DNA of 64,000 bases. It comes from Geosiphon pyriformis uo1. Taxonomy: Eukaryota; Fungi; Glomeromycota. The notes beneath the pieces are model-generated. The model did not search any database. It worked only from the letters and a program-made list of their open reading frames with translations, and was not told the DNA's origin. Location of the stretch: contig JAAOMT010000414.1 in assembly GCA_016748015.1 (NCBI GenBank), positions 214,481-278,480 of the forward strand. The letters are read 5' to 3'. Each line of letters opens with the position of its first letter. Positions within the stretch are counted from its first letter, which is position 1. Below are positions 1-64,000 of the stretch, in pieces. The translations under genes were made by a program, and so were the position numbers.

Positions 1-78
1 CATCTTCTTCATATTCCTGATCCTATAATTATATAGAGTCTCAGTAACCTATGATTCAATCTTATCCCGAAACATCCC

Positions 79-705
79 TTTTAAAGGCCAGAGGTTTGAA
101 GCCACAATCGAAGAATTATTCTTCGATGACAACATTCCTCCTGTTTTAAAGGCCAAAGGTTTGAAGCCACAATCGAAGAATTTTTCTTCGATGACAACAT
201 TCCTCCTCTTTTAAAGGCCAGAGGTTTGAAGCCACAATCGAAGAATTTTTCTTCGATGACAACATTCCCCTTTAAAGGCCAGAGTCCTGAAGCCACAATC
301 GAAGAATTTTTCTTCGATGACAACATTCCTCCTCTTTAAAGACCAGAGGTTTGAAGCCACACTCGAAGAATTTTTCTTCGACAACATTCCTCCTCTTTAA
401 AGGCCAGAGGTTTGAAGCCAAAATCGAAGAAGTTTTCTTCGATGACAACATTCCTTCTTTTAAAGGCCAGAGGTCTGAAGCCACAATCGAAGAATTTTCT
501 TCGATGACAACATTCCCCTTTAAAGGCCAGAGTCCTGAAGCCACAATCGAAGAATTTTTCTTCGATGACAACATTCCTCCTCTTTAAAGACCAGAGGTTT
601 GAAGCCACACTCGAAGAATTTTTCTTCGACAACATTCCTCCTCTTTAAAGGCCAGAGGTTTGAAGCCACAATCGAAGAAGTTTTCTTCGATGACAACATT
701 CCTCT
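79..705. repeat. Tandem array of 10 units of ~60-65 bp, each with an internal inverted repeat
   Basis: Unit approximates TTTAAAGGCCAGAGGTTTGAAGCCACAATCGAAGAATTTTTCTTCGATGACAACATTCCTCCTC. Units are adjacent, with no spacers. ATCGAAGAA/TTCTTCGAT form a hairpin. Confidence 0.97.
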
Positions 706-737
706 TTGAATTGCAATGTACTGATGATATACAGTAC

Positions 738-950
738 CTCAAGGTTTGCCAACATTTCCATAGCCTTTGTTTTTTTGATTTTTGATGCGCACTTGCTCCT
801 TAAAAGAGTTTCCAGGGACTCTTTAATGTGTTCAGTAATGAGGGATTTGTCACCCAAAAGCTCCTCCTGATCCATACACCATTTTTCGAAATTTAAAAGG
901 CTCCAGGTTAAGGGTGGGGTAACACTTGGATAATTGTTTTTTAATTTCAT
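738..950 (-). CDS. First exon (71 codons) of an uncharacterised host gene that continues off the left edge
   Basis: ATG at 950, open frame MKLKNNYPSVTPPLTWSLLNFEKW...ANLE, then GAG|GTACTG donor at 737. A candidate acceptor TTATAG|GAT at 23/22 gives in-frame DQEYEED; an alternative acceptor at 49/48 is also open. No decay stops. Confidence 0.6.
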
Positions 951-1029
951 TGCAAAGTCAGGAAGTCACCACAAAGGAAATTTTTTGGTTGGGTCAAGCG
1001 AATAAAAAGAGCAGAGGATGAAAACAATT

Positions 1030-1165
1030 GGAAGACGTGATGCGACGCGCAAAAAAATTCCCAGGATGTAATTGGTCAATATATTTGATGTTCCCAAGTG
1101 ACGTCACATCCGATTTTGTTGCATAGATTAAATATTTTTGCTACAAATGTGTAAAACGCGCGTGG
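1030..1165 (-). promoter_or_regulatory. Putative CpG-retaining promoter of the minus-strand gene
   Basis: Perfect CRE/ATF palindrome GTGACGTCAC at 1098-1107. ACGCG (MCB-like) at 1045 and palindrome ACGCGCGT at 1156-1163. CCAAT on the minus strand at 1071-1075. All lie 95-215 bp upstream of the ATG. Confidence 0.5.
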
Positions 1166-1998
1166 TGATATTAAGGGTAGCAAGAACAAGTTGTGCTTGT
1201 ATGTATTCCTCAAAATCATGAAGACCAATTACTCAAATTGCAATAAAGGGGAAGCTTTGTCAATATGTAAATTTTTAATTGTGAAAGCAATTTTTAATTA
1301 TCTACCATCACCTTCAAAATATGAAAGAATAAGTTCAGCGGTCGATTGTACAGTGATATCGCCTTTTAATTATTTATGAGAAAAAGATTTAAATTTTTTA
1401 TAAATATAGTTTAAGTGTATTCATAACTTACAATTTTATTTTAAAAAGAATAAGAAATCTAAAACATTTTTTGTTTTATTATAGTTATAGTCTAATTATT
1501 TTTTGTTTAATTGTAGTCATAGTTTAATTATAACTATAGCTTATAAATTTATTTCAAAAAGAACAAAAGTTTGAATTATTTTTTATTTAATTATAGTTAT
1601 AGCTTAATTATACAATTTTATCTTAAAGAAAATAAAAAATTTGAAGCATTTTTTTTAATTGTAGTTATAAAAAGTTTAACTCATTTTTTGTTTATATAAA
1701 AAGTTTAAACCATTTTTGTTTAATTTTATTTATTTAATTATATAATTTTACTTTAAAATCTAAATTATTTTTTTGTTTAATTATAATTATAGTTTACAAT
1801 TTTATTTTAAAAAAACAATAAATTTAATTATTTTTTATTTAATTATAACTATAATTTACAATATAAATACAATAAAAACTTAAAATAAAACTTCTTTTTC
1901 TCTTACATTTAAAATTCTCTAAAAAGCATTATTTTTTAAGATAGAAGTTTTTTCTTGTTATTTTTTTTCAACATTCTCTAAATAATAATCTTTTTATT

Positions 1999-3875
1999 GT
2001 GGATTTAGAAACTGCTACAAATAGTAACATGTCTAAGAAAAAAGTGTCTAAAAAGGCTTTTTATGGTCCTGCTAATTGCTTTTTTTCTCAAAAGAAAAGT
2101 GTTATTTTTGACAATATTAAACACTCTGAAGATAAGAAGAATATATTTTTAATCAAATCTGGTTTTGGTGAAAGAGTGTTTTTAAATATAGATAAAAAAT
2201 CTAGTAATAATAATAACAATAACTTTATAATAAATACTAAGAATGGGTTTTTTTTTGGTACAATTGCTACTATTTTCAAGACCAAAAAAGTAATTTCTGA
2301 TGTAGTTTGTGACTTTTCTTTTGATTTTCTTAATTTTGATATAGAAAAAAAAGTTGGTCTTTTTCTATTTCCTCTTAATATTTTATTGAACAGAAAATAA
2401 ATTAATTCTAAGATAATGAAAATTTTAGTAAAAGTATCTGTTAAGAAATTTTTTACTTTGAATATTAATTTCTCAACAGTGAAAAGCAAATCAGTAATGG
2501 CAAAAACTCAGCTTATTAGGAAAATGTTTTCATTAGTCAATGGTTTTAAAAGGGCTATTACTTTCTTAAAGTTTAAAAAAATTATTAAATCTACATTTAC
2601 TTTAAAAAAAAACATGGAAAAAGCTGTATTATTGACCAAAAATAAAAAAATTGTCATAAACAATAATTTTAAAAAACAAAATATTCATTCAAATTAGGCT
2701 GTAGTTATTAAGAAAATTTTCATAAATATGCCAAAAAAAATGATTATTGTCATAGTATTCAAATTTGGCCAAATTAAATTAAACCAAAAATAACTAATTG
2801 GGCTGTAACAAAAGACTATAATAGAGTTTGCCAAATTGAGTTAGACAAATTTGTTGGCTTCAAAATAGTTATTTTTAATTGAAAAAAATTTAATACATAT
2901 GACAAAAGCTGTAGAAAATCAAAATACTTAAATGTTTAAGAATTAATTCAAAGCACTTTTGTTTACTTTTTCTATAGAAATGACTGTTTATAATCTTGGT
3001 ACTTTATTAAATAGAATCAGTAAAAAAATTTGTATTATTAATCAGTCATTTGACACTGGTAATAGAATTTGTTATACTGTAATTGGTTTTAAGTCTAATA
3101 AGAAAATAAAATCTGTTTTTTACACAGAACCTATTTTTGGTGATATAAAACTTTTATGAACAAAATTGAATTTAGTTTGTTATAAAAAATGTGAACACTT
3201 TAATTGTTTTTCTTTAAAATGTAATTCTATAAATGAGTCTGCCATAGTTGTAAAAAAAATTTATAAAAAATTTATCTCAAATAAGAATTATTTTCAATTA
3301 GTATATTTGTATGCTAAAAAAGTGTTCTTATTTCTCATTCTGTTGTTTTTAGTGACAAATTATAAACACAAGTGGTTTTATTTTTTATTTTTTCTAATAA
3401 TATTTGCTTTAGTATTAATTATAAGTTTTTTTTTTCTGGTTTCTTATGTGTTAAAAATATTTTCTCTGTTAACTAAGATGACTTATCTATTGCCAATTAC
3501 TTAGCTTTTTTAGAACATTTTTTGGAGCTTTTGGCTAATCAAGTATTGGAGATTATGTAAAAACTTAGTGGTATAAAACTGATGCTTTTGGTATTTGTTT
3601 TTTATTCTTCTTTTTTAGCTATTTTTGTGTTATTAAATTCAAATTCAAATTTGAATATAGTTTTAAATAACTTATTAATATCATCTATTTTTACTCTTTT
3701 AATTGTAAAGAATAAGGCTTTAAATTTTGGTTTGAGTAGTTTAAAGGTTCTAATTACCAAGGTAAGTGGCTTAGAATCGAAAATAGTGGCTCTTAAAATG
3801 TTAATTAATTTGGTTTTAGCAAGATTAAATCAGTTGTACTTTGACTCAAGTTTTTTGGTTTTCTTTTTATTTTAA
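1999..3875 (+). pseudogene. LINE-a ORF1 (RRM-like plus CCHC knuckle), fragmented
   Basis: Collinear ORF pieces from 1999 to 3875. A degenerate knuckle (CYKKCEHFNCFSLKC) lies near 3178-3225. Confidence 0.7.
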
Positions 3876-5255
3876 TAATTAGCTTAATATGAAAGTTTGC
3901 TACATATAATATTCAAAGTATTAATGTTTCTGTAAAGCAAAAAGATGTTGTTTATTAATACAAAAATTTGAACAATATGATTTCTATAATTACAAAGACA
4001 AAATTTAGGTTTAATATTAGATCATAAATAGTTAATAAATTTAATAAAGTGCAAATTTTCATATTTGGTTTGGATAAAAGTTTTTTCAGAATTGGAATAA
4101 CAATTATTATAAACAGTTTTCTGGCTTGGCATATCTCTAAAATAAAGAAAATGTCTAATTATATTATTTTGGTATGGCTTCTTTTCAAGAACAAATTTTT
4201 AGTTACAGTTTTAAGTTTATATGCTGGTGCTTTGGCTAAAGTTAGGTTTAATCAGGTCTTAAAAAACAATTTTTTTATTGCTTAAGCAGTCAATTTCAAT
4301 ACTTTTATAGTTTTGAGTGGAGATTTCAATAAAAATAAATCTAAAAAAAGTGCAAGTCTCAAGTTTTGTTTAAATCTAGGTTTAGTTAATTTATTTAGTG
4401 GGCATTTATTGGCTAAAACTTTTACTTAAAATAACTCAAAGAAAATTAAAAAGATTATAAATTACATTTTTGTAAATAAAAGTCTGTTATCTATGATTGC
4501 TGATTATAAAGTTGACTTTGTGTTTGACTTTTTTAATACAAACTACAAGATTGTTTCAGTTTTAATTAGTTTGGATGGCTTTTTGAATGTTTATTTAAAT
4601 AGTATATATAAACAAGTTAATAAGAATTGTTAGAAAGTTAAAATTAAAAATACAGATTAAACTAAATAATTGTAATTTAAAGAGTGTGCTTCTGCTAAGT
4701 TTGTGGCAATAATAGATGAGTTTTTGAAGACAAAAAGTTGTGTAAATTTGGATGTTATATAAGAATTATTAAGAAAGATAATGGTAAAGTCAGCTAATAA
4801 AACATTTTTTAGATATTAGTTCAGTAAGTTTTATTATTTAAAAAACAAACATTTTTCTAAGTTTTTTGGTTTGAAATTGCTTATTATCTAATTGATTAAG
4901 AGACTAAGCTCAAGTAATATGCTTAAATTTGATTGTTTTTTTTAAAAATAGTTAATATTAGATAAAATAGAGACTTATAAGACTATTAATATAATTCAGA
5001 ATAATAGAAAATATGTGAACATTTTTAAGTATTTGTTAATTGTTCAGAAAAAATACAGAAAGTTCAAATTTTATAAGTCTAAATTGGCTGAAAAAGTATT
5101 TATTAAAAATGCAATTAAAAAACATATAGAAAGTTTTGTTTTTAATAAAAAAAAATAATAAAAAGTATTTTGAACTGGCTATTTTACAAGATAATTCTGG
5201 ATTACTTAGTAAAAAAAGACAAGCTAGTTTTAAAACTAGAAAAAGTAAAGCTTGG
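3872..5255 (+). pseudogene. LINE-a ORF2 N-terminus (AP endonuclease and linker)
   Basis: Degenerate motifs KFATYNIQSIN (~3892), ITKTK, VLSGDFNK (~4310), INYIFV (~4457), TNY (from TDH). Confidence 0.8.
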
Positions 5256-6496
5256 TAAAATTCTAATTGAACTAAATTAAACCAATTTTTTAAAGTAAGT
5301 TTGGTTTAAATTTGGCTTTAAATCTTTTTAACAAGTCTAAATTTGGTTTAAATCTGATTTAAAGTTTATGAATTTGTTTAAGTTTAATAGAATTAAAAAA
5401 ATATATTTTGTACTACTTGTTTATTAATTATTACTTTATTTAATTACTATAATCAGTTAAAGAAATATATAAAACTATATATATATAACAACTTTACTCT
5501 TTAACTTACCAAAATAAATTTATTGTCAGTATTATTCAATATTATTAAAAATTTAAAATTTAAAATAACAAAATTTAATAATCTAAATAGTCCAAATATT
5601 AATATATTTGGTAAATATAGTTTTTAAAGTGAAGTATAGAACTATTTTAATAAGTTTGAATAAATGAAAAAAAACAGCTAAATATACAGTCTTAAAATAT
5701 GTACATAAACTATTTTTTTACAGAATTACAGGTACTATCAAACTTTTATAGTATTATTTAAAGGCTTTTTACCAAACAGTATATATTATAACAAAAAAAT
5801 ATTATAAAAAAAAGCAAAATGTTCTGAAAGATTGAAAATTAATTAAAAAAATATTTTGATGAATGAGATTGGTATTTTTTTTTATGATTTTTGGCCAATC
5901 TAATTAAAAAAATGCTCTAGTCTTTTACAATAACTGTTATTAATGTTAATAATAAAAAACTTCATAACATGATTACTATTTGGTTTATTAATTGCTAGTA
6001 ACCACTTTTTACAATAAAAAACTTTAAATTAATTAAAATATTTTAAAATTTGAATCTTACTTCTTAATTTGTTTGTGTTGATATAATTAAAAATAAAGTC
6101 ATATAATTCTATGTCTTAGATAAACAAAAATTAAAAATAAGTACTATTTTTATTATAAAATATATCTTTTTTTTTATTTATATTTATAATATAATAAACA
6201 TATTTAAGTATTATTAAGTTTAAAATTTTTTTTACATCAGATTTCTAAATATCTTCTAATAACAAAATTTTAGTTTCTGTTATTGTTCATTATATTAATA
6301 ACAATTGGAATTTTCAACAAACAATAATTAATTTTAGATTAATGAGTAGATAACATAATAGAATAAACATTATATATAGATTTTTTAAAGTATTAAAAAA
6401 TTATAAAATTACATTAAAAGTATATATATATATTTTACATAAATTTGGTTTAATCAATAACCAATAATAAAATTAATATATTATGTAACATATTAA

Positions 6497-6828
6497 TATT
6501 ATTTGAGATTCAGAGTTATTATAGTCTTCATATTATTGAATATTGTATTTTTTTAATATTGGCTTAAATTGGTTTTCATTATTGCTTTAAAGTTAAATTT
6601 TTGGTATTAGTATTATTTAAGGCTTAAAATTATCACAATGTCCATATCATTGAAAATTTTGTTTTTTCAATATTGGTTTAAATTAGTTTTTATCATTGCT
6701 TTAGAGCTAAATTTTTGTCATTAGTATTATTTGAGATTCAAAGTTATTATAGTGCTTATATTATTGAAAACTACATTTTTTTAATATTAGCTTAAATAGT
6801 TTTTATCATTGCTTTAAGCCAAATTTTC
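6497..6828. repeat. Three diverged ~114-bp tandem units inside a predicted transposase intron (6420-6933)
   Basis: TATTATTTGAGATTCA...ATTGCTTTA-type unit recurs at ~6497, ~6611 and ~6726. GT at 6420 and TAACAG ending 6933. Confidence 0.8.
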
Positions 6829-7635
6829 AGCCAAAAAAATTAAAAAAAAAGTTTAAAAAAGAGTTATACTTATTCTTTTTTTATACAAGTTTATTATTAA
6901 TTTTATTAATTATAGCTTAATTTTTTTTAACAGCTTTTTGCTATTATACTCAATAATATTACAAATAATAGTACTTTTATAAAAGAATTAACAAAAAATT
7001 AAAAAAAGAAAACATTCAATAGAACTTGGAGGATTTTCAATTTCAATGTTTTAATTATATTCTAAACTTGACAATATAAATAGCTTTAGATAAAATAATA
7101 ATGTTTTAAGATATTTGTTAAAAATTCAAATCAAATATATTTATCTAAAATTTTCTTAATATAACTTTGTATAAATTAAAGATTAGAAAACTTAACTCTG
7201 CAATTTGTATCTTATTCTAATGTTTTAAGCTTTTTAAATACATTTTTAATAAATGTAAAATTAAATACTATAAACTTATTTTGAATTGTTCTATTCAGTA
7301 GAATTCTGCTTATAATATAGTTAGAAATAAGTTATTTCTTAAATCAGCAAGTTATTTATTTTTAATTCCATATATTTTAAATACAAAAATTTTAACTGTA
7401 AATTTATAGGCATTAAACACTATTAGCACTCATATTAATTTTTATCAATATGCTATTTCACATAATTAGTGAACTGTCTTTAATAAAATTGTTAAATTTT
7501 TTGAACTATTTAAGAATATTACAATCAAAATATTAGCCAGTTTAAATAATACTGTGTTTTTAATTATTTTCTTTTTTAATATTATTTTTAATCATATTGA
7601 AGACATGATTAATAATAATAAATTTGGTAAAGCAT

Positions 7636-8416
7636 TGTTACTCATAAAAAAAGAGTACAAGAAAAGTAGTAAAGAAAACAGATAAAAAATAGACTAATAG
7701 GAGAATAGTATTTAGCATATAAGCACATTATTTAGCAATGTGAACATTGTTCAAGAATGTGTATGATATCATATAATCCAAATTATGTATATATAGTAAG
7801 AGTATTAAAAACAGAATTCTTAGTTTAGAATCTTCAATTTCAATTTCATATTTATTCTTTTATATGATAGTATTCTATAACTTGAAATAAAAACATTAAA
7901 TATCAATAAAAATACTTATTACTATCACAATCTATCTTTTTATTATTAACTATTCATGTTAATAATTGCCAATACTTAACTACACTAGACCAATAGCTTT
8001 TGATTATGACTATTAACAGAATATTAACTCTTTCTTGCCTTGGCTTATTTTCTTTATTTTTTTTTCTGTTTTATTGTTTTGTTTGTTATTTACTAATTGA
8101 TTAAAAATTAATATGTGGAGTTATTAATGTCAAAAAAACTGGTAAAAAACCCATAAAACAAGAGTAGAATACTCATAATTGAGAATAGTTTATTAGAAGA
8201 ATTACTGGCCATCATGCTAAGAAAAAAATTAGATGGAATTATGATTCTGAGAAGCTATAAATAAAACAATACTTAAATTTTTGTTTATTATACAAAAGAC
8301 TTAAACCAAAATCTTCAGATCATAAAAACCTTCAAAAACTAACACTATTATATTAATTAAGTATTAAGTTACAGGTTTGTTATTTGTATTAACACCCCAA
8401 ATAATAATCTATAAGA
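7636..8416 (+). mobile_element. Solo LTR, family A (A3-like subtype)
   Basis: TGTTACTCAT...CTATAAGA (decayed TGTAACA). Perfect 4-bp TSD GCAT. Reverse-complement similarity to LTR 29168-30054. Confidence 0.9.
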
Positions 8417-10067
8417 GCATTATAATTTCAATTGTATTTATTTAACATATTTAATATTAAATTTATTACTTATTATAGCAGCTAAGACAACAAGAAGAAA
8501 AATTGGTTAAATATTACTCTAAAAATAATACAACTCTAATGCTCTGTACTGTATTAGATCCAAAGAAAAAATTTCATTATTTCATAAAGAAAAATTTTTT
8601 AGATAATAATATTAATAAAACAAAAAAATTATAAGTTATTAATTTATTTAAACAGTTTTATTTTCCAACTTTCACATATTAAATAAATTTTTAAAATATG
8701 TATTTATTTTAAAATAAAGTATATATTAAATATTATATCAACATTAAATAACAGTTTTTTGTTGAATGGCAATTTTAATAATACTATAGTATTAGTCACA
8801 TAATTCATATTAGAACCAAATTTTAACAATAATAAGAAAAAAAAACTTGACAAAATTGATTATTATATCTCTAAAAAAATAACTAATAAAAAAATAAATA
8901 TAATAGTATAATAGAAGATATATTACAAAAAATATTTATCTAAATTAACATTTTATTAATAACTTAATATTTAGGCATATTAAACATAATATTTTTATTT
9001 TATATGTATGATTTGTAATTATTTAGCAATCCAAAGATTATTTGTTGTTTTTAAATGCACTTTTTCTATAGATAAGAATATGATTACAGATATAAGATGT
9101 TACTGGAAGTTTTTGATCTCTTTTTTTTAATGTTGTTAATATCTGTTGGTTGTAAATTCACGTTTTTTGGAAGTAGTTGGACCTCCAATAACTGAATTTA
9201 TCTTTAAATTATCTTCTATAATTAAAACTGCTGAACTTATAAGTGGAATGGCCAATTCTGTGCCAGTTGTTTTGTATAGTTATATTGTAATAAATGTCAA
9301 TTCTTTTCCAGAAATTACTTGTCTGAAAGCTTACTAAAAATGTGTAGTTATTTTGCTGTGAAAGTTAAATTTTCTACAAGAATCTCATTTGTAGACTACC
9401 TTAATGATTATAATAAGAAAAATAAAAAAAAATAAAAAAAATGTAAAAAAAATAAGATGTTGTTAAGGAAATCGTTTTCTATTTAGGCCTGGAATCATTA
9501 ACAGGTTATTGAAATTGGTAGCTAATCAATTTCAAAACATTAATTGAGTTTTTGTGAATGTTAAATATAATAATTAAGGATTTGGTTTTTTGAATATTTT
9601 AATTTTTATTTGAATTTTGTAAAGGTATATAAAAAAGATGATTTGTTCTAATTAAGATATCTAAGATAAGATACATTTTCTTGAAAAAAGAAACTCTTCT
9701 TTTATACAACTTGTTGTAGTACTAGTCTTTGAATTTGCACTTTTCTCTTTGCTTTAATTTTAGCAAACTAAAGATATATTTTGGTAAACTACAAGTTATT
9801 TTCACAAACTATTGATTATTTCGGCCAATTTCTGCTAATTTCCGCGAATTTTTGAATATTAAATGGTTTAGAGTATTGTGTAATTTGATCATCTTAATTT
9901 CTATGATACAAATTAGATTATTAATTAAATAATAATATTTGATAATTTAATTAAATAATAAGTAATTATGAAAAATAATAATAATATATACTAATTAATA
10001 ATAGGAATTATAAGAATAATTTCATGCTAATTAATAATTAAAATTTTATGGTAACATAATTTTTTCC

Positions 10068-10545
10068 TCAAAATTGAATTCCATTAAAGTCCAAGTATTG
10101 TCTGTAATATTAAGATAATAATCCAAAATAATTGTGGTAATTTGGTTTGAAAATTGTTGAAATTTCAGTTTTATAAGCTTTCTAATGTACTAAATCTTTA
10201 TTGGGTAGAGTATTGGATTTTGTAGGACATTTTTGTAAGTATTAAATAAGTCATAGAGTTTAAAAGCTGCTCTAAGTTTGTAGTAAGTGTTTGTTGGTCC
10301 AACTGCTGTCTTGAATTCATTGTGAATTTGTTTTTGTATAGCTTTAGGAGTGCTTTGTGTTGTTTTAAGTTCTATTTTTTGTTTATATAATGTTTTTCCA
10401 ATCTGAAAATATCTATAGATAAGAATATGTTTATTGTTCTGTTCATTGAAAAATAGTAGAAGTTTTTGTTGGATCATGGCATTTGATGAAATATCAATAG
10501 AGGCAATTAAAAAATTTTTTTTTAAAGCTTGCTTTAAAAATTCTG
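10068..10545 (-). pseudogene. B1 ORF3 C-terminal part
   Basis: ORF 10190-10477 (..IYRYFQIGKTL..RAAFKLYDLF..). Its 3' end matches B2 52895-52954. Confidence 0.75.
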
Positions 10546-13500
10546 GTTGTTAATTTTTAGTAAAATAGATTAAGATTGTTGTGATTTTTCTTCTGGCTCA
10601 GGTTTTTTAAACTCAATTTCTTCTTAGTTGTTTTTGCTAGACAAGAAAATATTAAGAGCATAGTATTCTGAACACTATTTGTTATTACAAGACATAATGC
10701 ATTCTTCACATAATTGAATATTTATTTGTTTTAATCATTGAATTTGAGCTTCTTGGATTGAATAAATGTAACTTGCAATTTAGTAGTATGTTTTTACTTT
10801 ATCTTTGTAGTTGAATCCAGCTAATTTTATAGTGTATTCAATGTATTTAGCTTCTTTTATTTGACAGATATTTTTCTGTGTGGCTCTATTAATTAAAGCT
10901 ATTGCTAAATCAAAGATTATTTTAGCATCATAAGAGTAGTAGTAGAGTTTGTTGAGAGCACTGTTGTATGCTGCATCAAAAAGTGTTCTTTTTCTGACTT
11001 TTTTTGAGATTGATAGAGCATATTGATAGGTTTGGTTACATACTTTTTTTCTTATTACAATATTAATCCAGTTGTATTCTTCTGGTAATATATTTCCACA
11101 TGTGAAACAAAGAGTGTTGTCCCATTTTCCACTTTGTTTGGAGTATCCAAATTGTTCTTTATGGCATGCTTTATAATAGTAATAGATGCAAGTTTCATAT
11201 TTTTCTTCTAAAGATATGTATGCTCCCATTGATAAAAGTTTTTTCTTGTAATTTTTACATTTAAGTAAAATATAAGATAGTTGTTTTCATGGTTTTGGTG
11301 TAAAGTATTGAACAATATTTTATTCTTTGGTTTCTTTAAAGATTTTTTGTTCTGTTTTTTTTGCTCAATTGGATGTTAATTTAAGAGCCATGAAAGTTTT
11401 AATCACTGGTTTTTCTTTCTCCTCTTCAAATTCAAATATTGAGACTTTTTCTGATTATTTGTTAAAGATACTACATATAGCAGATACTCTGGTATATTGT
11501 CCTTGATATGAAATCTTTAGTTCTTGGGTTTCCCAATTTAGATTTGCATTGGTCTTAAGGAGCCAATTATTTCTGACAAAAGTTTGATATTGGGATGTAT
11601 TTATGACAAGAACTTTAACTGAAATAATAATTCTATTAATTGTAAAAAAGAAATTATCAATTTTTTCTACTGGGGTTTTCTTCATATTATTAGCTATAAC
11701 AATTACTGTTTGGGCTGGTCTGTTAATATTTCAATTGAATTGTTGTATTAATTGGTAAATAATAATACTTCTAACTAATTCACTATCTAAAATTAAATGA
11801 ATTTGTTTTTTTTTACTTTAGCTTTAGTATATATAACTGTAATTGCTTTTTGTTTATTGACTGGTATATTACTAAGCAAGAATGATAATTTATTAGCTTC
11901 AAATTCAAATAGAAATATATCTAAAAGATTGGCATTTTGAGCAATTTGAACTAATAGAATAGTATTGTTGGAAGAGTTTAATCTTAGTGCTATAGCTTTA
12001 TCTTCAAAAAGTGTAGTTTGTTGAAAATCCAGTTTCTCAGACATTGTTAGATAACTGGGTTGAGTGTAGTAGTAATTGAATCTTTGCTGACCAGAATTTT
12101 GGGGAACTAACTGATTGTTTGGGTTGATTCTATTATTGTTATTCTGAAATTAATTTTGAGGTATGAATTAGTTTTGTTGAACCAATTTTTGAGCAGATAT
12201 TTGATATTGTTAAATGAATAGTGATTGGTATTGTTAAACTGATAAAGACTGTTGATATTATTGTTATATTGGTTGTAAAGCAAATTAATTGTAATTGTTT
12301 TAATTTTGTAATCTTAGTAAGTAAAAAGTTGGTAGTAAAAATTAGTAATAAGATTGTTGTGGTTGCAAATAATATTGATTATTCTTGTTTTGTTGGTTTT
12401 TTTGCATCTTTTTACAATCTCATTTTCAATGTCCTGAAATTTTACAATAGTGATAGTTTTATAGTTGGTTGTTGAATAATAAAAGATAGTTGTTTTGATT
12501 GTGTTATTGGAGTGATTGATATCTTTGTGGTTGTTGCTGTTGTTGTTGGTTAGTAAAATAGTTTTTGACCTTCTTTGTGAATTGTTCAATTTTTTTTTTA
12601 GCTGCTAAGCTGGTTTTTCTGATAGCAAAATTCACAAGTTTGATATGGTTTGCTTTTTCTATTGCTATTTCATAGTTTTTTACATGTCAAATAGCTGTAG
12701 CTAAGTCTTCTAAAGCATGAGGGCAAACTTTCTTAATTAATTTGTTTTTTAATTCTGCAATAAACTGATCCAAAATTTGGACATTGAAATAATATTTGTT
12801 GGTTTTTAATTGTCAAATTTGTCAGAAAAGTTTGTTGAATTTCCCAAGATAAATTATAACAAATTCAGATAATTCTTGTTTGATGTTTCGAAATTGGTTT
12901 TGGAGTATAATAGATGTGTTGTTGTTAGTATATTGTTATAAAAAAGCATTTTTAAATGCTTGCCAGTTTTTAAAGAGTGTATTTAAGTTTTCAAATCATT
13001 TTTTTGATGTTTCTTGGAGAAAGTATGAGATTGCTTTTAGTATTTTTGCTGCAGTTTATCTATTTGTATCTCCTGTTTTCTAGACTTTGTCAAGCCATTT
13101 TTATGAACTGGTATTAGCATCTTTTTCTGTGAATTCAGTGATTTTTGCAATGTATATGGTTGTCATTTTTTCTTTATTTTCTGTAGTTTCTTCTTGTTCT
13201 GATTTGGTTTTTTTACTTTCTAAGTTCTTTGAATAATTACTTTGATTTTCTTCTAAATAATCAAAAAGATTGATGCTGGTTAATATTGGTTCTTGCTGTT
13301 AAGTAGGACTTTTGGGTAATTGAAAATCTTCTAGTCTTAAAAACCAAATAAGTAATAAATTTGGAGTTTGTAATTGAGCAAGTGAAATTGGATATAGTAT
13401 AATAGAAAGTAATAATTTAATACTGGTTTCTTGTTTAGGTGTTTGCAAGTGTTTGGCAGTTGTTTTTGGTGTGTTGTAAGTTGTATAACTAACTTGAAAT

Positions 13501-13877
13501 GTCTTCTTTTGCTTTTTGTTGTTGCTATTTTCTGGTTTTAATTCAAAGTCAAAAGTGTATTTGGACTGTACTGGATATTTTTCTTCATAATACTGAATAA
13601 TATTAAAGTTAAGTTCTTGAAAGTAGGTGTCAAGTGTTTCATTGTTAAGGTTTTTAGTTTCCAATTGTGAATAGTATAATAAATTATTATAGAGGTTGTT
13701 TTTAACTTCTAAAATGTTGTAGTTTTTAAAAAGATAATTGTTAATGCAGTTTTCAATGTATTGATATAATGATTTTTTGAAAATTTTAATTCCATTCTGG
13801 ATGTTAAATTTTTGCTTGTAGTAAGTATAAATTGATTAATAATACTTTAGAGTTGTTGTGTCTGCTGGAGTTATCAC
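10545..13877 (-). pseudogene. B1 gag-protease-Cys-rich region
   Basis: ORF fragments 13299-13664, 11793-12044, 11455-11685 and 10780-11229 align to the B2 polyprotein. Confidence 0.9.
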
Positions 13878-15503
13878 TTTGAATTTGTTGTTGCTATGTT
13901 GTTTCTATGAAAGAACATCAAATATTACCAAAGGTTTTTGATTTTTTTTCTTTAATGTTGTTAATATCTGTTGGTTGTGAATTCACGTTTTCTGGAAGTA
14001 GTTAAACTTTCAATAACTGAATTTATTTTCAAATTATTTCCTATAATTTAAACTGCTGGACTTATAAGTAGAATAGTCAATTCTGTACCAATTGCTTTGT
14101 GTAGTTATATTGTAATAAATGTCAACTTTTTCTCAAAAATTGCTTGCTAAAAGCTCACTAAAAATGTGTAGTTACTTTGCTGTGAAAGTCAAATTTTCTA
14201 CAGAAATCTCATTTGTAGACTACCTTAATGATTATAATAAAAAAAATAAAAAAAAATGAGATGTTGTTAAGGAAATCGTTTTCTATTCAGGCCTGAAATC
14301 ATTAACAGATTATTGAAATTGGTAGCTAATCAATTTCAAAACATTAATTGGGTTTTTGTGAATGTTAAATATAATAATTAAGAATTTGGTTTTTTAAATA
14401 TTTTAATTTTTATTTGAATTTTGTAAAAGTATATAAAAAAGATGATTTGTTCTAATTAAGATATTTAAGGTAAAATACATTTTCTTGAAGAAAAAAGTTT
14501 TTCTTTTATACAACTTGTTGTAATACTAGTCTTTAAACTTGTACTTTTCTCTTTGCTTTAATTTTAGCAAACTAAAGATATATTTCAGTAAACTACAAAT
14601 TATTTCCACAAATTATTGATTATTTTGGCCAATTTCTGCTAATTTTGATGAATTTTTGATTATTAAATGGTTTAAAGTATTGTGTAATTTGATCATCTTA
14701 ATTTCTATGATATAAATCGGATTATTAATTAAATGATAATATTTGATAATTTGATTAAATAATAAGAAATAATAAAAAATGATAATAATATATACTAATT
14801 AATAATAAAAATTATAAGAATAATTTCATGCTAATTAATAGCTAAAATTCTACTGGTAACAGAGGTCTTACTTAATGCTTAAAATTATAAGAGCAGCACA
14901 GTGTTTTTAATTATAGATACAAAAACTATTAAAAAGAAAATTAAATAATAATATAGTATAATATAATGTTTTTAATAATTAAGCTTAAACATGTTTATAA
15001 ACTTCAAACTAAACTTGAACCAGATTTGTTTTATATATTTTAATTTAGTTTAAGTTCAGTAATTTTAAATCTGATTTAAGCTCAAGTTTAAAAAATTTTC
15101 CAAATTTTCTGTTTGAGTTTAATTTAGTTTAATAGTTCAATTAAACTTAAACCAAATTAAATTAAACATTAGAATCCTAAAGCTTGATGTTAATAAGATT
15201 ATAAAAAGCTGAACTAGAAAGTGGGCTGTGTTTTTGGTGATATTTAACTTATGAGTTTGTCAATAGGTATTATTAGACTATGTAAGTAATAATGCTTTTT
15301 TAGGAGTAATAAAGAAGATTAGTATAAAAAAATTGCTCTTGGTAATTAAAAATTTACCTAATAACAAGACTGTTAGTTTGTTTAATATCTCAAATAAACT
15401 TTAATAACACAGTGATAATATTGTTATAAAATGTTTTCTGGAATTAATAAATATGTGTTTGTTTCTTAACAATATTTTTATTTTATAAAAGAGAGCATAA
15501 GTC

Positions 15504-18500
15504 TGTTATAAATAATTATTTAAGGTATTAAAACAAATAACAAATTTATAACTTGGTGCTTAATAACTAATAAGATGTTGGTAATTTCTGAAAGTTTTGG
15601 AGTCTAAAGATTTTAATTGAGTTTTTTATATAATAAACAGAGATTTAATTAATGGTTTTTTCTGTGAATTTTTTTTTCAGCATAGTGACTGATTTATTTT
15701 AGCAATTGTGTCCTTCTGGTAAACTATCTTTAAATTTCTACTTTTGTTCCCAGGTTTTTTATTAAACTATTTTTGATGTCAAATACTCAGCACTTAATTT
15801 TTTTAATCAATTAGTAAACAATAAAAAAACAAAACAAAAAAAAATAAAAAATTAATAAAAAATTAATATTCTATTAATAGTCATAATTAAGAACTATTAA
15901 TTCAATATAATTAAATATTGAATTCTATCAACATAAAATGTTAATAAAGTAAAATAAATTAATATTTTTTTAATCAAGTAATAATAACATGAATTGGATG
16001 ATAATAAATAATTTTATTAATATAGAAATAATTCTATTTTAAGTTATAGAAAACTATTTTTTAAAGAAAGAAGTATTGTTGATTTTAAACTGAATTTAAT
16101 TTTATTTATTTTTTTAAATTTTCTTGGAATTATTTTTTCTGTTTTTAATATTTTTGCTATATATATATAATTTATGTTCATACAAAATTTCTTGAAATCC
16201 TGCAATTCTTTAAGAGAAATTTTGAAATTCTGAAATCCTAAAATTCTGAAATCCTAAAATTCTTTTTTTTACTATGTTTATTTTTAATTGGCTATTTTAC
16301 TTACTATTATAATTTCTACTTTCTATAAATAACAATATTTTCTTCTTTTAATATTAAGCTCCATTCAGATCTTCTAAATTTCCTAAATCTATACTAGTAT
16401 ACAAATAAGGTTCTAATCTAATGGTAGTTTTTTTTGAATATTTGAGATTAAATCTTGTATTAGTATTATGTACATGTTCTGGCATAATATTTTTATTATT
16501 ATTACTAAATTATTTAAGTTCCTGCTTTTGTAAAAAATCTGGAAGCATAATATATTGTTCAAAGTTTTTATTAAAATTTGAATTATCATTATTATTATTG
16601 CTATTGTGGACAAAGTTAAAACTATTGTTATTGTTATTATTGGAATCTGAATTAAAATTAAATTTTGATTTTGATTTTAAAGTACAGCTGTTAATTGGTT
16701 CTTTTTCTTTGGAAATTAAATAGATTATACATAGTGGTGAATTGTAAATAAGATTATAATCATCATAATATTTAAAGTCATTGAGAATTAGACAATGTTT
16801 ACAGAGTCTAATATTTAATTGTTCTAAATACTGCTTTTGTTTTTCTTAAGTAAGTGCTTGATTTTGGTAATAGAGTGGTTTTTTTTTTGGTTTCAATAAG
16901 TATGAAATATATTAATCATTATTTGTTTCTTCTGTAGAAATGGTAGCTTGCAGTTTATTTTTTTCTTTTTCTTTTTTTTTATCATTTTAAGAAAGTATTG
17001 ATGACAGTTTATTGTGCTTATTTTCAGCCCATAAGACTTGATAGACTTTTCAAATAGGTTTTTTTTTCTTTAAACTTGATTAGTGGTGATTGGATGGTAG
17101 TGTTTGTTTTGAAATAATTACAAATAGCTAATACTTAAGTATACTAACTATCTTAATTAAGTTATAGCTCTTGTATAGTCCAGTTAAGTATAGCATTGGT
17201 TTTAAACAGCCAGTCATTACCAATAAAAGCTTAGTATTGTGTGACTTTCATGACTAAAATCTTAATTAACACAATAATGCTATTAATTTTACAAAAGAAG
17301 TTATTAATTTTGCTAATAAGAGTTTTTGGTGCTTTATTGGTTATAATAATTCTGGTACTAACAGTATAATCAACTCAGTAATCTAATTGGTTTATGAATT
17401 GTTATGTAATAATGCTGCCTGCTAACTTACTATCAAAGATTAACTTGATAAATTGGCCATCAACTTTGGCATCTATGTATATTACAGTAATTAATTTAGC
17501 ATCAAAAGTGGCTTTACTAAATAGAAGTGTTATTGCTAATTTTTCTAATTTGAAAGAAAAAATAACCAAAAATAACTCATCTTTAATAACTGTTACTGAT
17601 AAAATATTGTTAGTAAATAGTGTTAAATTGGTTTTTAAGTTGTTAAATAATTTGTTTTTTGGAGTAACTAAGAGGCTTAAATAGTTTTGTAAATATGTGT
17701 TTTGAGTGTATCTACTTCCCAAACTCTGCTGGTGTAATTCTAATGACTGATTTAAGAAACTAAAAATTGGTTGGTATATAATTATTGCTAATTACCAGTC
17801 CTGTTAAGTGTGTATAATTCTTAGCTTTTGGTTTCTGGTTAATATTTGAGCTAAGTTTTGTGGTAGTATTTGAATTGGTTAAAGTTAATAAATTACTTGT
17901 GACTATAGTTGATAAATTACCAGTACTAGAATCTAATAAATTGAAGATATGTATATAAATTATTGTATCATTTAGAAGTAATAAAATTGATACTGGTATA
18001 ATCTCAATGATAAATTGTTGGTGTAATTCTGGGTTTAAAATCTGCAATTGGGATTTTGATATTAATTTCTTAATTGTTAGTTATTAAATTTAGAGTGACA
18101 ATCTGCTTTTAAATATTATTACTCATAGAAAAAAAATACAAGAAAAATAATAAAAAAAATAAATAAAAAAATAAACTAATAAGAGAATAGTATTTAGTAT
18201 ATGAGCATATTATCAGTAAATTAAAACATATTGCTTAGCAATATAAAACATTGTCAGAGAATTCCAGCATATTATTTAACAATGAGCATATTATTAGAAA
18301 TTACAGACATATTGCTTGTAAAATTATAACACATTGCTTATGAATATGTAAAATCTCATAAAATATCAATTATGTATATATAGCAAGAATATTAAAAACA
18401 GAAAAAACAGAATTTCTAATAAAAATTCAGTTCAGAATTAATATTCATAATCAATTAATTATATCTTATCTTTTTCTTCAAAAGGTAGTTTTTTACAACT

Positions 18501-19171
18501 TGAAGTGAAATCTTATTACATATCAATAAAATATCAATTATTATCTGAATCTATATTATTATTATTTGATTAAAAAATATTTATCATCTTTATTTTATTA
18601 ACACTCCATATTGATAAAATCCAATACTTAATTATATTAGAACAATAGCTCTTAATTACAACTATTAACAGAATATTAATTTCTGATTTTTTTTTATTTT
18701 TTTTTATTTTCTTTTGTTGTTTGCTAATTTATTAACTAATTAAAAAGATTAAGTTTTAAGTAATTTGATGTTAAGAATTAATCTGGTAAAAGACCCAAAA
18801 ATAAGAATAAAGAACTTGGAAATTAAAGATAGCTTATCAGAAGAGCATGACTGTCAGAATAAACTGGCCACTATGCTGAAAAAAAAATTTAATAGAATAA
18901 CCATTTCAAAAAGCTACTGCATAAAAATTAAATCTTTGTTTATTATACAAAAAACTCCACCAAAACCTTTAGATCTCAGATATTACCAACTGTATCAGTT
19001 ATTGAATACCAAGTTACAGATTTGTTAATGATAAATGTGATTGATTTTAAAAAGAATTGAAGTTTTCTTAATTGTTATAATATTATAGAGACTGATAAAT
19101 TGCTTGATTGTTAGCTAAGTATTCCTTTAATTTTTGATTAATGTTGGTACTGGTTCTCTGTTGAATTATAT
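15504..19171 (-). mobile_element. A0: old, multiply deleted Ty3/Gypsy element (3' LTR 15504-16334; 5' LTR absent)
   Basis: Family A LTR and PPT, then the ORF3 tail fused to the dUTPase start (~16385), protease (ORF 17402-17722), gag pieces to ~19141, and post-PBS sequence at 19142-19171. Confidence 0.85.
18117..19026 (+). mobile_element. 3'-truncated family A LTR inserted antisense into A0 gag
   Basis: TATTACTCATAG start and similarity to 7636-8416. Ends at ...GTTACAGATTTGTT, lacking the last ~35 bp. Confidence 0.85.
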
Positions 19172-22100
19172 TGTTATGGGTTAGAGTAACAAATTAATGG
19201 ATAGCAAGAAAGAACAGATTTGTAAGATAATGAAAGAAATCAAAGGAAATTCAACTTCAAAGAGTAAATTAAATAAGTATGAATTCAATATGTAAGATTA
19301 GTCTTATAAAATATCTCAGTCATTATACTTTCAAAAAGATAATCAGGGAATTTGAAAGTAGAAAAATAGTCCATACTATCAACAAATAATTACACACTGG
19401 TATAATTTTATGTCTTATGTTAGTGCTTTTAGAATTTAATATTAGGTATTAAATGTATTCTTTAGTTATATTTTATTCAATAATCTTCAAATATTACAAT
19501 TATACATTTTAGGAAAAAAGTAGAAAATAACCAACAAGTAATCTTTTATCCTAAGATGTTTAGATACTTAAAGGTAGAAAAAGGGAAATTAGCAATAAGA
19601 GAAAGATTGAGATGAAAGTTGTTATTTTATTTATTTTATTTCCTTGATTTTTGACATGTTTTTCTACAGCTAAGAGATTCATTGCTTATATAGCTATTAA
19701 AAGTGATTAATGATCAGATCAATAATCATTATCTAAAAATAAGGTGGTTAATTATATGACATTAGTGGCTAATACATATGATAACTAATAAAAAGTATGG
19801 ATTTTAATTATAATATTATTCTTTTCAAAGAGATTAAGCTTTAGTGAAATCAAGCTATTCATGAGATAATCTATTTAAAGGGTTTTGTCTAATTCAAAGC
19901 TAACTAATTTGTTGAAATCTTTTGTGGATAGAATATATAATACTTGAGGTGAAATGAGTTTTGTATTCAAGAGATTAAATTTTTGTATTAGAGTTTTGGC
20001 TCTTTTAGCAATAGTTAAAACTCTTAGAACATCTAACTGTATAATACCCAAATTTTTTGCCTGTATCTTTGAAGTTGTTTTTTTCATGAATTTTATATTT
20101 TTTATGATTTTATCAAGGCAACCATAGAGTTTTAATTGTCTTTTATATAACAAATTTTTGTTTATAAGCAAGATTTCTTAGAGTGTTTTTCCAATTGTGC
20201 TGGAAAATAAAAATATTGTTGCTGTTATACTTTCTAGTAGATATTTATCTATTTTGTTACTGATTTTTTCTCTTTTTGTAGTGGTTTTTTTTGGTTTAAT
20301 AACAGTATATGTTCTATTGTTATCAGTTATAATGGTTTGTTTTCTAATGGTCAAAATAGCATTTGAGTAGTTTTTGATTTAATACTTCTGAAGAGTATAG
20401 AAGGTGTTTTAAATGTTTTGATCCAAAAAATAATTGTTCATATTGATTGAAAATACCTCTGTTTTGGAAATAGTGCATTTATTTATACTTGATTTTTGCT
20501 GATCATTTGGGTCAGTATTATCACAATAAGCAACCAATTAGATTATTTATAATATTTTTTGAGTTATATATCATGAACAGAACAATCATTAAAGATTGTT
20601 TTAAATTAATCTTGAAGAATATAAAAACCATTGTTCAAAACTTTGTTGATTAAAAAAAGTCTTTTCTATCAGCTAAAAAATTTATTATCATAAATATTGT
20701 TTTTGTCTGAATAGTATTCTAATACTAAGTTACCAACACTTAAGGAAAGTGTTTTATAGGTTTTTTTCTTCTTAAGCTTTTTTTAAAACTGTTTTATCTT
20801 TTCAAAAGCAATTATTTGTGCTTTTATTAAAAAGTCAAGAATAGTACCAAGTTTTTTTTGCAAAATGTCTTTATAATTTCTTCAAAGAGTATTGTTTCAA
20901 TGTCAGTTTCTATTAGTAGTGTTGTTATGTATCTATAGAGCAGATAAAAAGATTCATAACTTGTTATGTTATGATTTACAGTTCTATAAACAAATAAAGT
21001 TGAAAACAGTACTTTGTTCTATAAGTTTGTTTCTTTACTGGTTTTGGTTAAGGTTTTACATAGTGTTCTATTAAAACGTTTTACTAAGTTATTTATTTGA
21101 GAGTGATAAAAAAAGAAAAATTTATAACATATTCTCATTTTTTTACTAAGTTCTTTAACCAGTATATTGAGAAAAACTCTTTCTTTAATAAAAGTTCTTT
21201 GGGGCAATTATAACAACAGATGATATTTTCATAAATGAAATTGGCTATTGAGACTGCTATTTGGTCTGAAGTGGCTCTTACTTCTACTCACTTTATAAGA
21301 TAGTCAATAGCTGTAATAATGTATATATTACTATTAGGAGTTATTATTAAAGATCTAACAACATTTATACCAATTTTGTTAAATGATTAACCAATAAAAA
21401 TTGAATAAATATCTTCTTTTTGATTGGATTTGCCTTTTTTTTGACAGATATCACAGATTTTGATGTATTTAGCAATGTTTTTTCTCAAGATAGATCAATA
21501 ATAGCAAGTTAAAATTTTCTGAATTGTTTTTGTTTTTTCAAAGTGTCTAACTAATGAGTTAGCATACATGTTGTATATTACAATTTTTTTCTTTAAATTT
21601 GATAACTCTTTGAGTAGTCAAGATCTTTCTTGTTTTTTTTATATAACTGGTTCTGGTGGATCAAATAGAAATTTGATTGTTTGCACAAATGTTTTCTTTG
21701 CTGTTGAGTGTAGTCTGGTGGGTATTGTTCTTTATCTAAAAATTTTATTAGGGCAGAGTAGTTGTTTAAGTTTATTATTATGTTTGTTTATGAAGGAGTT
21801 ACTAATAATTAAATTGGTTTGATTGAGAGATTATACTATCACTGGATGATAAGTCTGAAAAAAGCATCAGTATTTTAATGATTAGCTTCTTTGTAATATT
21901 GAATATTATAGTCAAATTTATCTAGATGGAGTATTTAGTGAGTTATCTATTTATGTTCTAGCTTTTTTTTGTTATACAGCCAAATCAAGACTTAATAATC
22001 TGTTACCACTAAAAATTTTATACCAAGAAGATATTGATTCCAATAACTAATAGCCCAAACTACTGTTAAGCATTCTTGTTCAGTAATTGAATAATTTTTT

Positions 22101-22607
22101 TCTGCTGGTGTAAGAGTTCTACTGACATATGCTATAGCATATTCTTTGCTATTTTCATCTTTCTGTGAGAAAACAGTACTAAGTTTATAGTCAGATATAT
22201 TAGTGTACAAGATAAAAGATTGGTCCAGATCAGGTTGTTTAAGAATTGGTTTAGTAACAAGTTTTTTCTTTAAAGTTTCAAAAACTTTTTGTTAATGAGT
22301 GCCTCAGTAATAATTGACATTTTTTTTGAGTAGCTGATTGAGAGAAAAAGTGATTTTAGAGAAATTCTTGATAAATTTGTAATAGTAAGAAGCCAAACCA
22401 AAAAAAGAGCATAGTTCAGAAACATTCATTGATTGTTTAATGTTTTAAACTTTTTCAACTTTAGCTGAATCAAAAAAGATTCCATCTTTTATAATAAGAT
22501 GACTAAGAAACTGGGTGAATTGTTGTTCAAAGAAAGATTTGATTGAGTTTATCTTGAGACCAGCATTTCTTAAGAGGTCAAAAATCTTTTGTAAATATTC
22601 AAGGTGT

Positions 22608-25600
22608 TGTTACAGGTAATTATTTGGAGTCTCAAAGCAAATAACAAACCTGTAACTTGGTGTTTAATTGATATAATGTTGTTGGGTGTTGGTTTCTGAA
22701 GATTTTGGTTTCTGAAGGTTTTGGTTTATTTAAAAGTTTTTATATCTGAAAGTTTTGTTAGAGTTTTTTGTATAATAGACAGAGATTCAATAGTTGTTTT
22801 CAATAGCCTCTTGGAATCACAATTCTATTGAATTTCTTTTTTAGTGTGGTGGCCAGTAATCTAACAGAGATGCTTTTCTGATAAGCTATCCTTAAATTCT
22901 CAATTCTTATACCCTTTTTTTGGGGTCTTTTATCAGATTATCCTTGATGTCAATAATTTAGTACTTAATTCTCAATTAATTAGTAAACACAACAAAATCA
23001 AGAAAAGAAAATAAAAAAGATAAAGAAAAGATAAAAAAAATAAGCCAAGGCAATTACAAGTTAGTATTCTGTCAATAGCCATAATAAAAAATTATTGTTT
23101 TAATGTGATTAAATATTGATAGTGGAGAATGAATTGAGATAGTAAATAATTATTTATTAATATTTGTGAATGAAAAAATTGCTTAGATTAAATTTAAATT
23201 GAAAGATTTGTCTTTTTTTTTAATGCTACTGCTATATATACATAATTGAGATTTCTTAATTTCTCAATTCTTCACACCAAGAATCCTAGAATTTCTGGAA
23301 TTCTGCAATTTCTTTTGAGAGGAATTCTGGAATTCTGGAATCCTGCAATTCCTAGAATCTTGCAATTTCTCTGAAAAAAATCCTGAAATTCCACATTTAC
23401 TATGGTTACTTCTAATTGGTTAATTTATATGCTAATATACTTCCTATATTCTATGAGTAACATTATTTCCTTCTTTTAATATTGAGCTCTGTTGAGATCT
23501 CCTAATTCTATTTCTCTGTCTTTGAGTATTTCTTGAACTTCTTTTTCGAGAATTACTTGAGTTATTTTGTTCTGTAATTCTTCAAATTGGACATTGATTA
23601 TTTTTTCCATTTAGTTACTGATAATAGAGTCTATTGCTGAATTGAGTAAGATTTCTGGTTAGTCTTAAAATCCAACTTGTAATTGATAGATGGCTCATGC
23701 TTATGTAGTTAGATTGTTTTTTCCCACAAATTTCTTGAGTTGTTGTAGTATTTCTGAATCAAATAATTGCTTTGTATTATCTGTATATAAGTTCTAGATA
23801 TTTAGGTGTTGTCCCAAGTGAAAATAACAAAAGTTTCTGAAAAATTGTTGTATTCACTACTTTCAAGTTTCTTTAGTTAATTCTTAATATGAAGTGGCTG
23901 TTGTTGATTCTTCTATTGCCAATTTTATTTTCAAGATTATTATGTCAATAGTGTTTTTTGGTTTCTTCTGTACCTTGTATTTAGGTATTTTTCAAGTATC
24001 TTTGTATTGAATAGTTTGTTGGTTGATGATAATTTTCATATTTCATTGTTGAATTAATTGAAAAAGTTGTTGTGCTAGTGAGTAAATATTGTCAGTAATT
24101 TCCATTTTTCTGATGTTTTCTGTTATGTCTACTCTGTATTTATATTTTTTTGGTCAATCCATTTAACATGTTTGTGTTAATGATAATGATTGGTTTTAAA
24201 TCTCATAGAATTTCATCTGGTCTGACTAGTATTCTCTGTACTCTCAATTGTGAAATATTATTGGTAAATAATAATGCTATACTGTGGTATGGTTTTAGTC
24301 AATCTCTATGTGCTGTTTTGATTAAGATTTTGTTGTTCAATCTTAATTTATAAGCTCCATTTCTTAGAATTTCTTCTATGTAAAATAGTCTGTCCTATTT
24401 GGGGTCAAATTTTTCATTCTATTGTTTTTCTGCTTTGGTATGATATAAGAGTACTTTGTCTCTAATTTTGAATTCAATTGGTTTATCTGGTAGTTGGTTA
24501 TTGTGTCTTTTTTTTTGTTTTTTTTGTGACTTTTGGATGCTATTAGCTGCTTTTCACCATTTGTTTCTAGTGTTTCTATTAAGTCTTATGTTTTTTTCAA
24601 CAATGGTTTTTGAAAATTTTCTTCTGTTATTGGTTCTGTTGAGTATGTTTTAACTTCTATCTCAACTGGTAATATTGCTATTCTACTATATACTAATTCA
24701 AATAGCGTTGTTTATATAGTGTCTTGTTTCATTGTCTTGTAAACAAATAATACTGATAGTATAAACAAATCCCATTTGTCCTGGTTTTTTTGGCTGATTT
24801 TGGCAATTGTTTTACACAATGTTCTATTAAATCTTTCTACTAGCCCATTGGTTTGTAAATAATATAGTAATAATAATAGTCTTTTTATCCCAAATTTTTG
24901 ACTTAATTTTGTCAATGTTCTATTCACAAAGTGAGTTTCTTCATCTGATAATAATTTTTTTGGACATTCATGTTGACAGATCAAATCTTGATGAACAAAT
25001 TTAGCAATGAATTCTGCATCTGCTCTTTAAATAACTTTTGCTTCTGGCTATTTTGTGAGATAATTCATGGCTACTGCAATATATCTGTTGCCTTTGCTGG
25101 TGATTGTTAATGGTCTGACTAAGTTAATTCAAATGTAATCAAATAGTTGTCTTACTTTAATTGGTCTCAATGACTTACTAGGTTTTTTTTTTCTTTGACA
25201 AATATTACAATTTTGAACGTATTGGATGATATCTGAATATATTGATGGCTAATAGTATCTTTTTCTGATTCTTTCTATGGTTGCTTCTTTGTGAAAATGT
25301 TCTGCTGTTGGATTTGAGTGCATGTTAAATAATATTGTCTCTTTCTCTGATTCTGTAATTATTCTGGTTGGTTGATCTGAATTTCTTTTGTTCTTTTGGT
25401 AAAGTATATTTTGATGATTAATAAAATACTTTGATTGTTGTTTTATGTTGTTTTGTTTTTTTTGAGATAATTTCTCTTTGAACTGTTGAGTATTTATATA
25501 GTGCTGGAATTGTTGATATTTTTGTGTATTTATTTTTTGTTATATTTTTGTTTTTGACTGTTTAAATTTTGTTATATTTTTGGATTGCAATGTTCTTAAA

Positions 25601-27179
25601 TTTGTTTTATTTTCGACAAACCATCAGCATTTCTATTTTTTTTTTCTTTTTTATAATGTATTGTATAATTGAATAGTATAAGTTCTATTTTTTATCTGGT
25701 ATGACAATTATCTCCAAATTTTTGCTTCTGGATTGAAGTTAATTCTTTATAATCAGTGTAAACATCAAACTTTTGACTCAAGTATTCTTTCTATTTGATG
25801 ACGGCCTAATAAATAGCTAAGTGTTTTAGTGCTAGAATTTCATAATTCTTTTCAGCTGGACTTAAGCTTCTGCTGGCATAAGCTACTGGGTGTTTTTGTC
25901 TATTTGGTTTTTTCTGAGATAGTATTGCTCCTAATGCTTGATTTGATGTATCTGTTGTGATTATAAATGGCTTATTATGGTCTGAATAGATTAATACTAA
26001 AGCTTGAATAAGCTTTCTTCTTAATGTATTAAAAACTTCTTGCTGAGTTTCCGTCTAATTATATTTGGTGTTCTTTGTTTGAAGCTGGTGTAATAGTTAA
26101 GCTATTTTAGAAAAATTTTTGATGAAGTAGTGGTAGTATTCTGCAAATCCCAAGAATGCTTATAATTCAGTCAAGTTGGTGAATACTAGAAAGTTTTTGA
26201 CTATCTCAATTTTGTCTGAATCCATTTTGATTCTGTTTTTATTTACTACATGTCCCAAGAATTTTAATTCTGTTTTTCCAAAAAAGCATTTGTTGGTATT
26301 TAATTTTAGTTCTGCTCTTTTTAGTCTTTCAAATACTTGTTAGAAATGATGCAAATAATCATCAAATGTTTTGGAAAACACATTGGTGTTATCCAAATAT
26401 ATAACTACTAATTTCCATAATAGTTTAGTATAGACAATTTCCATAAGTCATTGAAATATGGTGGAAGTATTCATCAAACCAAATGACATTACTTCAAACT
26501 CAAAGTTTTCTTTCTGGGTTGTAAAAACCATTTTCTTCTTATCTTCTGGTTTTATGGCTACTTGCCAATAACCACTGGCTAAGTCTAAAGTCAAAAACCG
26601 TTTTTTTTCTCCAAAAGTGTTAAAAAGTTCTTGAATCTTTGGAGTTAGATAGCTATTCCCTTTGGTTACTCTATTAAGTCTCTAGTAGTCTACACAGAAG
26701 CAAATTTTCCTATTTTTTTTATAGACTAGTACCACTGGTGATAACTATGAACTTATTGATGACTGAATTAATTTATTGTCTAGCATCTAATTGATTTCTT
26801 AATAAATGATCTCATGACTGGCTGGTGGTACTTGGTATGGTCTTTGTTTGATTGACATTGCATCTCCAGTTTTGATCTGGTGCTGGATTATGTCAATTCT
26901 GCTAAACTTATTTTCACTTGTAAAAATGTTGGTGAAGTTGTTAAGTAACATTTTGAGTTGCATCTATTGAAGTGGGTCTAAGTTTCCTATATTTATTTGT
27001 TTTAATTGTTTTGGTTGGAGCAAATAATATTCATTTTGTCCATAAATAGTTTGTAATGTTATGTTGACATATTTACACAGTTGTGAAAAATCTGGAATAG
27101 AGTTTGGTGGTTGTTTTTCAATTTTGGTGGTTAAATATCTAATAATAATTTCTTTCAGTATTTCAATAATGTCTCTTGT
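22608..27179 (-). mobile_element. A1: 3' half of a Ty3/Gypsy element (LTR 22608-23462, ORF3 23476-24105, IN to 25533, RNaseH/RT 25596-~26900)
   Basis: TGTTACAG...GTAACA termini, PPT, integrase ORF 24712-24984, RT YLDN at ~26390. Confidence 0.92.
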
Positions 27180-29167
27180 TGTTACAGGTGATTATTTGGG
27201 GTTTTAGAGCAAATAACAAATCTGTAACTTGGTGCTCAATTGATATAATAGAGTTGATTTAAAGGTATCATTATTTGAAGGTTTTGGTTGAGTTCTTTGT
27301 ATAATAGACAGAAATTCAATTGTGGTCTTTCCAGTAGTCTCCCAGAATCACAATTCTGTCAAATTTTTTTCTCAGCATAGTGGCCAGTAATCTGGCAGAG
27401 ATGCCCTTCTGGTAAGCTATTCTTAAATTCTTAATTTCTATATCCTTTCTTTGGAGTCTTTTATTAGGCTATTTTTGATGTCAATAACTCAGTGCTTAAT
27501 CTTCAATCAATTAGTAAAACAAAAGAAATAACAAAATAAAAGAAAAATAGAAGCAAATAAAAGAAAAGAAAGAAATAAGCCAATGTGATAAAAGTTAGTA
27601 TTCTGTCAATAACCATGATCAAGAGCTATGGTTCCAGTGTGGTTAAATATCAATTACTATCCACATAAAGTATTGATAGTGAAAAGTGGATTTGAGATAG
27701 TAAATAATTATTTATTTGATATTTGTGATGTGGAAAGTTGCTTAGATTAAATCTAAACTAAGAGATTTGTTTTTTCTACTTCTAATGCTACTGATATATA
27801 TACATAATTGAGATTTTTCAATTTCTCAATTTTTCATACCAAAAACCCTAGAATTCCTGGAATCCTGCAATTTTTTTAAAAGGAATCCTAGAATTCTGGA
27901 ATCCTGCAATTTTTTGTATGAGAATTCTAAAATTTCTGGAATTCTGCAATTCTTTTGAGAAGAATTCTGGAATTCCACATTTACTATGGCTACTTCTGAT
28001 TGGCTAATTTATATGCTAATATACTTCCTATATTCTATAAGTAACATTATTTTCTCCTCTTTAATATTAAGCTCTATCGAGATTTCCTAATTCTACTTCT
28101 CCATCTTTGAGTATTTCTTGAACTTCTTTTTCAAGAATTATCTGTGCTATCTTGTTCTGTAATTCTTCAAATTGAGCATTGGTTATTTTTCACATTTGGT
28201 TAATAGTAATAAAGTTCATTTCTGGATTGAGTAAAATTTCTGGTTGATCTTGAAATCTGGTGTGTAGCCAATAAATGGCTCTTGCTTATGTGGTCAAATT
28301 GTTTTTTCTTACAAATTGTTCCAGTTGTTGCAGTATTGTTGTATCAAATAATTATTTTGTTTTATCTGTATACAAGCCCTAAATGTTCAAGTGTTGTCTT
28401 AAATAAAAGTAACAAAAGTTTTTTGGAAATTGTTGTATTCACCAATTTCAAGTTTCTATAGTCAACTCTTAATATTGGATGACTTTTGGTTATGTTTCTA
28501 TTGCCAATTTTACTTTTGTGATTATTTTGTCCACAGTGTTTTCCGTTTTTCTCTGTATTTTTTCTCATGGTTTTTTTCTGGTGTCTGTATATCTAATAGT
28601 TTGTTGGTTGATTGTAATTTCCATCTTTTGTTGTTGGATTAGTTGAAAAAGTTGTTGTGCTAGTGAATGAATATCATCAGTAATCTCTATTTTCTGCTGT
28701 TTTTTGTCATGTATACTGTGTCTTTATATACTCTTTTGGGTTGTTCAATTTTATGTGTTTGGTTTAATGATTATAATTGGTTCTAAATTTCGTGAAAATT
28801 TATCTGGTTTGACTAAGGTTTTCTGTACTTCTAATTGTAGAATATTACTGGTAGATGATGATGCTATATGGTGATATTGTTTCAGTCAATCACCATGTGC
28901 TGCTTTGGTTAAAATTCTGTTGTTTAATCTTAATTTATAAGCTCTATTTCTAAGAATTTTTTTTATGTGAAATGGTCCATCTCATTTGGAGTCAAATTTT
29001 CTACTCTATTGTTTTTCTACTTTAGTATGATATAGAAATACTTTGTCTCCAATTTTGAATTCAACTGGTTTCTCTAGTAGTTGGTTATTGTGTCTTTCTT
29101 TTTGTTTTTCTTATAACTTTTGTATGTTATCAGTTGCTTTTTGCTGCATGTTTTTTAATGTCTCCAT
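27180..29167 (-). mobile_element. A2: 3' end of a Ty3/Gypsy element (LTR 27180-28046, ORF3 28061-28690, IN C-terminus)
   Basis: LTR closely similar to the A1 LTR, PPT, GPY/F-module region at 28900-29167. Confidence 0.92.
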
Positions 29168-30067
29168 TGTTACAGATGATTATTTGGGGTCTCAAATCAA
29201 ATAACAAATCCATAACTGGGTACTCAATATCTTAACAATACTAGTGTTATAGATATATTGGTTATATTTGAAGGTTTTTTAGAGTTGAGCCCTTTGTATA
29301 ATAAACAGAGATTCAATAATGATGTTATTGGTTGTTGAATTGTGTTCCCAATTTTTGTTTTTAGCTTGGTGGCCAGTTTATTCTGGCATTCGTGCCCTTC
29401 TAGTAAGCTATCTATTAATATATATATAATTTTACCCTTATTTCTGGGTCTTTTACCAGGCTATCTATGATGTCAATTACTCAGCACTTTAATCCTTAAT
29501 CAGTTAGTATTCAACAATAAAAATCAAAGAAAAAAAGAAATAAAAGAAAAAAAGAAAAAAATAAGCCAAGGCAATATGCAAGTTAGTATCTTGTCAATAG
29601 CCATGATTCAGAGCTATTGTTCCAGTATAGTTAAGTATCAATTACTATCAACATAAAGTGTTGATAGTAAAAAGTGGATTTGGATCGTGAATGATTTATT
29701 TATTTAATATTTGTAGATAGAAGATTTCCAACTAAAGGATTCTAATCTTTCTACTTCTAATACTACTGCTATATATACATAATTGATGTTCTATGAGATT
29801 GCTCACATTTCTGAGTGATGTGCTATGATTTCTTGAGCAATGCTCACATTGCTGAGTGATGTGCTCTTATTTTTTAATATCACTCCACATTGCTGAGTGA
29901 TGTGCCATGTTTTCTGACATTGCTTTACATTGCTGAGCAATGTGTCATGATTTTTGACATTGCTCCATATTGCTAAGCAATGTGCTCATGTGCTAAATAC
30001 TATTCTCTTATTGGTCTGCTATTTTCTGTATCTGTTTTCTTTTTATGAGTAACATTATCTTCTCCTT

Positions 30068-31571
30068 TTAATATTGAGCTCTATTGAAATCTTTGTTTTG
30101 AATTAATTTTAATACTTCTTTTTCAAGTATTGTTTGTTTAACTCTGTTCTTTATGTCTTCTATTTGTGTATTTTTCATTCTTCCCTATTGGTTAATGGTT
30201 ATGGTTTCCATGTCAAAGTGTAACAGTATTTCTGGATAGTTCTGAAATATGTTGTGTAGTCAGTAAATTGTTTTTACATGTAGTATTGAGTTCGTCTTTT
30301 TTCCAATAAATTCTTCAATTTGCTGTATTATGTTTTGGTTAAATATCCTCTTAGATTTGTCAATATACAATTCTTGAATATTCAACTTTCGACCTAACTG
30401 GTAGTAACAGTATAATATAGGAAGTTGTTCTGTCCATTGCTTCCAATTCTCTTTTGTAAGTTCTTTTGTTAGTGCTGTTACGGGATGGTTTTCTTGTTAT
30501 ATTTAATTGCTGATATTCCGCTTTAATTGCAATCAGTCTTCCGTGAGTTCCTCAATTCTATTTGTGTAATAATGTCACTGTTATACTGAAGGCTTTCTTT
30601 TTACTGTTGCGATGTAAGTTATTCTTTAATTCTTGATTGTTATGTGTGTTTATGTACTTCTTCTCAGAGGCTGAACTGAAATCTACCCACTGTCTGGGGT
30701 CTTCTCTGAGGCTATCCTTGCAATTGCCTGATGTGTTTCTCTAATCTAAAAACACAGAATGTTAATGGTCTTTAGCACTTTTCTAATTCTCACAATAAAG
30801 CTTTTATCAATTAGTAACAACGTGAATAATCTTGATCAAGGATTATTCTTTCAAGGGATTCAGTTGATGAATGATAGTTTCATTCAATAAATAATACAAG
30901 TAAGTTTCTTAATACTTTGGGTTGTGATAGTTCCGTTTTAAATATTCTTTTTCATTTCTTTTTGATTTAGAAAGGTTTCTTGGGATATTTAATTTGAAAG
31001 TATGATTTAAAGTGGAGTTTGTTGGATAAAATTGGATCTGTTGCTTGATAAGTTATGATTTTTATTACTTGATTGATTATTTCCCAATATTAAAACTACT
31101 GTATATATACATGTTTGTAGTTCTACGAGAAAATACTTTCTTTTTGATATTTCAACCTGGTGTTTGCTGCTATCACCAGTTGGTGTTGGCTGCTATTGTG
31201 AACTGGTGCTTGCTACTATCACGAAATGGTGTTTGCTACTATGTTAATCATTACCTTTCTAAGATTATTACTATGCTATATTATGATTGAATAATTTGTA
31301 TTATTTTTATGATTCTTTTTGCTAAATTCTTAAACTGTAACAGTGCCATAAGTATTTTCCCAAAAGTGTTCTTTACTTTTTCTATTATATTATCTGACCA
31401 GTTTTTATTATTCTTTGGTAACTACTAATATGGTGTATTCTTTGTCTTCCTTTTGGTATTTTGATAGCAAATTGTTTGGTTGTTAATGATAATTTCCATG
31501 TCTAAAGATTATTGACTTAAGGCCTGGAATAATTGTTGAGCTATGGCATGAATATGATCTGGTATTTCCAT
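30068..31571 (-). pseudogene. A3 ORF3 (interrupted by LTR D)
   Basis: ATG at 31571 (MEIPDHIHAIAQQLFQ..), ..LYCYYQLGRKL..KTIY*LH..DFNRAQY*, stop abutting the PPT. Confidence 0.8.
30579..31342 (-). mobile_element. Solo LTR of a fourth family (D)
   Basis: TGTTATA...TGTAACA inverted termini. TATA context (CTGTATATATACAT, ~31099) like the A LTRs. Short tandem repeats at ~31155-31245. Interrupts the ORF3 frame. TSD not clean. Confidence 0.75.
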
Positions 31572-31599
31572 TTTTCTTGGTTGCTTTTGTTGCATATAC

Positions 31600-32998
31600 T
31601 GTGTCTTTATATACTTTTTTATTGTTTGATTTTACATGTTTGGTCTAATGATTATAATTGGTTCCAGATCTCATGGAATCTTATCTTGTTAAACTAGTAT
31701 TCATTGTACTTCCAATTGTGGAATGTTATTGGTGGATGATAATGTTTATCTGGTAATATAGTTTCAGTCGATCACTATGTGCTGCTTTGGCTAAAAGTTT
31801 GTTGTTCTATCTTAATTTATAAGCTCTATTTCCTAGAATTTCTTCTATGTGAAATGGTCTGTTCTATTTGGGGTCAAATTTTTCACTCCATTGTTTTTCC
31901 GCTTTGGTACGATGTAATAGTACTTTGTCTCCAATCTGGAATTCAACTGGTTTATTTGGTAGTTGGTTATTGTGTCATTTTTTTTGCTTTTCTTGTGATT
32001 TTTGGATGTTGTCAATTGCTTTTTGTCATTTGTTTTCTAGTGTTTCTATTAAGTTATATGTTTTTCTTAGCAATATTTCTTGAAAATTATCTTCAGTTAT
32101 TGGTTTTGTTAGATAAGTGTTGACTTCTATCTCAACTGGTAATGTTGCTGTTCTACCATATACCAATTCAAATAGTGTTGCTTGTGTAGTATCTTGTTTC
32201 ATTGTCCGATAAGCAAATAATACTAATGATATAAACAAATTCTATTTGTCCTGATTTTCTTGACTGATCTTGGTAATTGCTTCACACAATGTTCTGTTAA
32301 ATCTCTCAACTAATCCATTGGTTTGTGGATGATATGGTGATGATAATGGTTTTTTTATCCCAAATCTCTGACTTAATTCTGTTAATGTTCTATTCACAAA
32401 ATGAGTTTCTTGGTCTAATAGTAGTTCTTTTGGACATCCATGTCAACATATTAAATCTTGATGGACAAATTTGGCAACAGATTCTACATCTGCTCTTTGA
32501 ATGGCTTTTGCTTCTGGCCATTTTGTAAGATAGTCTATAGCTACTGTAATATATCTGTTGTCTCTGCTGGTAATTGTTAATGGTCTGACTAAGTCAATTC
32601 CAATACGATCAAATGGTTGTTCCACTTTGATTGGTTTTAATGGTTCACTTGGTCTTGTTCCTCCTCTTCTTTAACAAGCATCACAATTTTGAACATATTG
32701 GATAATGTTTGGATACATTAATGGCCAATAATATCTTTTTCTGGTTCTTTCTATGGTCGCTTCTTTATGAAAATGTCCTGCTGTTGGATCTAAATAGTAT
32801 TGTCTCTTTCTCTGGTTCTGTAATTACTCTGGTTGGTTGATCTGGATTTCTTCTGTTCTTCCGGTAAAATATATTTTAATGATTGATAAAATATTTTGAT
32901 TGTTGTTTTATGTTGTTTTGTTCTTTTTGAGATAATTTCTTCTTAAACAATTGGGTATTTATATAATATTGTAGTTGTTAGTATTTTTGTATATTCAT
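31600..32998 (-). pseudogene. A3 integrase ORF
   Basis: Own ATG at 32998. HHCC, IGIDLV, YHPQTNGLVERFNRTL and GPY/F-like tail. Confidence 0.9.
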
Positions 32999-33028
32999 CT
33001 TTTGTTATATTTTTGGATTGAAATGTTT

Positions 33029-36000
33029 TTAGATTTGTTTCATTCACGACAGTCCATTGGCATTTCCATTGTCTTTTCCCTTTTTATAATGTACTGTATA
33101 ATTAAATGATGAAAGTTCATTTTCCATCTGGCATGACAATTGTCTGCAAATTTTTGTTTTTGGATTGATGTTAATTCTTTGTGATCAGTGTATACTTCAA
33201 ACTTTTGGCTCAAGTATTCCTTCTATTTGCTGACAGCCTAATAGATAGCTAAGTGTTCTAATGCTGGAGTTCCATAGTTTTTTTTAGCTGGACTTAAACT
33301 TCTACTGGCATAAGCTACTGGATGTTCTCTTTCATCAGATTTTTTCTGTGAAAGTACTGCTTCCAATGCTTGACCTGATGCATTAGTAGTAATGATGAAT
33401 GATTTGTTGTGATCTGGATACATTAATACTGAAGCTTAGATAAGCTTTTTTTTCAATGTGTCAAAAGCTTCTTGTTGAGCTTTAGTCCATTTATACTTTA
33501 CATTCTTGGTTTGTAAATAGTAAAGTGGCTGAGCTAGTTTAAAAAAGTCCTTGATGAAGCAATAATAGTAGCCTGTAAATTCCAAAAATGCTCTTAGTTC
33601 TGTTAAGTTGGTTGGTACTGAAAAGTTTTTAACTACTTCGATCTTGTCTGGATCTGTTTTGATTCTATTTTTGCTCACTACATGTTCCAAAAACTTGAGT
33701 TCAGTTTTTCCAAAGAAACATTTGGTTGCATTTAGCTTTAGTTCGGCTCTTCTTAATCTTTCAAACACTTGTTGGAGATGATACAGATGATCATCAAATG
33801 TTTTTGAGAACACATTGGTGTCATTCAAGTAAACAACTACTGATTTCCACAGTAATCTAGTATAGACAATTTCCATAAGCTGTTGGAATGTTGCTGGAGC
33901 ATTTATCAAGCCAAATAGCATGACTTCAAACTCAAAATTTCTTTCTCTTGTGGTAAATGCTGTTTTTTCTTTGTTGGTTGGATCCATGGCTACTTGTCAG
34001 TATCCACTATCTAAATTTAATGTTGAGAATCATTTATTTCCACCAAAAGCATTGAATAGTTCTTAGATTTTTGGAGTCGGATAACTATTACCTTTAGTTA
34101 CTCTATTCAGTTTTTGATAATCCACACAAAAACGGATTTTTCTATTCTTTTTTTGGACTAATACTACTGGTGATGACTATGGATTCATTGATGGCTGAAT
34201 TAGCTCATTATCAAGCATCCGATTGATTTCTTGACAAATAATCTCATGACTAGCTGGTGGTACTCTGTATGCTCTTTGTTTAATTGACATTGCATCTCCA
34301 GTTTTGATCTGATGCTGGATGATGTTGGTTCAGCCAAATTTATTTTTGCTAGCAAAAATGTCATTGAAATTGTTGAGTAATATCTTGAGTTGCATTTGTT
34401 GAAGTGGATCTAGATTCCCCATGTTTATTTGTTCCAATTGTTCTGGTTGGAGCAGATAATATTTACTTCTTCCATAAATGGTTTGTAATGTAATGTCCAC
34501 ATATCCACAAAGCTGTGGAAAATCTGGAATGTGGTTTGGTGGTTGATCCTCAACTTTGGTGGTTAAATATTCAATAATAGTTCCCTTTGGTATTTTGATG
34601 ATATTTTCAGTTGTGTTATAGATAAAAATTTTGATGTTTTTGGGACTATTGGTTGAGATGTAGAGATTGGTGAGTCCAATCTCTTCTGATTTACAAATGG
34701 TGGCTTCTGCTTCAAACAATTGAGCTTGATTCTTTACTTCTTTTTTTATAGCTAACATATACTGGTCATATAACAGAATAGAAATTGTTTGACAAATTGA
34801 AATAATTTCTCCTTTGTCAACAATTTCTTCCTCTGTTATATTAACTGGTATATTTATTCTACCCATTAATCTAAATCTTTGTATCTCTCTAGCTGTAATC
34901 CCTAATTCCTCTCTGTTTCTCACTAACACTAATTGAGCTATTTTCACCAGAGGTAAGAATATTGCCTGTGCTATTTTTTCATTTGGCTCTATAATATAGG
35001 TCTTTTCTGAATTATTTTGTAGCATGGTGATGATATTTTCTATGTATTCTGCATTAATTATTCCTCCTCTGATGTTGATTCCTTTTTTTGCTAAACTACT
35101 TCTAAATGCTAATTGAACCATGATTGTTGCTGGGATTTCCAGAGCTATTTTGAGATCAATACATGTGCACAAATTTGGTTCCAATTTAATGGCTTCTTTT
35201 CCCAGATATCTCAGATCAAATCCTGTATCGGTATCATGTATGTGTTCTGGCATAATACCTTCATTATTATCACTATACCATTTGAGTTTCTGCTCCTTAG
35301 AGAGATCAGAAAGCGCAATGTATATTTCGGAGTTTGAATTGAAGTTTGAATCATTGATATTTTTGTTGCCATATTGTGTGGAGCTGAGAGTGGTGTTTTT
35401 GTCATCATTGTTGTCAAAGTTTGAATTGGAATTAAAAACTGATTCCAATTCTGATGCACAGCTGCTAATTGGTTCTTTTTCTGAGATTGTGTAGATCATG
35501 CATGATGGTGAATTGTAAATTAAGTCACACTTATTACAATATTGAAAGTTGCAGAGAATTAAGCAATATTGACATAACTAAGTATTTAACTGTTCTAAAT
35601 GCTGCTTTTGTTCTTCTCTGGTAGGTGCTAGTTCTTGGTAATATTCATAGAATTGTTTTGGATCTAGGAAATTTATGACTGGTTTTGGGTCCCAGTCGAG
35701 TTCTATAGGTTCAAGTGGGTTATTTTTAATTGTTTTTATCTTTTTTGGTGTCACTCCTTCGATTTTGGCAAGTGCCATTCGCCAAATTTTATTATCATCA
35801 TTATGTGGGCATCCATTCAGACATTTGACGGCTTATCTTTAGGCAGCGTCTATGAGCATTTTTTTTCTCACCCAGTTGCTTATGAAAATCATGTATTGAC
35901 ACAATTTGTCACATGTTTCTCCTCACCCAGAAATGTTGTTCCACATTCTTTTATCCAGAAGAGTTTCTCCACAAGCCAAGCATGGTTTATTGTTCCATTT

Positions 36001-38322
36001 TTCTATTCGTTTTGGTTTTCCAAAATGTTCAATAATGTATGGATGGCAGTAGAATTTTGTTACCAAAGTGTACTCCTCATTATTATCACAACAAGCACCC
36101 ATTGATGACAATTTCTTGCCACAATTGATGCATACCAGTTTTGGACAGTGATAAGTGGATTGGTGGGGTGTAGTGTAGGAATTATAAGTAGGATTGCTGT
36201 TGGTTGTTGGTTCTTCTTCCTTTCTCTTTCCTTTTCCCTTTTTGTCTTCTTTCTATTCCCAATTTATTTGTTCTTTCTGGTCATTGTTGGTTTTCCAGGC
36301 TTGGTTGGCTTTCCAGATAAGTTTTTTGCTCTGCTTTTCTTTTCTGTTGTTGTCTCACAAAAGTACTGGCAGCAGCTCATTGTGTTTGGTGTTAGCCCAG
36401 GAAACTTAGTAGGCTTTCTAAGTAGGTTTCTTTTTCTCTTCCTTGAATTCAATAAGTGGTGTTGTCGAGTTGGTGGTCTTAAAATGGCCACACATGGCTG
36501 GTACACGTGTGTGTTGACTGTTTTGGCTCAGTTGGAGCTCTTGTGTCATCCAGTCCAGTATGGCATTGGTTTTAGATAACCAATTATTTTTTACTAATGT
36601 CTGATATTGAATTGCTTCCATTACTAGGACTTTAATGGAAATAATGATGCCATTGACTTCAAAAAAGAAGTCATCAATCTTACCAATGGGAGTTTTGATT
36701 GCTCCATTGGCAGTTATAATCCTGGTGCTGGCAGCGCAATCAACTCGGTGACCTAATTGGTCCATGAGTTGTTTTGTAATGATGCTGTCAGCTGATCCAC
36801 TGTCTAGGATCAGTTTGATAGAGTGGCCATCAATTTTGGCATCAGTACACATGACAGTAATAGGTTTTTTTTCTAGAACAGCTTCACTAAATAATGGCAT
36901 GGTTGACAGTTCTTCGAGTTCAAATGGGAAGATGGTGTCCAGTGATTTGTTTTTGGTGATGGTAGCTGGCGGAATGTTGCTGGTAAGTGTTGGGTGTTGG
37001 TTGGTTTTTGGGTTATTGGATTGAGTGTCTTTTGGGGTAACCAGTAGACTTAAATAGTTCTGGAAATTTGGGTTTTGGGCATACCCAGTACCCAAATTCC
37101 ATTGTTGAGATTCTGTTGGTTGTGTGAAAGAACTGGGAATCAGTTGGTGAACTACCATTGATGATCTCCAGCTTTGTTGGGTTAATTTTGGTATTTAGGT
37201 TCTATTTTAAGGTAAGTTCTGTGGTGGTGTTTGAATTTGTTGGGGCTGATATATTACTTGAGGCTGTAGCTGATAAATGGGTTGTGGCTGCAACTAATAA
37301 ATTGCTGGTGTTATCAGTTGATAAATTGGCATTTGATATACTGGTGGTTGATAAGATAGCTGCTGTATTATAGGCAAGTAATTCTGATGATATGGCTCTG
37401 AGTTTGGTGGGTTATTCGGAATTTGAAACCAGTAATTGGGGTTTTGATATTGATTTCCTGATCATTGGTTATTTAAGCAATGGTGACAATTGATTTGTAG
37501 ATATCCTTGTTTACCACAATAATAGCAAACATGCGTTTTCTGTTGCTACTGTTAATTGGTCGATGATGATGGACATGACTGATTCTGGAAATGATTTGTG
37601 TTTCTGGAATTATTGCATCATTGTGGTGGTTGATAAATTGTGCAATTGTTAGCTAAGTATCCCTCTAATTTCTGATTGATGGAATCACTAAATTGTTTCA
37701 ATTTGGAATCCAATTCAGATGATCCATTCATTACTAGATTAACAGCTTGGGCATGGTTGGCTTCTAATTCAGCAGCTTCAAAATCTCTGGCGTTTGTGAT
37801 GGCTGCTTGCAGATCGACAGGATACATTGGATGTACACATTGTAAGATGCTGCTGTGTAATCCGCGAATAAACTGATTTAAGATCTGGGCTACTGTGAAA
37901 TAATTGGCATTGATGGCTTGGATCTGGTGCAAATTCCTGTAAAAGCATCTTAAATAAGTAGTAACTGCTTCATTTTTTCTTTGTTTGATAGTAGTGAAGG
38001 TGTTTGCTAGCCTGTTAATGCTGTTATTGTTGCTAAAGTATCTTAAAAACTCAATTTTAAATGCATTAAAATCTTGGGATTTGTTGATTAAGCTTTGATA
38101 CCATGAATTAGCGGTATTCTGGAGAAAATATGGGATGGCTTGCATGGCTCTGGCGTTATTACATCTATTAACTGCTATGACTTTTTCTATGTTGTTAAGC
38201 CATATTTGGGCATCGTCCTCTTCGCTGGTAAATTTTTCAAGTTTGACTATTGGTACATATGCTATTGGATCTAAGTTGGGTTGTAGTGGTTGTTGAAGTT
38301 GTTATTGTGGCTGTGGAAGCAG
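33029..38322 (-). pseudogene. A3 polyprotein: Gag C-part, protease (LDSG), Cys-rich block, dUTPase, dUTPase-like, RT, RNaseH
   Basis: ORF fragments starting at 38145, 37158, 36111, 35778, 35499, 33987 and 33423 are all in one frame, separated only by point stops. Confidence 0.95.
34860..35286 (-). pseudogene. dut: dUTPase domain (A3)
   Basis: TGFDL, RSS, GGIINAEY, KIAQAIF and decayed RGxxGFGS motifs within ORF 34330-35499. Confidence 0.92.
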
Positions 38323-39196
38323 TATTACAAGTGATTATTTGGGGTGTTGAATTAAATAACAAACCCATAACTTGGTGCTAAAAGTTATTCACATTGATGT
38401 TATTAATCTAAAGGTTTTGTATTTAAAGGTTTTGTATCTGAAGGTTTTGGATTAAGTTCTTTGTATAATAGACAGAGATTCAATAGTTGTTTTATCCGTA
38501 GCTTCCCAGAATTACAATTCTGTCAATTCTTCTCTTGGCATGATGGCCAGCAATTTTTTGGTAAGTATTCCATATCTTCTGTACGTGTCCTATTCTCTCG
38601 CAGGGGTCTTCTACCAGACAATCCTTGACATCAGTAATCTAGTGCTTTATTTAACCAATTAGTGCACAACAATAAAATCAAAATAAAATAAAGAAAAGAA
38701 ATAAAAGAAAATCATAAATAAGCCAAGACAATTTTACAAGTTAGTATTCCATCAATAGCTGTGATCAAGAGCTATTGTGCCAGTATGTTTAAGTATCAAT
38801 TATTATCAACATAGAGCGTTGATAGTAGAATTAAGTTTAAGATACCAAATAGTTATTTATTGTGTTTGGAAGGTTGTCTAGATCAAATCTAAACTAAGAG
38901 GTCTGTCTTTTTTAGCTTCTAATACTACTGCTATATATACATAATTGAGATTCCTTAATTTCTCAATTTTTCACAACAGGAATTCTGCAATTCCTGGAAT
39001 CCTGCAATTCCTTTGAGAGGAATCCTGGAATTCTGGAATCCTGTGATTCCTCATGAGAATTCTGTAATTTCTGGAATTCTGCAATTTCTGAGAGGATTTC
39101 TGGAATTCCATATTTTACTATGTCTACTTCTAATTGGCTAATAACTATGCTAATAGATATTCCCTATATTTCTATGAGTAACATTATTCCCTCCTT

Positions 39197-39821
39197 TTAA
39201 TATTGAGCTCTGTTGAAATCTAACTCTGTTAATTTCTCTTGAAGTATTTTCTGAATTTTATTTTTGAGAATTACTTGTTATTTGAGTCTGTAATTCTTCA
39301 AATTGAGCATTGGTGATTTTTCCTAATTGATTACTGGTAACCGTGTCCATTGCTTTGTTGAGTAAGATTTCTGGTCAATCCTGAAATGCTGTGTGTATTC
39401 GGTAAATGGCTCAGGCCTGTGTGGATAAGTTGTTCTTTCCCACAAAATGTTCTAATTGTTGTAGTATTTTGGTGTTAAATAATTGCTTTGTTTTATTCGT
39501 ATATAGATTCTGGATATTCACGTGTTGTCTCAAGTAAAAATAACAATAGTTTTTTGGAAATTGTTGTATTCATCAATTCCAAGTTTCTTTAGTCAACTCT
39601 TGGTATAGTGACTCTTTTGTCAACTCTTTTATTGCTAATTTTACTTTTGCCATGATTTTGTCAATGGTATTTTCTGTTTTTTTCTGTGTTTTATGTGGTG
39701 ATGTCTTTCTAGTGTCTTGATATCAGATGGTTTGTTGATTAATTGTAATTTCCATCTTTTGGTGTTGAATTAATTGAAAGAGTTGTTGTGCTAGTGAGTG
39801 GATGTTGTCTGTAATTTCTAT
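39197..39821 (-). pseudogene. A4 ORF3 (~208 codons)
   Basis: (M>I)EITDNIHSLAQQLFQ..NYCYFYLRQHV..A*AIYRIH..LGKITNAQFEEL. TATATAAAG lies at 39854-39862. Confidence 0.8.
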
Positions 39822-39846
39822 TTTTTTGATATTTTTTGTTGTGTTT

Positions 39847-41257
39847 ACTATGTCTTTATATATTCTTTTGATGGATTAATTAACGTGTTGTTGTCAATAA
39901 TGATGATTGGTTTCAGATCTTGTGGAATCTTCTCTGGTTGGACTAGTATCTTTTGTATTCTTAATTGTAGAATATTATTGATAGATGGTGGTGTAATGTT
40001 GTGGTATGGTTTCAATTAATCTCTATGTGCTGCTTTGGTTAAGATTTTGTTATCCAGTCTTAATTTGTAAGCTTTATTCCTTAGAATTTCTTTTATGTGA
40101 AATGGTCCATCCTATTTGGGGTCAAATTTTCTACTTCATTGTTTTTCTGCTTTGGTATAATGTAAGAGTACTTTGTCTCCAATTTTGAATTCAACTAGTT
40201 TGTCTGGTAGTTAATTATCATGTCTTTCTTTCTGTTTCTCTTGTGACTTTTGTATGTTTTTAGCTGCTCTTCTTCATTTGTTTTTCAATGTTTCCATTAA
40301 GTCATATGTTCTTTTTAACAATGTCCTGTGGAAATTTTCTTCTGTTATTGGTTCAGTTGGATATGTGTTAATCTCTATCTCAACTGGTAATGTTGCTGTT
40401 CTACCATATATTAATTCAAATAGTGTTGCTTGTGTGGTGTCTTGCTTCATTGTTCGATAAGCAAATAATACTGATGATATGAACAAATTCTATTTATTCT
40501 GGTTTTCTTGGCTGAGTTTTACTATTGTTTCACACAATGTTCTATTAAATCTTTCAACTAATTCATTGGTTTGTGGATAGTATGGTAATGATAGTGGTCT
40601 CTTAATTTCGAATATTTGGCTTAGTTCTACTAATGTTCTATTCACAAAATGGGTTCTTTGGTCTAATAATAATTCTTTTGGACATCCATGTTGACAAATC
40701 AGATCTTGATAGATGAATTTGGCAACAGATTCTGCATCCACTCTTTGAATTGCTTTGGCTTCTGGTCATTTAGTAAGATAGTCTATGGCTACTGCAATAT
40801 ATCTGTTGCCTCTGCTGGTAATTGTCAATGGTCTGACTAAATCAATTCCAATATGGTCAAATGGTTGTCCCACTTTGATTGGTTTCAATGGTTTGCTGGG
40901 TCTTGTTCCTTCTCTTCTTTGACAAGCATCACAATTTTGCACATATTGGATGATATCTGAATACATCAATGGTCAATAGTATCTCTTTCTGGATTTTTCT
41001 ATGGTTGCTTCTTTATGAAAATGTCCTGCAGCTGGATCTAAGTGCATGTTAAATAGTATTGTCTCTTTTTCTGGTTTTGTAATTACTCTGGTTGGTTGAT
41101 CTGAATCTTTTCTATTTTTCTAATAAAGTATATTTTGGTAAGTGATAAAATATTTGGATTGTTGTTTGATTCTCTTTTGTTTCAGTTGAGATAATTTCTT
41201 CTTGAACTGTTGAGTATCTATATAATGTTGAAGTTGTTGATATTTTTGTGTGTTCAT
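39847..41257 (-). pseudogene. A4 integrase ORF
   Basis: ATG at 41257. ORF fragments 40766-40969, 40490-40741 and 40274-40486. Confidence 0.92.
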
Positions 41258-41318
41258 TTTTTGTTATATTTTCGTGAGTATTGTTTTGGTTTTGTTATAT
41301 TTTTGAATTGAAATGTTC

Positions 41319-44300
41319 TTAGATTTGTCTTATTTGCGACAAACCATCAGCATTTCTGTTGTCTTTTCCCTTTTTATAATGTATGATATAAGTATATGGT
41401 GCAAGTGCCATTTTCTATCTTGACTGTCTTCCATTTCCAAATTTTTGTTTTTGGAGTGATGTTAATCCTTTGTGATCTATGTACACTTCAAACTTTAGGC
41501 TCAAGTATTTTTTCCATTTCATAACTGCCCAGTATATTGCTAAGTGTTCTTGTTCCAATGTTTTATAGTTCTTTTTGGCTGGTGTTAAGCCTCAGCTAGC
41601 AAATGCTACTGGATGTTCTCTTCCATCCGGTCCTCTCTGAGATAGTACTGCTCCCAATGCTTGACCTGATGCATCAGTAGTAATGATAAATAGTTTGTTG
41701 TAATCTGGATAGATCAATACTGGCACTTGAATGAGCTTTCCTCTTAAAATGTCAAAAGCTTTTTGTTGCGTTTCTGTCCATTCATATTTCATGTTCTTGG
41801 TTTGTAGATGGTTGAGTGGCTGAGCTATTTTAGAAAAGTTTTTGATGAAGTGACAATAATAGCTTACAAATCCCAAGAATGATTTTAGTTCAGTCACATT
41901 AGTTGGTACTGGAAAGTTCTTTACTATTTCTATCTTGTCTGGGTCTGTCTTGATACTATTTTTGCTGACTATATGTCCCAAAAACTTCAGTTCTGTTTTG
42001 CCAAAGAAGTACTTAGTAGCATTTAGCTTTAACTCTGCTCATCGCAGTCTTTTGAATACTTGTTGAAGATAATGGAGATGATCATCAAATGTTCTTGAGA
42101 ATACATTAGTGTTATCCAAGTACACAACTACTGATTTCCACAATAAGCCAGTGTACACAATTTCCATTAGCCATTGGAAGGTTGCTGAGACATTGGTTAA
42201 GCCGAATAGCATTACTTCAAATTCAAAATTCCCTTCTCTTATGGTGAATGCCATTTTCTCTTTGTTGGCTAGATCCATGGCTACTTGTCAGTAACTGCTA
42301 TCCAAGTCCAATGTTGAAAACCATTTGTTTCTACCAAAAGCATCGAATAACTCTTGGATCTGTGGAGTTGGATAACTGTTTCCATGAGTAACTTTATTGA
42401 GTTTTCTGTAGTCTACACAAAATCTGATCTTTCTATTCTTCTTTCAGATGAGTACCACTGGTGACAACCATGGGCTCATTGATGGCTAGATTAGCCTGTT
42501 GTTAAGCATTTGATTGATCTCTTAACGGATAATCTTATGGCTTGCTGGTGGTACTCTGTATGCTCTTTGTTTAATTGGCATTGCATTTCCAGTTTTGATC
42601 TGGTGTTGGATGATATCAGTTTTGCCAAATTTGTTTTCACTAGCAAAGATGTCATTAAAATTGTTGAATAACATCTTTAGTTGCATCTGTTGAAGTGGAT
42701 CTAGATTTCCTATGTTCATTTGCTCTAGCTGTTCTGGTTGTAACAAATAACATTTGTTCTGTCTATAGATTGTTTGTGACATAATATCTACATATTCACA
42801 CAATTGTGGAAAGTCTGGAATGGTACTTGGTAGTTGATCCTCAATTTCAGTGGTCAAATATCTAAGAGTGGTTTTTTTCGGTATCTCTACAATATTTCCT
42901 GTATTGTTGTAGATGGGAATTTTGATATGATTGTGGTTCTTGGCTAGTATGTATAGATTAATAAGTCCAACTTCTCCTGTTTCACAAAGGCTTGTTTCTG
43001 CTTCAAAAATTTGTGCCTGATCCTTTACCTTTCTTTCTATTGCTAACATGTACTGGTTATATGGTGGAATAGAAATTGCATGACCTGTTGAGATAATTTC
43101 TTCTTGGCCAATAATTTCTTCTTTTGCCATATTGACTGGTATGTCTATTTTACCCGTGGATCCGAATCTCTGTATTCCTTTTGCGGTTATCTCTAATTCT
43201 TCCCTATTTCCCACTGAAACTAACTGAGCTATTTTAACCAGAGGCAGAAATATTGTCTGTGCTATTTTCTCATTTGGCTCTATAATATAGGCCTTTTCAG
43301 AGTCATTTTGTAGCATGGTGATGATATTTCTTATATATCCCATGTCAATTATTCCTCCTCTTATATTTATTCCTCTTTTTGCTAGACTACTCTTAGATGC
43401 TAATTGAATTATTGTTGTTGCTGGAATTTTCAGTGCTATTTTCAAATCAATGCAGATGCGTGAATGTGGTTCTAATTAGATGGCCTTTTTTTCTGAATAC
43501 CTCAGATCAAACCCAGCATCAGTAATATGTGTGCATTCTGACATAATACCTTTATTATTATCGCTGAACCATTTAAGTTCCTGTTCCTTGGTAAGGTCAG
43601 GAAGTGCAATATATTGTTCATAGTTTGGATTGGTGTTTAAATCTGAGTTGGAATCATTGTCATTGTTTTCGCCATATTGGATGAAGCTAGAACCAGTGTT
43701 TTTGTTATCATTGTTGTCAGAGTTTGAATTGGGATTAAAAATCAATTCTGATTCTGATGCACAGCTGCTAATTGGTTTCTTTTCCTCTGGGATTGTGTAG
43801 ATCATGTGTGATGGTGGATTATAAATGAGGTCACACTCATTACAATATTGGAAGTCATATAGAATCAAACAGTAGTTACATAGTTGAATGTTTATTTCTT
43901 CCAAGCATTGTTTCTGCTTTTCTATTGTGGGCACTAATTGCTGGTAATGTTCGTGAAATTCTTCTGAGTCATTTTCAATGTTGCCAAAGACATCAGAAGT
44001 TTAGACATATTCAGATTCAGGAAGAGATAAAAGATTGTTTTTTATTTCCAGTAATTCACTGGTTGTCATGCCTTCTGCTTTTGCATATGTTATTCTCCAA
44101 AGTTTATGTTTGTCATGGGGATATCTTTCCAATTGTCATAGTGCTCTTTTCTATGCGTCATCGATTAGTGTTCTCTTGTATACCCAGTTATTTATCAAGA
44201 TGGTGTACTGATATGTCTCATCATATGTTTCTTTCCATCCAGGAATGTCATTCCACATTCCTTCATCAGGCAAGATAGTTCTACATGCAAGACATGGTTG

Positions 44301-44410
44301 ATTGTCCCACTTTTCTTGTTGTTTCGGTCATCCAAAGTGCTCTATGATGCATGCGTGACAGTAAAATCTGGTGGCCATTGAATATTTCTCATTGTTGCCA
44401 TAGCATGCGC
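41319..44410 (-). pseudogene. A4 polyprotein 3' part: Cys-rich block, dUTPase (~43153-43577), dUTPase-like, RT, RNaseH
   Basis: AGFDL, GGIIDMGY, KIAQ, FGSTG; YLDN; TDASG; NADGLS followed by TAA at 41321-41319. Confidence 0.95.
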
Positions 44411-45388
44411 TGTTACCAGACAAAATTAGAGATATTATTTAGCATAAAATTATCTTATAATTTCTATCATTAATTAGCATATATTATCATTTCAAATTAT
44501 TACTTATTACATTACAAAAATGTCCGAAATTATCATTTAATTAATAACCCAAATTGTACACAACACAAATGTAACCTAATTGCAATGATCAATCATGCAA
44601 TACCCCGAACTATGTAACATTCAAAAGTTTGCCAAAATTTATAGAAATTTGCCGAAATAATTGATAGTTCACCAAAATATCTAATAGTTTGCAGAAATAA
44701 CTTGTAGTTCACCGAAATGTATCTTTAGTTCAGTGAAATTGTAGAAAATAACAAAGTTCAAGTTCATATAATAGTGTTATGACAAGTTGTATAAAAGAAG
44801 AGCTTCTCTCTTCGAGAAAATGTATCTTATTTTAGATTTAACAATTAGAATCATCCTTTATACACAAAACAAAATAAATATCAAATAATTTGAAAAATTA
44901 AATCCTGAATTATTTCACTTTTGAAATTAACTAATTCTTATGAAACAGTTTGAAATTGATTAGCTACCAATTTCAGTAAACTGTTAATAACTCCAGGCCT
45001 GAATAGAAAACGTTTCCCTTGACAGAATTCTATTTCTTTTACATTTATTTTATTTCTTTTCTTTTCTTATTACAATCATTAGGGTAGCTTACAGATGAAA
45101 TTCCTGTAGAAGAGTTGACTTTCACAGCAAAGTAACTACACATTTTTAGTGAGCTTCCAGACGAGCAATTCCTGGGAAAGAGTTGACATTTACTACAACA
45201 TAACTACATAAAGTAACTGGCAAGAAATTGGCCATTCCATTTATAAGCCCAGCAGTTCAAATTATAGGAGATAATTTGAAGATAAATTCAGTTACTGGAG
45301 GTTCAACTACTTCCTGAAAACGTGAATTTACAGCAAATCAACAACAACAACATTCAAGAAAAGAGACCCAAAAACCTCCGGTAACATT

Positions 45389-45406
45389 TGGTGCTCTCCC
45401 ACAGAA
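45389..45406 (+). promoter_or_regulatory. Primer-binding site of B2
   Basis: TGGTGCTCTCCCACAGAA starts 2 nt after the 5' LTR and is complementary to a tRNA ending ...GGGAGAGCACCA. Confidence 0.85.
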
Positions 45407-45431
45407 ACAACACAGCAAAAACAACTTCAAA

Positions 45432-48400
45432 GTGGCAATCACACCAAACACAACAACTCTAGAGTATTACCAATCAATTTACACCCACTGCAAGCAAAGA
45501 TTCAACATTCCAGACGGAATTGAAGTTGTCAAGAAATCAGTATACCAATACATTGAAAACTGCATCAACAATTATCTTTTTGGAAATTACAATATCTCAG
45601 AAGTTAGAAGCAACCTTTACAATAATTTAGCATACTATTCACAGTTGGGAACTGAAGACCTTAATAGTAAAACACTTGCCATTTACTTTTACGAACTTAA
45701 TTTTAACATTATCAAATACTGTGAAGAAACATATCCAGTGCAGTCTCAATACACTATTGATTTTGAATCAGAAACAGAAACAAGCAACAAAGGCAAAAAC
45801 AAATTAAAGCAATATTCAAGAACCACCCCAAATACTCCAACACTACCGAAAACAACTGCCAAACATTTACAAACACTTGAACAAGGAACCAGTTCAAAAC
45901 TTCCACTTACTATTACACCTTTTTCAGCTTCACTTGCACAAGCACAAACACCTAATTCACTTTTGAATCAATTTGCAAGACCAGAAGATTTTACATCACT
46001 CAGAAGTCCCACCAGACAACAAAAACCCCTTCAAACTAGTTCCAATCTCCTTGATTTTCTAGCTGAAAATCAAAGTGAACACTCTAAGACAGTAGCAAAC
46101 GAAGAAAACAACTCTGAAATAACTGAAGAAAAATCAATAAACAGTGAAAACAAAGAAGACAAAATGACAACATACATCGCAAAAATTCTTGAATTTAATG
46201 GAGAAGACATTGAGACCAGTCCCCAAGAATGGCTCGACCAAGTTACTAAAGCTGGAGATGCAAATGGATGGAATGCTGCCAAAATATTAAGAACAATTCT
46301 CTACTTTCTCAAAGAAACAGCAGGAGAATGGTTTGAAAACCTTGCCACCCCATTCAATGATTGGAACACTTTCAAAGCAGCCTTTCTTGAACAGTTTACC
46401 GACAATAACACCTCCATTACTCTTTGCAATCATTTTCAAAATATCAAACAAGAACCCTCCAAATCCGTTATGACTTATATTGGGAAATTTAACAAACTTC
46501 TCAAACAAATTTGCCAACTCGAGACAAATGATTATTATTCCAATGCTCAAATCTTGGATCAATTTATTGCTGGTCTAAAAGATAAACTAATTAAAAAGGT
46601 TCACCCACATGTGCCAGAAGATTTAAACTCTGCCATACAGCATGTAAAAAGATACAAAATGGCCATGGAAGAGACCAATCGCACAAAACTTGTAAATTTG
46701 GCAATTGGAGAAACCAGCTTAGCAGCTGAGGAAAAAATTAACCAACTCACAAAGAAGGTTGAAAACTATTTCACCAATCAACAACAGCAACCCCAAAAAT
46801 ATCAACCACCCCAGAGACAAAATCAAAATAACTTTGCACCACTTTCCAATAACCAGCCTCAAAATTGCCATTATTGTAGAATCTCTGGCCACTGGAAAAA
46901 AGATTGCAGAAAGCTATAACGAGACCAACAAAATAGGAGTAATCAACATTACCCTCCATCACAGCAATCTTATTATCAACTATCACCACCAGCTTACTAT
47001 CCACCAAGACCACAATACCAAAATAACTATTATCAGCCCACTCCACAGCCAATCCAACAGCAATGCCAACAACTGCTCACACAACATTATCAAGTACTTG
47101 CTCAAAGACTGCTTACACAGAATCAATTCACACACAAAACTGATACCAAGTAAACAACAATAGAATCAGTTCAAACAACCAATTGGTTCCCTGAAATATC
47201 ACTCAACCAAGACCCAACCACTACCACACTCAACCCAGTTATTTAACAATGCCGGAAGAACAGGATTTTTACTATACTGCACTCTCAGAAGGTAGAGCTG
47301 CAGCACAACAACAACAAAACCCTTCTTATACTCCCACCACAATTCCACCAGCCAGAATCGCTGAAAACACTAACCTTTCAGATATATTTCCTTTTGAGTT
47401 CAAAGCAAATGAGTCACCATTTCTGCTTAGCAATGCAGCCGCCAATGAACAAAAAGCAATCACGGCCATGTACACTGAAGCCGAAGTCGAAGGAAAGACA
47501 ATTCGCTTGATCCTAGACAGTGGATCCGCCGAAAGCATTATCACCTACCAGTTAATGCAACAGTTGAAAAGAAATGTTGACTGACCAGCTTAAACAGTAA
47601 TCGTCACTGCCAATGGCATGAAAAAGACCCCAGTAGGAGAAATTGACAATTTTCCGTTCACTCTTGATAGAATCACCATTCCAGTCAAAGTTCTTGTAAT
47701 GGATGCACCCCAGTACCAAGCTCTCGTCGGAAATGATTGGCTTCAAAAAGCCAATACTAATCTGAATTGGAAAACACAAGAGTTAACAATCTCCTACCAA
47801 GGACAACACGCCCGGGTACCTGCCACTTGTAATACATTTAACAAATGCTCTGAAAAAGCCCCAGCTTTTGAATTCGAACTGGAAGAAGAAAAACCCCTCA
47901 TTGAAACATTCATGGCTCTTGGATTAACGTCCAACTGGGCTGATGAAACAGAACAAGAACATTTTACCCCACACTTTGAATCCGAAACCTCTGGATAGAA
48001 TATTCCCTATTCAAAACCTGAACTAAGGAAACAATGCCCCTATATTCCCCTTAAATGTAAGGACTGCCACAAGAAACTATCGTCAATGGGAGTCTGCATT
48101 TCACCTGAAGAAGAATATGAGAATCATACTTGTTATTACTACAAGGCTTGCCACAGAGAACGATGGGGCCATCTAATAAAAAGGAGTGAAAAATAGGACA
48201 ACACCCCTTGTTTGACTTGTGGAGATATGCTACTGGAAAAATACAATTGGATTGATGTAGCCATGAGAGGAGGAGTCTGTGATCAGATCTGCCAATATGC
48301 TTTATCAATTTCAGAAAAAGTAAAAAGAGGAACACCCTTTAATGCAGCATACAACAGTGCTCTCAACAAACTTTATCACTACTCCCATGATGCTGAGATG

Positions 48401-51048
48401 ATTTTTGACTTAGTAATGGCATTAATTAACGGAGCTACCAAAGAAAATGTTCACTAAATGAAGGAAGCAGAATACATTGAATACACCATGGAATTAGCTG
48501 GATTCAATTACAAAGATGAAGTAAAAGTCTACCACCAAATCGCAAGTTACATCTACCCAACCCAAGAAGCTCAAATTCAACGATTAGAACAAATGAACAT
48601 TAGGCTATGTGAAGAATGCATTATGCCTTGTGATGAACAGTGGTGTCCAGAATGCTACACTCTTAGTATCCTCTTGTCCAGCAAAAATGATGAGAACAAA
48701 ATTGAATTTGGAAAACCTGAAGCAACAGAAGAAATTGAAACAACACTTATCTACCTTATCGAAAATCAGCCTGCCTTACAACTTAAATACTTCAACAACA
48801 ACGGACAAGGAATAAAACCTAAAAAAGCACACAAAATTGATGCTGAATATGACCTAAGATATCCAGGCAAGGATACTCTTGTTCTCAAACCCAAATTTCT
48901 CACAAAAATCAATCTCAAAATTGCACTCAAAATCCCGCCAGGAGCAATGGTTCAAATTACCTCCCAGTCCTCTTTGGCAAGCAAAAAAATCAATGTCAGA
49001 GAAGGAATAATCAATGCTAAATATACTGGAGACATTACAGTGATGCTTCAAAATAAAACTGACAAACCATTTAAGATTGAACATGCTGAAAAAATTGCCC
49101 AAGCTATTTACCTACTCTTAATCAACATTTCAGGTTTACAACTAGTCAATCAAAGAGAACAATTAGGAAAAAGCGATAGAGAAACCCAAGATTTTGGTTC
49201 AACTGGATGATTCACAGTTCCAGTTAACATAGCTCTTAACACACGGAATAAATCCCACCAGATTCTCAGACTTCCACAACTAATTACCATCTCACCCTTT
49301 GGAGAACATCCAGAAATCTACACCTGCTCAAAGCCAACAACCACACAACAAATTTTTGAGTCCAATGAACAAGTCTGCTTAGAACATAATATTTCGATCC
49401 CAAACATTTATATTCCAGAAGGAACAAAGAAAGTCTGAGTTACTTTTTACAACTCCAATAATTACCCCATAATTTTATTAAATAATTTAGAAATTGGAGT
49501 TATTTACAGTAATATATTTCAACAAGAATTACCCCAAACAGTCCCTGATTTCTCTGAAATTATTGGACATTCAATACCAAAAATCAACCCAAATCCCAGC
49601 TCCGAAAACTACTATGTTGTCATGAAAAAACTATCTCGAATCAACATGGGACAACTTGAACCACAACAACAGACCCAGCTCAAAGAGCTAATTGCAGAAT
49701 TTGCCGATATCTTTGCTGAAAACAACAATGACTTAGGAAGAACCAATTTGGTCTAACACCAAATTTATACAGAAGATGCCAAACCAAAAAAACAACAAGC
49801 ATATCGAGTTGCTCCAGAAAGCCACCAATTCATCCGAGAAAAAGTACAACAGATGCTTAACAATGGGCTCATTCAATCCTCCATGAGTTCTTGGGCTTTA
49901 CTTGTAGTGCTAGTTAAAAAAAAAATGAGAAGATCTGATTTTGTGTTGACTATTGACAACTCAACAGTGTTACAATTGGAGACGCCTACCCCCTTTCTCA
50001 AATTAATGACATGCTGGATGCCCTTAGAAAATCCAAATACTTTTCAACACTAGATTTAGAAAGTGGTTACTGACAAGTTGCTATGGATCCCAAAGATCAC
50101 CCCAAAACAGCATTCACCACCCAAAGCGGAAATTACAAGTTTAATATAATGCCTTTCAGATTATGCAATGTACCAGCAACGTTTCAGAAATTAATAGATG
50201 TTGTGTACCAAGGACTTCTTTGGAAATCAGTAGTCATTTATCTTAACGATACTGATGTTTATTCTCCATTGTTCGAATTACACTTAAAACACCTGCGAGA
50301 AGTTTTTCAATGATTACGAAAAGCAGAACTAAAACTCAATATCAAAAAATGCTACTTTGAAAAAACAAGCCTGGCCTTCCTTGGTCATATCGTTAGTAAA
50401 GATGGAATTAAACCAGATCCTGGAAAAATCAGCATTGTCAAAAACTTCAAAACTCCTCGAAACACTACAGAACTAAGAGGATTCATAGGATTAGCATTCT
50501 ACTATCAGAAGTTTATCAAAGGATTTTCGGAAATTGCAAAACTTTTCAACCAGCTTACCACCAAAAACATTGAATACAAATAGACTACCGAACACCAAAA
50601 AGCTTTTGAAATTCTCAAGGAAAAACTGACAACAGCTCCAATTCTCATCTACCCGGATTTCAGCAACCAATTTCAACTAGCTACAGATGCTTTATATACT
50701 GCCTTTGGTGCTATCTTATCACAACTAGACGACAATAGAAATGAGCGAGTAATTGCTTATGCTAGCAGAACATTAAAACTAGCTGAGAAAAACTACCCTG
50801 CCACAGAACTAGAAACAGCAGCCATAATTTGGGCCTTACACCATTTCAACCTTTATCTCAGGCCTAAAAAATTTGATATTATCACTGATAATATTGGACT
50901 CAAATGGCTTCAAAACAAAAATACTTAGCTGAATGCAAAACAAACCTGATAAACAAGATTTCTAGCAAACTATCAATACATAGTACATCACAAACCAGGA
51001 AAACTCCACACCAATGTTGACTGTCTCTCCAGAATGAGACAAGATTAG
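45432..51048 (+). pseudogene. B2 ORF1: Gag (capsid, CCHC)-protease-Cys-rich block-dUTPase (~48781-49207)-dUTPase-like-RT-RNaseH
   Basis: 495-aa Gag ORF ending CHYCRISGHWKKDC; LDSG; AEYDL...FGSTG; YLND; ATDA; NVDCLSRMRQD followed by TAG. A few point stops and two 1-bp indels. Confidence 0.95.
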
Positions 51049-51097
51049 AAAACAAAAACCAACACTCAACTTAACCAACCAAAAGAGCCAACAAACA

Positions 51098-52483
51098 ATG
51101 AATTCAGAAAACTACAACAATCTCAAACAATATTTGGAAACATTAACAATCCCAACAGATTGGTTTCCAGATGAAAAACATCGACTACAACAACAAGCCA
51201 AACAATATTTTCTATACAACAACATTATTTATCATCGAAATTTCAAAAACCCAGACAAACCACTCAGATTAATACAAGAACAGGAAAAAGATACCATATT
51301 ATACAACATGCACTCAGATCCTTCATCAGCACACTTCGGAAAAGATAGCACCACTTAAAGAACACTAGAATACTACTTTTGGCTTCGAATGAGGAAAGAC
51401 ATTCATGAATATGTCAAATCTTGTGATAATTGTCAAAGAAAAGGAGGAACACACCCTACTGAACCATTAAATCCAATCAAAGTTGGACAACCCTTTGACC
51501 GAGTTGGTATCAATTTAGTCAGACCATTATCTATTACCACTCAAGGAAACCATTATATTGCAGTAGCTGTAGACTATCTTACTAAATGGCCCGAAGCCAG
51601 AGCCATTCAACGAGCAGATGCAAAATCAGTAGCAAATTTTATCTATGAAGACATTATTTGTAGACACGGATGTCTAATTGAACTTTTATCTGATCAGGAA
51701 ACACATTTTGTGAACAACCTAATACAAAAAATTTGCGAACGATTCAATATCAAAAGATCTCTGTCTTCACCCTACCATCCACAAACAAACGGACTTGTAG
51801 AACATTTTAACAGAATATTTTGTGAGTCATTAGCCAAAGTCTCAACTAATTTTGAGCAAGAATGGGATATCTTTATTCCATCAGTGTTACTAGCATATAG
51901 AACACTAAAACAAAATACCACAAAACACACACCATTTGATTTAACTTACGGAAGGACAGCAATACTACCAATTAAGTTCACAATGGAAACATATCCAGCA
52001 CAACCAATCAATAAAAACAATTTTCAGGAAACACTTCAACGAAGAGCTTACACTCTGCTTAGCACATTGGAAGGAAAACGACGAATAGCAGCCACTTATA
52101 TTGAAAACTCCCAAGCTCAACAAAAAGAATGGCATGATGACAAATTGTCTCCAGTCACCAATAAATTTAAAATTGGAAACAAAGTTCTCTTACACAGAAC
52201 TAAAGCTAAAAAACAATGGAGTGGGAAATTTGAAAATAAATAAGATGGACTATTTTTTATCCATAAAGTTTTAGGCAACGGATCATACAAGCTAAGACTT
52301 GATGACAAAATTCTAGCAAAAGTTGCACATAAAGATCATTTGAAACACTATAATTCCAGAAACAATCCTGAACCATTAATTCCACAAATTGGTACACATT
52401 CCCCTTTAATCAATCCCGAAGACATTTCCCAAAATTTAGAACCAGTAGTTGTTATTAAACAGCCTCCCAACTTGAACACTTAA
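51098..52483 (+). pseudogene. B2 ORF2: integrase
   Basis: ATG at 51098 in a different frame from RNaseH. H..H..CDNC, SDQETHF, TNGLVE, GPY/F module. No chromodomain seen. Confidence 0.95.
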
Positions 52484-52605
52484 TTTAAATTTATTATTAT
52501 AGTTATCTTCTTATAATTTAGAAACAATCTCACAAAAACAAAACAAAAATAACATAAAAACCCATGCACCAAAAAATAATTTTCTTTTATTTCAAATTGC
52601 TTATA

Positions 52606-52954
52606 ATGACTATTCCTTAAAACATTCAACAATTATCTCAAAAACTAATGTTAGCTTTAAAAACAATATCTGAATTATCCATTACTGTTACTGGAAACCA
52701 TATTAATTATACCCAAACAGAAGTAGTTACAAATTTAGCCCCAAATTCACGAAAATATCACCTGTATNNNNNNNNNNNNNNNNNNNNNNNNNNNNNNNNN
52801 NNNNNNNNNNNNNNNNNNNNNNNNNNNNNNNNNNNNNNNNNNNNNNNNNNNNNNNNNNNNNNNNNNNNNNNNNNNNNNNNNNNNNNNNNNNNNNTTTGGA
52901 TTATTATCTGGAAATAACAAACAGTACTTGGACTTCGACGGAGCTCAGTCTTGA
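52606..52954 (+). pseudogene. B2 ORF3 (middle lost in assembly gap)
   Basis: MTIP*NIQQLSQKL..LSITVTGNHINY aligns with the family A ORF3 N-terminus. Ends ..DFDGAQS*. Confidence 0.7.
52768..52894. other. Assembly gap (127 N)
   Basis: Run of N. Confidence 1.
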
Positions 52955-52962
52955 GGAGAAGG
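52953..52962 (+). promoter_or_regulatory. Polypurine tract of B2
   Basis: GAGGAGAAGG ends 3 nt before the 3' LTR. Confidence 0.85.
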
Positions 52963-53941
52963 TTATGTTACCAGACAAAATTAGAGATATTATTTAGCAT
53001 AAAATTATCTTATAATTTCTATCATTAATTAGCATATATTATTGTTTCAAATTATCACTTATTACATTAGCAAAAATGTCTGAAATTATCATTTAATTAA
53101 TAATCCAAATTGTACACAACACAAATGTAACCTAATTGCAATGATCAATCATGCAATACCCTGAACTATGTAACATTCAAAAGTTCGCTGAAATTTATAG
53201 AAATTTGCCGAAATAATTGATAGTTCACCGAAATATCTAATAGTTTGCAGAAATAACTTGTAGTTCGCCAAAATGTATTTTTAGTTCAGCGAAATTGTAG
53301 AAAATAACAAAGTTCAAGTTCATATAATAGTGTTACGACAAGTTGTATAAAAGAAGAGCTTTTCTCTTTGAGAAAATGTATCTTACTTTAGATTTAACAA
53401 TTAGAATCATCCTTTAAACACAAAACAAAATAAATATCAAATAATTCGAAAAATCAAATCCTGAATTATTTCACTTTTGAAATTAACTAATTCTTATGAA
53501 ACAGTTTGAAATTGATTAGCTACCAATTTCAGTAAACTGTTAGTGACTCCAGGCCTGGATAGAAAACATTTCCCTTGACAGAATTCTATTTTTTTTACAT
53601 TTATTTTATTTCTTTTCTTTTCTTATTACAATTATTAAGGTAGCCTACAGACGAGATTCCTGTAGAAGAGTTGACTTTCACAGCAAAGTAACTACACATT
53701 TTAGTGAGTTTCCAGACGAGCAATTTCTGGGAAAGAGTTGATGTTTACTACAACATAACTACATAAAATAACTGGCAAGGAATTGGTCATTCTACTTATA
53801 AGCCCAACAGTTCAAATTATAGGAGATAATTTGAAGATAAATTCAGTTACTGGAGGTTCAACTACTTCCTGAAAACGTGAATTTACAGCAAATTAACAAC
53901 AACAACATTTAAGAAAAGAGACCCAAAAACCTTCAGTAACA

Positions 53942-56900
53942 GCGCCCATTAATGACAATTTCTTACCACAATTGACACATATTAGCTTTGGTCGACAATA
54001 ATTAGTTGGTGGTAATGCATAGGTGTGTGAGTTATGAGCAATAGTGTCGGTGAGTATTGTTTCTTCTTCCTTCTCTTTTCTCTTCCCTTTATTGCTTTCT
54101 TTGTTTTCTTCCTATTCCCAGCTCGATATCAGTTCATTATTATTGGTCCAAGTCAGGTTATCTGTTTTTTAGGTAAGTTCTGCTCTTTGTTTTTTTTTCC
54201 CATTGTCATTGTTATTCCAAGAAAGTATTGGCGGCAGTTCGTTGTGGTCGACATCAGCCCATGATACTTGATATGCTTCCCATGTTGGTTTGTTTTCTTC
54301 CTCCTTAAATTTGATAAACAGTGTTGTTGTCCTGACATTGCTGGGTTTGAAATGGCCACATATTGCTGGGACTTGTGTGTGTTGGCCATTTTGGCTGAGT
54401 TGAAGTTCTTGGGTGGTCCAATTGAGCATTGCATTGGTTTTGAATAACCAATTGTTGTCAACAAGTGCTTGATACTGAGTGGCTTTCATCATTAGAACTT
54501 TGATGGGTATTGTGATGCCATTAACTTTGATGGTGAAGTCATCTATTTTGCTGATTGGAATTTTGGTAGCTCCATCAGCAGTGATAATTCTTGCACTAGC
54601 AGCACAATTAACTCGGTGACCTAATTGGTCCATGAGTTGTCTTGTAATGATACTGCCAGTTGATCCACTATCTAGGATCAATTTGATGGGGTGCCCATCA
54701 ACTTTCGCATCAGTATACATTGCAGTGATGAGTTTTTCCTCAAGTGCTGCTTCACTGAATAATGGCATATCTGATGGTTCCTCGAGTTTGAATGGAAAGA
54801 TGACATCCAAAAATTCATTTTTGGTGATTGTAGCAGATGGGATATTATTGGTAGGTGGTTGTTGTTGTTCAATTCCCTGATTGCTGGAGGTGGCATCTTC
54901 TGGAGTCACCAAAAGGCTTAAATAGTGTTGGGAATTCAGGTTTTGGGTGGGACTGGTGCCCAAATTCCACTGACAAGATCCTGATTATTGGTGGGAAGAG
55001 CTGGGGATTGGTTGATGTACAACCATTGCCAATCTCCAGTTTTGGGTGATTCTCAATCTTGGGTTCCCTGATGTTATTTGAGCTGGGTTTGCTGGTGGTG
55101 TTTGAATGGTGGGTGTTTGATAGATTGCTGGTGGCTGTGGTTAATATATTACTTGTGGTTGTGTCTGATAAATTGCTTGTAGTGGTGGTTGATAAACTGG
55201 AATTTGATAAACTGGCAGTTGATAAATTGGTTGGTGCATCATAGGCAGGTAAGTGGGTTGGTATTGGTCTTAATTTGGGTGATGATTTGGAGTCTGGAAC
55301 CAGTGATTGGGGTTTCTATATTGATTTTCTAATTGTGGATTGCTATAAATATGGCAGTTGGCTCTGATGTGCCCTTGTTTACCACAGTTGTGGCAGATGT
55401 GCATCTCTGATTGTCATGACTGATTGGATGACAACAATGAACATAACTGATTTTGGAAACAATTTGCATTTCCTTAATTGTTACACCATTGAAGAAATTG
55501 ATAAATCGTGTGATTGTTAGCTAAGTATCTCTAATTTCTGATTAATTGAATCACTGAATTGCTTCAATTTGGAATCCAATTTAGATAATTCATTTATTGC
55601 TAGATTAATGACTTGGGCATGGTTGGCTTTTAATTCAGCAGCTTCAAAATCTTTGGCATATGTGACTGCAGTTGAAAAGTCCATTGGATGTATTGGACAT
55701 ACTCGTTGTAGGATGCTACTGCACAATCCTTTAATAAATTGATTTAAAATCTGTGGTGCTGTGAAATAGTCAGCTTGGATGGCTTGTATTTGGTGTAGAT
55801 TTCTATGGAAGCATTCCAAGTAGATAGTGATTGTTTCAGTGTCTCCTTATCTGATCATTGTAAAGGTGTTGACTAATTTGTTGATACTATTATTGTTGCT
55901 AAAGTACCACAAGAATTCAGTTTTGAATCCATTAAAATTTTGGGGTTTGACAGTGAGGCTTTGATACCATGCATCAGCAATATCTTGAAGAAAATAAGGG
56001 ATCACTTGCATCATTCTAGCATTATTTCAATTATTGGCTGTAATGGCTTTGGCCACGTTATTTAACCAGACTTGGGCATCGTTTTCTTCACTATTGAATT
56101 TGTCAAGTTTTGTGATGGATGCGTAAGCCATTTGTTGTTGCTATGGTGATGGAAGTTGTTATTGTTGTTAAGATGGTACTGGTGGCGGTTGTTGATTTTG
56201 TTGGTTCTGTGGTTGGATGGGCTGGCCAATTGGTTCAATGGGTGGTTGATTGATGACAATAACTGGAGATAAGTATTGATTAATTACTTTGGAATTTGGA
56301 TTGTTCTGATTTGGTGGTGTTTGAATATTCAGAGTGTCATTTTCCTGATTGTCTAAATTTGGCTGGGTTTGAAAGTTCAGAGTTTTACTTTCTGGATTTT
56401 CTAGAATTGGGTTTTGGTAAGTAAATTTGTGATTTTCAGATTCTTTTTCCTTTTCTACTTCTTGTCCTCTTTCCAATTTAGTAATTTCTTATGAACTCAT
56501 GGTTCCAAAATTCAGTTGAGGTGGCGGTGATCAAAATTCTGATGGCGTCAGCAATTGAGATTTAAATTCTTCAAAATACTTGCCATATGGTCCTAGTAAA
56601 TCTTCTTTCCTTTGTTTAGTTTGAAATCGGAAACATTCAAATGTTAATGTCATATTTGATGTAGATGCATCTGTTAATGATATATTGATGGCACTTCTAG
56701 GGGTATAGTGGTAGAATGGGTTGTTTGGTGACTTAACTCTAGTTTTCTTTCAAGTGGGTGGTTGTATTCTTTGAGGTATTACTGCTGGTATTTGTAGTTT
56801 TCTTTTGCCTTTATTTGTGTAAGTAATTGGGTATCTTTGCTGTGTGTGATGTTTAATTTTTTTGTTGATCTTAATGATGATGGATGCAAAATTATGATTT

Positions 56901-57127
56901 GTGGATAGGCTGGTGTTTTGAATTAATTCGTTGTAAAAAGTTTCTTTCGTTGATTCAATATTCACAGATGTTCCCAACAGATAAACAATCTTTTCATTGA
57001 TGTAGAAATTGAAAGCTGATTCTGCTGATATGTAATTATGGGTTAATCCCAAATGTTGACAGTAATGTTGAAATAAGAATTTCGTGAATCTTAGATGGTT
57101 TGCTCCAACATTTTCTGATTCTGCCAC
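53942..57127 (-). pseudogene. A4 polyprotein 5' part: Gag and protease
   Basis: ORFs 56750-57127, 56168-56476, 55517-55819 and 54169-54963 (LDSGSTG). Knuckle CHNCGKQGHIRANC near 55350-55397. Confidence 0.95.
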
Positions 57128-58034
57128 TTTTGGATGGGGTTATTGGTGCTGGTTCTCTGTAGGATTATATCTCACAGGGAGCACCAAATGTTATGAGTAA
57201 TTATTTGGAGTGTTGAATCAAATAACAAACCCATAACTTGGTGCTAAAAGTTATTTACATTGATGTTATTAATCTGAAGGTTTTGTATCTGAAGGTTTTG
57301 GATTGAGTTCTTTATATAATAGACAGAGATTCAATAGTTGTTTTATCTGTAGCTTCCCAGAATTGCAATTTTGTCAATTTTTCTCTTGGCGTGATAGCTG
57401 GCAATCCTCTGGTAAGTATTCCGTATCTTCTGTATGTATTCTACTCTCTCGCAGGGGTCTTTTACCAGGCAATCCTTAACATCAGTAATTTAGTGCTTTA
57501 TTTAACCAATTAGTGCACAACAATAAAATCAAAATAAAATAAAGAAAAGAAATAAAAGAAAATCATAAATAAGCCAAGGTGATTTTGCAAGTTAGTATCC
57601 CATCAATAGCCGTGATCAAGATCTATTGTTCTAGTGTGTTTAAGTATCAATTACTATCAACATGGAGTGTTAATAGTGGAATTAGATTTGAGATACCAAA
57701 TAGTTATTTATTGTGTTTAGAAGGTTGTCTAGATCAAATCTAAACTGAGAGGTCTGCCTTTTTCAGCTTCTAATACTACTGCTATATATACATAATTAAG
57801 ATTCCTCAATTTCTCAATTCTTTACAACAGAAATCTTGAAATTCCTGAAATCCTGCAATTCCTTTGAGAGGAATCCTGGAATTCTGGAATCCTACGATTC
57901 CTTGTAAGAATCCTGTAATTCTTGGAATTCTGCAATTCCTGAGAGGAATTCTGGAATTCCATATTTTACTACGTCTACTTCTGATTGGCTAATAACTATG
58001 CTAATATATATTCCCTATATTTCTATAAGTAATA

Positions 58035-58936
58035 GCAGCTGCTGTGGTAGTTGAGGTGATTGAAGTGGCTGTTGTTGCTGTTCGTCGATTGGTGGAGCTG
58101 GGGGTGGATTAATTATGATTACTGAAGATAAGTGTTGTTGATTATTAATGTCAGAGTTTTGATCATTCTGATTGTGCTGCATTTAAAAATTTGGAGTTTC
58201 AATTTCCAGGTTTTCTGGAATTGGGTTCTGGTAAGTAAATTTTTGATTTTCAGATTCTTCTTCTTCTTCCTGTTTCTCTTCTGATTCTGTTAATTCCCAA
58301 GAACTCATGGTTCTGAAATCTGGTTGTGGTGGCAGTAATCGGAATTCTGATAGTGTTGACAATCGTGATTTAAATCCTTCAAAGTAATTGCCATATGGTC
58401 TTAATAACTCTGCTTTTTGTTGTTTACTTTGAAATAGGAAGCATCCAAAGATTGATGTCACATTTGATGTAGACGTGCCTATTAATAAGATGTTGATAAC
58501 ACTTCTGGGCGTATAATAGTATAATGGATTGGTAGGTGATTTAATTCGGGGTTTTCTTCCAATTGAGTGATTGTATTTGTTTTGGTGTTACTGCTGGGGT
58601 TTGCAATCTTCTTTTGTCTTTATCTGCATAGGTGATAGGGAATTATTGTTGTATATACTTTTCAATAGTTTGATTGATTTCCCTAATAATTGGTGCAAAA
58701 CTGTAGTTTCTTGGTAAGCTGGTATGTTGAAATAATTCTGTATAGAAATTTTCTTTTGTGAATTTAATGTTAACTGTTCCTCCTAAGCAGTCTGTGATTT
58801 TATTATTGACGTAAAAGTTGAAGGCTGATTCCATTGGGAAATAGTTATTGTTCAATCCTAATTGTTGACTGTACTATTGGAATAAAAATTTGGTGAATTC
58901 TAAATGGTTTGTTTCTATGATTTTTGATTCTGCCAC
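58035..58936 (-). pseudogene. A3 Gag N-terminal part
   Basis: ORFs 58643-58855 and 58183-58461 are homologous to the A4 Gag N-terminus. Confidence 0.9.
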
Positions 58937-61900
58937 TTTTGGATGATTGTTGATGGTGCTGATTCTCTGTAGGATTATACTTTACAGAAAGCACCAAATG
59001 TTACAGATGATTATTTGGAGTCTCAAATCAAATAACAAATCTGTAACTAAGTGCTCAATATCTTGACAATATTGGTGTTATGGGTACATTGGTTATATCT
59101 GAAGGTTTTAGAGTTGAGTCTTTTGTATAATAGACAGAGATTCAATAATAATGTCATTGGTTGTTGAGTTGTGTTCCCAATTTCTGTCTTCAGCTTGGTG
59201 GCTGGTTTATTCTGGTATTCCGCCTTTCTGATAAGCTATCTGTTAATATATATATAATTTTACTCTTATTTTTGGGTCTTTTATCAGGCTATTTATGATG
59301 TCAATTACTCAGTGCTTTAATCCTTAATTAGTTAGTATTCAACAATAAAAATCAAAGAAAGAAAGAAATAAAAGAAAAATAAAGAAATGAGCCAAGGCAA
59401 TGTACAAGTTAGTATTTCGTCAATAGCCATAATCAAGAGCTATTGTTCCAGTGTAATTAAGTATCAATTACTATTAACATGAAGTGTTAATAGTGAAGAG
59501 TGGATTTGGATGGTGACTAATTTATTTATTTAATATTTGTGGATGAAAGATTTCTAACTAAAAGATTCTGATCTTTCTACTTTTAATGCTACTGCTATAT
59601 ATACATAATTGATGTTTTATGAGATTGCTCACATTCCTGAACAATATGCTATGATTTCTTGAGCAATGCTCATATTGCTGAGTGATATGCTCTCATTTTC
59701 TAATATTGCTCCACATTGTCAAGCAATGTGCTGTGTTTTCTGATATTGCTCTATATTGCTGAGCAATGTGCTCACATGCTACATATTATTCACTTATTGG
59801 TCTACTATTTTCTTATATCTGTTTTTTTTTATGAGTAACACCAGATAATAAAAGAGGTATTGTCTTCTTTAACATTTGCTGGTGTTTATCTAATGATTCT
59901 TTGTTGAGCATTAACATTGGTTTCTTGTAAGAACCAAGTAGCAAAAAAGTTTTGAAGGTAGCCACTAATAATTTGAAACTTATATTTATTATTATATTGG
60001 TTGGCTGTGACAGCTCTTTCAAAGTTATCCAACCATTCAATTGGATCTTGTATATTACTTTTGAATAAAGATAATAGAGTATTGTTTTTTTGCCCTAAAG
60101 CAATTTGTATGCCTTGGAAGATAACCAAAATGTTTTGTTGTATAAAGTCATTAGCCATTGGTTCAAAGATAGCTGTTTGTGTAGAATGTTCTGATTTATT
60201 TAAAAAAAATCAAAAACAAGAGCAGTTTGGTAGCTTTCTTTTTCTGTTTCAAATGGTTTTTCAGCTAGTTAATAGGCAGCAATTCAAATGTGAATATGGT
60301 AATTTAGGTATTCAAAATTAAGAGACTGTTGTTCAAAGATTGTGGAATAATTGATATTGTTGTTTTTTTCTTCAAAGTTGTCTTCAAAATAAGCTTGGTC
60401 AAAGTAATAAATTATATAAGTTGTGTAAATTTTAGTTGAATGCTTATTCAAGAACCAGTTCTAAAAGTCTTAGAATTGTTTACTGGATTGTTTTTCAATA
60501 AGAAAACAAATCAAGCAGAAGAGCAAAAGATTAAGTTCAATAAATTCTAGATTATTTTTGTTGTGTGCTTCAAAGTGTTTTTCTGATTGTTGTAATAGGT
60601 ATGAATAATCACTCATACAATAGAAAACAAAGTAGATTTTTGACAACTTCACAAAAAACACTACTTTTATGTTACAGGTTGGAATAACAAACTAACAAAT
60701 AGCAAAGAAAAACAGGTTTATAGAGTGATAAAAAAAATCAAAGAGAATTCAATTTTAAAAAGCAAATTAAATAAGTATGGATTTAATATGTGAGATCAGT
60801 TTTATAAAATATCTCAGTTACTATACTTTTCAAAAAGTAACTAGGGAATTTGAAAGTAAAGAAATAGTTTATATTGTCAACAAATAATTACATACTGGTA
60901 TAATTCTATGTCTTATATTGGCACTTTTAGAATTTAATATCAAGTATCAGATGTATTTTTCAGTCATATTTTATTCAATAATCTTTAAATGCTACAATTA
61001 TACATTTCAAAAAAAGGGTAAAAAATAACCAACAAGTAATCTTTTATTCCAAGATATTCAAATACTTAAAGATAAGGAAAGAGAAATTAGTAATAAGAGA
61101 AAGATTAAAATGAAAGTTGTTATTTTATTTAATTAATTTTTTTAATTTCTAATATGTTTTTCTACAGCTAAAAAATTTATTGCTTATATAACTATTAAAA
61201 ATGATTAATAATCAGATTAATGGCTAGGTCAATGATCAGATCAATAATTAAATCAATAATTAGGTTATTGATTAAGTTAATAATTAGATCAATAATTAGA
61301 TTATTAATCAAGTCAATAATTACTATCTAAAAATAAGGTGGCTAATTATATGACATTAGTAATTAATACATGTAATAATTAATAAAAAGTATGAGTTTTA
61401 ACTGTAATACTATTATTAACCAAATAATTTAAAACTATTTTTCAAAAAAAATTATTTAATTTAAATTATTTAATTTAATATATTATATTAAATAGTAATT
61501 AAATTACATATTAAATAAAAAAATATTAATTTTTTATTTTTATTTATTTATTTTTATTAAAAATTTGTAATTAATTTAAAAAAGCCAAAAAAAAATACAA
61601 AAATAAATATAATTATTTAATTATTATAATTTAATATTAAAATAATCTAAAAAAACATATTTTAAAATTTTATTTTATTAAAAATTATTAATTTATTAAA
61701 AAAACAAAAAAATAATATTAGAGTTTAAACACTAATTATTAACAATATTATTATAATAAAACAGCTTTATTTTTGTTTATTATAAAAAAAACTGCCAAAT
61801 AAATACAAATTAAAAAGTAAATTAATAAAATTTTAAATATAACAAAAATTTTTAAAATTAATATTATATATTAAAATATTAAAAATTATAATATTTTATT

Positions 61901-61957
61901 TAAATAAATTATTTATAACAATAATAGTTATAAAATATTTTTTGTCTTCTTAATTTA

Positions 61958-64000
61958 ATGATTATAACCAAAATAAAGAGTAAAAAAGCTGTAACTAATA
62001 TTTTCTTTTTGGTATCTTATAAAGTTTTAACCATAGAAGTTTTTTTTGTCATAAAAACAGCTAAACAGAATGTTTTAAAAGTTTTCTTTTTAATTAATAA
62101 TAGTAAAAAGCTGTCTTTAGTGATTATTAAAGCATCTTTATTATTTTTGGCTGGTTTTTTACCAGTTAAAGTTTTTTTAAAAAGATAAGTTCTAATATTG
62201 TCTTTATCTTTTTTAAAAGCCCAAAAGTTTTTAATAACAGACCAATTAACAAACTGGTTTTTCTTACTATAGTTTCTACATCTGGTGTTTTTAGTATTAT
62301 CTTTTTGAAAATAATAGTCAAAAAAACTAAAGTTTTAAAAAAATAGAAACAGCTGCTCACTTTTGTTTTTATTATACTAAATCTCTTTGTGGTTTTTAAT
62401 ATAATCTTAAATAAGATTTCTGTTATATTATTTAACATGTTATTTAAAATAAAACAAAATCAACTATTGACTATACTGCCAAATATGATTTTTTTTAATA
62501 AATTATTATTGGTTTTAAAAGTAAAACAACAGTTTTTTATTGAATTATCTGTTCTTAGAAACTGAATTAATCAAATAGAAACTGATTTATTTTTTCTGCT
62601 GGTTTCTGGTATTGTTGCTAGTGATACTTGAAAAATCATTTCTAGTTGTCAAAAGTTTATTGGATAAATAGTCTTTATTTTGATATCTGATACTATTTTT
62701 AAGATTAAATTAGCTTATATTAAGACTGTTTTTCGGTCAATATATGGTTTTTTAGATGTAAAGTTAATATTAAAGAACAATATGAAGTTTTTTTGTATAG
62801 AGTTTGCTTTTTAGAAGTCTTTGAAAGCTGCTTTTTTGGTTAAGTTTACAAGTTCTGTTTGTTTGGTCACTCTTAAAATTGTCAAATCTTTGGTGGTTTT
62901 TGAGACTGGTTTTTTTTTACTGTTATTGTATTATATAATATGTTTTTAGATATATCTGTTGCTAATATTAAAATAATTTTTAGTGTATTTGATGAAATTG
63001 TCCATATTGTGCTAAAGTCTACTAGTGTTTGATAATATGTAGTTGTTTATTTTAAAAAACTGAATTCTGCTGTATTTGTTTTAAGTTATTGGTTAGTTTT
63101 AATAAGTAAAAATAGTATTAAAATCTTTTTTTTGGTAAATAAAAATGAGATTATTCTGTTTTATAATAGATTTAAAACCAAGTTGGTCAATTTTTTCTCT
63201 AATTGTACTGTTTTTAAAATTAATAACATGATTTTTTAAATTAATAGTTAGACATGTTTTATCTTTATTTTTCTGATTTTGGTCATTATTTTCAATTTGT
63301 CCTGATTATGTTTGAATCTTAAGTTGATTTAAATACTGTAGTTACCAGAATTGATACACTAAAAAAATGTTATATCTGATAAAAAACTTCTGATTGTTAA
63401 CACTATTTTAGATATTAAAAAATAGACTATTTGGTTGTAGACTATAAGATATTTTCACTTCTTTTTTTTAAAAGTCCTAAAATTTCCAAGATATTTGTGT
63501 CATATTTTGTGAATACTAAGTCTTATGTCAAAGCTTTTGTTTTTTTGAGTTTTTATTTTTAATAACTTTTATTCTCTTTTCTGTAATTGTTAATGGCTTT
63601 TTAGTGTTTTCTCAATTGTTTTTTTTGAAATCTGATTTGGCCAAGCTTTATGCATTGGTTAAATTAATTGTTAAATCTGTTGGCTTTTTAATTATTATGT
63701 TTAAACAATTTATTAAAAGTAATTTGGTTTTAAGTAGTGTTTTTAGCTTTAAGATTAATAAATTTATAGTTTATCTGTGTTTTTTTAGCAATATTGTTGA
63801 TAAGTTGGAAAAAAAAGTGATTGCACTGAAAAAAAAGTGCTGTATAAATAATATTAATATGTTTTGTAATTTGGATTTTTCAGTTGATATTAATAATAAA
63901 ATATTTTTTTGAACACATAAGCTTAATAATATTAAAACTTATTTTTTAAAAACAGCTGAATGACTGGTTAAATTGGTTTCTTATAGTATTAAATTATTTG
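61958..64000 (+). mobile_element. LINE-b: heavily decayed ORF1 of a second non-LTR retrotransposon, running off the window
   Basis: Long degenerate frame from ATG 61958 with RRM-like segments (KLFCIEFA, VVVYFKKLNSAV) and a decayed CCHC knuckle at ~63395-63448. Layout parallels LINE-a ORF1. ORF2 not seen. Confidence 0.65.

Follow-up and report, generated by a model that had tools for sequence, protein, structure and literature searches.

The window analysed here, a stretch of 64,000 nucleotides from a contig of the Geosiphon pyriformis genome, is AT-rich, with a CpG observed/expected ratio of 0.21, and the bulk of it consists of nested LTR retrotransposons; LTR sequence has been reported to make up 41.2% of the Geosiphon genome (PMC11952901). 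Pfam scans of the frames of element B2 (45318–52243) and of the frames of the A-type elements returned Retrotrans_gag/Ty3_capsid, aspartyl protease, dUTPase, RT_RNaseH, Integrase_H2C2 and rve, and RVT_1 was matched in element A4. The domain order between the LTRs, namely gag, aspartyl protease, dUTPase, reverse transcriptase (RT), RNase H and integrase, is that of Ty3/Gypsy (Metaviridae-type) elements, with the dUTPase lying between protease and RT. Downstream of the dUTPase, the segment 42522–43475 gave a weak match to Spuma_A9PTase (E 2.7e-5, above the 21-bit cut-off) and may be a degenerate second domain of protease type in front of RT; an upstream aspartyl-protease domain is seen in other copies. 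A tandem repeat with units of about 63–64 bp occupies positions 71–710 of the window.

The LTR pairs of the window elements are 83–95% identical. In element A3, the 3′ LTR (38330..39181, minus strand) is 91% identical to the 5′ LTR (57196..58032, minus strand), which is followed by a primer-binding-site-like stretch, TTTGGTGCTCC, and the polypurine tract (39182..39199, minus strand) opens with the stop codon of the frame described below. The pair at 29168–30054 and 58999–59840 was assigned to A4. The pairs of C (83%), A4 (88%), A3 (91%) and B2 (95%) are nested between 19172 and 61221, with identity climbing inward, as expected from successive insertion. The same primer-binding-site-like stretch lies behind the 5′ LTR in A3, A4 and B2 (57160–57195, 58960–58998 and 45387–45420), and no tRNA was found within the window. 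The A3 LTR also carries two TATA-like sites (57310–57318 and 38928–38937), one of which is the same TATATAAAG 9-mer found in the spacer upstream of ORF3 (see below).

Between the integrase stop codon and the polypurine tract, these decayed, dUTPase-bearing elements carry a sense frame of 209–239 codons, hereafter ORF3. The initial annotation had described such a frame, of about 200 codons, in A1–A4, B1, B2 and C; it was recovered at full length, in decayed form, in A1–A3, split in A4 and partial in B1 and B2, whereas C dropped out on profile scoring (see below). Every window copy is decayed. The copies in A1 (23476..24105, minus strand; 12 in-frame stops), A2 (28061..28690, minus strand; 10 in-frame stops) and A3 (39197..39821, minus strand; five TGA stops) represent one homologous frame whose stop lies inside the polypurine tract. 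The A3 copy is 87% identical to P0002, an intact natural protein of 209 aa, and has a 2-nt deletion near 39275 that is specific to it and absent from the other copies; the start codons of A2 and A3 read ATA. The diverged A4 copy consists of a 5′ part (31345..31571, minus strand) and a 3′ part (30068..30500, minus strand; 45% identity to P0002), parted by an insertion of about 860 bp; from their position and from the LTR pair assigned to A4 we infer that both belong to one element. The insertion (30480–31345) carries a short internal repeat, and is likely to be LTR-derived sequence of a related family, because part of it (30459–30746) matches, at 61–87% identity, the tails that follow ORF3 in gene models of family E (see below).

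Two further copies belong to family B. The deleted element B1 retains the 3′ two thirds of the frame (10049..10555, minus strand); the region upstream is deleted, and B1 therefore offers no comparison for the TATA-like box discussed below. In B2 (52606..52984, plus strand), the 5′ end (52606–52743) and the 3′ end (52893–52973) are kept around a gap of 127 N (52768–52894) that hides the middle of the frame. The end of ORF3 differs between the families: in family A the polypurine tract opens with the stop codon, and in family B the frame crosses the tract and continues for a few codons into the 3′ LTR. The stretch immediately preceding the polypurine tract (39199–39215 and 52936–52952), with a GAGCTCA core, is common to both and is read in different frames, as DFDGAQY-stop in A and as TELSLEEE into the LTR in B; because both families keep these bases in different reading frames, they point to a cis element. 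Part of this stretch is complementary to the primer-binding-site-like TTTGGTGCTCC.

For the comparisons that follow, intact natural proteins, P0002 (209 aa) and P0192 or P0166 (239 aa), were used in place of a reconstructed consensus. The A3 frame had 96 matches, all of them a 'hypothetical protein' of Geosiphon pyriformis, with up to 87% identity; the B1 frame had 160, and the 120 listed were again all Geosiphon pyriformis 'hypothetical proteins' (up to 74–78% identity). The alignment of families A and B covers the whole frame, over 186 columns, with 23% identity (hhalign probability 84, E 7e-6). Shuffled sequences reached the real cross-family score in 0/500 trials in three of five tests, and in 4/500 and 5/500 in the other two; the homology between A and B appears real but distant. 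A combined A and B profile, searched against 1.84 billion sequences, retrieved 114 representatives at E ≤ 0.001. Inspection of the ones with less than 62% identity to sequences already matched, and a look-up of 20 proteins, added the Geosiphon families E and F and three metagenome groups, represented by the ENA or JGI proteins P0253, P0258/P0316 and P0306/P0317–P0320 (5/5 candidates); P0253, P0258 and P0317 are intact. Core identities among the eight groups are 13–47%, and colinear homologs exist in at least five Geosiphon families and in the three metagenome groups. We infer that P0253 and P0258 are ORF3 proteins of LTR elements too, because both end in an ELSLEEEIMLP-type tail, the same tail that family B reads across its polypurine tract. 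The repetitive Glomeromycotina family mentioned in the initial annotation was not recovered, the named matches being from Geosiphon only.

The frame of element C stands apart. It is a near-open frame of 188 codons (19875..20441, minus strand) between a decayed integrase and the 3′ LTR, with about two to three internal stops in 188–189 codons, compared with 18 and 14 in the other frames. It failed to score against every ORF3 profile (441/1000 shuffles did as well), and its membership of the family was not upheld; it could be distantly related to ORF3, or a third ORF of separate origin.

In all five copies that keep the integrase junction, a stop codon precedes ORF3, and there is no contiguous frame with integrase. 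The distance from the integrase stop to the ORF3 start is 34, 60, 26 and 60 nt in A1–A4, respectively, and 122 nt in B2; in A3, the 3′ part of the integrase frame (39848..40600, minus strand) differs in frame from ORF3 and meets its first stop at 39850–39848. Among 318 gene models examined, 21 have integrase motifs and none of these (0/21) spans the junction from the end of integrase to the start of ORF3. ORF3 could nonetheless be a targeting or tethering domain that is joined to integrase rarely, by readthrough or frameshift, in the place taken in chromoviruses by the chromodomain. It does follow integrase directly, the B2 integrase frame has no match to chromodomain families in Pfam, and two of the copies, A2 and A4, have their integrase stop in frame with the ORF3 start at a distance of 60 nt, the 20 intervening codons being open in A4, so that low-level readthrough might occur in an arrangement of this type. 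However, the offsets of A1 and A3 differ, the A2 spacer holds two further stops, the phase of the TATA block is not the same in A2 and A4, the B2 spacer of 122 nt is AT-rich, and homologs of other families have a methionine of their own as first residue at this position; the junction is kept in none of the 21 integrase-containing models. We consider a recoded integrase extension improbable.

In the three full-length pairs among A1–A3, the proportions of differences at codon positions 1, 2 and 3 were 0.23–0.24, 0.12–0.14 and 0.25–0.34; the order position 2 < 1 < 3 held in every pair (P 0.004, 0.0005 and 0.0005), as assessed by a context-aware permutation within base and CpG context. P was ≤ 0.004 in 14 of 15 ORF3 pair tests, the sole exception being the short 5′ part of A1–A2, and the LTR control gave a null result (0/3 pairs). 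The dN/dS values of ORF3 in A1–A4 were 0.17–0.26 with all codons and 0.28–0.45 when CpG-type codons were left out. With transversions only, comparisons with the 3′ part of A4 gave 0.37–0.39, against 1.3–2.7 for the other two sense frames; among A1–A3 the transversion-only values have wide intervals, which include 1 in two of three pairs, and by the NG86 method the +1 frame of ORF3 is also below 1 (0.44–0.51). Between subfamilies, indels inside ORF3 are multiples of three, except for the A3-specific 2-nt deletion, whereas those in the spacer are not. Purifying selection was found in A1–A4 by both the codon-position test and dN/dS with CpG codons excluded. All window copies are broken, as would suit a frame that is left over and neutral, or a piece of host sequence captured not long ago; against this stand the codon periodicity and dN/dS, the colinear homologs and the intact P0002 and P0192. 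A neutral remnant is ruled out by the codon-position test, dN/dS and the profile homologs, and we give the reading as a whole hardly any credence. ORF3 is, with very high confidence, a separate and real gene.

Between A3 and A4 the transversion difference is 0.24 in ORF3 versus 0.01–0.06 across integrase; A4 is near A1 and A3 across pol (31700–34600) and far from them in ORF3 (31345–31571) and the LTR. This pattern suggests either exchange of a module or fast evolution of the ORF3–LTR end. Genes in conflict with the host tend toward fast divergence, and the much faster divergence of ORF3 than of integrase could be read as the trace of a counter-defence or trafficking protein that binds host proteins rather than nucleic acid, be it the silencing machinery, the nuclear pore or factors of inter-nuclear movement in the coenocytic hypha. 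The same divergence may, however, come from recombination of the ORF3–LTR module, and the invariant residues, a basic loop and a helix arginine (see below), fit contact with nucleic acid at least equally well. We regard such a host-protein role as unlikely.

The spacer between integrase and ORF3 holds a candidate promoter. A TATA-like box about 35–40 nt upstream of the start had been noted in A1–A4 and C; the block is indeed present in all five, but the 8-mers (TATAWAWR) begin slightly further away, counted from their first base, at −39 in A1 (TATAAATA), −40 in A2 (TATATAAA), −41 in A3, −42 in A4 (TATATAAA) and −46 in C (TATAAATA), with a second one in C at −110. The A3 block, TATATAAAG (39854..39862, minus strand), 41 nt upstream of the ORF3 start, is a candidate internal TATA box. 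A2, A3 and the far more diverged A4 all carry the block as TATATAAAGA, and we argue that it is constrained because A4 retains it although the third codon positions of A4 differ from those of A1–A3 at about half of the sites; A1–A4 are not independent as evidence for it, and in A3 it also reads as Y-K-D codons in the ORF3 frame. TATA-type 8-mers have a background of 11 in 9879 nt of pol (1.1 per kb) and turn up in 6–17% of shuffles of the 65-nt spacer. B2 had been set apart from the A-type box, and it does carry a different sequence, CATAAAAA, at −53 (52553..52560, plus strand); this is a family state and not a decayed TATA, being the majority state of family B, with no other letter reaching 10% there among 421 DNA contigs. 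In 27 of 65 A-family gene models, the start is placed at an in-frame ATG 10 codons upstream. Only 11 nt separate this ATG from the first T of the TATA-like box, which would be too near to serve it; the ATG presumably arises from ACG by CpG decay, and the window copies read ACA or ATA there. From the conserved block and its position, an internal promoter of its own for ORF3 is a candidate that we favour slightly.

As stated in the initial annotation, the ORF3 protein has no hydrophobic transmembrane or signal stretch (the highest 19-residue hydropathy is 0.27–1.44 in six proteins, and 0.27–1.33 in the five intact ones) and is predicted to be mainly helical. The AlphaFold2 model of P0258, built on an alignment of 44 sequences, has a mean pLDDT of 76.6, with core blocks at 85–96. 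Its N-terminus is a low-confidence helix and β-hairpin, followed by a basic disordered linker; the confident core comprises helices at 82–95, 100–119, 126–141 and 146–160 and a long C-terminal helix. The predicted helical core, at about residues 80–205, would contain a conserved helix with the motif Y-x-Y-[FY]-x-[IL]-G, then a basic loop, G-K-[TN]-N, and a helix with R-[LI]-[YH]-x-x-F; among the conserved columns are Y102, Y104, I107-G108, G142-K143-T144-N145, A152, R155-L156-Y157, F160, G181 and F188. Segment 142–160 has a net charge of +2 to +4 in 9/9 representatives and the 39–53 linker is positive in 8/9, while the pI of the whole protein spans 5.8 to 9.9. From this anatomy, we consider it fairly probable that the ORF3 protein binds nucleic acid.

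Foldseek gave no match at E ≤ 0.001 against the PDB or against predicted viral proteins, and neither search brought up a DNA-binding fold such as the helix-turn-helix; Pfam scans of ORF3 members gave no family above cut-off, and PHROG and PDB sequence searches gave no match of note. The position and sense orientation of ORF3 are those of env and of the additional ORFs of plant elements (PMC7264820, as far as that account goes), and an env-like or movement glycoprotein would sit in the same place. The signal or transmembrane segment of such a protein is missing, however; ORF3 proteins have one to three cysteines and about 220 residues, the soluble model is all-helical, and no viral fusion protein was found, by sequence or fold, in the Pfam, PDB or viral fold searches. 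An env-like identity is effectively refuted, and we attach a vanishingly small probability to it. A separate, selected, non-env, mainly helical ORF, as the initial annotation proposed, is supported.

The likeness to DUF1016_N/DUF3102-type helical domains, which the initial annotation had pointed to, survived in part. Among the Pfam matches of family B, DUF1016_N (PF17761) came up most often, in 7/47 members, with a best E of 0.015 and below the 32.8-bit cut-off; P0192 scored 14.1 bits, and 3/44 members matched in a wider alignment. In hhalign against a profile of seven bacterial sequences, 61 core columns aligned with a probability of 3.7% and E 0.012, and 2/585 block shuffles did as well. Family A alone gave nothing against the DUF1016_N profile, as did the single E. 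coli YhcG N-terminus as a comparison, and DUF3102 was absent from the Pfam scans. DUF1016_N precedes the YhcG-type PD-(D/E)XK nuclease and is described as having no known function (PMC1189080, in the part consulted). It shares with ORF3 the spacing Y-x-x-I-G, three helices, R-L-[YF]-x-x-[FY] over about 60 columns; in contrast, the N-terminal 100 residues and the C-terminal helix of ORF3 are unmatched, and the intact proteins of 209–239 aa match no nuclease family in Pfam. The likeness is a weakly supported but non-random lead, and not membership.

The preferred reading combines these elements: ORF3 would be a separately promoted, soluble, trans-acting regulator that binds nucleic acid. RNA would begin in the spacer after integrase, from the TATA-like box, and run to the poly(A) site of the 3′ LTR, yielding a short subgenomic mRNA with a leader of roughly 10–15 nt; the protein would then act in trans on the LTR or internal-promoter DNA of its own family, and would switch on or maintain its expression despite heavy methylation of the genome, in the manner of foamy-virus Tas. 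The complete chain is put forward tentatively, at somewhat less than even confidence, and a role specifically as DNA-level activator or anti-silencing factor is a little more doubtful still.

The basic helical anatomy would equally fit an RNA-binding factor, made separately, with a task in the export, protection or coating of the genomic RNA, like CERV/Rev or a second nucleocapsid or coat protein. In the LTR retrotransposon Cer1, the non-env accessory protein CERV is reported as required for export of genomic RNA (PMC10309623, in the part consulted), and an Atlas language-model feature search put the closterovirus coat protein at the top of its list for P0192, with a score of 0.93 and 159 shared features. 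That match is marked weak, however (recognition 2085, under the 2300 mark), and P0002 had none; coat and nucleocapsid proteins are absent from the best 50 viral fold rows, and CERV is made from a spliced mRNA, whereas B2 has no AG between the pyrimidine tract and the ATG. The closterovirus coat protein itself (PF01785) gained no support from the other searches: Closter_coat is absent from the Pfam scans of members, and the viral fold search returned none among its best 50 rows and none passing E 0.001. We see an RNA factor as a possible but rather unlikely alternative to the trans-acting regulator.

Whichever function applies, a conserved non-env accessory protein is a small, expressible candidate for self-regulation or silencing evasion of the Geosiphon elements, and several hundred Geosiphon gene models annotated as 'hypothetical protein' are explained as copies of a retrotransposon ORF3 (96 and 160 matches). 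Speculatively, and with low confidence, an old fungal Ty3/Gypsy lineage may act as a complex retrovirus without env, having an internally promoted regulator with a new helical fold, of distant YhcG/DUF1016 N-terminal descent, and reactivating itself in a methylated, multinucleate host, which would have aided the rise of LTR sequence to about 41% of the genome.

Cases of sense extra ORFs after pol are reportedly known from rotifers. The term aORF-3S covers additional sense-strand ORFs that LTR retrotransposons carry downstream of pol and before the 3′ LTR (PMC7264820), and ORF3 is such a frame, lying in sense between the pol stop and the 3′ LTR in many copies; the two are alike in position, orientation and spread over copies and families. 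According to what that source describes, most of the plant aORF-3S resemble env and have transmembrane segments, and splicing occurs in some; in contrast, ORF3 is soluble, fungal and without a Pfam family. For LTR retrotransposons of fungi, the usual description includes no more than gag and pol (PMC2864245); the survey in question covers chromoviruses, and one of its figure legends mentions additional ORFs of unknown function in some elements. Its fungal Gypsy element PosPlaTy3-5 has a dUTPase between protease and reverse transcriptase, the same position as in the window elements. No description of the ORF3 family was found among the papers listed by the literature searches.

Three systems offer functional parallels, as far as the cited accounts go. 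The foamy-virus Tas (Bel-1) protein is a DNA-binding activator made from an internal promoter (PMC8670036). Like ORF3 it is a 3′ accessory gene, the promoter of ORF3 being a candidate and its nucleic-acid binding predicted; unlike it, the foamy promoter lies within a retroviral env, and no sequence or fold link between the two was found. In Tor3b and Tor4b of Oikopleura, env is expressed from an internal promoter, Penv, mapped by 5′ RACE (PMC4402516); this is likewise a third ORF, transcribed from within pol or, in Tor4b, from the intergenic space after pol, but its product is a transmembrane glycoprotein, whereas ORF3 has no membrane segment. CERV of the C. elegans element Cer1 is, like ORF3, a non-env accessory protein of an LTR retrotransposon, with a spliced mRNA and a demonstrated role in RNA export (PMC10309623). 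Extra 3′ ORFs as such are known; ORF3 is a soluble family from fungi for which neither the PDB nor predicted viral proteins offered a matching fold.

Follow-up and report, generated by a model that had tools for sequence, protein, structure and literature searches.

Retroviruses and LTR retrotransposons normally bring their integrase into the particle within Pol. For Ty3/Gypsy elements an integrase inside pol is likewise given as the usual arrangement in the available part of the literature (PMC5408684), and in a survey of fungi most full-length elements consisted of one fused ORF or of two ORFs, gag and pol. The element B2 described here shares with canonical Ty3/Gypsy elements (single-ORF DGLT-A, Ylt1-like), as far as the available excerpts describe them, the LTRs, PBS, PPT, the Gag-PR-RT-RH-IN order and a single Gag-Pol frame, and the absence of a chromodomain with the Ylt1-like ones (PMC2864245, PMC5911963); in contrast, the B2 lineage has an integrase ORF with its own Met and a conserved third gene. 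A dUTPase between protease and RT, as in B2, occurs in PosPlaTy3-5 of Postia placenta and in elements of Phanerochaete chrysosporium and Tuber melanosporum, for which the accessible portions of the sources report no separate integrase (PMC2864245, PMC6431247); compared by description, B2 differs from these also in a Cys-rich block ahead of the dUTPase. The LTR elements of bdelloid rotifers resemble B2 in combining a dUTPase with a non-env third ORF (GDSL, DEDDy), but their integrase lies in pol and their third ORFs encode known enzymes or membrane proteins, as opposed to the helical family found here (PMC5408684). Odin or lokiretroviruses were considered as a precedent for a separate integrase and not borne out, the word 'separate' occurring zero times in the source (PMC9040795). 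No description of the layout was found in the literature, Repbase and GyDB lying outside the search.

Foamy viruses, to which the original prediction had loosely likened the lineage, make a replication enzyme separately from Gag and carry accessory genes close to the 3′ LTR. In these viruses, however, the entire Pol including the integrase is separate and made from a spliced RNA, and an env is present, whereas B2 keeps RT with Gag and has only the integrase apart; with neither an env nor a second RNase H in B2, the comparison is not supported and any likeness is loose. A candidate sign of foamy kinship, the Pfam Spuma_A9PTase match (P0002 827-890), was rejected, since it coincides with the N terminus of RT and is seen again in relatives. 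The groups named in the review of dUTPases are betaretroviruses, non-primate lentiviruses and ERV-L-type elements; the word 'foamy' appears there only in the title of a reference.

Within the window, the whole 64,000-nucleotide stretch that was analysed, B2 is a decayed, mutation-killed Ty3/Gypsy LTR copy of a Geosiphon-like fungus, inserted into the family A copy A3. Its features are as follows.

44407-44410 and 53942-53945, plus strand: left and right target-site duplication, GCGC
44411-45386, plus strand: 5′ LTR, 976 bp, TG..CA, TATA-like box at 44790 and AATAAA at 44873
45318-47150, plus strand: Gag part of ORF1, capsid at about 46302-46667, CCHC at 46863-46913, one in-frame stop
45389-45404, plus strand: putative PBS-like sequence, beginning with TGG
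47477-47746, plus strand: aspartic protease (LDSG), found by Pfam
48023-48700, plus strand: Cys-rich insert, CxxC motifs kept, common to families A and B
48818-49207, plus strand: dUTPase domain, Pfam E 8e-16
49208-49600, plus strand: spacer before RT, 'dUTPase-like' in the first reading
49601-51048, plus strand: RT and RNase H, TAG stop at 51046-51048, nine in-frame decay stops
51049-51097, plus strand: A/C-rich spacer of 49 nt with no ATG
51098-52483, plus strand: ORF2, integrase with HHCC, core and SH3-like GPF part, no chromodomain, two decay stops
52606-52997, plus strand: ORF3, helical accessory protein, its middle hidden by an N run at 52768-52894
52953-52962, plus strand: polypurine tract
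52966-53941, plus strand: 3′ LTR

The two LTRs are 95.2% identical, with transitions making up 44 of the 45 differences, and the copy carries 20 in-frame stops, two frame breaks and one N gap. The direct TG..CA LTRs, PBS, PPT and short target duplication are those of a Ty3/Gypsy element, as are the PR-RT-RH-IN order, the Ty3-type capsid and CCHC of Gag and the Pfam domains (PF03732, PF19259, PF00098, PF13650, PF00078, PF17917, PF17921 and PF00665); the integrase, which in this group usually lies inside a pol polyprotein, does not do so in B2. Pfam finds no chromodomain of the chromovirus kind in the B2 integrase, and PF00385 is absent from all 120 integrase matches listed. ARAGORN detects no tRNA in the window.

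ORF1 is one Gag-Pol frame, which in B2 opens within the 5′ LTR and runs across the PBS. Gag and protease share a single frame in A2, A3 and the N-terminal part of B1, and the Gag-protease break of B2, near 47133, is a 1-nt indel peculiar to this copy; the other break lies in an A-run of RT near 49925. The Cys-rich insert belongs to no Pfam family and the 120 listed of its 255 homologues are all Geosiphon pyriformis gene models, while a resemblance to the Cys-rich inserts of L012 and L039 was dismissed as not significant (hhalign 1.5%). The dUTPase is patchy among relatives, being found in 3 of the 120 RT relatives listed and in none of the 19 loci in which PR and RT are both seen, and its proposed role as a lineage trait is not supported; neither is it new, as elements of Postia, Phanerochaete and Tuber have been described with it in the available part of the source (PMC2864245). 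The second, 'dUTPase-like' domain proposed downstream is unsupported, with no Pfam hit and an hhalign probability of 0.5-1.3% against a dUTPase alignment. The dUTPase and the Cys-rich block would represent local cargo in the PR-RT interval, and the former, by analogy with lentiviruses, would keep the cDNA uracil-free.

The Pol of B2 stops at a TAG directly after RNase H, and the integrase has its own ATG at 51098. The other copies in the window, several of which have the same stop, are listed below.

9097-14862, minus strand: B1 (family B), internal deletion; Gag, protease, the Cys-rich part and the 3′ part of ORF3 remain
19172-22606, minus strand: family C remnant; RT end, RNase H and stop, integrase, third ORF and LTR
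22605-29167, minus strand: A1 and A1b (family A, partial), ORF3 at 24114-23476 and 28699-28061
29168-38250, minus strand: A2 (family A), integrase ATG at 32998, ORF3 interrupted by roughly 1 kb of inserted DNA
38325-58032, minus strand: A3 (family A), LTRs at 57189-58032 and 38325-39181, integrase ATG at 41257, ORF3 at about 39830-39195

The stop after RNase H is present also in A1, A2, A3 and C. The integrase ATG survives in A2 and A3; in A1 and C it has decayed. Outside the window, an RT search limited to long proteins, in which fused RNase H-integrase forms were eligible, returned 29 proteins without integrase among its 30 best matches, ending 0-27 aa past RNase H (27 of the 29 within 8 aa); the remaining one is a plant protein at 39%. 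In metagenome loci, retrieved with patterns built from split-type integrases and hence a sample of the same clade, RNase H lies directly upstream of the integrase in 52 of 80, as in the window, and all 52 stop before the integrase, with no fused form. The integrase begins 60-79 residues ahead of the first HHCC His in 101 of the 120 matches listed (71 in B2), and its ATG has a purine at -3 in 54 of 59 cases and a G at +4 in 46 of 59. Undamaged stand-alone integrases of the same type occur in Rhizophagus irregularis (P0140, P0159). Since the closest intact relatives and the metagenome loci share the stop, and the integrase Met and Kozak context are conserved, the separate integrase is a lineage trait and not a product of decay. 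The separate initiation event originally proposed for the integrase is backed by the same Met and context, and the layout itself is wider than claimed, extending through an entire fungal Ty3/Gypsy clade. Of the layout said to be common to families A, B and C, the RNase H stop followed by integrase stands in all three, but homology of the C ORF3 is unproven. Stand-alone Gypsy-like integrases also occur in Ginger-type DNA transposons, which have no RT and are bounded by terminal inverted repeats, and this assignment was rejected for B2, where RNase H adjoins the integrase upstream and LTRs flank the element.

In the tree, 53 integrase-less or split rows, the four window copies among them, fall on one branch with an SH-aLRT of 92, against the tool's mark of 95, and the label changes between integrase-less or split and fused number 2, compared with 21.5 after shuffling; the tree omits six integrase-less rows and 38 of the 63 fused ones, and two split rows, P0053 and P0069, are placed among the fused ones. 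The nearest fused RT relatives are Gypsy-type proteins at 44-49%, in a comparison set without named GyDB or Repbase references. It is a supported conclusion that an entire clade of fungal Ty3/Gypsy elements is characterised by a separate integrase together with a conserved ORF3 that is not an env.

As for how the integrase is made, the evidence tips the balance slightly towards a three-gene lineage in which ribosomes restart after the RNase H stop. Some ribosomes would remain on the full-length RNA once ORF1 ends, and would restart at an overlapping AUG or scan a short AUG-poor spacer such as the 49 nt of B2; ORF3 would be reached likewise, or from a shorter RNA, and the integrase would need to enter the particle without a tether to Gag-Pol. 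Termination-reinitiation as the actual route to the integrase has about an even chance of being correct. First, 14 of 50 RNase H-integrase junctions overlap, including ATGA (-4, four loci), TAATG (-1, two loci) and -8 (four loci), and -4 and -8 overlaps recur between integrase and ORF3; overlaps of the ATGA and TAATG type are among the forms listed for termination-reinitiation, which has also been proposed for LINE-1 across a 63-nt spacer (PMC5972666). The junctions of the clade resemble those of victoriviruses, SART1 and LINE-1, with AUGA/UAAUG overlaps or a short spacer between long ORFs (PMC5972666), although these precedents come from dsRNA viruses or non-LTR elements and reinitiation is only inferred here. 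Next, ATG is absent from 26 of 33 spacers, with 20 ATGs observed against 45 expected. In one subgroup a 36-nt RNA structure is seen just ahead of the integrase AUG; it has no Rfam match in the six loci scanned and is absent from the window spacers.

The main rival, possible yet rather unlikely, is that the integrase, with or without ORF3, is translated from shorter RNAs whose internal promoters lie within RNase H or the spacer and could be activated by ORF3. The AUG-poor spacers and the strong Kozak context at the integrase ATG fit a subgenomic mRNA equally well. Spacer lengths range from -20 to 943 nt, and viral reinitiation needs a proximity of stop and start (PMC5972666) that is exceeded by the spacers of at least 15 nt (34 of 50). 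Three long spacers contain 2-7 ATGs and therefore fit an internal promoter better, as do the spacers reaching 943 nt and the spread over frames 0, 1 and 2 (11, 19 and 20). Candidate AACGG-type words are repeated in some spacers on an eye-level reading and TATA-like words precede several ORF3 starts, but just 8 of 59 integrase ATGs have a TATA-like word no more than 60 nt away, and the exact or near stop-start overlaps (14/50) would be odd if only transcription separated the genes. Splicing is an improbable route, whether it gives a separate integrase RNA or rejoins the integrase to Pol: while ORF3s of LTR elements typically come from spliced messages (PMC5408684) and four Rhizophagus clarus gene models link RNase H to integrase across a predicted intron, those models lack the conserved end of RNase H, as expected when a predictor passes over a stop, and no fixed acceptor is apparent, since the end motif of RNase H carries YAG in 11 of 48 cases and YAG positions upstream of the ATG are scattered; the conserved Met and Kozak context also speak against re-fusion. 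A reading in which an ordinary single Pol gained the stop through decay or misassembly, with ORF3 arising by chance, is suggested by the 20 in-frame stops, two frame breaks and N gap of B2. However, undecayed intact relatives show the same stop, start and ORF3, the spacer varies in length and frame, so that RNase H and integrase cannot be joined by read-through or a single frameshift, and the absence of fused forms among 52 loci refutes the reading.

B2 had been put forward as the best copy, which it is not for ORF3, as about two-thirds of this gene lies in the assembly gap: 54 and 33 codons are visible and some 152 of about 239 are hidden, judged against the family B protein P0277. ORF3 is found in A1, A1b, A2, A3, B1 and B2, and a third ORF in C; only in family A does it end at the PPT, as had been claimed for all, whereas the family B ORF3 runs on past the PPT and stops 32 nt inside the 3′ LTR (52995-52997). 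The proteins of families A and B are homologous, with an hhalign probability of 97%, and a metagenome family matches B at 91% and A at 63%, reversed controls reaching at most 1.2%; the proposed homology of the C ORF to either is unsupported (under 1%). The A4 profile alone detects no window ORF3 at a domain E of 0.01, so the link is remote. Among 40 loci with sufficient sequence, 30 have a sense ORF of at least 100 aa at the ORF3 site, compared with 3 in antisense and 0.17 after shuffling, and one family covers 32 of 40 ORF3s of the relatives. Unlike an env, 36 of 37 ORF3 proteins have no hydrophobic segment above 1.32, and structure models (pLDDT 89 and 96) predict soluble, helical proteins; the ORF3 protein is conserved, helical and not an env. 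Its basic positions are conserved, with one K/R in 25 of 27 sequences, and from these residues alone a nucleic-acid-binding helper, not an envelope protein, is predicted at slightly below an even chance. Sequence searches of Pfam, PHROGs and PDB sequences (best a designed protein) and fold searches with Foldseek PDB, BFVD and VIA-align (best Z 4.7 and 5.2) gave no significant match, which does not prove a new fold. The similarities to the helix-turn-helix proteins KorB (1r71, Z 3.5, rmsd 4.4, 89 aligned) and ParB (6s6h, Z 3.3) are within background, as is a DUF1016_N match in 1 of 37 ORF3s (E 0.037).

Taken jointly, an unnamed abundant clade with a polycistronically made Pol, a reinitiated integrase packaged in trans, a new-fold ORF3 regulator and a 36-nt structure guiding one subgroup, as the first 'complex' retrotransposons of mycorrhizal fungi, is a tentative and doubtful reading. 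A large clade that makes its integrase apart must control the amount and package it by another way, and it offers many natural stop-start junctions for reinitiation studies in fungi. The ORF3 proteins form a conserved family that is modelled with confidence and matched none of the structures searched. Existing annotations label the stand-alone integrases as transposases, and gene predictors place a splice across the stop; such elements are therefore probably annotated wrongly in mycorrhizal genomes, in which LTR elements make up as much as 41% of the DNA (PMC11952901).

The separate integrase ORF and the accessory gene (ORF3) together constitute a real, clade-wide variant of the Ty3/Gypsy organization, to which the family B copy B2 is itself an imperfect witness. 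B2 is a dead copy with two frame breaks and 20 in-frame stops, and of the 45 mismatches between its LTRs (975 positions compared), 44 are transitions. Pfam gives the domain order as Gag capsid, zinc knuckle, protease (PR), dUTPase, reverse transcriptase (RT), RNase H and integrase; RNase H ends at a TAG stop, followed by 49 nt without ATG and then the integrase ATG in a different frame. The flanking features, in window coordinates, are:
44411-45386 (+), 5′ LTR
from 52606 (+), ORF3, ending 32 nt into the 3′ LTR, about 152 codons hidden by an N run
52966-53941 (+), 3′ LTR
The frame break between Gag and protease is confined to B2, while the family A copies A2 and A3 are open across the same point, and ORF1 is therefore a single Gag-Pol frame, as the original prediction had it. 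The B2 Gag frame begins within the 5′ LTR and continues over the primer site (45200-45400, +), where no in-frame ATG was located; Geosiphon gene models match that frame.

Intact relatives were examined because a stop in a decayed copy is weak proof of a split. A search with RT-RNase H, restricted to proteins of 652-2000 residues so that fused forms were eligible, listed 120 matches, of which 63 are integrase-fused, 36 end at most 30 residues past RNase H, 17 carry a non-integrase tail and 4 are gene models spliced across the junction. Integrase is missing from 29 of the 30 top matches, and 27 of these stop no more than 8 residues past RNase H; Rhizophagus clarus is represented among them. The 120 proteins listed by the integrase search (264-840 residues, which excludes fused forms by length) are nearly all 390-453 residues long, and in 101 the N terminus lies 60-79 residues ahead of the first zinc-binding His (71 in B2); among them are proteins of R. 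irregularis that carry an integrase or transposase annotation. Finally, in the best 80 of 569 metagenome loci, fetched by integrase alignment, RNase H is also present in 52, and in every one of these a stop precedes integrase. The predicted separate integrase ORF is thus borne out by both the best RT matches and the metagenome loci. In a tree of 80 rows without named reference clades, leaving out 38 of the 63 fused rows and 6 integrase-less rows (distant or nested among fused), 53 split rows, the four copies from the window among them, group on a single branch (SH-aLRT 92), with two more split rows outside it; FastTree on all 124 rows gives the same grouping.

A full-text literature search found no description of this layout, nor did passages of PMC2864245, PMC6431247, PMC11952901, PMC9040795, PMC5911963, bioRxiv 2021.03.30.436303, PMC4531489, PMC13468544, PMC5972666 and PMC5408684. 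Since Repbase, GyDB and most subscription papers lie outside the search coverage, it may already be catalogued somewhere. The structure table of PMC2864245 may bear on "additional ORF" elements.

A sense ORF of at least 100 aa is present in 30 of the 40 loci with at least 700 nt past integrase (antisense, 3; shuffles, 0.17), and one family accounts for 32 of the 40 ORF3s collected. ORF3 had been proposed as common to families A, B and C and as ending at the polypurine tract. Homology holds between A and B (hhalign 97%) but is unproven for C, and the ending holds in family A but not in B2. The intact metagenome proteins P0320/P0342 match both A and B ORF3s (99%), and the wide ORF3 family is matched by P0320/P0342 at 92%, by family B at 91% and by family A at 63%, with reversed controls at or below 1.2%. 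Predicted structures (pLDDT 89 and 96) show an identical seven-helix order, their underlying alignments having members in common. No match was found in Pfam, PHROG, PDB or viral sets, and on these models ORF3 is an accessory gene of unrecognised fold. Several basic positions are kept, no membrane segment was found, and the protein may bind nucleic acid.

For integrase expression, we favour reinitiation, at about an even chance judging from sequence, in which ribosomes would terminate at the RNase H stop and reinitiate at the integrase ATG. It is favoured because of the ATG context (−3 purine in 54/59, +4 G in 46/59), the lack of a fixed splice acceptor at the junction, spacers without ATG (26/33) and overlapping junctions (14/50), among them ATGA and TAATG, forms known in termination-reinitiation according to passages of PMC5972666. 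The main rival, an internal promoter, would suit the many long spacers and is less likely. Read-through or a single frameshift is excluded, since junctions vary from −20 to +943 nt and use all three frames.

A 36-nt conserved RNA structure lies mostly 0-20 nt upstream of the integrase ATG in 17 of the 80 loci:
L019:5194-5229, copy of the structure
L060:4465-4500, copy of the structure
L045:21-56, copy of the structure
14 more loci, likewise
In 16 copies, with alignment and structure set by hand, pairing holds in 98% of cells, and 7 of the 11 pairs are changed on both sides. Rfam gave no match in six loci scanned, and the structure is absent from the window's spacers. Another subgroup (L002, L003, L005, L008, L010, L074) has recurring AACGG words, together with a stretch resembling TTTTGATTTAAC, ahead of the integrase ATG. 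TGA followed by CTA is a leaky-stop signal, and a single in-frame TGA then CTA occurs in five of seven loci with a stop between PR and RT (L009:2498, L031:3290, L037:902, L071:1955, L078:780); by this motif, one subgroup likely uses read-through there.

The dUTPase predicted to mark the lineage is real in B2 but patchy, occurring in 3 of the 120 RT relatives listed and in 0 of the 19 loci where PR and RT are both seen, and the second "dUTPase-like" domain is unsupported. A dUTPase between PR and RT is already known from other fungal Gypsy elements, as part of PMC2864245 reports. Conserved CxxC motifs mark the Cys-rich block in both families, A and B, and the block matched no known family; the homologues listed for the B2 region (120 of 255) are all Geosiphon pyriformis gene models at 57-88% identity, which makes the host this fungus or one closely related to it. 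The metagenome loci L012 (4836-6413) and L039 (1257-2777) carry long Cys-rich PR-RT inserts with extra zinc knuckles, whose likeness to the B2 block is not significant. In P0085, P0096-P0100 and P0113, several from Rhizophagus irregularis, RNase H is followed by a P-loop domain that closes Pol and gives weak matches, under the Pfam cut-off, to thymidylate/deoxynucleoside kinases. The third ORF is a NUDIX hydrolase in L018 (E 1e-10) and has a weak HTH in L027. The clade seems to acquire nucleotide-handling cargo.

The window is AT-rich and depleted in CpG (observed/expected 0.21), with LTR elements nested in each other. B2 interrupts A3 between the protease and the Cys-rich region of that copy, with a 4-bp GCGC target duplication (44407-44410 / 53942-53945), the genome being CpG-poor; duplications of other copies are too decayed for comparison. 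A2 ORF3 is interrupted by an insertion of about 1 kb (30500-31450, −), LTR-like by eye, and a tandem array at 71-710 holds about 10 copies of a 61-62 bp unit with 87% matches.
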